DNA of 64,000 nucleotides, taken from assembly GCF_006345805.1 (NCBI RefSeq), contig NC_043015.1, positions 9,486,001 to 9,550,000 of the forward strand, given 5' to 3'. This document shows positions 1-64,000 of this stretch, one piece after another. The notes beneath the pieces were generated by a model. The model was given only the letters and a program-made list of their open reading frames with translations, did not search any database and had not been told where the DNA came from. Positions within the stretch are counted from its first letter, which is position 1. Each line of letters opens with the position of its first letter. The stretch comes from Octopus sinensis. Taxonomy: Eukaryota. The translations under genes and the position numbers were made by a program.

Positions 1-14
1 ATATATACATATAT

Positions 15-76
<62 letters not shown>

Positions 77-1908
77 AGTGCTATCACATCATAAATTGAA
101 ATGTCACATATATATCATAATGCTAGTGGTTATAACAAACATCTGTCTTTACTTTTTCAATATCATTTCAATTCATATATTACACGTAGAGATACGGTTT
201 ATTATTACAAATATGATATATCCAGCTGCACATAAGTTCAAGCGAAATGTATCAATAAATTTTACAGAAAGCATTATTAACCATGTTTATTTGGAATTGA
301 AATCTCAATAAGGTGTAGGACATTTTTAGCAGATTGCTATAAACTCATATCTTTCAAGAAAAATTAAAAAATAAGAGTATATAAAAAACGGTTTTCCTTA
401 CATTTTTTTTCGTTTTCGTGTTTATTAGAATGCATATGTTTAAACCTGTAGAGAATTGAAAGGGAATACGAAATTCAAGATTCTTTTTCTCGATTGAAAC
501 CTGATTATCTTTATAAGCTTAGTGTTTGAATTTTTTAATGTGAAAATATAATATAGGAAATCAATCTAATGTTCCTACTAGTCTATCAAAATTCCTTAAA
601 TCCATATTACATATCGGACTGAATACTGGGCGTCGGATATACATATTTTATATGAAACATGTCCGAAAATGTCGACCAGTATATCATCAATTCTCTCAAC
701 TTCTCTTCTCATTCAAACTTCTTGATTTTAGATGATACTAGGTATTTTTCACTGCAGACATTCTGCAAGTTTCTACAAATTTTTACTTGTCTTTTCTGTT
801 TTTTATCAACTTAGATCCGCCAGTTTTCTATAAAATCCCAATAGGTAAATGTCATTTTCTGCTGAATAAAAGAAAAAAGAAAATAATATTTTTTTTTAAT
901 ATATAACACAGCCCTCTGGATGAATTCGATTTACGTACTCTTCACAAAGAGTTTCAAAACACTCCACCTAGCCGTTCATAGTGAAATATGCAGCTTATGC
1001 TATCTTCACTGATTTTCATTGCAGCTAATCCATCTTAAACGTGAAGCTCTACTTATACCCGATAATCACTAGATATATTGTGTCGGACAATTTTCGCACT
1101 TGAGATAGCCAAATTATTTACTACACCTACAACGATAATCTCCTCACCAATTCGACTATATTCAGACCATTTTGACCAAGGACATCCTATCCGTCTAGGG
1201 TCTTTTCTTTCGCATAGTTCTATCCAACTGTCACAATTTCCTATTGCCATAAAGTTAGCTCTGTGACGTTCATCGTGCTTTATATTTTGCTGCTGAACGT
1301 AATGTCAGAAATCCTAGCCGAACACCAATGTGATGCACTTCTAATCACATTTTATTCCATATTCAAGTAAGAAAAATATACATCAATATAAATTTTAAGA
1401 CTGTATTATATTCACCATTCCCGTCAGATAATAGTTTGATGAGAAGTTGTAAAAATGTTTGGTGTGGGTGTTTATTTGAAATTCATCATTATTTCCGATA
1501 TATTTACTGCAGAGCCATGAATTGTTTAATGACAGATATCATTCAGATCTATTGGTGCTTACGATTCACAAATTGGTTCACTCTACGTCGCTATTAATTT
1601 ATACATATATATATTCAGAAAAAAAAAACTGTCACAATGAACATCAGCTTTGTTTGAAAAGTATGAAGCAAGGTTAAATCTCACAAATTGTAGCAGTATA
1701 TGATATTTTATTATGCTACAGACACCGTAACATTCTGTGCTGAAAGCAATCGGTAGGAATTTCGTTATTACTTCTTATCATGCATTACACAAGTAAATCT
1801 ATGTTGTTTGTTTTTTTTTCTAAATTTGCTTTCGTTATATTTCATTAATTTTACAAAAATATTTACTTCTTCTTTAGATGTGTTAAGTGCTGATACTTCT
1901 CTGTACAG

Positions 1909-1968
1909 TTATACTTTTCTCTTACTTGTTTGTGTCATTTGAATGTGATCATGCTGGAGCACCACCTT
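1909..1968 (-). mobile_element. 3' tail fragment of tRNA-derived SINE
   Basis: Reverse complement matches the tail of the SINE at 61079-61436 (ctccagcatg...tcaaatga...aacaagtaa..ga). Confidence 0.6.
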
Positions 1969-2319
1969 AAGTTAATTCAGTTATATGCAAACATATATGA
2001 ATATTCCTATATACGAAAATCTTTGCTTTTTTTCAGTAAGATTTTTGGCAAACTGGAATCAGCTCTAGCTGAATTTTCAGAATGAGAAATTTGGAAATTA
2101 TAGGGATCGCCTATCTGGTTTTCAATAGACCACGATATATCCGTGAACTCTTTAAAAGTGTGTTTCCCCACTTATTTTCTTCCCACATCCACTATACGTC
2201 GTACAGAAAAATTATACCGCAACGACGTATATTCTTAATATTTCATTACAATTACCTAATTCAAAATTAATCAAGCGATAACTCTTTCATTGAAAATGTA
2301 CATTATCGACTAAGAAAAA

Positions 2320-3480
2320 AAGTCATGTCATCATCATCTTCATCTATCCTATTCAGGTGTCCAATATGCGATGCTGTGGTCATCTCGATGTCTTGCCACA
2401 TGCTAAGTATTCTGTGGTAACACCACAATTCAAAAGCGCTCGCTCTTTTCTCGTCTGCCTTCAACATTGTCCATGACACGCAGACGTACGTCTCAATAGA
2501 GAAGGCGTCAGCCCGAAGTAGCCTTATCTTCAGCAGCATTGACACGTCACGACTCTTCCAGATGTTCTCCATATCTTTCACCGCTTGCCTCGCTATCGCG
2601 AGCTTTCTGCGTATCTCTGGTGTACCTGATCCACTGGTGTTGATTGTGGATCCCAAGTACACAAAATCATCCACTTCCTTAATCACCTCCCCGTCTACGG
2701 CGAAGTCACCTTGGTCTGTCCTGTACTTATCCACTACCAAGATCTTTGTCTTCTTTAAATTCAGGAATAGGTCACTTTGTGCACTCATGTCTTTCACTGT
2801 GCCTATCCTCCACAGCAATTCGTTCTTGCTGTTACTTATGAGGGTTGTGTCATCGGCGTATCTCAGGTTGCACAGCCTTTCTCCGCCAATCTGCTCATCA
2901 CCGTCGTAGTTCTCCTTCGCTGCTCTTATGATGTTTTCTGCATAGATGTTGTACAGATATGGAGACAGAACACATTCCTGTCGGACACTACTCAGTATCA
3001 TCTATGGAGTTCTGACAGATGACTATTGATCTTGATATAGTCGCGCCAACAATGCGACTAAGCGTTCAGGAAATCCCATGACCACCATGACGTCCCACAG
3101 CTTGCTGTGTATCACACAGGAAGGGCTTAGAGTAGTCGATGAAACACACGGAAAGTAGGATCTTACGTTCCTTAAACTTCTCGATCATGATCCTGATGTT
3201 GACTACCTGTTCCCTTGTTCCTCTGCCCTTGACAAAGCCGGCTTGTTCCTCAGCAATGACACTGGTATATTTCCGCTACAGTCTACCTACGATAATTCGC
3301 AGTAGAATCTTGCTTATGTGGACAATAAGGCTTATGGTTTGGTGGTTAGAGCATTCGCGTGGGTTGCTTTTCTTTGGTATTGGTACGAAGACTGCACGAC
3401 ACCAGTCGATCGGCCACTTCACGTCGTTCCAGATCTTGACACACAGTCTCCACAACAGTTATATCTCAATATCTCCCCTC
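2320..3480 (-). mobile_element. RTE-clade LINE, 5'-truncated, degenerate reverse transcriptase
   Basis: Translations FVPIPKK..RECSNHQTISL, EEQAGFVKGRGTREQV, FIDYSKPF, VRQECVLSPYLYNIYAE, LRYADDTTL, FVYLGS, FELWCYHRIL; ends in (GAT)n-like tail; stops and frameshifts present. Confidence 0.93.
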
Positions 3481-3490
3481 ACCTTCCATA

Positions 3491-3655
3491 CCTATTTCTT
3501 TATTAACCACAAGGATCTAAACATAGAGGGGACAAACAAGGATAGACATAGGTAATAAGCCGATTACATAGACCACAGTGCGTAACTGATACTTAATTTA
3601 TCGACCTCGAAATTATGAGAGGTAAAGTCGACGTCGGCGGAATTTGAAATCACAA
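3491..3655 (-). mobile_element. tRNA-derived SINE (body and tail), same family as 37848-38088
   Basis: Reverse complement aligns to the in-window copy (aaattccgccga.gtcgacttt...cccctct.tgtttag...aagaaatagg). Confidence 0.8.
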
Positions 3656-4660
3656 GGTGTCTCATCATTATGTATTATAATTTTTCAAATCCGCCGCGCA
3701 GGCGCAGTTTTACTCGGCGGTAAGTAAAAATACCGACTTACTTCGGAATTACTAAAATTATATTAAAAATATAGAAGGGTAGGAAAATTTTGAAATTTCT
3801 TCTACCAGTGCCTGAGCAGTGTTGGCCTTGATTTCTATAGAAAATCTATAGCAATAAAATTAAGATTAGGATATCGCGCTGCTAACATAGAAGTGAAGGA
3901 ACAATATTGACTTCTAAACGTGTTAATATACTTGGCAGTATATAATGGTTGCAAAAGAAAATAGTGTGTTGTTGCTATCAATTAATAGAAGTATATATGC
4001 ATTATGATATATGATTATATAAATATGCATAATATGATTGTCCGTGTGCCTGCCTGCATCTGTGTATCCGTCCGTCAATTTTTGCGCGCCTATGGTTGTT
4101 CCAGGTAGAGTTTCAGCTTGCACAACCTATCAACGATTAGTTTTCATAGAATGGCGCCTTTCACACGCATCGCTTGGCCAGCAGGCTATCGTACATATAG
4201 CAAATGTAAATGGTGTTATTTTCTGGAAATTATGCCTGCAATGAAACCAATCTCTTGCTTGACGGCTTACCTGTATAAAAAATACGGACAATAATCACCA
4301 GGAATTAATATATACAGAAACTGCCTATTCATTTTCTATAATATTTTGTATTAAGAAGTAAATTCTTCAAGTCGCATTATTTTTGTATGCAGAGTGACAA
4401 ATCCGCTGTTTTCTACATCACTGACTGTAAATCTAAATATATTTTCCCTTGCGTTTCGCATTGGCATACACTTTGCAGTGTAAGCTGTGTATTAATATAC
4501 AAAATATATATGTAAAATATATTGAAAAACAGATATTGATTTTCTTTCGCACATTCTCTCTGTCTCTCTGTCTCTCTCTCTCCCTCTCAGTATAAATATA
4601 CTGCTATATATATATATATATTCTCTCTCTGTCTCTGTCTCTCTCAGTATAAATATACAG

Positions 4661-4701
<41 letters not shown>

Positions 4702-5927
4702 TGCATATATATTTATATCATTCATATATTTATAAACGCACATGTATGTATATATATATATATATAATATATATATATATAAGTAGTAAATGACAAGGAG
4801 GCAGTGTACGTACCATCGTTTATTTTTTTCAAAATTTGCACGTAATTCAAAGGTGCCAACACTTAATATAAATGCATATAGTTTTATGCGTAATACATAT
4901 TAACTTACAAATATACATCATCTTTCGTTTCTCAGTGGAGGCTTACTACCCTCTAGGTCAAATTTCAACATCCGCTAGAAGTTCTTTAGAGGTATAACTT
5001 GTAAAAAAAAATAATTTGCGTGAAACGCTATTACATTGGAAGAAATGATGCTCTCGATGTAATGGTGATGGTGGCTTAAGTGTTAATAAACAATCATTCT
5101 TTTTTTCCGCATTCACTAAAATTAATTTTAATCATATTTTTATTTTGATTAAGAAAAAGAAAAAAGTGGTAATCTTCAATGCAAAATCTTGTGACCGTTA
5201 ATGTTCTTTGAAATGAAATATAACTCACGTTATTTTCACGATCCATATTAGCTTGCTTGAACACGATGTTAAATAAATGATAATAATAATCACTAAAATC
5301 AGTAATTTGTACATTCCAGTAACTACTGTTGTAACCATTACAAGGTTGCCATTCTTCATATGCCTGAATCTGGTTTTATACCAACGTCTGGCTTTCATTT
5401 TTGAAACGTAAACTGCCTCATTGTTTCTTACCGCTTTTTTTTCATAATGGATGTAGATGTTATAGCTTAGTGAGACGTTAGTTTGTTGACGATATTAGTA
5501 GTTTATTTGAAATGTCGGATTAATTGCTTTGAAATGTATTCAAATGTTATTTTTCTCTTCTCTTGCATAACCTACTCATAATAACAATGACTATTTACAA
5601 GGTCTCCATTTACAAGGTCTCTGCTTCCATTGTAAAAGAATGCTTTAAATTTGTATAGAATAGAAACATGCGAAAGAACTATACTTTAAAAAGAAATATG
5701 TTTCTTATTACATGTCTCAGTCTTCAAATTGTGGCAGTTCTGAGGCAGCACCTTACATAAATTTTGGCAAAAACACACTTCCTTATATTCCCTTTAGCCT
5801 GGTACTGAATCTCCTGGATTCTAGTGCCGAACCAGTGTGACGTCAGGCCGCAAACACACACACAACGGTTCTCATGTAAAGGAGGAAACAAAGAACGGCA
5901 CAATACAGTACCCGCTCGGGTGAATGA

Positions 5928-5988
<61 letters not shown>

Positions 5989-6059
5989 AAGAGGAGAGAA
6001 GAAGAAAAAAAAGAAGAAGAAGAAGAAGGAGAAGAAGGAGAAAAAGATGAAGAATAAAA

Positions 6060-6185
6060 GAAGAGATCCCCAAGAAAAAGCGCCTTCTAATTGATGTAGC
6101 TGTACCAATAGATGACAATGTTTATCTAAAAGTAAAGTAGAAACATTCAAAATACAAATATCTGGAAATAGAGGCAAATGGAAAG
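6060..6185 (+). mobile_element. R4/Dong-like LINE fragment, REL endonuclease region
   Basis: Translation KRLLIDVAVPIDDNVYLKVK*KHSKYKYLEIE parallels LIDVSV...KLSKYNDL of the element at ~9100. Confidence 0.7.
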
Positions 6186-8003
6186 CGGAGCCCAGAAACA
6201 GAGTAGTAAATCTCAACTTGGAAGCGGAAGAAAGAATAGAGACGGAAAAGAGGAGAATGTAGACCTACCCCAAGTAGAGAAAGTAGACTTACCTGCATAG
6301 CGATGACACAAAATCGGAGGGGAATAATAAAGAGATCATAGAAGAATAATAAAATATCATGAGAGAAGTCATCAAGACTAAGATTACCGACATAGTCAAT
6401 AGAGACGCGTTACCAAAGCTCTCGTACAGTATAAAAAAATAACAACATAATCACGATATATAATATTGCTTAGACAGATCTTAAGAAATAAGGGAAATGA
6501 TCTAACAATCTTAATTAGCCTCATCTATTCTACTGCTAAAGTTGTAACTACTGAATTCGACGACAGAGAGGAGGAGCAACAATGTCAATAGACCTCCTAA
6601 GTGGAAAGTAACAATACAAAAAATTGTTCGAATTTTTGCGGCCGGATGTATCAGTTCTCGATAAAATTGCTAGAGGGGTAAATGCTAAAACGAAACTAGC
6701 TATAAATATCAAACGAAAATATAAAATAATTTATAAACCTCCCTGCAACCAAGGAAATAGTGAAACAACGAATAAAACTCAAAGCCCAACGGCTCAGAAG
6801 CTATGGCAAAAGAATAAAATTTTATCTACAAAAGAAGGTATTCACGACAGATGCAAAAACCTTTTACAGGGAAACTGGCAAATGCAAGATAGAAGTAAAT
6901 GAGCTAATATAAGGCTGAGGAAATGGAAGAGTTCTGGAAGAAAATATAGAACACCAAAAAAGAATATGATGCTGGAAGCTCATTGGAGTGAACGTGAGAA
7001 ATTGAGACGGAGTGCAGTTGAAGAGCCGAAGTGGGAGTAAATAGGAGAAGAAGAGCAAAAGAGTGTTCTTAGAAAGTCACACAGATGGAGAACCTCAGGA
7101 CTGGTGCGGTTCCCTAACTTCTGGCTGAATTGCTTGACAAAAGTACACCGAAATGTTGCTGCATCCCTAACTGATGTCATCAAGAACCCAGAGGAAATAC
7201 CTACCTGGTTGACCGAAGGAACTTACCTTTTATAAGACTGAAGACAGGAAAAATCAAAAGAACTACCAACGAATTCCATGTCTTAAAACCACCTACAAGA
7301 TCATCACATCCATACTTTCCCAGAACAGAATTCTGTCCATCCACAAGCTCAGAAAGGTTGTAAAAGGAATGAATTCTTAAGGATGCAAAGATCAGTTATT
7401 CATAAATAAAATGATTATAGGGAATTGCTTGAACAACAAGAAGAACCTAAGTTTGACATGGATAGACTACAGGAAGTCGTTTAAAAATGTCCCACATAAT
7501 TAGCTACACAAAGCCCTTGAGATATATATGACCTCTGTAATTTCCAAATTATTACAAGCTAATATAGTCCAGTGGATTTCCCTTCTAAACCATAGTAATA
7601 GTATCGGCCAAACTAACATCAACATCTAACGAGGTATCTTTCAAGGTAACTCCCTCTCCCCAATATTCTTTTACGTGGTACCGATCCCGCACTCAAACGA
7701 GCTGATTAACATTAGGTTCGGGTTCAAAATGTATGACATTACAGTAACTCATCTGTTTTAAATGGACGATCTGAAGCTGTTTGCTAGAAATGACGTAGAG
7801 CTTGTAGAGCTGTAAACAACTGTTAAAGAGTTTCAATAACATCGGGATGGATTCCCGCCTTGATAAGAGTGCTAAAGCAAATATTGTAAGAAGAAAAGCT
7901 TAAGCAAACAGCTTCCATTAAATTAGATACCGACACTACCATCAAGGAGCGTGACCTACAAGGTAGCTATAAATACTAGGGAATAATCGAAGGAAACATT
8001 ATA

Positions 8004-8199
8004 AACAAATATATAACAAAAACACAAGGACTAACATGTATACATAACATACAGAAAATAGCACCACTAGGCACCGCACTCATTCTACTGAAAACATTTT
8101 GGATGCATTAAAAATAATACCATCACAACAAACCGCAGAACATACCCAAGGCATACAGAGCTGCGACCGGTAGTGCAGGGAAAGCTCGTTATAAAAATA
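8004..8199 (+). repeat. 196-bp insertion of an R4-like 3' end inside the RT; copy of 9337-9531
   Basis: Direct alignment to 9337-9531; removing it restores GNII-QHATMKEKIRKEHYRRIQSILKTE. Confidence 0.88.
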
Positions 8200-9238
8200 C
8201 AACATGCTACCATGAAGGAAAAATACGAAAGGAGCATTACAGAAGAATACAATCCATACTAAAAACTGAAATAAGCTCCAAAAACTGCATCGAAGCCATT
8301 AATATACTGGCACTTCCAGTAGTCCAATACAGTTTTAATATCATTAACTAGACTCTTACAGAAATTTAACGCCTGGACAAGACGACAAGTACACTACTAA
8401 CATCAAAGAACATGCAGCACCCAAAAGCATACGTTGATCGTCTGCACCTACCTAGAAGCATGGGGGAAGACCAAGGATACAGGTAGAACTGTGCATAAGA
8501 CCTCCATAATAGCAACTAACATGTACTTATCTAATACAGAAAATTGAATACTGCATTTGATGAATAACCTGAAACCAGATCCACTGAAAAGGCAAAACGG
8601 ATGAAATAGACTGCAAAAAGAACGGGCAGAAAAATATTGAGGAGAGGTGGAGCCAGAAGCCGCTGACGATTTAGACCAAACAAAATCCCTCAGTGGCTAA
8701 GAAGCTCAGGACTGAAAGATGAGACTGACGGTTGCATATTAGTGGCCCAAGATCAAAGCCTGCTTACCAAAAAAAAAAACACTAGGCTATTGTTCTTAAA
8801 ATCGGTTCTGACTCTAAATGCAGATTCTACGACAAATTTGATGAAACGATAGACCATCTAGTCTCCGGATGTTCTGTGTTGACAGCAAACGAATACAAAA
8901 GTCGACACGGTAGGGTAGGACTGTATTTACATTGAAAAATATGTTAACACTACAAACTAAGCACTTCTGCTTACTGGTATGAACTTCATTCTAAGTCAGT
9001 CGTTGAAGGAAAAAGTACCACTATCCTCTACGAAAGATCCAAGCTAATCGACCAGACTTAGTCATTAAAGACAGAGCATGAAATTCTTGTAGATTAATTG
9101 ATGTAAGTGTTGCCAATGGTAAAACTATATCGGTAAAGGAATTTGACAAATTAAGTAAATATAATGATCTGAAAACTGAAAAAGAAGGAATGTGGAATCT
9201 TAAAGCGAGATTTGTTCCTCTTATTGTGGGCGCCCTTG

Positions 9239-9562
9239 TTAACAGAAATGTTTCTTTAAACGAAACGGAAAAACTTTCTAAAATGAGAAACGATTCCTGT
9301 CAAAGTAGATGCATTAGGTATGATAAAAATATTAAGACAAATACATAACAAAAACACAAGGACTAACATGTATACATAACATACAGAAAATAGCACCTCT
9401 AGGCACCGCACACATTCTACTGAAAATATTTTAGATGCCTTAAAAATAATACCATCACAACAAACCACAGAACATACCCAAGGCACATAGAGCTGCGTCC
9501 AGTAGTGCAGGGAAAGCTCGATATAAAAATAGGAGTACTGAATAATAATAATAATAATAATA

Positions 9563-9602
<40 letters not shown>

Positions 9603-9618
9603 GACGACGACGACGACG

Positions 9619-9709
<91 letters not shown>

Positions 9710-9724
9710 TTACTAGAAACACCT
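9239..9724 (+). mobile_element. 5'-truncated R4-like 3' end with (AAT)n(ACG)n(AAC)n(AAT)n tail, nested in the host R4 element
   Basis: IPVKVDALGMIK...NIQKIAPLGTAHIL, then 3' UTR and tail 9541-9705; host frame VGAL resumes as MIKKGTEN at 9728. Confidence 0.8.
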
Positions 9725-9885
9725 GAAATGATAAAAAAAGGAACTGAAAATTATTTAAGAATGATCCGTGGCTTACCCTCCATACAGTTAGTACAAAAGA
9801 TTGCCTTAACTGGTATTGAGAAGAGTATTGTCGCTGTGATTTTTTCCCGTTTTCCTATTTATTTTCTTTGTTTACTTTTTAAGAC

Positions 9886-10270
9886 CAAAAATATGTTGAC
9901 AGTATACGGAGCATTCTACCCGAAGAGTGACATTGATAGGCTGTACTTGTCTAAAAAAAAGGGCGGCAGAAGTTTAATCAGTCGCCAGGACTGTATCGAA
10001 GCAGAGGGAAAAAACCTAGGTTGTTATATAGAAAATGCTGTGGAACCACTGTTCAAATACACGGAGAAGTCCGGCGTCATGAACACTGAAAGTTATGCAA
10101 CTAAAGAAAAATTTAACCTACAAATAAACAACAACAAAAAAAAAAAGAAAAATGCATGGAAGGAGAAAAAATGTACGATCAGTTTGCAAGAGATATGAAT
10201 GCCAAGACAGATATAGAAGACCGGTGGCTACGGATATGAAGATATATGAAGATAGAGACTGGAGATATAT
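9886..10270 (+). mobile_element. R4-like LINE fragment (post-RT region), a different family
   Basis: MLTVYGAFYPKSDIDRLYLSKKKGGRSLIS...KKNAWKEKK. Confidence 0.85.
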
Positions 10271-12064
10271 ACTACTACGATATATTCTTGTAGTTATCGT
10301 TGTCACGGTCCACAAGTATAGATAACTACGTGTGATAAGATTTGATTTTCTTAGACGCTGTGTATTTAGAAATCTATAATGCAATGTTGCGTTCCATTAG
10401 TTGTAAATATTTAAGATCATTTTTCTTTGACATGTCACAACCTGGCACCGATCGAGCATACGCGATTATAATTATCTAAGTTATGAGTATGGCACTTTTT
10501 TTTTCTTAGAATAATGTATCTCGAAATTTATAGGATAGAAGTTGAATTAGCGGCGGAGTGTCTGTACCGTTGTTTCTGATGTACCGATTCAATATTTGGT
10601 CTGAAATGTTGCAGGATATCATTTGCGGTTTATAGGCTACAAAGTCTAGTAGAGTGATCATATAATCAGTGATTTCTCACAGATTTCGCCGACAAATCAA
10701 TTAGGAAGAGCAACAAAGTAACGTTTGTTATTGTGAGCAGGAACAATCAACAGTAAATTATAGTTTCTCTGTATCACTGCAATACCCATTGAAATTCGTG
10801 ATTAAGCAGACAATATTTGTTCGAGCATTGTTAATATGTATTAATATAATTGTTGTTGATATTGCAGACATACATCCTATTATGGAATTAACAATAATTA
10901 TACAAAAGATAACATCGCATTCAACAAGCAATTACGTTGAAAGTCTTTCAGATGTTACACAGACTAGCATATTGGAAAGCCTTTTCTATTGATCTACAGC
11001 CGATTAGATCGATTGAAATTCTCAAACGTCTGACACAGCACATGTTATCCAAGTATCTGACGTCCATATCATCCATATCAATCAGATTATTCACCGTCTT
11101 TTAGCTGAGTTGACGCAAAAATTCTTTAATCTTTTATCAATGAATCTGAAAATTTGATATTCATTTATCGATTCAGGATTCCATCGTATTAATTAAGGTT
11201 AAGATCGAATTCGTTTGGTTCAAATGTTACTTTCCTTTCACGCTGATATACGGAATGCACTACTCAATGTCTTATATTATAATTGGAACTAGTATTATAA
11301 GTAAGTATCTAACAATGCCATAAGGCGCAGTTTTAATCCCTAAAAATTAGTGTAATTAGCCCACTTGGTTTCAAAGTGTTTTTACGTTATCATTGGTTAA
11401 TCACCAAATCAATCACAAACAAAAACGTAATTGAAAATAACAATAGTGACAGGGCATGCATTATTAGTTCTTATATACACAACTACATGGTACAATATCA
11501 CATGTTAAGAGACAAAAATCAGTCTTTATGAAGTACTTGTGTGCTGTTCTTTGAATATCAGATAATCGGTTAGGTTTAATTTCATTAACTTGGCAGTCTC
11601 AATATTAATGGCTTGTTATTAAGATGGCATTTCATACAATCCTCGTGCTATAATCCCTTCTCGAAAACTATATCGTTATTCGATTAAATTATATCTCAGT
11701 AATGATATATATATACGCTTATATCCGTGCATACACAAAATCCTTCGAACTGTATTTATTTACGGTACCGTGCTTTTTGATATCAATATAGGTCAAATAT
11801 GCGTTTGAAATTCAAGTGATTGATTAAAAAGTACTAATCAAATACCGAGATCGATTTATATCGCTTTAAACTCTCGTAGAATGCATGCACATCAGGTAAT
11901 ATTAAAAACGACATAATCCATAATCATAAAAATATTCCGATGGTTAATCCTAGATGTGCAACAAACATTCCAACGCAAACACACAAATACACAAACACAT
12001 CTCCCTCTCTCTCTCTCACACACACAAACACACAAACACACACACACACATACACACACATATA

Positions 12065-12111
<47 letters not shown>

Positions 12112-12399
12112 ATGTATATATAGTGTGTGTGTGTGTGTGTGAATGCATATATGCATATATATGTGCATGTATGTATCTCACTCTCTTTTCCTCCCTGTAT
12201 ATATATACTGAAATCTCGAAATTGAACTGACATCCTTCATGTTACTGGTTCTTTTCGCGGACACTACACGTTGCTACAAATTTGTTGATATATTAATTTA
12301 CATTTCAGATCAGAGTATATTAATTGTGTACGGCAACTTGCTGTGCCGAGAACGCCATAAGTACAAGAATTAAGTGTTTGACAGAGGCGTATCCTATAT

Positions 12400-13049
12400 C
12401 AATCCGAGAATAGAGTAACCACTTAAAACGGCTCAAAACCCTGGGATAGCTCTTCCCTCAAATAACAGCGATTGAACAATTTAACGGGAAAAGGAGAGGA
12501 ATCAACATCATCTAAGTGAGACCAAGGAGGGTCTTCTGATAGACAAATATTTGGAAATAATCCCCGTTGTAATTTTCTTGATGCTGCTGTGCGACTCCGA
12601 ATCAGATGAGGTTCTACTAGTGCTGCTGCTACAGGAATTACAACCGTGTTTCGTGGTCTGCTACCACAAGAGCTCCTTTATAGGATCTAGTTAGCTCCAG
12701 ACATCATCAGGAGGAATCACTTCCGGTTTCGGACCTACTCCTCAACCGCTTTGACGTAGCACCACCACCCCTTTCGGAGGTGTCTTCAGCTCGGGTGTTT
12801 GGTGTATGTCTTCTTCTGTTCCCTAGCCTCTTCGATGTATCGTCAGTGAGTGTCAACCGGCGACTGACTGACTTGTCAATTTTTTCCCATTAAATACCTG
12901 CCCTCAGACTCCAGCAGGCAGCCCCAGCAAGTTGTCACGTGACACTGTCTCATCTCAACTGACTAGTAAAGGCGCCTAGTTTTAGTTTGCGCATTCTCTA
13001 AACGACCGTCACCTGTCAGTCAGCGAAGCTGATTCAGTGTCAGCTTGTC
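12400..13049 (-). other. GC-richer non-coding stretch directly 3' of the Hero-like ORF end; possible long 3' UTR or separate repeat
   Basis: Composition shift; local hairpins such as cacctcc-GAAA-ggggtg; no recognisable ORF. Confidence 0.3.
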
Positions 13050-13341
13050 TCACCTAGTGATGTTATTTCCCGCCGGCATGTTATGACTTTCAAGCCATTT
13101 TCGGTCTTCCCGCTTAAGCCATATATAGAAGCTGGCTTTTTCGACCTCCTCCTGTACTATCCTTATTAATTTTCGCAGCTCGGAGCTAGAAAATATAAAT
13201 CTTCCTTTGAAAAGCGTTGTCATTTTCGTTTCAATGAAGCCTCTAGCCCCCACTGCCAGGTGATAATATTCGACATTCCATCCCTGTTCTCTGCATTCTT
13301 CGATTAGCTTTTCGTACCTATTCTCCTTTCGTTATTCTGCA
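13050..13341 (-). mobile_element. Hero-like (R2 superfamily) LINE C-terminus, 5'-truncated
   Basis: AE*RKENRYEKLIEECREQGWNVEYYHLAVGARGFIE...EEVEKASFYIWLKRE resembles the end of Hero-type REL endonucleases (motif from recall). Confidence 0.75.
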
Positions 13342-13577
13342 TTACCGCTACTGATACTGGTAGTGGGTCTGTTACTGCTGCTTTCCTTCTTCCTCCTTCT
13401 CCTCCTACTACTACTGATTGATACGAATGACGATGAGTGTGACACTTCTATAAAGTGTCACACTAAACTCAGATGCTGAAAGGAAAACTAAGAATATATA
13501 ACAAGTTTGAAGCACCAGGCAGAATCTGTAAAAATAAAACGTCATAAAGATAGTTGCCTGTTCACTTTTAAGGTGCA

Positions 13578-13646
<69 letters not shown>

Positions 13647-14084
13647 TTGTTTTGTATATTGAGGTTAATCATCGTTAATCTTTCTAAAATAGATTCTATA
13701 TTGTAAAAATTCGGATCTTTTCCCTTTCAACGGCAGATGGAGAAATTCATTTTTTGTAACCAAACACTTTCAAACTTCGGACAGTGGTAGAATGTGTCAT
13801 ATAAAACATCTTTTACTCTTAGTGTTACTGCGAAAAATTATATTTTCAAAGTTATTTCGTGTTAAAGTTGTCGTGTTTCGGTAATTTCAACCAATCAACC
13901 CTTCCCTAAAATGCCTAGTCTTGTGCCAAAATTGGAATCCAATATTGAGTAGCTCTAAAGCAGTCAACATGCAAATTCATTAACATGTTGAAGAATAAGC
14001 TTCGTGACGTTTCTTCCGAATATTTTTATTCTGCGTTCAAGTGCTGCAAGTTTGTTTTCAGAATTTCGCTGCCCCCGATTTTCT

Positions 14085-14420
14085 GTTCATCCTTTCGGGG
14101 TCGATAAGGCAATTACCAATTGAGTGTTGGGGTCAATGTAATCAGCATGCACCTTTCCTTGAAATTGCAGACCATGTGCTAAAATTTTAAGCCAATATTC
14201 AGAGGATCTAAGGCGACGATATTGCAGAAGCGTATCTATGCCGGGAAAATACTGAGCGGCATTTCACGCAGCTCCTGGTTCCGAGTTGAAATTGTGCCGA
14301 GGCTGACTTTGGCTTACATTCTTTCGGAGTCGATAGAATATGTAGAAGTTGTGCACAGAAGTCGATGTAATCGACTGCCCTTCTTCATTCATAATTACAA
14401 GTCCTGTTCCTACTAAAGAA
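14085..14420 (+). mobile_element. Diverged SINE fragments
   Basis: ttcatcctttcggggtcgataa...ggggtcaatgtaatc and gtcgatgtaatcgact motifs shared with other in-window SINEs. Confidence 0.55.
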
Positions 14421-15310
14421 AACAAAAATGTACCGTCCTTGTCGCTGCGTTACTGTGGACTTTGTTGCTATTCGTTAATTTTTTTTTACTTGTATTGACA
14501 TATTAACTGGATCAATTATTTTTCTCATCATACCATAACTCATTGTGTTATACTAGATAAACCATAAATACCTTTATGCTGTTTAAATCTGTTCAAGTAT
14601 TGTTAAGGCTTTTCCTATATTTCTTTTAACATCAAATATTAAGATTTTCTCAGAAATTTTTGAGCTTGTAAGGTTTTCGTAATATTTCTTCCTCATGGTA
14701 ACAAAAACCCCGATATTATTTTGTTATCTAACGAGCTTGGTAACTAATTCTTTCCATAATTTAAGAATTTTACACATTAAAACTGTTTAATAATTTACTC
14801 TATTTTTGCATTTACTTTTCCTGTTATTAAAAATGGGAATAAAACATGTTGAAAAGTAACCAAATTTGCAAAATTTGCAAAATCTCATCGTCTACAAACA
14901 TTACGTAATGAACTATGTATTGCGCCCAAAATACGTAAAAGCAGCTATCATAAATAAGCAATATCTTGTCGGTTACTTATCAGCTCTTACGTTCTGTCTG
15001 TCTTTCTCTCTCCCTCTCTTACTTTGCTATTACAAAGGCAGCGACTTAGTAAGTGTAGAGACAGTGAACGTAAAGGTTGACGTACTAGTTAGAGCGTTCG
15101 ACAAAATACTAAGCGTTCTTCTGTGTTTTTCGTTCAAACACCACCAAGTTTAACTTCACCTTTCATCCTTACAGGATAAATAAAATAAAGTAGCGGTCGT
15201 GAACTGGGCTCGATGTAATCAAATTTCCCCTCCAATCACACTTACTGGTCTTGCGCCAAAAATTACAAAGAAATTACCGTCGTCATCAAGCTCATCGTCA
15301 TTCGTATCGA

Positions 15311-15660
15311 TCAGTAGTAGTAGTAGTAGTAGTAGTAATAGTGGTGGTGGTGGTGGTGGTAGTAGTGGTAGTAGCAGTAGTAGTAGTAGTAGGAGGAGGA
15401 GGAGGAGGAAGTGGAAGATGTGGAGGAGGAGGAGGAGGAATGGGAAGGGGAAGAGGTGGAGGAGGAGGACGAAGAGGAAGAGGAAGAGGAAATAGTGGTG
15501 GAGGAGGAGGAGGAGGATGAAGTGGTGGAGGAGGAGGAAGGGGAAGCGGGGGAGGGGAGGGAAGGAGGAGAGCAGTTGTAGCTTACCCACCACCACTATC
15601 AGTAATTGCAACGATAACAGCAGTACCAGCAGAAACGGGCAGTTGTTGTAGTAATAGTAG
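15311..15660 (+). repeat. Compound purine-rich triplet repeat (AGT)n(GGT)n(GGA)n
   Basis: Directly visible; follows a diverged SINE piece at ~15150-15260. Confidence 0.9.
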
Positions 15661-16437
15661 TTGTAGTAGAGGTAGGTAAATCACGAATGCTGCTGAAGTT
15701 CTTTTTGCTTTTGTTACTGATTTTTGGGGCAATCGAAAAATAAATACTATGTTAAAATTACAGAGCTATAATCACTTCATTTAGATTCGGTTAGCAGTTT
15801 TTTATATGTAGTTTTTTTCTTTTTTGCATATTCACAATGTTCTTGGTCATACAGAATTAGTAATAAACATTGATGTTACTGCCAATTTGTAAACGTCGTT
15901 ATTTGTCGTTTATCTCCGGAGACATCATCTGTCCACTAATGATATATCGTTAAAGCGTTCTTAATGTATGTCCTTTGCGCCGACTGACGAAATGCTGTTT
16001 CCAATTAATTTAAATACAGGAAATTTCATAGTGCCGCCTGTGTAGTATATTCTATTAAATATATCTTCGCCGAGAGGTCATATTATATTATTTAAACTAT
16101 TTATTGTTATTTGTATGACTGCAGCTGACTTCAAGGCTGAAGGTATGATATAATGAAGTAGAACAATATATATGTTTTGAAAATATCTACACTTAACAAT
16201 CCAGTTTGTCTAACGATTTGACTTGTTAATACCGATATATGACCAAAAGTGCTGGGCCTATGCTAACCCTGTCAAATAAAATGTGCTCGTATTAAGGACG
16301 CCACATCTCTGACAAATCTGTTTGCTTTTCACTTTTTGGTTTTACTTTAGTTTCTAGCAAAGATAATTCTTGACTGAGCATAATGTCAACAATTTTTCAG
16401 TCGTCACAATACCATTTTTATATATCTACACTATATG

Positions 16438-16760
16438 ATTCAGTGGTTAGAGTGTCGAGCTTACGATCGTTAGATTGTTAGCTCGAATCCCGGACCGGGC
16501 TGCGTGTGGTGTTCTTGAGCAAGACACTTTATTTCACGTTGCTCCAGTTCACTCAGCTGTAGAAATGAGTTGCGTCGTCACAGGTGCCAAGCTGTATCGG
16601 CATTTGCTTTTCCTTGGATAACACTGGTTTCATGAAAAGGGGAGGCCGGTATGCATGGGTGACCGCTGGTCTTCCATAAACACCCTTGCCCGGATTGTGC
16701 CTGGGAGGGTAAATTTCTAGGTGCAGTCCTAAGGTCAGTGTCGTGACCGAAGGGGGTCTC
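16438..16760 (+). mobile_element. tRNA-derived SINE with CORE-like central domain
   Basis: A-box-like agtggttagag, B-box-like ctcgaatccc, then ttcttgagcaagacacttt...ccagttcactcagctgtagaaatgagt. Confidence 0.75.
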
Positions 16761-17529
16761 AGACAATATATACTTGTATACGATTTGAATGGCTTCAGCT
16801 GCTACTTTCATGAAGTCTAATAGTCTTAAGGATGCATTCACAGATATCATGTGATACTTTAACTCTTTTGTTATGGGTACGTTCATCGAATACGTACCTT
16901 TACAAGCAAAGGACATACGTTGTTATAATTATTCACTCACTGAGTACGAATACAACGGTCACTTTACGTTTACATTTACAAATATAACTCTATAATATGA
17001 CTGTGCTACTCAAACACATACACGAAAAATCTTTCAGAATCTTTGAATTATAAAACCTGCAAGCAAATCCTGTAAGACATGGTAACCGGATTAAAGTTCA
17101 TGGAAGACATAGAGTTAATTGAGAGTAAGAAACAAGTTCGGAATAGCCACGTGGATTTAAACTGTTGGTATTAAATATAAGATTCAATCTAATTAGGATT
17201 GTGTCTATTGTCTAATTATTTTCTGAGGTACATAATTTCGATATACAATGATTCAACAAGTTTATAAAGGGAAGTAGTGTGATGCGTATGCAATTTGTTT
17301 TGTCGTTCCTAAGTGCCCAAAAGGCAGTGAAAAAACTGCTTCCTTAACCCTCTTCATTTACTGGTACGTACATGTGTAGCTGCTAAATACATCTAAAAAA
17401 GAATGTTAAACAAATTAAAATGGTTTTCCATTATTGCAAGTAGAGTATCATACATGTCATGTAAAGTAAGCAATCAAGAGACAATGAATGCAGAAAAAAT
17501 AAATAGTACTATGTTAAACAGGTGTCACA

Positions 17530-17890
17530 GTATGCTGCATTTTTACTGAATGGCAATAGAAATTTTATCTTTTGGGAGACTACAACGCAGTGTTGCATAT
17601 GGAGGTAGTACATTCATGGCATTTTGGGGCAGCTGCCAATTACATGTGTGATATCTTCCAATGAAATATCACATTATATATATTTTCGGTTGCATCTTGG
17701 AACGCCAAGATCTTGAGTATCTCTTCTTTATTAGGTATTTAGTAGCGTTTCCTGTTCTTGGATAGCAAATGCACAGCTTTAGAAGCGTAATGTGATGTAG
17801 CCGTCACGATTCCTAGATATGTTTTGCTTTATATCAATATTACACTCCACTTGATTTCTGGGGGAAACAAACCCATGGATATATTTTTGT
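17530..17890 (-). mobile_element. R4-like LINE fragment, zinc-knuckle region, degenerate
   Basis: Minus-strand translation YITLRF*SCAFAIQEQE...LEDITHVIGSCPKM. Confidence 0.65.
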
Positions 17891-18631
17891 TGTAGTTGTA
17901 GTTGTTGTTTTGTTTGTATGCTCAGTATTTCACATCCATGACTTGTCTTTAGGTATTTATCTCTTTAGGTCCGGCTGCTTTGAAGTTGTACGTGATGTCA
18001 TCCGGAACAGAGTGCTTTATTTAACACTAAATTTAACATCAAATAACACAATTACCACCACTGTGAAGTTCAAGATTAAGAAAGCTATTTATAAACCTGC
18101 CTGTGCGCGGGAAATCTTACGGGATGCCATATTGCAACGCATATAAAACGTGAGTGGCGTAATACACGTAAATATAAGAAAACCAATGTTGCCGTGGTGC
18201 AGACAGCAAATTATATAAAACAGATGAACTGCTTTGTCAAGACTGTCAATGTGATGGTATTAGCGGACGTATATACATACACAGATACACACATACGCGG
18301 ACAAGCACACACACACATACACACACATGAACTCGCACGCGTGCACGCACACACGTATACACACACATACATGCTGTCATGTATGTCTGAAAGAACTGCG
18401 CCATAAATATTATGGACACTAAAGAATTTGACTGGGAGAAGTGGCCATACTCATGATTAATAATGCGTATATTTACACACAGACACACACTAACGCATAA
18501 TTATATGTGTAAACGTATAAATATAAATATATGCTTGTGTATGTATATATATATATATATATATAAATGTGTGTATATATGCATCCATCCATCCATCCAT
18601 CCATCCATCCATCCATCCATACATACATACA

Positions 18632-18667
<36 letters not shown>

Positions 18668-18907
18668 TATATATTTGACCGACAATGTAGTAGCACTTTT
18701 CTGAAGCAAGTCTGACGAAGTACTTCTCCAATGACTAAAACCGCACATATTACGTAACTTTTCTGTTAGAAATATATTATGTAAACTGGCATTGAAAATG
18801 CAGATAATGCGGAAGCATTTGCAACTTACAATTAAAGATGCGTTAAATAATTACTTTGACGTCTTTTTAATGGGTGTGTGTATATATTTACATGCATCTA
18901 TGTATAC

Positions 18908-18942
<35 letters not shown>

Positions 18943-19076
18943 AGTTCATCAACATTTAGATTCAAATGAATATTGTTAGATGCACCAGAGTTTTGTATGG
19001 TGTTATCCATATAAATCCATGGGGTGATTATAGTCAAAATATGCAACATTATGTATTAATGGAAAACCTCTATTAA

Positions 19077-19160
19077 TGGCTAATGATTGCTCAAGATTTT
19101 AAAACTGTCGTAATACTCACAACATTTAATAAAATGATGTAACGTGAAACGATCGTACCA
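19077..19160 (+). ncRNA. Degenerate type I hammerhead motif
   Basis: tgg-CTAATGA...GAAA-cgatc-GTA-cca; palindromic ACGATCGT stem III; core G5>A; stem II unclear. Confidence 0.35.
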
Positions 19161-19856
19161 AATTACCGAAGTTATCCTTGTTGCTTATTTTGAATATATA
19201 TATGGTTAATCCAAAAAAAGAACAAACAAGAAGAAACAATAACTCGAGGATGTAGTATAAATGCTGTATTATCAGACGCTAAGGATACACACACACATAC
19301 ACACATGCGCATGTATATGTATATATATCGATATCATATTTACACTAGCAATTCGAGTTTACATACATATTAAACGGCATAATATAATATAATGAAGCCC
19401 ACATAAAACTACGAATGCATCCTCAACATATAATAAATCTTACTCCTTTGAATTAACACAATCATTCTCTCAGCTATTAAGTATTTTACAATAGAAAGAT
19501 TCCTAATTAGATCCAATTAAAAACACTAATAATTCGTTTTAAAAACTCCACTAATTAGATTTAACAGATCAATATAAAAGTATTACGAAGGAAATGATGT
19601 CTTTAACTATATGAATAAATCTAGAACGTTCACGAAAATTTAAATTTTGGCTTGAGAGAAGAAGAGTAACTCTGGAATTGCAAAATGCAAAAGAATGAAA
19701 GGAAACTTCCAAGCATTGGGTGATATGAATATTTACCGAGACAGTGACCGATCTGTTCTCGTTTGAAAATCGTTGAGGCCTGATGACTGAATCACGATTC
19801 TACGTTCCTGAATATATGTATATGTATCCGCGCATATATATATATAAATATATACC

Positions 19857-19936
19857 AAGCAATTAAGGGTTTAGCAACGAATTGCCTTACCGCACACCGA
19901 ATTTAAGGCAATTCGTTGCTAAACCCTTAATTGCTT
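19857..19936. repeat. Perfect 33-bp inverted repeat, 14-nt spacer
   Basis: aagcaattaagggtttagcaacgaattgcctta (19857-19889) / reverse complement at 19904-19936. Confidence 0.95.
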
Positions 19937-20154
19937 AGTATTACTTAAATTTTCCTCGAATGAGGCTTTTACATGCCCATGACTACTTGTTGTAATTGAT
20001 AATTATTCCAAATTAATTAATTTCACCCTTCATTGTTACTCATATATATATATATATATAATATATATATTATATATGTGTGTGTGTGTGTGTGTGTATA
20101 CGTGTATGGGAGCGTGTGTGTGTGGTGTGTGTCTATGGATGGATGTATATATAT

Positions 20155-21300
20155 ATGGCCTACCTGGAATCACATATCTATGAAAAATCCAAATATAAGT
20201 ACGGCCAGTCTTTCTACAAATACCTGTTGGAGAACTGGAAACGCTACTTAGATGATTGCCTCATCCTATGGTCCCACACACTCGACCAACTTATAGACTT
20301 CAAAAACCTTATCAACAGTGTAAATAACAACATTCAATTCACAATGGAATGTAGTCAGGACCAACTCCCTTTTCTTGACATTCTAATCATTAAAAAAGGC
20401 GTCAACATTGAAACTAACATCCATTACAAACCCACTGACTCTAAACAATACCTTCTATTCACCTCCAATCACCCAAAACACACAAAGACAAATATCCCCT
20501 TCAACCTAGCGAGAAGAATCTGCACAATTGTCTCAAATGACGCAACACGAAATAGAAGACTCCGGGAACTAAGGGCAATTCTTCTTGAAAGACATTACCC
20601 GGCATCACTAGTAGACAACGGAATAGAACGGGCCAAATCAATCAGCACTCAAGACCTACGAAAACCTAAACACATCCACCGTACAGTAAATAGCCTCCCC
20701 TATCTCTCAACACACAACCCAAGGAATGCAGAAGCTTACACTATTATATACAACAACATTCCACAACTAAATCAAGACCCACGCCTGAAAAAATTACTGG
20801 CAGCTCATAAAATAATAAAAATTAAGAGACAACCTAAATCCCTAAAAAACCTCCTCACCAACGCAAAATTACACAACACAAACCCACCGCCCACCATCAA
20901 AATATGTGGTCGCCCCAACTGCAGGACTTGCATCCACCTCATTGAGGGATCGACGTACCAGTTCCGCTCGGGACACACATTCATCATAAAAAATAATTTC
21001 ACGTGCGCATCAACAAATGTACTCTACGTCATAAGGTGTGAAGGATGCCGCGAAGACTACATAGGGCAAACGAGCCTTACCTTCAGAGAAAGAATGACAG
21101 TTCGCCGACAACAACTGAGGGACCCCTCCACAAGACAGATACCACTAAGTGGACACTTAGACCATTGTGCACACAATAAGTCCCCCAAATTCTTAGTCTT
21201 CCCACTATACCAATGCTCGGACAACACCACAGACCAAACACGAATAAATAGGGAAAGTAATCTTATTCAAAAATACAGACCACAACTAAACATACTCTAA
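20155..21300 (+). CDS. Penelope-like element (Neptune-type) ORF: RT C-terminal half + Cys linker + GIY-YIG endonuclease; 5'-truncated
   Basis: Open 381 codons: WKRYLDDC, LPFLDI, YKPTD, HPKHTKTNIPFNLARRI, CGRPNCRTC, VLYVIRC...YIGQT, RESNLI...LN; the upstream part of ORF 20080 is microsatellite. Confidence 0.93.
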   Translation: MAYLESHIYEKSKYKYGQSFYKYLLENWKRYLDDCLILWSHTLDQLIDFKNLINSVNNNIQFTMECSQDQLPFLDILIIKKGVNIETNIHYKPTDSKQYLLFTSNHPKHTKTNIPFNLARRICTIVSNDATRNRRLRELRAILLERHYPASLVDNGIERAKSISTQDLRKPKHIHRTVNSLPYLSTHNPRNAEAYTIIYNNIPQLNQDPRLKKLLAAHKIIKIKRQPKSLKNLLTNAKLHNTNPPPTIKICGRPNCRTCIHLIEGSTYQFRSGHTFIIKNNFTCASTNVLYVIRCEGCREDYIGQTSLTFRERMTVRRQQLRDPSTRQIPLSGHLDHCAHNKSPKFLVFPLYQCSDNTTDQTRINRESNLIQKYRPQLNIL

Positions 21301-21419
21301 CATACCCCCTAGGCACACATCCAGAGCAAGCACACAGGGACACGCGCACACTCGCGACATATCATGCAGGCGGACACATGCACGCATCGGTACACATAGG
21401 GCACACTAGCGGGCATTGA

Positions 21420-22900
21420 CCACACACATACGCGGCACGCACACACATGCATTATATATATGTATGTTATGTATGTGTGTGAGTGTTGTGTGGGTTGTGT
21501 GTGTGTGTGTGCGTTGTGTGTGTGTGTGCGTGTGTGTGTGCATGTGCATTGTGTGAGTGTATGTATTTATATGTGTATATGTTTTATATATATGTATATA
21601 TGTGTGTGTTGTGTGTGTATGCATTGTATATGTGTATATGTGAGTGCATTGCTTGTGTATGTGTGTGGTATGTAGATATATATGTGTGTGTACGCTATAT
21701 GTATATATTTTGTGTGCGTGTGTGTGTGCATTATATATATGTATGTGTATATGTGTGAATATATATATATATATGTGTGTGTATATATATGTGCATTATG
21801 TGTATGTGCATTGTGTATATGTATATTATATGTATGTGTGTTGTATATGTATGTGTGGTGTATATGTATGTGTACATTATGTGTATATGTATGTGTATGT
21901 GTGCATTGTATATATGTATATTGTATGTGTGTATATGTGGTATATTTATGTATGTGTAAGTAAACACTATATATATGTATATATGTATATATGTATATGC
22001 ATTGTCTATATATATATATTATATATTGTGTATTGTGTATGTTATATGTATATATTGTGTATGTGTATTATATATATGCTGTGTATGTGTATTGTATGTA
22101 TATATGTGTTAGGTGTATTTGTGTTGTATTTATATTATGTATGTATGTGTGCGTGTGTCGTGTGTGTGTGTTGTGTGTGTGTGTGTGTTGTGTGTGTGTG
22201 TTGTGTGTGTTATATGTGTGTATATTATATATGAATATATGTTATACTTTTGTGTTGTCTGTGTGTATTATATCTGTGTGTGTTGTGTGTGTGTGTTCTG
22301 TATGTGTGTGTGTTGTGTGTGTGTGTGTGTTGTGTGTTTGTATATTATGTGTGTTTGTTTGTTGTGTGTGGGGGGTGAGATATGCGTGTGTGTGTTGTGT
22401 GTGTGTGTATGATGTGTGTGTGTGTGTTTGTATAAATGTATATGTAGTGCGTGTGTATGGCCCGCACACACGCGTAGACGCGCACGGGCGGGCACGCATA
22501 TATACACACACCATCCTACCCCAAAAAATTCTACCCCAAAAAAACACACATCTATTTTCGGCACCCTGGAACCTTTCAAAAACAGCCCCCCCCACACACG
22601 CAGACGCTTTTATACGTGTGTATGCACGCACAGAGGGGCACGCACAATCACACCAGGTTCACCACCATACAGGCACATATATACACACGCAGCACCATGT
22701 CAAATGCCATCCACACTCATGCATGCGTACACACGCACGCACACGCACACATGCGCACGCACACACACGCACACGCAACACCATGACAACCACACACACT
22801 TGACAGACAGACGCCATCTGACCAAATACTACAGACACACAGACACATCTATTCACACCACATGTATGTGTATGCACGCACAGATACACGCAGAGAGACA
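21420..22900. repeat. Long irregular (TG/TA/CA) low-complexity tract
   Basis: Directly visible; the ORFs here are artefacts of composition. Confidence 0.9.
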
Positions 22901-22934
22901 CACATATTCACCTCATCCTAACCTCAAAATCATT

Positions 22935-22974
22935 GATGCTTGAAGGAAAGCCAAAAAAAAAAAACGGGTACATC
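22935..22974 (+). ncRNA. Possible degenerate or mis-read hammerhead in the 3' region of the Neptune-type PLE
   Basis: gatg-CTTGAAGGA-aagcc(a)n-acgg-GTA-catc; stem I and GUA present, core corrupted. Confidence 0.3.
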
Positions 22975-23063
22975 TTTTTCAATTCTACATTTCTGCTAAA
23001 ACGGACAGGACAGTAAACAACCTTGCCTCGAATTCATAATATTCTGTACTGGCCCTGAGATGT

Positions 23064-23352
23064 ATAATATATTTGTTTTAATCTTTTCTGCCCATTTTTT
23101 CAAATATTCTCATCATACTGTTGTACTTTCTTATGTCCTTAACATGCCCCTGTTACCAAAAACTGTATACATACATGTAATGTGGCAATTTGCAACAACC
23201 AATAATTAACGCAACCAAACTTCCAATAATATATTTGTTTTATTCTTTACTGCCCATTTTTTCAAATTTTCTAATCACACTGTTGTACTTCTTTATGTCC
23301 TTAACATGCCCCTTTTACCAAAGACTGTATATATACATGTAATGTGGCAATT
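23064..23352. repeat. Two diverged direct copies of ~127 bp (23064-23190, 23226-23352)
   Basis: ataatatatttgtttta...catgtaatgtggcaatt repeated with period 162. Confidence 0.85.
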
Positions 23353-23468
23353 ATATAAAAAAAATTAGAATTCATAATATTCTATGCTACTTTTGACAAT
23401 CTTTCTCCAAAGAGTGAAACCGGTTAAGTAAATAAACATCTTTTAAATTGCATTTTCAAACTTCTTTC

Positions 23469-23503
<35 letters not shown>

Positions 23504-23699
23504 GTGCGTGTGAATGCGGTTATGTATATATATATATATATATATATACAAATATGAGAGAGAATCCACTATGTCGAGGCCCTTACGCCAAAGAGAGATC
23601 CGTATGTGTCTCAACGTGAAAATGATAAGCCGAACTACTCGTACTTTTGACCACGTGTTAATATCCGGCGTGCAGTTCGACAAATTATATTTTATGACG

Positions 23700-23778
23700 A
23701 ACTTCACTGATGATCTGCAGATCAATTGTCTAAGTAAAATTGCATAAGTTATTAACAGTGAAACAATTGTATGGGGTT
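23700..23778 (+). ncRNA. Type I hammerhead ribozyme, family A copy 1
   Basis: aacttca-CTGATGA-[46 nt, ctg...cag]-GAAA-caatt-GTA|tggggtt; 7-bp stem I with two G.U pairs; ACAATTGT palindrome; U.U at base of stem II. Confidence 0.75.
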
Positions 23779-24222
23779 AATCTATATTTTTGTTATTTTT
23801 CGTTTGTCCTGCTCGCTTACTTTCATAGTGTGATATTTTTTTCTTGAGAACAATTCTTCGTGGTTGAGACTCATGCGGATCTCTCTATAGCGTAAGGGCG
23901 TCCACATAGTGGATTCTCTCTCATATTGTGTATTAATAATATTTACTGAATCTCAGATTCTATGCGCTAAACCACTGGTGTTAATTGATGTTATTAAATT
24001 AATATCCATTTTTCACCCTCATTTTGATTTTAATTCTAAATTAATATTTTCTCAAACCAGCGTAACTACTGCAGTGAATTATTATGAAGTATTTATTTCT
24101 GGATTTGGCGCGGTAGAACGAGGGCATTTGAATATTACTGTGAATATAATAGGCCGAACTACTCCTATTTTTATATCGTGTTAATATCTGGCGTGCAGTT
24201 CGACAAATTATATTTTAAGAAG

Positions 24223-24301
24223 AACCTCACTGATGATCTGCAGATTAATTGTCTAAGTAAAATTGCATAATTTATTAACAGTGAAACAATTGTATGGTGT
24301 T
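24223..24301 (+). ncRNA. Type I hammerhead ribozyme, family A copy 2
   Basis: aacctca-CTGATGA...GAAA-caatt-GTA|tggtgtt; one stem I mismatch. Confidence 0.7.
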
Positions 24302-24752
24302 AATCTATATTTTTGTTATTTTTCATTTGTCCTACTCGCTTACGTTCATACTGTGATAATTTTTTCTAGAGAACAATTCTTAGTGGTTGAGACTCATGCG
24401 GATCTCTCTATAGCGTAAGGGCGTCAACATAGTGGATTCTCTCTCATATTTGTGTATTAATAATATTTACTGAATCTCAGATTTCTATGCGCTAAACCAC
24501 TGGTGTTAAATTGATGTTATTAAATTAATATCCAATTTTTCACCCTCATTTTGATTTTAATTCTAAATTAATATTTTCTCAAACCAGCGTAAACTACTGC
24601 AGTGAATTATTTATGAAGTATTTATTTCTGGATTTGGCGCGGTAGAACGAGGGCATTTGAATATTACTGTGAATATAATAGGCCGAACTACTCCTATTTT
24701 TTATATCGTGTTAATATCTGGCGTGCAGTTCGACAAATTATATTTTAAGACG

Positions 24753-24831
24753 AACCTCACTGATGATCTGCAGATTAATTGTCTAAGTAAAATTGCATAA
24801 TTTATTAACAGTGAAACAATTGTATGGTGTT
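24753..24831 (+). ncRNA. Type I hammerhead ribozyme, family A copy 3
   Basis: Same motif as copy 2. Confidence 0.7.
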
Positions 24832-25082
24832 AATCTATATTTTTGTTATTTTTCATTTGTCCTACTCGCTTACGTTCATACTGTGATAATTTTTTCTAGA
24901 GAACAATTCTTAGTGGTTGAGACTCATGCGGATCTCTCTATAGCGTAAGGGCGTCAACATAGTGGAATCTCCCTCATATTTGTGTATTAATAATATTTAC
25001 TGAATCTCAGTTTTTATGCGCTAAACCACTGGTGTTAAATTGATGTTATTAAATTAATATCCAATATTTTCACCCTCATTTT

Positions 25083-25130
<48 letters not shown>

Positions 25131-25149
25131 ATATATATTATATATATAT

Positions 25150-25233
25150 GGAGATAGATAGATTAGATAGATAGATGATAGATAATAGATAGATAGATAG
25201 ATATATAAATATAGATAGATAGATAGATAGAGA

Positions 25234-25287
<54 letters not shown>

Positions 25288-25320
25288 GATAGATAGATAG
25301 ACAGACAGATAGATGGATTG
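25150..25320. repeat. (GATA)n microsatellite
   Basis: Directly visible. Confidence 0.95.
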
Positions 25321-25526
25321 ATAGGCGTTATAATTCTAACGGCTATTTCTGGCGGTGTCCAGGGCCATAATGCTAGAAATAGTTTGCAGCGATATGTAGA
25401 AAAACGCGACCAATCATAACAATAGCGCGTAAACTGATTCATTCGTTCGTTCAAGAATAATTGATCTTAAATTTGTCTCACTTAACGAAATCTTTCAATA
25501 CTACTATTAATAAAAGTGCAGGCATC

Positions 25527-25570
<44 letters not shown>

Positions 25571-25636
25571 ATATAAAGTATGATATATATCATATATATA
25601 TATATAATTATATATATAGATATATATATATATACA

Positions 25637-26205
25637 TGTGCGTATCATTTAGGTTGACGAGGGAAGGATGACCTCCCCTTGCAAATACCGATAGGGCACA
25701 GAAAGTGCGCCAATAGCCAGCAGGCGAAGATGTTCTGCTGGGGCTACAAGCTACAATAACATCCACCCATAGTGATTAGCCATATTTAGATGGCAAACAT
25801 ACTTCACGTTGTTGTGCAGTTAATGTCCATACCTCGTTCAGAGATTTATTATTGCTTGTATACACTTTTTAAAGATCAGTGACGAAACGTCACTGGAAAA
25901 AGGATAGATGTATTTGCATTGGGACCCTTCCATCGAAAACCGTCGATTGCCGTGCGCTGATGACGGGTCAATACCCAGAAACTGTAGTCCGTGCGTATCA
26001 CTTAGGTTGACGAGGGAAGAAACTTCCCTTTGCAAATACCGATAGGGCACATAAAGTTTGTCAATAGCCAGCTGGCGAAGATGTTCTCCTGGTGCTACAA
26101 GCTACAGCAACATCCACCCTTAGAGATTAGCAATATTTAGATGGGAAATATACTTCCGATTGTCGTGCAGTTACTGTCTATACCTCGTTCAGAGATTTAT
26201 ATTGT
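25637..26205 (+). mobile_element. HHR repeat family B: 1.6 x 353-nt unit starting at the predicted cleavage site (retrozyme-like)
   Basis: 25637-25855 aligns to 25990-26205 (roughly 80-85% by eye); (TA)n on both flanks. Confidence 0.75.
25951..25995 (+). ncRNA. Minimal type I hammerhead ribozyme, family B
   Basis: cgtgcg-CTGATGA-c-gggt(caat)accc-a-GAAA-ctgta-GTC|cgtgcg; 6-bp stem I; C.A at base of stem II. Confidence 0.8.
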
Positions 26206-26226
26206 ATATATATATATACATATTTA

Positions 26227-26267
<41 letters not shown>

Positions 26268-26494
26268 ATATATATATATATATATATAGATATATATATA
26301 TATAATATTATATATATATATATATATAAACAAATCAAATTGCGATAAAATAAAAATAATATAATCGCTGGTATTACTAACACAAGCCATATATTTTTCA
26401 TATATCAGTACATTAAGGCGAATATGTGCTAGGAATACAGAAGCTTGATAAATTAAGTGAAATGATGATTAAAAACATTTACTAAACGCGTAAT

Positions 26495-26566
26495 TCTCAG
26501 ACTGCAGTTTCTTTCTTTTCAGCAATAAAGATAATTAATTTGCTCAGGGAGAATTCTTCAGTGAGA
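26495..26566 (-). ncRNA. Type I hammerhead ribozyme, family C (canonical core)
   Basis: Minus: tctca-CTGAAGA-attct..agcaa..ttgct..agaaa-GAAA-ctgca-GTC|tgaga; perfect 5-bp stem I; ACTGCAGT palindrome. Confidence 0.8.
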
Positions 26567-26889
26567 CCCTGTCTTTCTGGGATCCTAACTCACTAGAAGC
26601 ATGTGCTTCTAATGATTTACTCTCCCTAACTAATCATATCACTGCGCAGACTCCGAACGTCCCGACAAAACTAGGGAATTCTGGTATATCGCATGGCGCT
26701 CGTAATTTATCGAGAAATATGTAAACAAATCAAATTGCGATAAAATAAAAATAATTATAATCGCTGTATTACTAACACAAGACCATATATTTTTCATATA
26801 TCAGTACATTAAGGCGAATATGTGCTAGGAATACAGAAGCTTGATAAATAAGTGAAATGAAGATAAAAAACATTTACTAAACCGGTAAT

Positions 26890-26961
26890 TCTCAGACTGC
26901 AGTTTTTTTTCTTTTCAGCAATAAAGATAATTTATTTGCTCAGGGAGAATCTTCAGTGAGA
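26890..26961 (-). ncRNA. Type I hammerhead ribozyme, family C second copy (G12 lost or read error)
   Basis: tctca-CTGAAGA-ttct...agaaaaaaaa-ctgca-GTC|tgaga. Confidence 0.6.
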
Positions 26962-27354
26962 CCCTGTCTTTCTGGGATCCTAACTCACTAGAAGCATGTG
27001 CTCTAATGATTTACTCTCCCTAACTAATCATATCACTGCGCAGACTCCGAACGTCCCGACAAAACTAGGGAATTCTGGTATATCGCCTGGCGCTCGTAAT
27101 TTATCGAGAAATATGTAAACAAATCAATTGCGATAAAATAAAAATAATTATAATCGCTGGTATTACTAACACAAGCCATATGTTTTTCATATATCAGTAC
27201 ATTAAGGCGAAATATGTGCTAGGAATACAGAAGCTAGATAATATATAATATATATATATATATATATAAGATATATATTATATATATATATATATACATA
27301 TATAATATATATATATATACATGCTATACATATACATACAACATACATGCATAC

Positions 27355-27389
<35 letters not shown>

Positions 27390-27486
27390 TGATAAAACGG
27401 TAAGATAACAAAAAAGAAAGAGACCTCAATATTATGTAAATAGAGGGAATTTATCTATACAATATGTTACATTACTCGGTAGTCAA

Positions 27487-27547
27487 GATAAAACTCTGAG
27501 TTTCAGATGCCGAAGTGGAAATCCACAACACCATCTCATCGGTTATC
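27487..27547 (-). ncRNA. Hammerhead-like motif in the inverted pLTR
   Basis: gataa-CCGATGA-gatg...catc-t-GAAA-ctcaga-GTT|ttatc. Confidence 0.45.
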
Positions 27548-28908
27548 TGGCTATTTGAATACGTTATGAAAAATATACCCGTTAAAAATGAAGGGAAATT
27601 ACTCTGTTATAACTCTGCTTTGCCTGCGTACTTATACATCGCTCGTATTTTTCGTCATAAAAATTATATAAAAATACATAAAAATATATAAAAATATATA
27701 AAAATATATAAAATCTTCTTGGGACATAACACAGAAAGCATTTCTATCCGTTTTCTTTAGGGGACCAAAAACGTAACAGAAAATTTAGTCACATGTGGCA
27801 TGATCCGAAAAGCTCTGTCCTTGTATTTAGACATGTGGTAGGGTCTAAGCTGCTTTTCCAGATAAGCCATCTCTCCATTCAAAATTTATTTAAAAATATT
27901 AGTAAGAGGATTTCTAGCCTCTCATCTAATGAGGACATCTTCAATAGCGTGCCCCAGTTTATAATAAAGCTTTAAAAGATAGTGGTTTTAGCGAAAAAAT
28001 AAAATATACACTATCACCAGCCCAACAATAAGGAAAAGGAATAATAGAAATAGGAAGGTCATCTGTTTACGCCCCCTTACTCACCCGAGGTGGCCTTCAA
28101 TATAGGTAAATATTTCCTAGCACTGATAGATAGACATTTTCCAGTTAACCATGCTTATAGAAACTCTTCAATAGACACAATTTAAAAATTAGTTTTAGTT
28201 CAACTACCAATTTTAAAAACATAATCATCATAACATCAAAAAACACAAGAAGAAAACAGCTGTTCATGCAGGAATAAAGAATTGTGCCCGCTAAATGGAG
28301 CTTGCATGTCCAAGACCATCATATATGAAGCTACCGTAACTCTATAACCACTAAAGACACCGTTTCGACGAAGAAATACGTGGGCCTGACAGAGGGTATT
28401 AAGGCCAGGTTCAATAACCACACTTTGAGCTTTAGGCACTGGAACAAAACGACACAATTATCCAATCATATTTGGTCTTTAAAGAGATAAAGGTGGTCGA
28501 TTATAACATACAATGGAGATTTTGGCCAGATGTAAGCCATATACTAACGGCAGCGGAAGGTGCGGTTTATGCGACATGGAGAGATGGCTTATCTAGAAAA
28601 CAAGCTTAGACCCTACCACATGTCTAAATACAAGGACAGAGCTTTTCGGATCATGCCCACATGTGACTAAATTTTCTGTTACGTTTTTGGTCCCCTAAAG
28701 AAACGGATAGAACATGCTTTCTGTGTTATGTCCCAAGAAGATTTTATATATTTTTATATATTTTTATATATTTTTATGTGTTTTTATATAATATATTTTA
28801 TGACGAAAAATGCGAGCGATGTATAGTACGCAGGCAAAGCAGAGTTATAACAGAGTAATTTCCCTTCATTTTTAACGGTATATTTTTTCATAACGTTTTC
28901 AAATAGCA

Positions 28909-28972
28909 GATAACCGATGAGATGGTGTTGTGGATTTCCACTCCTTCGGCATCTGAAACTCAGAGTTTTATC
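28909..28972 (+). ncRNA. Hammerhead-like motif in the 3' pLTR (U4>C core variant)
   Basis: gataa-CCGATGA-gatg...catc-t-GAAA-ctcaga-GTT|ttatc; 5-bp stem I. Confidence 0.5.
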
Positions 28973-28995
28973 TTGACTACCGAGTAATGTAACAT

Positions 28996-29070
<75 letters not shown>

Positions 29071-29642
29071 GTGACATAAAGTTTTATCTACTCAGCTACT
29101 TATATAAAGTATAATTTGGCAAACAAAAATGTTGAATGTCATTTTTGTATAGTATTTGTCCTTTTCAAAATATTTTATCATATATTTTCGTTTGTCTCCA
29201 AATATACACTCGAGCTGAAAATCTATATGACTACAGTGGGCGAAATAAATTCGAAATGTAAGGAAAAGTATCGTAACCTTGCGTGTGTAGATAATGTTGT
29301 GTTATACATACAATATAAATGACTTATCAGATATTGGCCTTGCAAGATGTTTGTTCTGCTCTTTATTTTTAATAAACCCACTGGCAGTTTCCAAAACTAG
29401 TCCCTCAACATACACTCAATCTTATGGTTAGCCACTAACTTCCTAAACTGAGAAGGTTAAAGAATGCTGAAATCCCGATCACTCTTACTCGTAGCGAGGT
29501 AAGCAGACACTTATTTCCCCCTAGATATAAAAAGATGTGCTTATATATTATATCAAATGTCCATATGACAAATTCTCTCGTTGAGAGTAACGCAACATTG
29601 TGTTCTATCTCTATTTCGACACTTACGCACATAATTAAATAA

Positions 29643-29739
<97 letters not shown>

Positions 29740-30445
29740 TATATATGCAGCGGTAATCACACTAGGAGAGAAACGTTCATAGACGTGAAATCTGACCACA
29801 CAGCACACATACTGCACATACAGGGGAACATGCGCAAATAACAAACTGCTTCAGCACACAAGTATAAGAACAACATACCCAGAGCAAAAACAGAATAAAA
29901 CAAATTGACCGCACAGCAAATTGACAATAAAACTGATCAAATGAAGATAAACATCTAGAATATGTCACCCAAACGTAACTTCACTAGCGTCAACGATTCA
30001 TCGTTTCACTCACATGAATTTACGAGAATCTCCTCAAAAACAACGATGTTATTTTACAAAAGGCTCGCAAACACCTTTTTCTATGTGATCAGCTTTAAAA
30101 AATTGTTAAGGTACTAGGATGTTTTCCTAATTTTCTTATCATGAAACCAATGGTAGCCTTAATTCATAAATAAAGAAATTATATCCACCAATGCAGTGTT
30201 AGGCTCTCATATTCATCGTTCGATGAATATTTAGTTGTCTGAAGTCAGATCTGTCCAACATGGGCGGCTGTTAACGGACACGATGTCTCTGACCTCATAA
30301 CTCTGACACGCACTCGTTTAAAATTCCAGCCACGGTAAGTTCAGGAGTTAGATTTTGAGGAATTATATGTGTGTTTGTGTATACTCTGTTACTTGTTTAA
30401 ATCATTTGACTGCGGACATGCGGGAGCACCACATCAAAGTGTTTT

Positions 30446-30486
<41 letters not shown>

Positions 30487-31128
30487 TTGTAGATATGTAT
30501 GTTGTCACTTTCTTGGTTGCATTGTCGAATCGTTTTATGACTGAGTGTATATTTGGGGTAGGTATATAATATAATGCAAAACACTGCATGCTTATATGAG
30601 AATTATTTGTAAATATATGTGGTGTAAATGTATCAAAAATATAAAAAAAGTTTACGGCAAACGAATGTAAATAAACATTCTAACGAATTCTAAGAAATTG
30701 GAAAATAATTTTAGTAAAAATACTAATCATATATATTCGTAGAACGTGATTTGAAATTCACATTTCATAACATCTGTGTTATTATAACGATACGCATAAA
30801 TAAATATACGTGCGTGTTTGTGTATGCGTGTTTAAGTTTATTTGTATCTGTGTGTATGTATCGGTGCGCGCGCATGTATGTTTCATTGTTCAGTTTTATT
30901 TCAAAAAGTTTTGTCAATAGAGAGTCAGTTTGTAAATTAGATCGCAGTGTTCCTCATTGGAATTTCAACATGAGCAACTATGTGTTCCTGCTTGTATGTA
31001 TGTATGTATGTAGGTATATGTGTATACGTGCATATTTGTATGCTTTGTTTTATGTATGTGTTCTAAGGCATGTAGTTGTATATCTAGACATGCAGATATA
31101 TACTTAAATAGTGTTAGGATAATTCGAT

Positions 31129-32903
31129 CCCGTTTATTTCTTCCTTGGTTATTTTGTCCCTAATCAATTCGTTGTTGATTATTTCATCCCCACGTCATTT
31201 CGGCACTAACCAATTCGTCCCAAAATACTATTAAGTGAGATTTTCGGAGGAAAGTTTAGAACAATCACTTTAGAATTAAAATTGTCGTTGTATAGTTTTA
31301 GATAATTTTTTTCTTTCTTTAACCCCTACCTCAGGCTTTTCCCCTTCTCTCCCTCTCTCTCTTCTCTTTCTCTCTCCCTCTCTCTCAAATATCTGTGTTG
31401 AAAAGTTTACAAACAGATTTTCAAGCAAATCAAATTTAATTTATTCAAGACGCATACACATGAACATGACTACCTGGAAGTTCATAACGTCAGCGAAAAA
31501 AAAAATGTAAGGGATCGATCACGAAAATTATATATACAAAACATTTAAGTGAAGATGTATTGAAGAGATACTGGAGGTGCGAAAATTATGTGTGCAAAGT
31601 GAGACTTAATAGAGATGAAAATTATAAAGAGCTCGAGGAGATTGGTATCCACAATCACGCTTCAACTGCTGCAGATGTAAATGCAAGGATAAAAGTTTTA
31701 AATATTAAAGTAAAGTCTATTTCATCTTGTGATACCCCTCACTCACTTATCATTACTAAATTTCAGAATTGTCGTAAATACCATCGTTTGCAGTGCTTAA
31801 TAGGAAAATTTGATGTTATAGGCTAGTTGATTCCAGCAATCCTGCCAACGCACTTACAAATGTCGGGTTTTCCATTTGAAGTGAATACTCCTACCTTGAA
31901 AATGAGGAATATCTTGACAGTGGTTTGAAAGATTCAAAGCGAATTCTAATGTTTGCAAGTGACGAAGCACTCCAATAGTTACAACACAAGAACTGGCTGC
32001 GAATAGAGTGTTGCTCTAGTATATATTATCAGTTATATATATACTTCAGATTGATAATTTTAATACCCCAGGATGTTTCACCTTGCTCTGTGAAAAAAGT
32101 CACGACACATTTAGTAGATGTTTTGCCAAAATAAATGAATTACTGCAGAAAGAGTGACCTGAGAATATAATTATGGATTTCGAAAAAGCAGCGCGTAACG
32201 GATATCTGGATTCATTTCCTGGATCGGATTTATCCGATTTGGTATGCTGCATGTTTTATTTAGCATAAAATGTGTACAAACATGCTGTGCAAAAATTACT
32301 AAAATGCAGATATCACGATTACAGTATTAGCCTAAAAATTTGGTGGTGTGTTGCCCTTGCCTTCTTGTCAGTTGATGATGTTGTAGATGGATATGAACAA
32401 CTTGTAGATAATGACGATATTCCACCGTCAATTTAATCCTCTTTTGAAAAAAGTTTATATAGAACCACCTAGAAGAAGGGGACGGAGGAGGCGATTCCTT
32501 TAACCTTCATTTCTAGTTTAGAACCCTGCCATAAGGCGCTGAAAAGTAAAATGAATATTAGTCTTCCAAATAACTGGGAACTCATTGATGTGATTACATG
32601 TGAGGAAACGTTTGTCAGTACCAAATTGCAGAAGTTTATGTAAGGAGAAAAACCAAGCCAAAAGAAAAAATACAGATATGAAGCTGCGTATGAAAAATCT
32701 TGGAAAAATATGATCCAAGCCCAAAAATTATTTTTCTAAAGGCAATTACACACAATGTAACATTGTCTACCTTAAGAAAGGTAGACATGTAATCCAGCGA
32801 ACCTTAATACAAATGTTTGTAATTCAGATATTCAATCTTACATTTTTCCTATGATCTCGACGAAGTGGTTGACGACAAATTGATTCGGAACAAATTAAAC
32901 GGG
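31129..32903 (+). mobile_element. Mutator-like (FLYWCH + MULE transposase) DNA transposon, degenerate
   Basis: RYWRCENYVCKVRL...GIHNH; DSKRILMFASDEAL; IIMDFEKAARN...FP; ALAFL..DDVVDGY; decayed inverted repeats 31153-31188 / 32859-32894. Confidence 0.85.
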
Positions 32904-33030
32904 CACCATGTAACTGAAAAATCCATGGAAAGTTTTACATATTTTTCCCGTGATGGATTTGTATTGTGTAGTATTCGAATTAGCTTTCGCTGTTCCGGTC
33001 ATGAGAACCGTAATTTCTCAAGATGGTATT

Positions 33031-33098
<68 letters not shown>

Positions 33099-34806
33099 CA
33101 GTGTGTGAACACGGGTGCGTGTATGTATATGTGTGTTAGTGCATGTGTCTATGTGTGTGCGTGATTGTGTGTGACTCTGTGTGTGCGTGTTTGTATAGGG
33201 TTGTTTTAAAGCGAGATTGTTCTGATTTGCATGAGAAGAAACTTTCTTTGGAAATGCAAAAGTCACAAAACCACTTGAGCTTCAATATATCTTTCGGAAA
33301 TCAATCATTTCTATGACGGATATTTTGATTTCTTGACCTCCATTTCTAAATCATACACGGCCTGCACGCAGGATATTGTCTATGAATAACATATGGGGAC
33401 ATTCAGACCTTTAATTTAGTTAAAATATTTATAATATTGAATGAGCAGATTATGTTGTAAAGCATAGTGAATGAAACTAATCATTTGTAAGGAAGTTGGC
33501 CTCAATTATTTCTCGTAACTTCAAAGACCAAATACTGGCACTCTGGTAAACGTCCCTGATTATTTGGTATAGTGTGTTTGATTAAATATTACCTACTGAA
33601 CGTGAATACCTCTCCACAAATTCTCACCATCTAGGATAGTTTGTTTCCATGAAGGAAGTACGGTATAATATAATTCGTTTGAGATTTGGTTGATAATTCT
33701 TATAGGGCAACCCGAAATATTTATATCCTTGAATGAGTTGGTATTCGTGTAATATTCTCAATAGTATTTACTGTAGACAGGTGTTCACCGAGAGAATCAC
33801 TGAATCACCGAAACAATACTTATTCTTGATGCAATTGTATCTGCAGGGAACGGTATCATAATGTGATCTTAATTTCTTGTTCTTCAGAGTTGTTTTTAGG
33901 CAAACATCGAACATCTCACTCTTCAATCACTCCTTGTTAACAATTATTTCCACGTGTTCGGTTATAAAATTTGATTTCAATTACACGGAAAAGAAACATG
34001 TGAAGTGACATTATCAAATAAATTTTATTTAGAATACGTTTGACTACAGTAAAAGTAAGAAAGCTACACGCCATTACCTTATGCGTTGCTAGATAGCAAC
34101 GTCTATTTAATTAGGTGCACTACAAAGTTTAATTGTTCTTTGATCCTTAACAATCACTCTTATACACCTTAATGGTCATAAAGAATAGATTTAATTTCAT
34201 TTCTACAACCTGCTTTTCTGAAAACTTTGATATATGTCATCAGTATTTGACGTGGGAAACAACTCAATTGCAGAGATTTTTAATGCTACGTTTTAAAACT
34301 TCCATGTAAATTTACCTCGAATGTGAAGCACGGAAATCATACCTGAAATTACCGAATCCGGTTAGCAATTAATGTCGTATAAGAACAGAACATTTAGTGT
34401 TTATATACGAATCTAGTTATATTATGAAGTAATAAACGTTCAAAGATAATCCGGGAATTATTCCTATTTATTCTTTTAAATTTATGATTCAATGCAAACA
34501 TATTTATCACGTTAAAGATAATTAAGTTATCTTAAGGATTAATGCTGAAGTAGTGTAACTAATTATCTGGAATACTGGATATTGGAAAATGCATGCCAAG
34601 GGCATTTATTTCAAAGTATATATTGTACGATAAATAAAAAAGGATTACGTTTCATTGATATTTTCCTTTTGATCTACTCATTTCACCTGACGTGCGCACG
34701 CACGTCCATTCATACATGCATACATAAATGCATGCATACATAAATGCATGCATACATACAAGCATAGATACACACACACACGCGCATATATATATATATA
34801 TATATA

Positions 34807-35076
34807 CATATACATACATGGATACATATATATAAATTGTGCATAAGTGTGTAACGATGTATTACACATCATAGGATTTGTATTCGCTGAATCCGGGGGT
34901 GTTTACACTTAAGGGATTTGGCGATGAGTTACATACCTTTTACCTTTCTCCTCAAACAAGTGATTTTTTACGTAGAACAAGTACATTTTCTAGACCTATT
35001 CATATATATATAGGCATGTATATATATAATTGTGTATATATATATATGTATATATAGACGTATATATATATATATC

Positions 35077-35107
<31 letters not shown>

Positions 35108-35395
35108 TATATATACATATACATACATGGATACATATATATAAATTGTGCATAAGTGTGTAACGATGTATTACACATCATAGGATTTGTATTCGCTGAA
35201 TCCGGGGGTGTTTACACTTAAGGGATTTGGCGATGAGTTACATACCTTTTACCTTTCTCCTCAAACAAGTGATTTTTTACGTAGAACAAGTACATTTTCT
35301 AGACCTATTCATATATATATAGGCATGTATATATATAATTGTGTATATATATATATGTATATATAGACGTATATATATATATATATATATCTATA

Positions 35396-35430
<35 letters not shown>
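34807..35430. repeat. Near-exact 309-bp tandem duplication bounded by (TA)n
   Basis: Copies start 34807 and 35116; I found no differences in the non-microsatellite core. Confidence 0.9.
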
Positions 35431-35434
<4 letters not shown>

Positions 35435-36016
35435 TGCATAAAAACTAAATACATTTTTTTTTTAATAACCTTAAAGTATTTAATTTCAAAATTCTTGATA
35501 GTTGATAATCATGCGTTTGTGGTTGATATTATATTGTATTTCTGCTGCGAACTCTTTGCAACAGTTAATATAACTTACAAACGATATACTTCTATTAGAT
35601 CCATCTTTAAACATTTCTAAGGAATTTTATAACAATGGAACGATGCCTGGATTAATGCAAGGAACATCACGCAGTTTCACTGCTACAAACTAATTAAGCC
35701 AGATTGTCTTTCACTTGAGATATGAATTTTTTTTTAAAATCATTTATTGTAGCTGATGAGTTTATTGCAAATATGGATTGAACGGAGCTTATTGCAGTAA
35801 TAGGTGTTATTTTTCCCCAGCTTTAGAAGCCATTAAAGCAGCACTGGAGAGATTGTTAATGTACACATTATTCATATATATTTATACCTTTCGAAACTTT
35901 ATATATTCCTGCAATAGAAAATAAGCTGACACTTATTTGGAGTCTTCCTTTATGTTAACTATGGTGTAATATATGTTTTAGTATTCTTATAGCATTATCA
36001 CCCATTATATACATAC

Positions 36017-36725
36017 TGTTGTGTAGGGAAAATATATACCCCTCCCGTGAAAAAAAAAATGGTAATTGATAGCCATTATAAATAGACCAGTAGCCAATGC
36101 GAGTAGACCGAGTACGAGAAGACAGCTGTGTCTGTGCTGATATAGTAGTTATTCTGTAATACTGAGTGGGCATTATAACAATCGAAAGCTTTGAGGGTAA
36201 TAACATTGTACGACTGGGACTCCTGCAGTGCCAGATAATACAATTCTGTTGACGACTTCGGAATGAAACAATATCTGCCAGAGCAACAATCGTTGTCAAA
36301 AGACAGATACAATAGTGACAAAAGAATGTCGTACAAGAGTGGCGACGGGGAAACACAAATTTAAGCGGAGTGAAAGGAAAACAAAATTCACACAGAGAGT
36401 TTAAACTAATTCAACGTGGAGAATAAAATATCTCGACATAAACGAAAAAAGATCTCGTGCAAATTTAAGAAAATCGTAAAATATGGAAGACTTGTTAGCT
36501 GAGATACTTGGGTTGCTAAAACAGCAAAAAGAACAACAGAACGAACAACGAGAAAAACAACAAGGATTGCCGCAGCAAATTTTACAACTGATGCAGTTGA
36601 ATAACCAAACTGGAGAACACATTTTCACCTGGCCATGTAGCAAATTCCAGAAACGAATTCAAATATAACCCCGAAGAAATAGTAACCATCCAGGCTTACT
36701 TTCGAAGATTTCAATAGATATTTCA
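36017..36725 (+). mobile_element. Gypsy-type LTR retrotransposon 5' end: LTR (36017-36335), PBS (36340-36351), gag start (36483)
   Basis: TGT...ACA ends, tataaata inside, TGGCGACGGGGA (11/12 to the tRNA-Ser(GCU) 3'-end complement), MEDLLAEIL..Q-rich, then EFKYNPEEIVTIQAYFRRF; no second LTR. Confidence 0.65.
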
Positions 36726-36729
36726 ATCC

Positions 36730-37790
36730 TGAATTAGTACAAGGAAAAACAGCGCAATTTTAGCTTTAAGTTTAGTGTTGGAGATATAAGGGATCTCTTC
36801 GTGGAAACTATAGATCTGGCGAGCCTGGTTATAATATGGGGCGTAATTGATAAAGGCGTCATTAGTTGATAAGTTGATTTTGATAGATATACCAGTCAAT
36901 ATGTTACTAAGGGAACATACAGGGTGATTGTATAGGATGTTGATATATTCTAACGACTGACTGGATTTATGTAAAGGGTAATATAGATTCACATCTAAGT
37001 CGTGGGTGATTCTACGTAATTAGCAAATGTGACGTTAGTTTGAAAAGACACATTCAGGTTAAAATTTCTTTTTAATCTAAAAAGGGATTTACTGGCTCGT
37101 TTGACAGCAGATCGAAATAAAGTACTGCCTATAAGTAGTGCATCATCCCTGTACTGGAATTTGAAGAGGTTGCGGAAATCTTGATTAGTTTGGGTCAGAA
37201 GGAATAGGCCGACCACTTCAGTAACCTGGCGGGAGTCGGATGAGCGAATGAGTTTTATTAAACAAATCCTTACACAGGTTGCAGCCCCAATAATTATCCT
37301 TGAAGTAAATTAGCGATTTCATAGCAGCTAGAATGATGTCGATGTCTGATCGGGAGTAATGTACATACATTCTCGCGAAGATTAGGGCCATATTTAACAT
37401 GATAGGTGATATGGGAACACAATAATTAGGAATAAAAAAGATAAGGAAATGCGTAGTTTATTAGGATGGGAGTGGAACCAAGTGAAAACGTCACCAGTAC
37501 AATTTAGAAGTGTAGCTAAATCTTTACTCCAACTAATAGGCTAATTCAACTCATGTCTGATTTAGTAGGGCAGATCAGTCTAATAAAAGATTTAGTTTAG
37601 ATGTCGGGTATATAGTCTTTCAGGATGAAGTGAGCCGGGTTAGGTACGTTTGGTTTACTTCTCTCTCCTGGTCTAAGATCCTAGATATGCTTACAATGGC
37701 GGTTCTTAATGACATTCAGAGCACTGCTTTGGGATATATGATAATCCCCCTCCTCACAGATTGTCGGACCTTGTGCCTATCACTCGAAAT
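36730..37790 (-). mobile_element. PLE (Naiad-like) reverse transcriptase, degenerate
   Basis: AHFILKDY...RLICPTKSD, DIILAAMKSLIYF, VGLFLL, QYRDDAL, YYPLHK...YINILYNHP. Confidence 0.75.
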
Positions 37791-37847
37791 AATTATTATT
37801 GTTACTAAAAATCCTACATTGGTAGCAGTAATATTTGTAATAACATA

Positions 37848-38390
37848 AGTCGGCGAGCTGGCAGAAACGTTAGCACACCGGGCGAAATGCTTAGCGATAT
37901 TTCCTCTACTGTTACTTTCTGAGTTCAAGTTCCGCCGAGGTCGACTCTGCCTTTCATCCTTTTGGGGTTGATAAATTAAGTACCATTTACGCACTTGGTC
38001 GATATAATCGACTTAATCCCTTTGTCTGTCCTTGTTTGTCCCCTCTGTGTTTAGCCCCTTGTGGGTAATGAAGAAATAGGTATTTCGTCTGTCTTTAAGT
38101 TCTGAGTTCGATATTCCACCGAGGTCGAGTTTGCCTTTCATCCTTTTGGGATCGATTAAATAAGTATCAGTTACGCACTGGGGTCCATATAATCGACTTA
38201 ATCCGTTTGTCCTCTCTGTGTTTAGCCCCTTGTTGGTAGTTCTGAGTTCGATATTCCACCGAGGTCGACTTTGCTTTTCATCATTTTAGGGTCGATAAAT
38301 TATGTAACAGTTGCGTACATAATCCACTGGCTCCCACCCCTAAAATGTTGGGTTTTGTGCCTAGAATAGAAAAGAATATTTGTATTAAGT
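37848..38390 (+). mobile_element. Full tRNA-derived SINE followed head-to-tail by two partial copies
   Basis: ggcgagctggcagaaacgttagc... head; ttctgagttc...ccgaggtcga body three times. Confidence 0.85.
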
Positions 38391-38837
38391 TAATTGTAGT
38401 GTAGTAGGCTTTGTTTTATTTTTATTATTAATATTTCATAACAATAATTATCATCACACCTACAAAATAACGGTTTCTGCATTATTTCATTTCTGTTATT
38501 TTTTTTCCTTCCTATGTTTTCATATTTATTCTTATCTGCTAGTTCAGTACAAAACATCTTACGCTTAGCTGTTTTATATTCTTAACACTGTTTTGAAATG
38601 TTTTCACGCAGTTATTTTCTATTAGAATATGAATCATTCATTATGAATACAAGTTGACATAACTCCCAACTAACAATAGGATATTCAACATTTAATAAAT
38701 CATACATTTTCAGTCACCTATAAATTGTGAGTGTAAATTCAACCATTAACTGTACTTAGAAATGTCATTTCAAAAAGTAACAATTAATTATGTTCGCCAA
38801 AATCACTTTGCAATACATTTAACACATTGCGTCGTCG

Positions 38838-38883
<46 letters not shown>

Positions 38884-38991
38884 TCTCATCGTCGTTAGTG
38901 TTTTCTTTGTAATATTTCGTTCAGCTGGACTTCCATCTTCGTCAACTTAAATCTCGTCGACAATATCACCATAAGCATAGTAAACGCCATT

Positions 38992-39222
38992 ACCTATTTC
39001 TTTACTACCCAGAAGGGGCTAAACACAGAGGGGACAAACAAGGACAGACAAACGGATTAAGCCGCTTATATCGACCCCAGTGCGTAACTGGTACTTATTT
39101 AATCGACCCCAAAAGGATGAAAGGCAAAGTCGACCTCGGCGGAATTTGAACTCAGAACGTAACGGCAGACGAAATACGGCTACGCATTTCGCCCGGCATG
39201 CTAACGGTTCTGCTAGTTCGCC
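38992..39222 (-). mobile_element. Full-length SINE, same family as 37848
   Basis: Reverse complement aligns end to end with 37848-38088. Confidence 0.88.
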
Positions 39223-39262
39223 ATCACCATCACGCCATTATTTTCATCATCATAAGGCTGTG

Positions 39263-39460
39263 ATCAGGTAGAATCGTTAGCGCTCTATGTAAACTGCTTA
39301 GCGTATTTCGCCCGTTATTATGTTCTGAGTTCAAATGCCGGTGATGTTGAGTTTGTCTTTAATCCTTTGGGAATCAAGAAAATATTTATCAGTTTAATAC
39401 TGGGGTCGATGTAATCGATCCATCTACTCCGCCCGAACAAGCTGGATTTGTACCAACATT
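39263..39460 (+). mobile_element. Old diverged SINE
   Basis: gtagaatcgttagc...ttctgagttcaaatgccg...ggggtcgatgtaatcga. Confidence 0.6.
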
Positions 39461-39959
39461 TCAAATTGTTATAATCGTCACCATAGTTATCTTCGAAATC
39501 ATGAGAATCATCATTACTTTCCTCCCACTATTCACGCACCTCAACATCTACGCCATCATACTCATATTACCATTATCATCAACATCCTCACCTTCAACAT
39601 TATTTTCATCCTCACCGTCACCATACTGTCCAGCATTACCCCTAAAATCATCATAGCCTCCGCCGCCAACAACGTTTCAATTATCACCGTCACCATTAAT
39701 TTAGTCTTCCTCATCAACGCTGTCGTCATCATACTCATCATCACACTATCACTATCATCATCGTCATCACGACCACCAACACGCCGCCATCATCATCATC
39801 ATCTCACTATATCCCTCACCATCATCATTATAATCCTCATTGCTGGCATTATTTTGAATGAGGCCGATTTTTCTATTAGTGCAGTTGTCCAAAGAAGACA
39901 GGCATAGTGGCTGTCTGCTCTAGCAATTAGACAATGACATTTAAATCTTGCGCAATAAA

Positions 39960-40105
39960 TAGTCTTTTCTACTCTAGGCACAAGGGCCGAAAGTTTGGGA
40001 TAGGGAGCCAGTCGATTAGATCCCAATATGCAAATGGTACTTAATTTATCGACCACGAAAGGGTGAAGGGCAAAGTTGACCCCGACGGCATTTGAACTCC
40101 GAACG
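39960..40105 (-). mobile_element. SINE fragment
   Basis: ggtacttaatttatcgacc..gaaaggg.tgaagggcaaagttgacc.cgacggcatttgaactc. Confidence 0.65.
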
Positions 40106-42369
40106 TGAAGACAGACAATTTATCGCCGCCTTTATACGCAATACATATTCTTCACTTACAGTAACTCCGCTCCCAGAATTGGTTAAAACAGATTGGTGGT
40201 ATTATCAACAAAGAATAAAAAAAGAGCGAGGCATTCTCTATAATAAAGAAGTATCCAAAATTGGCAGACTATAAACAGCTTTTTGTCCTGTGCATGTCCG
40301 CAGTCAAACTACTATAAGCTACCTTACACTATCTACAATTGATGAAGCACTTTGAACATATATTCAAAGTTCCAAGTTCAATTGCTATTTACCTTGAAGT
40401 ATAAGCTACTAACGTGTGTTGTTTATCATCCTAGTACTCATAAACTCGTTTCGGATCATTTTAAAGTCACGACTAATAACCATCGCGTTTGTTTGGAACT
40501 AAAATAGCACACCGAATGTAGTGACGGAAAACGTTCTCATAAATGCATACGGTTCTGAATTCCTTACTAAAGCAATTTGCTGGAGCATTCCTTCACTATT
40601 TGATAAAAAAAACAACTTTTTTCCAAATTCATGCAATAAATGTCTGACATATTCGTTTTAATTCCGACGAATCTCTAACATTAATCACTGGTGATAATTA
40701 TGATAGGCATGCCACCGACATTATCTTGACGATAATCTTACATTATTTTACAACTAAATATGAACAATAATCCTTAAACATTTTCATTCCTCTGTCCCCT
40801 GAAAAATTTATGAACTACTAAATAAAATTCTATTTGGAACTATTATTCGAATTCTGTATATGTGATGCTGTGTGGGTGATACAATGTAAAATTGTAAAAG
40901 AAAAGTAAAACTGACTCTGATTGAAGCAAGTGGTTTCCACCATCAAAATGTTGAACAGTGACGACAAAATTCTCCACGATGACTGTCTGCCACAAACTGT
41001 ATAACCTCTACTGAACATCAACGTTAAAATATTAATCGTAATTAAAAACAATAACATGTTGTCCTATTGTTGAAGAGTATCATCTAAATCCATTCGTTTC
41101 AATTCAATGAGTAACGACATGTTTCTCGAAATATTTTGATCATACCACTGTACACTTGTTTCTAATATGACGAGGCCTTCCAGTATATTGCTGGATCAAA
41201 ATATATATCGATATAATTATACATATATGTATGCATTTTGAAACATATTTTGACATTTTCTTTTATATCATTTATGTGTGCATGCGTGTGCGCACGTGTG
41301 TACATATATACGTACGCACACATATAAACATAGATATTTAATGTTCGGCAGAATTAACAAAGTAACTCAAGGGCTGAAAGATCTCTGCTAACCCTCAAAT
41401 TAATTACAGTTCAAAAGGTTATGAATTTATATACCGGCGATAATTTTACGTTAAGTGTACTTAAGTATGCATACATTTTCCGTAATTGTTTATTTATGCC
41501 GGTATTTACCGATCAATCTATTTGAAAACCATGAACATGAATTACGCATATGAACATGCAATTTTATTTTTATAATTTTATATACAAGGACATATCCTTA
41601 CCACCATTATATAAACTTCAATAAGCTTTTTATCTACATGTTTAGTTTGACGCAGGAAACTCTCAGCCAATGAATCATTCTCTTACTTCTGCCTAATATA
41701 CACTAGAATGGAGAAGGCTGCTTATTAACTTGGTATGGAGGAATGTCTAAAAGTACTGAAAGAAAGCCATTATTAAAGGGTTGACCCGTCTCGAAATATT
41801 TTTATGAATTCATTTTCTAAGAAATTTCCTATAATTTCGATTTCTCAATTTACAAATTATTTTAACTCCAATTTCTCGCAAATTTAAATATTCATTGCAT
41901 TCACTGCGGAGGACTCTATTTTAATTTGGAAAGTTTTCCACTTCCTCTTTTAAGTTTTGATTCCCTACTAGCTAAATGTATGCGTAATGTAGAAACATTA
42001 TTTATTGAATGAATTTTTTTTTAAATACCCGTAAAATTTCTGAGCGCAGGAGAGCTTTGAGAAAAGCCTGGAAAGTTGGGTATTAGAAGACGAGGAGAAA
42101 ACAAATTTAACCACAAGTACCCGAGACTCGCACCTTATCCGCAATTTGCAAAGATTCTATATCACCAATCCAATATATACACAAACAAGTTGCATGAGCG
42201 ACTTCAACAGTGACACGCACATGAATACACACTCGTGCACACAGATAGCTACACATACAAACAAATGAAAGTGAATGAATATGTGTTCGGGTGTAAGTCT
42301 TCGTGTGTGTATATGTGTGTGTTAGTACACACTGACAAAACTTCCTGCTGCACCACTTTTGTGACGTTC

Positions 42370-42416
42370 TGTCAGTGAAGAGATCGCGGTTTCAAAGCGA
42401 CGAAAATATTTTGACA
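42370..42416 (+). ncRNA. Minimal hammerhead motif with C3>G
   Basis: tgtca-GTGAAGA-ga-tcgc(ggtttcaaa)gcga-c-GAAA-atat-TT|tgaca; perfect 5-bp stem I. Confidence 0.5.
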
Positions 42417-42917
42417 CAAATTAAATTTTAATGTTGAAGTGAAATCTTGTATCCCTGCCGTAAGTGTTTATTTCCACACACACCAGCTGTAATTCGTTCT
42501 TAGTCGAAAGACGACTGTTGAAATGTCCTATTATTTGTGTTTGTGTAACAATCTTCGTTTCTTATCCGTCTTTGTTTTCGTATGCATTCGCTGCTTTCTT
42601 CTGAGGAATCTAACGATCTTAGTTTAGTTTTTCAAAGAGCTGGCCATATTGAAGCAATCTCGAGTATAACCAGCCGAAATTGTAAAGATAATCTGAAACT
42701 CGACTGAAGAAAGAAAACTCCGAATGACTCGTCCTTGTTTTCTTTGTATCGTCTATCTTGATGTTTTGTTGTCCCTTTTGTGTATCACCTAACTGTCTGG
42801 ATGATTTGCGTTCTCGTCCCATTTTGTATTTTTATATATACAGGCACACCCACCGCATATACGAATATGCATATATGTACATATGTACACACAACACACA
42901 CACACACACACACACAT

Positions 42918-42971
<54 letters not shown>

Positions 42972-43333
42972 ATCCGCCTATCACACACCTAGGACCGCAG
43001 ATTCTATCCGTGATCTTGAGGGACCCAAAACCGTAATAGGTATTTGTCATGTATGGGCATGAGCCAAAAACTTCAGTTCTCGAATTTAGATATAGTTACG
43101 TGTATATTTTATCTTTTATATTTTCTCCTACCTATCAGAGTACCTTAGCTTTTATTCAAAAGGTTTTTATAGCGGTTATTGTCATTAATAACCGATGAGA
43201 ATGCATCGTAGCACTTAAATTCGGCATTTGAAACTCTCAGTACTGTTACGACAATTTACTGATTATCCTAAATTATACATATATAAATATCTTCTACTTA
43301 ACTAATAACGAGGTATGTTTCTTGTGTTGTCAC

Positions 43334-43411
<78 letters not shown>

Positions 43412-44652
43412 CCTGTGTGTGTGTATGTATATGTATGTATGTATGTATGTATGTATGATGTATGTGCGTGGGTATGAAAATTCAAATTCAACTTTCAGAG
43501 AACTGATTAATTCGTGAAAATGGTAGTACCTGAAAGTCTATTATTGGTAATAAGGCTACTTATATTATGCATTACTGTCTCCTCTTTGCCTAAACAATAT
43601 TCTCTATGTGAGTATATATTAAACTTCGAATGTATCTGAAATGAAATTTGAATTGGTATATCATCTATAAATTTTCTTCATTTAAACAGAATGTCCTTAC
43701 TTCAATGATTCCCAGTATTTTCGATAGCAAGGTCAACCATTTGGCTTTCACTGTTATTACGAAACTATATTAGCGATTAATATTGTAAATACTTAGTGGG
43801 TTTCCCTTCTGGAGAATATAAGATGTAAGCTAAATTGTGTTTAGGTCCACATTAATCAACATACGATGAATTCCTGAAATGTAAATATTTTCTAAGTCTT
43901 CGTGAATAAGCGAAATCCATTCATCGAAAGCAAACCGAATAACTCCTGTATCAAACGTAAAATTGAAGCAAGATCGGTCACTGTTTAACCTCAATGGCTT
44001 TATAAATTCTTGGATTACAATCCTGTAAACAAATCGTTAGCTAACACTCAATAGTTGAGAAAATACCTGCAAACTTTATATGGCAATGTACCTTGTTAAA
44101 AGATGTATTCGTATTGTATTATACATAATATGCAAAGTTTAGTGATGACATTGACTCAGAAAATAGGCGAGCACGAGAACGGTTGCAACAACAGCAATTT
44201 ATACAATCATAGAGGGACACTTTTTTATATTTTGGAAATGATAATATATATATATCTAATATAATAAAATGCCGAAAGTAATTTTTGTGTGTCAGTGTGT
44301 CATACAATGGCCCCTGTCTCACTATTCAATGACACTTCCACTGTTCCTCACGATGGGATGAGAGTAATGGTAGTTATAGGGACGGTGACGGCGGTGGTGA
44401 AGAGAGAGAGAAAGAAGTAAAGAAAAAGAGACGGACAGAAAGGGAGATTAAGAAACTTTGGGAGAGTTGATGATGTTTCATTAAAGGTAGTAGTGCTGAA
44501 GATGGCAGCGGGAGTAATATGAGGCAAAGAGGGAGGAAATGTACAAATTTCTTTAACTATGTCTCTTTGACATACATTCCTGTGATCAACATAATGAACA
44601 CTATCATTTTTGTTTTCTTTCATACATATATATATTTATATATATATACATG

Positions 44653-44701
<49 letters not shown>

Positions 44702-44719
44702 GTATATATATGTATATAT

Positions 44720-44772
<53 letters not shown>

Positions 44773-44879
44773 CACTTTAATTGATATAAAGTTTACCCAA
44801 GATTAAACATGTTATATAGTAAATGTAAATATCAGTGTCTCACAGTTTTTCAACTTTATTAAACCCTTTCTACTGGAAG

Positions 44880-45070
44880 AACAAGGCCTCAATTTTTTTG
44901 GGGGGTGGGGGTGGGGTGATTAAGTCGATTACATCAATACCGCTACGTAACAGGTACTAATTATATGGAACCCGAAAGTTGACCTGGGCGGTATTCGAAC
45001 TCAAAACCTAACGGCAAACCAAATACCGCTAAGAATTTCACCCGGCGTCCCTAAAAATTCTGGCAGCTAG
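44880..45070 (-). mobile_element. Diverged SINE
   Basis: aagtcgattacatc...ggtact...gttgacctgggcggtattcgaactc...aaataccgctaag. Confidence 0.6.
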
Positions 45071-45490
45071 GCGTCTTAATAATATCATATTATAATACGA
45101 TATAATAAATGTGAATACCAGTGTGTCAGTGTGTCACACTTTTTCAACATTACTCCTAGAGTCCGTGACCGAACATATCATGCCATTTTGGAATCAGGCT
45201 GACTGCGTGAGTAACTTAAAATTATTCCGCGACGATTGCGGAACTACAGTCCTGAAATTTCGGATTCCCAAATTTTCGTTATTGCCATTCCTTAATTTTA
45301 TATTTCTTTTTTACATGATTGTTTGCGAAAAATACCATCATCCCTGGATATGAGTCTGGAGGAAACAATTGCAGAATATTGTTCAAAACAACTCAGAGAT
45401 CTTTTTGCAGATCATCTTATCATTCGAGATCAGTTGCTTAAAAGCTATATACTAGCTTAAAAGCCACCCGAACGCGCGGCATTTGACCCA

Positions 45491-45563
<73 letters not shown>

Positions 45564-45765
45564 TATATTTAAGTAGGTGAATGAATTATCCTAGTATTGA
45601 TAATTCGGTTAATCGATACCTTGGTAGCAAATTCACGTCAGAAAACACGGTTGTAGCTGCATGCCAAGGGTAGAACCCCGTGTTCTTGTGTGGTAATTTG
45701 TGTATTTTCTAAAATGAATAAACGAAAGAATGGAGTTGAACGAAGATGTTAACAAAATTCCTTTA

Positions 45766-45848
45766 CTTTCAACACATGTTCCGAAGACTGCATATTCTTA
45801 ATTCCGAAGGAATAAAGGGTGCATTATGCCGTCTTCTCATCAGGAAAG
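45766..45848 (-). ncRNA. Hammerhead, left arm, GAAA>GGAA
   Basis: ctttc-CTGATGA-gaagac...gtcttc-GGAA-catgt-GTT|gaaag. Confidence 0.6.
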
Positions 45849-45983
45849 ACAAGGAACTTCTAGGAAAGACAAGGAACCTCTATCAGCCTCAAGTTTGTTT
45901 GATCTGCATTATCACTGTGAACACCATGTTGGAAGCCATAAAAAAGTTTTTGTCCGTCTTGAGGCTGATATAGGTTCCTTGTC

Positions 45984-46063
45984 TTTCCTGATGAGAAGAC
46001 GGCATAATGCACCCTTTATTCCTTCGGAATAAGAATATGCAGTCTTCGAAACATGTGTTGAAA
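45984..46063 (+). ncRNA. Type I hammerhead ribozyme, right arm, canonical core
   Basis: tttc-CTGATGA-gaagac.gcata...tatgc.gtcttc-GAAA-catgt-GTT|gaaa; G-C closed 6-bp stem II. Confidence 0.8.
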
Positions 46064-46131
46064 ATAAAGGAATTTTGTTAAAAATCTTCGTTCGACTCCA
46101 TTCTTTCATTTATTCATTTAAAAAAAAAAAA

Positions 46132-46174
<43 letters not shown>

Positions 46175-47809
46175 GTGTGTGTGTGTGTCTGTGTGTCTGT
46201 GTGTGTATGTGCGTGTGTGCGTGAATGTGTGTATGCATATATGTGTGTATATGTATATATACATATATAAGCAGAGAGATGGAGAGAGAGATATACACTG
46301 TTTGCGTGTTTACATATATATACGTACTCTCGTATGTGCATACACGCACACACACTTTCACACAAGGAAGACTCTGATTGTAACAGAAACTTTGTAGCGT
46401 GTTAAAAAGGAATTAACGCAATAAAAAATGTCGAGTGAAACATTCAATTTCAAAAAGATCAGACTGGATGGTCAAGTATGGCTGATTAGATTATTAGTTT
46501 GCTTGATCTGCATTTACTTGGGATTATGTAATATCCGATATATAAAATGTATTTAACGTACATTCTTATTTAATCTTCAGTCTACTGACATTCATAGCTG
46601 ATTTTAAATTAATAATGGATATTAGACTGCTATCGTATAATCACGATCAGTCTAGGAATTTCTAAGTAATACTAAAAGCTAGTTTTCTATATTCGGCCAC
46701 GTACTTTCTATTTATCAACTCACGGATGTACTATACGCTTATTCCTAACATACCGTGTACACAATGCTGTTTCCTATACAAATATTCATTACTTACACCA
46801 ATATAACTATCAGCTTCAGTATCTCAAGGTCATAAATTCATTTTATCCGTTTATTTGTTAATACATTAAGCGCCATTAGTAAGCTCTGATTAATATTTGA
46901 AGAGCGGGACATTAAACTATGTACATATGTACCCTGCTTTGATTGCAATTTGAATGATTTACCACTATATTGTATTCAATATCGATTAATAGATATTTAT
47001 TCGTAATTGGGTTAATAGCGCATAAAGCCAGTCAGTATAATATTGTTATCTAATATTCTCATCTATATTTAGTCTTTATGTGTGTAGAGCAAATGATCTA
47101 ATATGTTTGCGATGTTTCTCGTGTCTAATAAACGAGAATGCATAATAGACATCCTTCAGGGTTTCCACCAAATGGATTTGGCACTTTAACTATAACAAAA
47201 TTATTTCCACCCACGAAATATACGTTCAGTCATTTTGAAGATAGGAACATATGTTCATTATATTGAGAATAATAAACAGATACGCGAATATTCGGATTCA
47301 AACCGAAATAGAATTAGGAATAGTGAAAATAACAATTAACGTAACATTTATACGAGAAAAAATACAAAGGGCAATAATTGAAATTTTTTCTCATATCTTG
47401 GTATCACTATACATATTCACATGCATACTTACACAAATATTTGCATATAACTCTCTGTCTGTCTCTGTATATGTATACCATATGTTACGTATATATATTA
47501 TATCATACCTTCATACTGTGTGGATTAATTTCCCCGTTGGTTGGCCGCTGCTATTTATAGGGTATTAAAACCTTTCGGTATGCAAATTATGGACTACTTC
47601 ATAGGGTAACTGTTGCAGTTTTTGAGGATATAACCAGATTTGCAGTTTTCGTCTGTGGTGATTGTCATAATGATGTAGAAACCTCCGATGAGAACAAGAA
47701 ATGGTATAAAAATCGAGTAAGGCTGTTCGTTCTATTTTTAAGTCTGTGGATAAATGGTTAAAGTTTTGCCCTGATTATAATTATACCATATGTTATATAT
47801 ATGTTATAT

Positions 47810-47937
47810 ATCTTTTATTAAACTTTTAATACTTTTGATATATATTTAAAATAATATTAATTAATTAATTTTATGTATTGTCTTATATTTTTCATTCTTT
47901 GATTTGCCTAATAGTAGTTTTATCTCTAATTTAATAT
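47810..47937 (+). repeat. ~128-bp AT-rich dispersed repeat; second copy at 53349-53476
   Basis: atcttttattaaacttttaatac...gatttgcctaatagt.gttttatctctaatttaata in both. Confidence 0.85.
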
Positions 47938-47951
47938 GATATTTATATATA

Positions 47952-48053
47952 TATAACTTATAAATAAGGGCAAACGAAAACATTTCTAATGCCAAATATG
48001 TCCAATTTCGGCATTAGAAATTTTTTCGTTTGCCCTTATTTATAAGTTGTATA
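47952..48053. repeat. Inverted repeat, ~42-bp arms, 16-nt spacer
   Basis: tataacttataaataagggcaaacgaaaa.atttctaatgcc / reverse complement at 48010-48053. Confidence 0.9.
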
Positions 48054-48148
48054 CAATTTTAACTTTTAAAAGTATTATTTAATATGCTGGCCATTGATAA
48101 ATTTTTCATTTTGTCGAAAAAAATTATCCTACATTAAATATATATATA

Positions 48149-48201
<53 letters not shown>

Positions 48202-49890
48202 TATAACAACAGGCAAGCAATTTTCACTCGAAACAGCAGTCGATACTTTTAGATAGATATATAGAGACAATGAAATCCTTAGTGTCAAATACCATGTGGA
48301 ATAGAGAATCAGCTCAATTTGTACAAACACTTTTACTCGTTCTTTTTCTGTGATTCCAGAATTAAGTGACCCAGACATATTTAAATTCTATGTTGAAAGA
48401 TATGCTGAGATTGTCAGAAAAAATGTTTTTTAACTTATTTCATTTGCATATTTTCCACTGCATATCGTAAGCATACGCTTCATATTTCCACTCAGTTAAA
48501 CCGAAGGATTCGTTCCAAGACAAAATGAGGAGGCCTGGGATCCGTCATTGCAAACGCAACATAAATTGTAAATACAGACTGAATCTTCGTAAGAAAATTT
48601 ATCTCTTATTGAGTTCAAATTTTTAAACGTTAATTTTTTAATATTATTTCCTGAATGTCCAACTTATACACTGATATGCCACAGCTCAACTTACGGTTAC
48701 CTGAAATCTGATCTATATTGTTCCGTTTACAACGAAAGGATTTTGAGGACTAACAAAATTTACTGACACGTATGCACAGAATGGCATTTGCTTTTTCCAC
48801 TGCTGTATGAACTATAAACTAAAATTAATGAATGCCAATTTGGAATTAATTAACTATATCATTAGCAAGATTTTCATTATGTGTAGTGGTGTCTACAAAT
48901 AATTCCAGAACACAAATAATTCGATAAGATGTGACGTCGCCAGCCCGTCATAAATACTAATATTCACGCGTAAAACTATTAACTTAAACCTTTGCTCCAA
49001 GAACACCATGTTTATCTAACATGAGTATGAATTTGTCGTTAATTGACTCAAATATAAAGTTGTCTTTTATCGTTGTTTGTGATGAGACTGGTGTAGATTT
49101 AATCATTGTTCGCAAAACATTTGCCTTTCATTATAATTAAAATGTATAACAATATTCATTGCTAATATCCAAAATATGGCTTTCCATTTTCTCTTTGATA
49201 GGACTATTTTTGCAGAAAAAGAATATCACTGAAAAATTTCTTTTGGGGGAAATCTTTTTTGAAAATTAGAAGTAGAATATGATTATCATTTGCTGAAATG
49301 GCCATTTTTGTAAAACTAAATTTTAGCCGTACAGAAAATAAATTATTTCTACGCCCAAACCGTTATATATATGATAGTTTCGCGTGTGTAACTGTGGGCG
49401 TATATTTGTTCACTTGGCTCACTGTAGGCTTGTAAACATTGATAGTATGACAGAAAAAAGCCTATGGTGGAAAATGCAAATACCACCCTCCTCTATATTT
49501 TCTATGTCTTTCGTTCAAATTAATATTCCTCTGGTTTTTTATATGCTTTCACTTTTTTAAAGCAGGTAAAATAATCCTATAAATTCCTTCAATCTTTCGT
49601 TCTAATATTTCGCATTATATGAAATATGAGAAACTTATAGTAGCTAATTCGGTATTTCATAGGGTGGATAGAAATACTGGAACACAGACTTTAGATTGGA
49701 ACAATGATTGATTAGTGACTATAACATTGATTACATATCAGCTTACATATGAATATTGATTAATATCAATTTATAGCCATGAATTAAACAAACAACAAAT
49801 GGATCTTCCGCAGTTCAGTAATTTCCAAACATTATTGAAACATAGTATAAATATTTAATATTTTATTATATTTAACTAAATATCTGTGTG

Positions 49891-49892
<2 letters not shown>

Positions 49893-49927
<35 letters not shown>

Positions 49928-50038
49928 TATAATAATAATAATAATAATAATGATGATGATAATAATAATAATAATATTAATAATAATAATATTAATAATA
50001 ATAATAATAATAATATTAATAATAATATAATAATAATA

Positions 50039-50106
<68 letters not shown>

Positions 50107-50130
50107 TTAATAATAATAATAATAATAATA
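49893..50130. repeat. (AAT)n microsatellite
   Basis: Directly visible; similar arrays at 43338-43410, 50880-50962 and 63942-64000. Confidence 0.95.
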
Positions 50131-50185
50131 CCGAACGCGAGGGAATGCAGCTTTCGAAACGAGCCTTTTAAAACTAGATTCAGCG

Positions 50186-50241
50186 GCAGATCAAATGATT
50201 TCATAATTAGTGTACAAAATGCACTTTTTAATCGTCAGTGC
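50186..50241 (-). ncRNA. Degenerate type I hammerhead motif
   Basis: gca-CTGACGA-ttaaaa-agtg(cattttgta)cact-aattat-GAAA-tcatttga-TC|tgc; only 3-bp stem I. Confidence 0.4.
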
Positions 50242-50360
50242 AAGCATAATCAAGACACACTAATATGAACGTACCAGGCGAACACCAAATTTATCCAGCA
50301 TAGTGTATAAATTATTCACACTTATATATCTATGTAAAATGCAGACTTTTCGATTTGCAT

Positions 50361-50800
50361 CTCGGTACGAGTGTTTATCCAGAATAAAATTCGGCACTGA
50401 ATATATTCCGGTTAAATTTACAATTGGAAAATAGGACTAAATCTTTATAAGCATTTATCAAGTAGTTAATTTGAAAAACCTCATAAGGGAAACATCCATC
50501 AGTTTTTCCTTTAGTGTTAAAACGCTCGCTTCGAAAGTTGCATTACCTCGCGTTCGGTATAATATGTTTTATTATGGTAGTTTGACTTTAAGAGTCCCTC
50601 CTAGCGTGAAACATTCATGTATAGTAATACCCTTAATATATATAAATATATTTAAGACGAATAATTGATGGATTTTTCCCTTATGAGTTTTTTCACGCTA
50701 ACTACTCGATAAATTCTTATAAAGAGTTTATCCTATTTTTAAATTGTAAATTTAACCGGAATATATTCGGTGCTGAATTTTATTCTGGATAAACACCGAG
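50361..50800. repeat. Foldback, ~135-bp arms (roughly 85-90% by eye), 164-nt spacer
   Basis: 50371-50501 vs reverse complement at 50666-50796. Confidence 0.88.
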
Positions 50801-50892
50801 GGAGAGTAGCAGAATGGGTCGAAAAACTGTTGTACAAAATAAAGATTAACACCAAATGTATATTTCCGTTGCTTATGAAATTATTATTATTA

Positions 50893-50963
<71 letters not shown>

Positions 50964-52550
50964 TCAAGTATCACTGCAGAGTTCCTGAAGTAGATTCATC
51001 CGGTATATACCGTGACTGCGAATGACACCATGTAGCCCAAATTGTACCAGTGCTTTGCTCAATACTTCAACACACTAGTCGACATATAACAGTTAGTCCA
51101 ATATATTAAATGTATGTACTAATGTGATTCGCTAAATCCCTAATTGTCTTATAGTGATTACTGTGTCTACAATTTACCTATCAGTAAATTATCATATATA
51201 ATTTTAAGTTTTGTTTTTGCTGTAATTATTCTCTAGCCAGGATTACATGCTGACTGCGGGACGCTAACGAACACTACACAATTATTTGAAATGCGTATTA
51301 CATTTCAAAATGTATTGCATTGTCAAAGTTATTATATAATTTAAGTTTGAAGATAACTCTTTCTAGTCAGTGGATATGCAGATCCCTCAACTGAATATAA
51401 ATCAAACTCTAGTTTATTATCAATGTGATATTTGCTATCTCAATAAAATAACGAGTCATTTAAGAGATAATTCGCCGCTAATACTAACAGGTTCACCGAA
51501 AGCAGTACAGTTATATTCATGGATATAATTTGGGATAATTTATTTGTAAGCACTTTTTTGCTCAATATTATACTGTTTGATGATTTAGTTTACTTTATTC
51601 ATTTTCATTCCATATAGATAATCAATATTTGTTATGTGTTAAACCTCAATTTTTGTCATTATGCGTACTGAAATGTTATTACATCGAATTGTAACTACAA
51701 TAATTCATCATAGCTCATATTCTTCTAAGACGATATTTGAAATGAAATTTATCAAAGACTGTACTATTCCCTGCTTTAATTCTGTACACGATGAGATATG
51801 AAATGATTTTTATACATGTAACATGCCTTTAATAACTACACTTAAAACTGCGAACGTATTGATACCCATGAAGAGCAAATGATAGCCATTTCTGCTACTC
51901 TACACAAATCAGTCATTTTAATGTCGTAATTTTGTTACCATTACCAGTGTCCAATCATAAATAAACTGAATAATAATAATATTAAAGTTACTGTAGTAAA
52001 TATCATTTTTTTTTCAGCAATGCTATATCCATCCATTGAAGCACTCACCTGGTGATAGTCGTTATTCTAAAATCCATTAACCCATGCCCTTTGCTGTTAT
52101 GTGCGTTTTTAATGTTCTCGTTGCTAAATAGCCGTGTTTTGTTACCTGACTACCTCTACTTTGTTCATTACATTTGGGATCTTGAAATGCTGCTGCCGAT
52201 TTCGATGCATAGATCACCTGTGAAAAGATCACCTGTGAAACTAGAGTGTTTTTATAATGCCCTTGACGGAAAATCGGACAACGTATAATTCCATTCCATT
52301 AATAAATCGTATCGTCACACTCAATGTGTCATATCAATATCAAGTCAATAGCATAAGAGTAACATGAGAATACAAACATATTTCCGAGGCTATATGTATT
52401 GCTGCTGTTAAATATATAACTTTCTTAGAACACCGTGAATTAAAACAGACTTCTGATGCTTTCGTTTTGCATTACACATGCTTGTCGCTCAAAAAAATGC
52501 TTAATTTTGCTTCCTGTCCTACACGCGTATATGTATATATATATATATAT

Positions 52551-52620
<70 letters not shown>

Positions 52621-52823
52621 GGCTGTGCCTTTGTGCAGTACTTCATTAGCTTGTCAGTATTGTAATCAAGATATAGTGCAAATGTAATTTTGCTTTACAA
52701 ACCTCCGCAAACAGTCTGTAATCAGGAATCCATGACACTGAACAGAATACGAATATGAACGTAAACTTGCCCTTTACTTCTATCTGTATATCTAACTCTC
52801 CCCTCTCTCTTTATCTCTATCAT

Positions 52824-52887
<64 letters not shown>

Positions 52888-52889
<2 letters not shown>

Positions 52890-53125
52890 CTTAATAAATA
52901 TGATTCAGCAAAGATTTGCTTTACCACATACGGAAGTTAATAAATAGCAACAAAAATGTTAGCTATTTCTTCTACTTTAAAAAGGGACTCCCAGGAAAAA
53001 CAAGTATTTTGGTTTTTCTGGGAGTCCCTTTTTAAAGTAGAAGAAATAGCCAACGTTTTTTGTCTGCTAATTCTAAACTTCGGTATGTGGAAAAGCAATC
53101 TTTGCTGAACCCTATTTATTAAGTA
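52888..53125. repeat. Foldback, ~114-bp arms, 10-nt spacer
   Basis: 52888-53001 vs reverse complement at 53012-53125. Confidence 0.9.
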
Positions 53126-53225
53126 TTACTTAAGTTTACCATGAAATGGTCCTTTATTCATGCCGAATTCTACTTCGTGAAATTATTGATTAATTCTTAA
53201 TTCATTAATTTTACCCTTTGTTGTC

Positions 53226-53281
<56 letters not shown>

Positions 53282-53348
53282 ACTGTAACCATAACTCGAA
53301 TTATTACGATTTGGACAGCCATGAAACGATCGTAGTGTTTTACTCATT

Positions 53349-53476
53349 ATCTTTTATTAAACTTTTAATACATTTGATATATATTTAAAATAATATAAAT
53401 TAATTAATTTTACGTATTGGCTTAAGTTTTTCATTGTTTGATTTGCCTAATAGTGGTTTTATCTCTAATTTAATAT
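53349..53476 (+). repeat. Second copy of the ~128-bp repeat at 47810
   Basis: Direct alignment. Confidence 0.85.
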
Positions 53477-54541
53477 AATATATATATGTATATATATATA
53501 TATATTATATATATATATATATAATATATATATATATTTATATATGTTGACGACAAAAGAACGGACGATTATATTATAAATTTCATTAACTCATAGCTGT
53601 TTCTGCAAGAAGGTGCACTGGATTCATCGATGAGTGCCTCAATAACACCGTATAGCTTCATCACATTCCAGACATCTTATTGCAGAAACAGTTCTTTTGA
53701 GGTTCATTACAAAATCTGTTATGTAAGTGTGTGGTTATGTGTGTACGTGTGTACCAAGTCGAAAGAAGTGAACCACCCTCCACCACGATGTCACGAATGA
53801 CACGCATGACAATCTATCGAAGTTCTCCATAAATTTTCAAAAGTTATTCTGGCCTTCCCATTTGTCCTTTGTACTGAAATAGTTTTTTTTTAAACTACCA
53901 ATCACCGAATATATACCAGCCATCCTGCTTCATTACTGGAGTTGTGAACTACTATCAATACACTGCTTAAACGATATTCATCCTCACACACTAAGTAGCG
54001 AAATACACTCATAACACTGTAGCGTATTATACAACCTGATAAGGTTTCTTCTGAACTGTGAATTGCATTCGATTCCATTATATAATTCCCCACAAAATAA
54101 AGAGCAGTGCACATCAAATGGTGCTCGTGCTAAATAAATCTTAAAGTACAGTCCGGCTTCCGTATCAATCATATAAAATATACAAAATGTACCCCCAGCA
54201 ATTCCTTGGGAAGTGCTTCAGATGACGACTGTTGACCGGCAGTAGTCAATGTGATCTCAAGGCACACTACTAAGGATATATTCAAAACACATTTTGGATA
54301 CTGTATTTTCAACTTTCCTATCTAAATTGTAATTTTAGATATAAACTGTACATACTTGCACACACACACACAACACAGACTCATACATATATATATGTAT
54401 ATGTATGTTTATCAATGTATATATATATGTGTGTGTGTATTGATCCATTAGTCTATCCTCAATATACTGTATATGTAATATGTATGTAAGTGTCTATGAA
54501 TATATTTATAAACGTTATTGCGCAATTATATGTATAATATA

Positions 54542-54616
<75 letters not shown>

Positions 54617-54777
54617 GAGGGAGATAAATTGATATTAATTTTAATATCAATTTAAAACCAGTAGTCCAGCATTCAAAAATTCTGAGGAGTCAGAGAAAAT
54701 TCAAGTATATGTGTATATTGGCAGGGCTGGGCTGTTACGTAGCCGGCCAGAATGCTAGAAATAGATCATAAACGGTC

Positions 54778-54822
<45 letters not shown>

Positions 54823-56643
54823 TATATATATGTATACACATGCATTATTTATACGTATATATATATATGCATATATACAGATAGATAGAGAGAGTATGGT
54901 TGAGGGAGAGAGAGTGAGAGCGAAATATTCATAGAAAATGGTGATAGGAAGATAGATAAATAGATATATATCTTTTTTGGATGTATGCATTTTTATTTTA
55001 GTGTATTTTAGGATTTCTAAAAGTGAGACAGAAATACCATGGTTAATTATTCTCTTAAACAGGAAGAACAGGTAGAATATGACAGTACATTTGGAACCAA
55101 ATGTACAATATTCGTTTTAATAGATGTACGATAACTGCACACTATTCAACTTTTTGTAAAATATTTCTTCATCGAGTTCAATATTTCTGAATATACATGT
55201 TTTGATGGTTTAAAATAACCTCGAAATCTTAAAAGTTCAGTAAAGGCGAAAGATTGCCTGAAAGCACTTAAGAATATCATTTCGTCCCCCCAGAGTTAAT
55301 GTGGAGGTATCATATCAGTGGAGGATTCATTTTAATGTTGTGAATCTTTGTTTTTATTACAATGTGTCAAATTCAGTGTGTATTGCTAAATATGTTAAAC
55401 GAGGTGCCTAAAATTTTACTTTTATTCCCCTAATTTTTGAGAAAATGAAAGAAAATAATAGTAACTAAATTAAATCCAAATGTAGTTCGTCAGTTTGACG
55501 ACCAACACATATTTTAAAATTATATTCAAAATTTGTTTTAAATTATTTCATCTTTATGAAAACCTCCTGAGTTTATGAACTGTGTTCTTTTGTTAATTGA
55601 TCTTTAATACTTTATAATTCTAATTACTTTACTACTCGATGACATCATTTTGTGCTCGTAAGTTTACTAATATGACGCCATGTTTAAAGATGTTGTGCTG
55701 ATATAAGGAATTACTGAGAAATAATCAATAATGGTCCATAACTCAAGAATGACAACGCAGAAATTCTTGAAGCACTTGAGATTACACTTCATAAAAAGAT
55801 ACAATAACATTTCATAGAAAATCAAATGAATATCGGGTGAATCTTTTTTGATACTACATGAACTTCATTCATGTGATATCTCCTGCTGTCCAAATATCGG
55901 TGCATAATCTTGCGCAATATTCTCACGTGAACTCTGTTGTGAAAACGAAGACTAACTATATGCTGGCAGATTCTCTGGAAACGAACAATAAACGTTTTCG
56001 CTAATAAATTAAACAATTAAAGAGACGATAATAAATAATTTTGAGTTAGATTATTCATCGAAATATAATGCGACAACGAATGTGGAAAATATTTTTTAAA
56101 TGGATTAATCATGATGAATAAACAAAGATTTTCTATGGTATGTGCCAGGTTTTGTGGGTAGTGACTACCAGTCAGGAGAAATTTCAAAAGTATATATTCA
56201 GAAATGCATAATTATACAGGCATGCACGAATAAGAGGAAATAAATGACAAAGTAGGAAAAGGTATATACATAAAATGTGTGTGTATGTGTGTGTATGTAT
56301 GTGTGTGTGATTGTGTGCGTACGTGCGTGCGTACGTCTGTATGTCTCTATGGATCAAGACAATTTGATACAGATTCGTTCGTACTCTTTAGTTTCAAATT
56401 CATGGCTAACGACTAGCACTATGTTACAAACTCAAGAGTACCAATGAATTCGAATCAAACATTTTTCAGGCATACATCTATAACTTCAGAAATAGAGAAT
56501 TATATATAGGCATGTACGAAAAAGAGGGAGATATGATAGAGTAGATAGGAAAAGCAACGTACATATAAATATATATATGCATATATATATATATACATAT
56601 GTATATATATGCCCACACACATATATATATATGAATATATATA

Positions 56644-56707
<64 letters not shown>

Positions 56708-56728
56708 TGTGTGTGTGTATGTATGCGA

Positions 56729-56765
<37 letters not shown>

Positions 56766-57347
56766 TGTGTAATTTCAATGCGGATCAAATAATTTGCGAG
56801 AAAATTAATTCACGAAAAAGTAATTAGCGAAGATAACGTTGTCTTTCTTATATATTGTAACACATTAAAAATGATAATAACAGGATTAAAAATATAGGCG
56901 ATTGCAGGCCCCCCAAATGCATTAAATAGATGAAGGATTAATATTTATCAAAGTATGTCTACATTCTGGAAATAACAGTCAAAACTCTTATTTATATCGC
57001 CAAAATACACAGATAACCACAGAAATCAACTCTCCGCTGGCAAATTGACGAAAAAAATCTCTTAGCATGCATTCAAGTATTTAGAATCACGTGGGCCAGT
57101 TTATCGTCAGGCATAATAGAGTAACCTTCCTGAGCATGGGTTACCATCATAGAGAGCCCCAACCTGTTGTGCTGAAGAAATCATGGCAGCTTCAAGTGTG
57201 AAAACAATTTCAATACAGAACGAATAATTCACCAGAAAATTAATTCAAGAAAAAATATTTTGCGAAAATAACATTGATATCCATATCATTGATAACATTA
57301 TTATCCAGAGTACTTTGATTAATATATATGTATATATATATAGATAT

Positions 57348-57411
<64 letters not shown>

Positions 57412-57588
57412 TGTGTGGTGTGTGGATCAAATCAATTTATTTTAAATTCGTTCGTACACTAGAATTTCCAGCGTGATGCTAGTCGCCAGCATGTTAGTGG
57501 TCGCCAGTTTCATTTTGAATTTGAAATTTAATCCAGACATGTACCCCCAATGAATTTAGGAATGTCCATTTTCGTCGTCCACAAACTC

Positions 57589-57677
<89 letters not shown>

Positions 57678-58019
57678 CAGATTTCCTCCAGGATTATTTT
57701 ACGTCTCACTTGCGTATAATGGCGAAGGAGAAAAAAAATTTGAAGTGAGTTGGCAAATACAGTCTTCATAAGCATTGTATTGAGCATATCGTTTTATGGA
57801 GGCAGATATCTTGCATCCTGCGTATTTCTACTCTAGATATCAGTGACCACGTCTCTCTACTTATTCATTGTGTGTACCAAGTAGACGTACTACGACAGCA
57901 CTTCCATATCATTGCTTCGTGCATCTATTTGACCTTCGGCTACACCTGTAACGGCAGTTTAAACATTATGCGCCAATCATAACATAAATTCAAAATGTGG
58001 CCCTTATTCAAACCAGTTA

Positions 58020-58165
58020 AACTGAAGATGACTTAAAACAAATGAAAGGAGATGATACTCCAGAAATTAATGATATAACATCGGAAATGTAAAGTAACAG
58101 AGCAGAACTGCGTAAAGTTCTTATTCTATGAATCAAGCGCTAAATGAAAGAGGGTGAAATAACCT
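58020..58165 (+). mobile_element. Short degenerate LINE RT fragment
   Basis: DDLKQMKGDDTPEINDITSEM resembles the KAPG.D.I..E motif at the start of LINE RTs. Confidence 0.35.
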
Positions 58166-58222
58166 CATTGTCGAAAGAATATAATTACATCCTATATATA
58201 CATATATATATGTGTGTGTGAG

Positions 58223-58253
<31 letters not shown>

Positions 58254-58515
58254 GCAATTAAGGACAACTACTTAATAAGGAAAACTTAACAAGAAATTGT
58301 CAGGTAGATAGCGTGAAAGACCATAAGAGAAAAAATTTCGAAAATAATTATTTCTTATTGAACATATTAATTTATATATAGAGGGCATTATACATACATG
58401 CCAGAGGGCATTATACATACATGCCACACGCTAAGAGGGACAATTAGTCATTTCTACCAAAAATTTTACTAATCCCACCGATGCAATTTTTCAAAGTAAG
58501 ACATTTAAAATAATA

Positions 58516-58561
58516 GACTTGTATCACTGTGATTTCATACCTCTGTATCCATCAGCAAGCC
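58516..58561 (-). ncRNA. Hammerhead, B arm, CUGAUGA>CUGAUGG
   Basis: ggcttg-CTGATGG-atac(agag)gtat-GAAA-tcacagtg-ATA|caagtc. Confidence 0.6.
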
Positions 58562-58824
58562 TGGACGTATCATAAATTTTTTCTCTTATGAGGTCTTTCA
58601 CGCTATCTACCTGACAATTTCTTGTTAAGTTTTCCTTATTAAGTAGTTGTCCTTAATTGCTAACTTTTTATTCCGAAAAAACTTTCCTTTCCCGAAATGC
58701 AATTCGTAAAAGTCTGCCATTTACCGGATGTAATATATGTAAACTCACCCATGTGCTTCGTTGATGTTTACCAGTTAGCTGCTCGGCTTAAGCGAGGCAG
58801 GGTCATTTATTTATGATACGTCCA

Positions 58825-58870
58825 GGCTTGCTGATGAATACAGAGGTATGAAATCACAGTGATACAAGTC
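58825..58870 (+). ncRNA. Type I hammerhead ribozyme, canonical core
   Basis: ggcttg-CTGATGA-atac(agag)gtat-GAAA-tcac-a-gtg-ATA|caagtc; 6-bp stem I, 4-bp stem II, ATCAC-A-GTGAT stem III. Confidence 0.85.
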
Positions 58871-59324
58871 TATATTTTTAAATGTCTTACTTTGAAAAAT
58901 TGCATTCGGTGGGATTAGTAAAATTTTGGTAGAAATGACTAATTGTCCCTCTTAGCGTGTGGCATGTATGTATAATGCCCTCTGGCATGTATGTATAATG
59001 CCCTCTATATATAAATTAATATATATATATATTATATATATTATATATATATATATATAATATATAAGTGAAACTGATCGCTACATAGGTATTGGTTTTT
59101 TATTTCGTATATTTTCCTTTGTCTTGCTTATTTTTTACACTTTTGTTTTGTTCTGATTTTTTTTTTCAGAACACATTCTTCGTGGCTAATAGCGATTTGG
59201 ACGTCTATATATAGCTTATTCACTGTCCACTTTTAGTGGTTAGTCCTTTAAATTTTGAATGTAAAAAATATTAATATTCTAGGCTAGGCCAATTGATTAA
59301 TATCAATTTCTACCCTTATTCAAT

Positions 59325-59357
<33 letters not shown>

Positions 59358-59882
59358 ATATATATATATATATATAATAATATTATTATATATTATATAT
59401 ATATAATGGAGAATTTGTACAAAATGTAAAATGGATGACGAGTAAATGACCAGCACAGTTTCGACTACCTGTTGTTATACGTATACTCCAGGATTCTCGT
59501 AGCGGCTGTTGGGATAACATTATTAATAAAATACCAGATGGAATGTGTTATAGCCTTTATTGGGTACAACACATATTTCTCTTCAGGTTCACCTATAAAT
59601 AAATCTCACTAGATGTTTCTTGAGTCGACTTACGTACTGCTGTTTCCATCAAATTCAAGAAAGAGTCGAATTAGAGAACATTTATCGAAACGAAAAAAAT
59701 TCAAATATGAACGTAGAAAGTGTGCATTCTAGTTTAGAGAAAATTACATAATCTCTCGTTGTTGTAAATCTTAAGAGAAAGGAAAGTAAGTAGAATTTGA
59801 AAGGAAGGTAATACTCAGACGAATTTTTTCTTTTTTGTTTTCGTGCTGACGAATATATACATATATTCATAATCATATGCGT

Positions 59883-59915
<33 letters not shown>

Positions 59916-59945
59916 AATATATATATATTTATATATATATATATA

Positions 59946-60086
<141 letters not shown>

Positions 60087-61078
60087 ATCTATATATATAT
60101 ATGTATATATGTATGTATTCATACATAGATACATACGTATTGTAACTGCATATAATTTATATGCAAACTTGTATGTGTGTTTGAGTGTGTGTCTGTCTGT
60201 CTGTCAGTGCGTGTTTGTGCGCATACACTATAGGCAACCCGTTGCATGTGTCAGGGCACCAAATTCCAGCTCTTGTCATATAATCTATGTGGGATTTCAA
60301 AGCACGACGCAGCAGAAAGAAATAGAAGAAATAATGGGAAATTTTAATATTTGCCCGAAGGCATGCCTTAAAAATATGCTTAGATTTCGTAAGATATATG
60401 AAGGGTTGGGGGAACGAACCACGTTTTTCATTTTGCGATAAATATACGTTGCTAAATTATATACCAAAAGGAACAATTGTTGAAAGTTCAACGTTTTCGT
60501 GAGAGAGCCACTTACGCCTAAGTCTAGTAACGTTAACACGAATTTATAAATATAGGTACACATATTTACAATGGTACATATGCAAGTGAATATATATCTA
60601 CATATGTGAGCGTGTGTGTAAGTGTGAGTGTGTATGTTATTGTGTTGTATGCGTGTGTGTAGGCGCGCCTGTAATCTCTATGCAAGATTTCATTAGTAGT
60701 TTTGTTCCAGATCCATTGGAATAATTTCAAAACTGTCGAGGATGTTAATGCCGGTACATGTTCGATGAGGCCATTTAACAGAAAACAGTATGTAACTAAT
60801 CTTCACACACAGTTCAGCCTGGAGATAAATATTCTTCCTGTACTCAAACACTTGTTTCCGAAATTAACTCATAAACATCGTGAAACGGGTGTAGATACAA
60901 AGTTTATAGCGTTTCAAAATATATTTATAAAAAAAGAACTACGTTTCTTTAATATCCGAGAATTTTTTTTTTCTTTTGGTGTGTGGTGGGGTAGATATAG
61001 AATCCATGTAACTATGATTTATTTGAAAATCGTTAAAAAATTCATTTAATTTCTATATATATATAATTTCCATATATA

Positions 61079-61436
61079 GGCGCAGGAGTGGCTGTGTGGT
61101 AAGTAGCTTGTTAACCAACCACATGGTTCCGGGTTCAGTCCCACTGCGTGTGAGTAGATTTGGTAGACGGAAATTGAAAGAAGCCTGTCGTATATATATA
61201 TATATATATAAGTGTGTGTGTATATGTTTGTGTGTCTGTGTTTGTCCCCCTAGTATTGCTTGACAACCGATGCTGGTGTGTTTACGTCCCCGTAACTTAG
61301 TGGTTCGGCAAAAGAGACCGATATAATAAGTACTGGGCTTACAAAGAATAAGTCCCGGGTTCGATTTGCTCGACTAAAGGCGGTACTCCAGCATGGCCGG
61401 AGTCAAATGATTGAAACAAGTAAAAGAGTAAAGAGT
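61079..61436 (+). mobile_element. tRNA-derived SINE with internal (TA)n
   Basis: A box gtggctgtgtggtaag, B box ggttcagtccc, body gatttggtagacggaaa, tail ccagcatggccg..gtcaaatga.tgaaacaagtaaaagag. Confidence 0.85.
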
Positions 61437-62066
61437 ATACTATGTCATTAATATACATAATTGACATGAAATCCAAATGATACAAAAACGTGGGTCATAT
61501 TAATTGTTTTTCTAGGGAAACAGTTACATATGTTAACATTTTTTTTTACTTCTTACAACACAAGCTTCAGATGGGGGTATTACTAAATTGAAAAACAAAA
61601 CTCATGAGTTATACAGTTAATCACAATGAAATTTCAGATTGATTTTTCTCCTTTTGTAGTTCATATATTTCTCTTCTTAGACTACAGCCAAGTAATAAAT
61701 ATAAATAGTTTCTTACTTGGGTCATAAAAATACGGAAAGAAGATTCTTTCATTCATAGCTATATCTCATCCGGAATTTTTTCATGTAGGACGTGAACTAT
61801 AAAGAAGAACATATTTGCATGCTTATAACATACACACAGGCACATTCTCACGATGGATTACACAATTTATACTAAGCTTTTCTATCAACAGGGCTGTTAT
61901 TGTAAATATTGGTATTGCATGAGAAATATATTACATTTTCCCAGTATGCTGCATCGACGGAAGTGAATTTTTCCTTTCATGCCATTCTTAATTATAATCA
62001 CTTCCCTTTATTCCAAGTCGAACATGTTTTGCATACACACACTGGCACACACACACACACACACAC

Positions 62067-62102
<36 letters not shown>

Positions 62103-62263
62103 TTTAGAAATCAAGTGGATTCACAGAACTATAGCGAGCCTCGTCATAGGATCATTATTATCGTTCCTTCTCTGCAAAGAATTTCATTTCCTCTTTATCC
62201 TTATCTCCCTTAAGTATGGTGCTGTGTACGGAGAGTGCAACAAATTTAGTGCACACGTACTTA

Positions 62264-63110
62264 ATGTTCCGACTAGTGAATAGTACCGACGAAAAAAAAA
62301 GAAAACTAGTTAAAAGTAATTACATCTACGATATTCATTCGAACAATAGAAAACAAGGAAAACAATATTGGAGATGTGAGAAAAGAAGGAAATTTCAGTG
62401 CGAATTCACACTTGACGGAAACGAATGAGCCGAAAATCATTTATTTTTCTAGTCAGCACCTTCATCCAGCTGATGTAGATTCCATAAATTCAAGAAAAGC
62501 AGTTGTAGAAATAATGTATGAAGCTGTAGAAATCATAGAATCAAGTTCGTGTAGTAAAATAGCGGCTGCATTTACGCAGCTAGCAGAAAATACTTGCTCT
62601 CAACTTCCTCGTCTGCTTGTACATTCAAGGACTATTCATGGGTGCCGACAAAAAGGATTCTGGATTTTCCGCTAATCGAGGGGCTAGAACTGGCTTAGAA
62701 CTACCTGAAGAATAGTGTAAACTTGATAATAGCATATAGTTTCTGAGATATGATTCGGGTTTCAAGGATAAACAGTGCATGAAATATTTGGAGCAGAAAA
62801 TTCTCTTAAAATTATAGCATCATATCATCATTGGATATGTGATAGAATGCTCAAATTTGTGCCAGTACAGTGGATTCAACTGGTTAGCGTTCACGTACAA
62901 GTCCATGGTAGCAGTTTTCCATGGGTTTTTGCATTACTGCTGAATAAGACAAATCAGGCATACGAATTATTTCTCCAACAATTAAAACTTACGCAACCTA
63001 ATGCATATACGCTTGATCTCATGACAGATTTCGAAGTTTTAGTTCATAAGGCGTTTAAGTCATCATTCCCTAATTTAATTCATCTTTCGTGGAATATATG
63101 TTCCCTTTGA
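62264..63110 (+). mobile_element. Second FLYWCH + MULE transposase relic
   Basis: KQYWRCEKRR; QHLHPAD; WICD.MLKFVP..WIQLVSVH...FPWVFALLLNKT...LMTDFEVLVHKAFKSSFP; frameshifts and stops; truncated after FP. Confidence 0.85.
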
Positions 63111-63488
63111 GCCAATAAGGCCAAAAGACTTGGACGTAATGATGTTGGGTAAAGTCACATCTAACTAATAAGTTACAAAAAGAAAATGACTCTCCGCAGT
63201 CACAACAGAATATGTATATATATTTCGAAAATGATTTCAAACGAATATGTAATCCTGGCGTTCACTGTGTCCCCACTGAAATCGGTTTTGTGTGCCGTAT
63301 GATCATTGGTAATGTTGGTGATACTCTGATGGTAATGTAACGACAATAACACCAGAATGATCATCTAACAGTGTATGGTCGAATAAGTTGAAACATGCAT
63401 AGGTCCACAAAAGAATGCAGTAAATAACCATTGTAGAGAAAATTATACAGGTGGAAAACTTACCTTTCCTTGATCATTATTAGCACTA

Positions 63489-63539
<51 letters not shown>

Positions 63540-63876
63540 ATATATATATATATATATATATTTATTTATTTATTTATTTACACATACATATATCACAGAA
63601 TAAAGTTGTACAGTACAGCACAGGTGGAAATATATATGAGAGAATGTTTGAAAATGCAATTTCAAAGATGATTATTGACTTGACCAGTTTCACTTTTTTA
63701 GTAAAAAATTGTTAAATGTAAAATGTAAAGCTCTGTATAAGCTTTGTTGCGTTGAGTACTGATTATAATAAAAGTTTAATAATACAGTTATACATTTATT
63801 CTTTGATAATAACAGTTATACATTTATTCTTTGATAATAATAAGAGAATATTTTTAAAAAACGGTTTTTATAAATG

Positions 63877-63940
63877 TCGTGGTTAAGAACGCAGGTTACC
63901 AACCCCAAGGTTCACAGTTCGATTCCAGACAGTTACCTGG

Positions 63941-63984
<44 letters not shown>

Positions 63985-64000
63985 TAATAATAATAATAAT
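63877..64000 (+). mobile_element. tRNA-like SINE head followed by (AAT)n
   Basis: gtggttaagaacgcaggttaccaaccccaaggttcacaGTTCGATTCc. Confidence 0.55.

What the first reader, a model, noticed from the sequence alone, without database searches (positions are those of the whole stretch)
23551..27240. Cluster of three unrelated hammerhead-ribozyme tandem repeats (retrozyme-like) between two Penelope-like elements
Seen: three non-homologous non-coding units (~527, 353, ~394 nt) within 3.7 kb, each bounded by (TA)n, each with one type I HHR per unit, an NUH triplet (GUA, GUC, GUC) and a self-complementary stem III (ACAAUUGU, ACUGUAGU, ACUGCAGU). A Neptune-type PLE ORF lies ~2.3 kb to the left and a Naiad-like PLE with its own HHR-like motif lies directly to the right. 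Known: PLE pLTRs carry minimal type I HHRs with palindromic stem III, and metazoan non-LTR retrozymes are HHR tandem repeats that yield circular RNAs and are thought to use PLE machinery. Inference: a locus of several co-resident, PLE-mobilised circRNA parasites. I do not know of such families described from cephalopods, but I could not search.
Basis: partly seen in the sequence, partly recalled or inferred. Interest (0 to 1): 0.92.

Follow-up and report, generated by a model that had tools for sequence, protein, structure and literature searches.

The report
Hammerhead-ribozyme repeat arrays in octopod (TA)n
Three unrelated short non-coding repeats, each carrying a minimal hammerhead self-cleaving RNA motif, sit side by side in a TA-microsatellite of an octopus-like genome and look like small parasites copied in by Penelope-like retrotransposons: a known kind of element, apparently not yet described in cephalopods.

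Summary
Window 23551-27241 has three mutually unrelated, non-coding head-to-tail arrays, each flanked by (TA)n: A (about 527 nt, 2.8 units, + strand), B (353 nt, 1.6 units, +) and C (394 nt, 2.3 units, - strand). Each carries a type I hammerhead (HHR) with CUGANGA and GAAA boxes, a self-complementary helix III, and GUA, GUC and GUC cleavage triplets.

A strict motif scan finds 6 such motifs in the window and none in 300 shuffles.

Corrections:
- B has a single HHR.
- C's second HHR is dead (G12 to A).
- All three have a 1x1 mismatch at the base of helix II.
- Rfam gives only sub-threshold Hammerhead_1 hits (C), none for A or B.
- The PLE remnant on the right is not Naiad-like. It is a 5'-truncated PLE with a C-terminal endonuclease and Hydra-clade features.

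Array A starts with an inverted 5'-truncated fragment. The coding PLE remnant next door, and a coding PLE in Argonauta, show the same signature: (TA)n target, head-to-head copies, and a tail at one end.

Best reading: independent insertions of non-autonomous, HHR-bearing PLE derivatives (animal non-LTR retrozymes) into a (TA)n hotspot.

Self-cleavage, circular RNA and genome-wide copy number remain untested. This is a new member of a known kind, of moderate interest.

The parts
20155..21336 (+). 5'-truncated Penelope-like element. It covers the C-terminal part of the RT, a CX4CxxC linker (CGRPNCRTC) and a GIY-YIG endonuclease with a CxxC inside the core. This is Neptune/Nematis-type. No HHR at its 3' end.
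   Evidence: homologues carry RVT_1 plus GIY-YIG. RVT_1 at 174-330 and GIY-YIG at 563-656 of 659 aa; tblastn to residues 274-659; 84% nt identity to O. bimaculoides L001 10604-11785.
23470..23548 (.). (TA)n tracts flanking array A on the left
23551..23611 (-). Inverted, 5'-truncated fragment of unit A. It is the reverse complement of unit part 23863-23927 and is joined head-to-head to the direct array.
   Evidence: 88-91% to 23927-23863, 24450-24386 and 24980-24916 in reverse. The forward form occurs only here.
23612..25088 (+). Array A: 2.8 head-to-tail units of 523-530 nt, GC 0.31-0.32, non-coding
23707..23771 (+). HHR A1 (C3 to H17): CUGAUGA, long helix II, GAAA, helix III ACAAUUGU, GUA. 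Predicted cut after 23771.
24230..24294 (+). HHR A2, core intact. Predicted cut after 24294.
24760..24824 (+). HHR A3, core intact. Predicted cut after 24824.
25090..25324 (.). (TA)n followed by (GATA)n between array A and a 208-nt unique spacer (25325-25532)
25533..25634 (.). (TA)n flanking array B on the left
25636..26212 (+). Array B: 1.6 units of 351-353 nt, GC 0.45, copies 87% identical. Its 5' end lies 1-2 nt after the predicted HHR cut site.
25957..25989 (+). HHR B, the only one in the array: CUGAUGA, C, GGGU-CAAU-ACCC, A, GAAA, helix III ACUGUAGU, GUC. Helix I CGUGCG/CGUGCG (6 bp).
26205..26328 (.). (TA)n between arrays B and C
26326..27241 (-). Array C: 2.3 units of 394-395 nt, GC 0.34, 96% identical. 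The HHR is on the minus strand.
26500..26561 (-). HHR C1, intact: CUGAAGA, long helix II, GAAA, helix III ACUGCAGU, GUC. Predicted cut between 26500 and 26499.
   Evidence: Rfam Hammerhead_1, 21.2 bits, E=0.0028 on a 96-nt stretch, below the gathering score of 34.
26895..26956 (-). HHR C2, dead copy: G12 to A (AAAAC for GAAAC) and a 1-nt deletion after the first box
27248..27389 (.). (TA)n and related microsatellite between array C and the right-hand PLE remnant
27390..27456 (.). 67-nt stretch between the (TA)n and the 3' end of the inverted PLE copy. It is absent at the other end of the pair, like a PLE 'tail'.
   Evidence: The tail is described in PMC8557442 and PMC11167929. Assigning this stretch as a tail is an inference.
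27457..27875 (-). Inverted 5'-truncated copy of the right-hand PLE: 3' UTR plus the end of the endonuclease
27876..28999 (+). Direct 5'-truncated, frameshifted copy of a PLE with a C-terminal endonuclease. It has the RT end, a CxCX5C linker (CSCRNKELC), and a GIY-YIG (IIYEATV...KKYVGLTEG) with no cysteine pair. These are Hydra-clade features. It ends in (TA)n at 29000-29068.
   Evidence: Clade features are from PMC8557442, section 11.
28908..28975 (+). HHR-like motif near the 3' end of that PLE: CCGAUGA (U4 to C), GAUG...CAUC, an extra U, GAAAC, helix III ACUCAGAGU, helix I 6 bp. The same motif is in the inverted copy at about 27549-27485.

Best explanation
A long (TA)n microsatellite has been hit repeatedly by retrotransposition of the Penelope-like (PLE) type. 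Three of the insertions are short, non-coding elements from three unrelated families. Each carries a minimal type I hammerhead ribozyme of the kind found in PLE terminal repeats. Each was copied in at more than unit length, as 1.6 to 2.9 head-to-tail units. These are non-autonomous PLE derivatives, the elements called non-LTR retrozymes in animals.

Shown:
- the arrays, their boundaries and the complete HHR cores;
- different helix I and helix II sequences that still pair in every family;
- a self-complementary helix III;
- the (TA)n flanks and the inverted 5'-truncated fragment at the head of array A;
- the same insertion signature in a coding PLE remnant next door and in a coding PLE of Argonauta.

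Inferred mechanism:
1. A PLE protein supplied in trans nicks both strands of AT-rich (TA)n DNA. A clade that targets (TA)n, such as Hydra, Neptune or Naiad, is the likely source.
2. It primes reverse transcription on the HHR-bearing RNA. A second cDNA from the other strand gives the inverted partner.
3. The template is a multimeric or circular RNA, which gives more-than-unit copies.
4. In transcripts of an array, two hammerheads pair through the palindromic helix III and cut after GUA or GUC, releasing monomers that can be ligated into circles.

At this locus only array A (three intact sites, monomers of 523 and 530 nt) could still do this. B and C are dead-end copies.
For: HHR motifs:
- 6 in the window against 0 in 300 shuffles.
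- Seven independent families or elements share identical cores. Helix I (3-7 bp) and helix II (3-6 bp) pair with different sequences, and helix III is palindromic in all.
- Rfam Hammerhead_1 aligns C1 and the 46-kb motif in the expected register, although below threshold.

Non-coding and independent of PLE ORFs:
- Only short ORFs are present, and one tested ORF has no relatives.
- Full PLE proteins hit only 20131-21309, outside the arrays, by tblastn.

(TA)n association:
- (TA)n tracts of 6 or more repeats cover 3.5% of the window, yet all six array ends abut one.

PLE signature:
- An inverted fragment sits at the 5' end of A.
- The right-hand PLE remnant is a head-to-head pair between (TA)n tracts with an extra 67 nt at one end only.
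- Argonauta L002 holds a coding PLE as a head-to-head pair (6091-8296 and 10451-12601). It has a min-HHR about 80 nt from each 3' end, (TA)n at both outer ends and a 37-nt tail on one side. Its HHR has the same U.U at the base of helix II as array A.

Literature:
- min-HHRs with palindromic 15.2-16.2 that act as dimers in PLE repeats (PMC4209133).
- Tandem HHR repeats as circRNA-forming retrozymes, including a U.U at the base of helix II in an axolotl ribozyme (PMC7229834).
- (TA)n targeting, inverted 5'-truncated copies and tails (PMC8557442).
- A PLE protein that cuts and extends both strands of AT-rich DNA and starts reverse transcription internally (PMC11167929).
- Retrozymes as PLE derivatives in vertebrates (bioRxiv 10.64898/2026.07.22.740005).

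Other:
- Circular monomers fold somewhat better than shuffles, z = -2.1 to -3.3.
Against: - No experiment or expression data: cleavage, circles and mobilisation are all inferred.
- Metazoan min-HHRs cleave poorly in vitro (PMC4209133).
- A, B and C lack a plain G10.1-C11.1 pair. For A, the minimum-energy fold pairs UCACUG with CAGUGA, which competes with the ribozyme fold.
- Rfam finds nothing at its curated threshold, and nothing at all for A or B.
- Within the locus the HHR spans are no better conserved than the rest of the unit. Three of ten copies in the window carry a core mutation.
- Copies within one array differ unequally (A1/A2 5.8%, A2/A3 2.1%, B 13%). This does not fit a single rolling-circle event followed by equal decay.
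- No sequence similarity links A, B or C to the 3' ends of the PLEs in the window, so no autonomous partner is identified.
- No other genomic copy was found in any collection I could search.
Confidence: 0.72

Rival explanations
1. The arrays are only decayed ends of ordinary coding PLEs: solo pseudo-LTRs or heavily 5'-truncated copies. They are not independent non-autonomous families, and the HHRs are the PLEs' own.
For: - Most min-HHRs in animal genomes are isolated motifs attributed to truncated PLEs (PMC4209133).
- PLE insertions are usually 5'-truncated and form partial tandems (PMC8557442).
- The two other HHR loci in the window (45.7-46.1 kb and 58.3-59.0 kb) are inverted pairs rather than tandem arrays.
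- The HHR architecture matches that of a coding octopod PLE.
Against: - The head-to-tail junctions join the unit's 3' part directly to its 5' part with no ORF between them. The repeating unit is therefore 353-530 nt, not a 2-4 kb PLE.
- No PLE coding remnant lies inside the arrays.
- The units show no similarity to the PLE 3' ends present in the window.
Confidence: 0.15
2. The arrays are local minisatellites that grew in place by unequal crossing-over or slippage near (TA)n. The hammerhead motifs are fossils with no present role, and no retrotransposition placed the arrays here.
For: - Divergence between neighbouring copies is unequal: A1/A2 5.8% against A2/A3 2.1%.
- The core is no better conserved than the flanks, and there are dead copies (C2).
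- The satellite-birth model is discussed for retrozymes in bioRxiv 10.64898/2026.07.22.740005.
Against: - Three unrelated families, each with a full HHR, lie side by side and each is cleanly bounded by (TA)n.
- Array A has an inverted 5'-truncated partner, which unequal crossing-over does not produce.
- The same signature is seen in coding PLEs.
- Local amplification after insertion is compatible with the main explanation and may account for part of the copy number.
Confidence: 0.08
3. The hammerhead resemblance is a chance match in AT-rich repeats, or the units are DNA transposons (MITEs) with terminal inverted repeats. There is no ribozyme.
For: - Rfam gives no hit at gathering score.
- The 10.1/11.1 positions are non-canonical.
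- The first A unit is bracketed by a 61-65 nt inverted repeat.
Against: - 0 of 300 shuffles give even one such motif, against 6 observed in four families.
- Helices covary across families.
- The inverted repeat exists only at the array's 5' edge, not around each unit.
Confidence: 0.03

Closest known systems
Animal non-LTR retrozymes (Cervera and de la Pena 2020, PMC7229834; Li, Clavereau and Pollet 2026, bioRxiv 10.64898/2026.07.22.740005)
   Same: - Short, AT-rich, non-coding head-to-tail repeats of a few hundred nt with one type I HHR per unit.
- A weak or palindromic helix III, which implies action as a dimer.
- Proposed dependence on PLE machinery.
- A U.U at the base of helix II is known from the axolotl HHR_Amex2.
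   Different: - The arrays here are very short (1.6-2.9 units).
- Unit A (527 nt) is above the usual 150-450 nt.
- The ribozymes are the minimal PLE type without recognisable loop 1-loop 2 contacts, and two have very long helix II inserts.
- No expression or circularity data exist here.
- The (TA)n flanks and inverted partner are not part of the published description (the word 'microsatellite' is absent from PMC7229834).
Minimal hammerheads of PLE pseudo-LTRs (Cervera and de la Pena 2014, PMC4209133)
   Same: - CUGANGA and GAAA boxes.
- An extra nucleotide after position 9.
- Palindromic 15.2-16.2 with no real hairpin, short helix I and long helix II.
- Pairs in opposite orientation 100-700 bp apart occur, as at the 46-kb and 58-kb loci in this window.
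   Different: - The motifs here are not in repeats flanking a PLE ORF.
- The G10.1-C11.1 pair reported as highly conserved is replaced or offset: C-G in A, U-A in C, and G-C in B only if a bulge is allowed. There is also an extra unpaired base before G12.
Hydra-clade and Neptune-clade Penelope-like elements (Craig et al. 2021, PMC8557442)
   Same: - (TA)n is their preferred target.
- Partial tandems, an inverted 5'-truncated copy at the upstream end and a tail at one end.
- HHR near the 3' end.
- Both types are present as remnants beside the arrays.
   Different: These are coding elements of 2-4 kb. The arrays have no ORF and share no detectable sequence with the two remnants in the window.
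Newt satellite 2, Schistosoma Sm-alpha and cave-cricket pDo500 hammerhead satellites
   Same: Tandem or SINE-like genomic repeats with type I HHRs. The newt ribozyme cleaves as a double hammerhead through an extended helix III (cited in PMC7229834).
   Different: Those families have thousands of copies and experimentally shown cleavage. Here copy number and activity are unknown.

Membership tests
Hammerhead ribozyme, type I | Conserved core: C3 U4 G5 A6 N7 G8 A9, G12 A13 A14, A15.1-U16.1, H17 not G | tested here: met
   The core is complete in A1-A3, B and C1. C2 has G12 to A.
Hammerhead ribozyme, type I | Three helices around the core, with helix I open and helices II and III closed | tested here: met
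   helix I is 5-7 bp (3 contiguous bp, then a mismatch, in A2/A3) and helix II is 3-4 bp next to the core. Helix III exists only as a self-complementary 8-mer, so it forms between two copies (dimer folds).
Hammerhead ribozyme, type I | Match to the curated Rfam model Hammerhead_1 (RF00163) at gathering score | tested here: not met
   no hit. On short stretches C1 scores 21.2 bits and the 46-kb motif 17 bits against a gathering score of 34. A and B score nothing.
Hammerhead ribozyme, type I | Self-cleavage at the predicted site | not testable with these tools
   Needs in vitro transcription of monomer and dimer constructs.
PLE minimal HHR (PMC4209133) | Palindromic 15.2-16.2 (and loop 3 where present) | tested here: met
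   ACAAUUGU, ACUGUAGU (with G-U pairs) and ACUGCAGU.
PLE minimal HHR (PMC4209133) | [quoted passage not shown] | tested here: inconclusive
   an extra base follows A9 in A, B and C, but it is mirrored by an extra base before G12. The next pair is C-G (A), G-C (B) or U-A (C). A coding Argonauta PLE shows the same U...U arrangement.
PLE minimal HHR (PMC4209133) | Located in the terminal repeats of a PLE with an RT/GIY-YIG ORF | tested here: not met
   there is no PLE coding sequence within 23551-27241.
Animal non-LTR retrozyme (PMC7229834) | Head-to-tail repeats of about 150-450 nt with one type I HHR per unit, from dimers to long multimers | tested here: met
   353 and 394 nt are within the range and 527 nt is slightly above it. 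There are 1.6, 2.3 and 2.8 units.
Animal non-LTR retrozyme (PMC7229834) | Low GC (<45%) and no coding capacity | tested here: met
   GC 0.31-0.34 for A and C, and 0.45 for B (borderline). ORFs are at most 91 aa; no relatives for the B ORF.
Animal non-LTR retrozyme (PMC7229834) | Canonical HHR with loop 1-loop 2 tertiary contacts | tested here: not met
   no defined loop 1, and helix II loops of 4 to about 40 nt. These are the minimal PLE type, which the 2020 paper lists separately.
Animal non-LTR retrozyme (PMC7229834) | Many dispersed genomic copies, expressed as linear and circular monomer RNAs | not testable with these tools
   No eukaryotic genome or transcriptome of the source species could be searched. 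Exact-ORF look-ups, a protein search and two metagenome scans found nothing.
Hydra-clade PLE (right-hand remnant; PMC8557442 section 11) | C-terminal GIY-YIG endonuclease after the RT | tested here: met
   window 27871-28674 aligns to residues 95-361 of P0190 (371 aa); homologue P0205 has a YRDD motif, and its residues 78-156 align to the post-RVT_1 part of a canonical PLE (E=0.005).
Hydra-clade PLE (right-hand remnant; PMC8557442 section 11) | [quoted passage not shown] | tested here: met
   CSCRNKELC; IIYEATVT...KKYVGLTEG without a Cys pair; CGLCDME; (TA)n at 27370-27389 and 29000-29057.
Hydra-clade PLE (right-hand remnant; PMC8557442 section 11) | Placement in the Hydra clade by RT phylogeny; DKT and RWK motifs | not tested
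   The RT core is missing from the truncated copy, and no reference Hydra sequences were at hand.
   RT-end-like sequence lies upstream of the endonuclease, nothing RT-like lies downstream of it, and the core has no cysteine pair.

The most novel reading that the evidence does not exclude
The locus may preserve footprints of how animal retrozymes are copied into DNA.
- Array B begins 1-2 nt after the predicted hammerhead cut. That would be a genomic trace of self-cleavage in vivo, with the reverse transcriptase running off a 5' end made by the ribozyme.
- The two cDNAs of array A, and those of the 46-kb pair, end at different places in the unit, each in an A/T-rich patch next to (TA)n. This is what internal priming on a circular or multimeric RNA without a fixed 3' end would give.

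If this held genome-wide, it would be direct structural evidence that HHR-processed RNAs are templates for PLE-type, two-strand, target-primed reverse transcription at (TA)n.
Probability: 0.2. Interest if true: 0.6.

Novelty: new member of a known kind. Interest (0 to 1): 0.4.

Why it matters
How animal hammerhead repeats (retrozymes) move is still argued mainly from co-occurrence and phylogeny, and in vertebrates.

In this locus, retrozyme-like arrays lie next to coding PLE remnants. Both carry the same insertion marks: a (TA)n target, a head-to-head partner and unequal 3' ends. That is structural support for mobilisation by PLEs, in an invertebrate group where such families seem not to have been described. 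In the paper library I searched, cephalopod hammerheads appear only as an automated count of Hammerhead_1 hits in the giant squid genome (PMC6962438).

It also shows that curated Rfam models miss this ribozyme type. Cephalopod genome annotations will therefore under-report it.

It does not change the known picture of what these elements are.

Tried and rejected
- Rfam on the whole window at gathering score, and on 23400-27400 at E up to 10. Only microRNA-like hits on (TA)n came up, which I rejected as low-complexity artefacts.
- Pfam on the left ORF gave nothing in this Pfam copy. Its identity rests on homologues instead.
- Other genomic copies of the units were sought in four ways, all empty:
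  - exact look-ups of two unit ORFs;
  - a protein search with the 87-aa frame that covers HHR B;
  - a metagenome scan with the HHR A pattern;
  - a metagenome scan with the HHR C pattern.
- A word-indexed protein search with the 53-aa endonuclease fragment found no candidates. The single 53-aa fragment then worked.
- O. bimaculoides and Argonauta loci around homologues of the left PLE hold no sequence related to units A, B or C.
- tRNA search: none, so the units are not tRNA-derived SINEs.
- The bacterial promoter and terminator scan is irrelevant for this eukaryotic sequence.
- MITE reading of the first A unit: rejected, because the inverted arm exists only at the array edge.
They show no difference, as expected for copies that decay neutrally after insertion.

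Full report
**1. What is in the sequence**

Window 23470-29068 is a chain of (TA)n tracts with other sequence inserted between them.

Three of the inserts are head-to-tail arrays:
- Array A has direct copies at 23616-24013, 24140-24534 and 24669-25063. Spacing is 523 and 530 nt, and identity is 93-98%.
- Array B is 25636-25992 against 25991-26212. Spacing is 351-353 nt and identity is 87%.
- Array C is 26322-27241, with period 394, 2.3 copies and 96% matches.

The three units match only themselves within the 64 kb. They hold no tRNA. Their ORFs are at most 91 aa. An 87-aa frame of B has no relative among 5.8 billion protein clusters. GC is 0.31-0.34 for A and C, and 0.45 for B.

**2. The hammerheads**

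I scanned both strands of the window for the two conserved boxes, an even-length self-complementary helix III running from A15.1 to U16.1, H17 not G, and at least 3 bp each in helices I and II. The scan finds six motifs:
- three in A (23707-23771, 24230-24294, 24760-24824);
- one in B (25957-25989);
- one in C on the minus strand (26561-26500);
- one outside the finding (45988-46059).

None of 300 dinucleotide-preserving shuffles of the window gave a single motif.

A looser scan adds a motif at 58831-58864.

Across these families, and in a coding PLE from Argonauta, the core is identical. Helix I and helix II pair with quite different sequences. This covariation across families is the best available evidence that the fold matters.

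In two-copy folding, helix III forms between the copies for C, the 46-kb motif and the 58-kb motif.

**3. Weak points of the ribozyme call**

- Rfam finds nothing at its curated threshold.
- On stretches of about 100 nt, Hammerhead_1 aligns C1 in the expected register at 21.2 bits and the 46-kb motif at 17 bits, against a gathering score of 34. A and B give nothing.
- All three motifs have a 1x1 mismatch between the core and helix II: U.U, C.A and A.A. The 2014 survey of PLE hammerheads reports an extra base after position 9 and then a conserved G10.1-C11.1 pair (PMC4209133). A U.U at the base of helix II is reported for an axolotl retrozyme ribozyme (PMC7229834).
- In A, the minimum-energy fold pairs UCACUG with CAGUGA, which competes with the ribozyme fold.
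- B has one hammerhead only.
- The second hammerhead of C reads AAAAC for GAAAC (G12 to A) and has lost a base after the first box.

Only A, with three intact sites, could release monomers from this locus. These would be 523 and 530 nt.

**4. The neighbours**

Left neighbour:
- The ORF at 20155-21297 matches residues 274-659 of 659-aa proteins. In these, RVT_1 lies at 174-330 and GIY-YIG at 563-656.
- It is 84% identical in DNA to an Octopus bimaculoides locus, with homology ending at 21336.
- It carries CGRPNCRTC (CX4CxxC) and a CxxC inside the GIY-YIG core. This is the Neptune/Nematis configuration (PMC8557442).
- It is 5'-truncated, and no hammerhead is seen at its 3' end.

Right neighbour (27457-28999):
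- It is a head-to-head pair. An inverted copy at 27457-27875 meets a direct copy at 27876-28999, and the pair lies between (TA)n tracts.
- The direct copy encodes, with frameshifts, the last 245 or so residues of a PLE ORF.
- Its relatives in a 1.84-billion-protein library are short. The longer ones carry RT-like sequence in front of the endonuclease. P0205 has a YRDD motif, and its residues 78-156 align to the part of a canonical PLE just after RVT_1.
- The linker is CSCRNKELC (CxCX5C). There is no cysteine pair between GIY and YIG. CGLCDME supplies a CxxC next to the conserved E.
- These are the published marks of the Hydra clade, whose families almost all insert into (TA)n (PMC8557442 section 11).
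It is still not supported.
It has C for U4 and an extra U before G12.
- The inverted copy is followed by 67 nt (27390-27456) that the direct copy lacks. This resembles the one-sided 'tail' of PLE insertions, but the assignment is an inference.

**5. Marks of PLE-type integration on the arrays**

- All six array ends abut (TA)n, although tracts of (TA)6 or longer cover only 3.5% of the window.
- Array A does not start with a unit. It starts with 61-65 nt that are the reverse complement of an internal part of the unit, joined head-to-head to the direct copies. The forward form of that stretch occurs nowhere else.
- Published work describes an inverted 5'-truncated copy at the upstream end of PLE insertions (PMC8557442). 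It also describes a PLE protein that cuts and extends both strands of AT-rich DNA and starts reverse transcription internally (PMC11167929).
- The two other hammerhead loci in the window are also head-to-head arrangements between (TA)n tracts. In each, the partner copy has a mutated core: A13 to G at the 46-kb locus and A9 to G at the 58-kb locus.

As a control from another octopod, I fetched the Argonauta hians locus that encodes a homologue of the left ORF.
- That PLE is a head-to-head pair (6091-8296 and 10451-12601, 96.7% identical).
- It has a minimal hammerhead about 80 nt from each 3' end (CUGAUGA-U-ACAAA...UUUGU-U-GAAACUAGUU).
- (TA)n lies at both outer ends, and a 37-nt tail lies on one side only.
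- Coding PLEs of octopods therefore show the same signature, and the same U...U arrangement beside helix II, as array A.

**6. Most likely mechanism**

Shown: the anatomy above.

Inferred:
1. Short HHR-bearing RNAs from three families were reverse-transcribed into nicks in (TA)n by a PLE protein supplied in trans.
2. Copying at more than unit length points to a multimeric or circular template.
3. In array transcripts, two hammerheads pair through helix III and cut, giving monomers that can be ligated to circles. This is the route proposed for PLEs and shown for retrozymes in other animals (PMC4209133, PMC7229834).

Two details fit this but are anecdotal:
- B begins 1-2 nt after the predicted cut. 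The chance of this for one end is about 1.4%, and roughly 7% over the five ends I looked at.
- The paired cDNAs of A, and of the 46-kb element, end at different A/T-rich places in the unit.

Against a single rolling-circle event, copies within arrays differ unequally: 5.8% against 2.1% in A, and 13% in B. Later local duplication or multi-unit templates must therefore be allowed.

The predicted circular monomers fold somewhat better than shuffles, with z = -2.1 to -3.3. This is weak support.

**7. Comparison with the known**

The arrays work like animal non-LTR retrozymes and meet their structural definition. There are three exceptions:
- The ribozymes are the minimal PLE type, not the canonical type with loop-loop contacts.
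- The arrays are very short.
- Expression is unknown.

They fail one defining feature of PLE terminal-repeat hammerheads, because no ORF is attached.

A 2026 preprint argues, for vertebrates, that retrozymes are non-autonomous PLE derivatives, and states that invertebrates were not examined (10.64898/2026.07.22.740005).

In the paper library, cephalopod hammerheads appear only as a count of 235 Hammerhead_1 hits in the giant squid genome (PMC6962438). Craig et al. mention cephalopods only for Naiad remnants.

**8. Verdict**

- This is a new member of a known kind, not a new kind.
- Its value is as a compact, readable example of retrozyme-like arrays that carry PLE insertion marks, in a group where they were not described. 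It is also a warning that standard Rfam annotation misses them.
- Cleavage, circles, copy number and the autonomous partner all remain to be tested.

Noticed in passing
window 45570-46130: Fourth hammerhead family, as a head-to-head inverted pair between (TA)n tracts. The + copy (45988-46059) has an intact core, a canonical G10.1-C11.1 pair, a 6-bp helix II and helix III ACAUGUGU. Rfam Hammerhead_1 gives 17 bits. The - copy (about 45843-45771) has A13 to G and extends about 135 nt further 3' than the + copy.
   Followed up: partly
window 58255-59020: Fifth hammerhead family, in a complex inverted arrangement between (TA)n tracts. The + motif (58831-58864) is intact, with a 7-bp helix I. The - motif (58555-58522) has A9 to G. 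A second inverted repeat (58243-58335 / 58579-58671) is interleaved with it.
   Followed up: partly
window 36759-37243 (-): Another PLE-like coding remnant. tblastn with P0205 residues 15-173 gives E=1e-8. It is the same family as the right-hand (Hydra-like) element. Inverted repeats lie nearby at 37852-38211 / 39047-39222.
   Followed up: no
window 2306-3001 (-): A 232-aa ORF with a Pfam RVT_1 match (E=2.6e-12). It is a reverse transcriptase of a different, non-PLE retroelement.
   Followed up: no
window 23388-23499 and 63630-63812; L001 8246-8447: An interspersed repeat that abuts the (TA)n left of array A. It recurs in the window and, at 84-89% identity, in Octopus bimaculoides. Its family is unknown.
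   Followed up: no
L002 (Argonauta hians BAAFZT010000013.1) 5994-12619: A coding PLE as a head-to-head pair with minimal hammerheads (12487-12519 + and 6205-6173 -). (TA)n lies at both outer ends, a 37-nt tail lies on one side, and the 3' UTR holds a tandem repeat of about 120 nt (11170-11960).
   Followed up: partly
window 25325-25532: A 208-nt unique stretch enclosed by (GATA)n and (TA)n between arrays A and B. It has no repeat, no hammerhead and no match elsewhere in the window. It could be original sequence or another insertion.
   Followed up: no
window 50189-50238 (-) and 49940-50963: A looser hammerhead-like hit (CUGACGA...GAAA, helix III AUCAUUUGAU, not palindromic) lies beside long inverted repeats (50046-50145 / 50864-50963 and 50371-50508 / 50659-50796). 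It is probably a different element.
   Followed up: no
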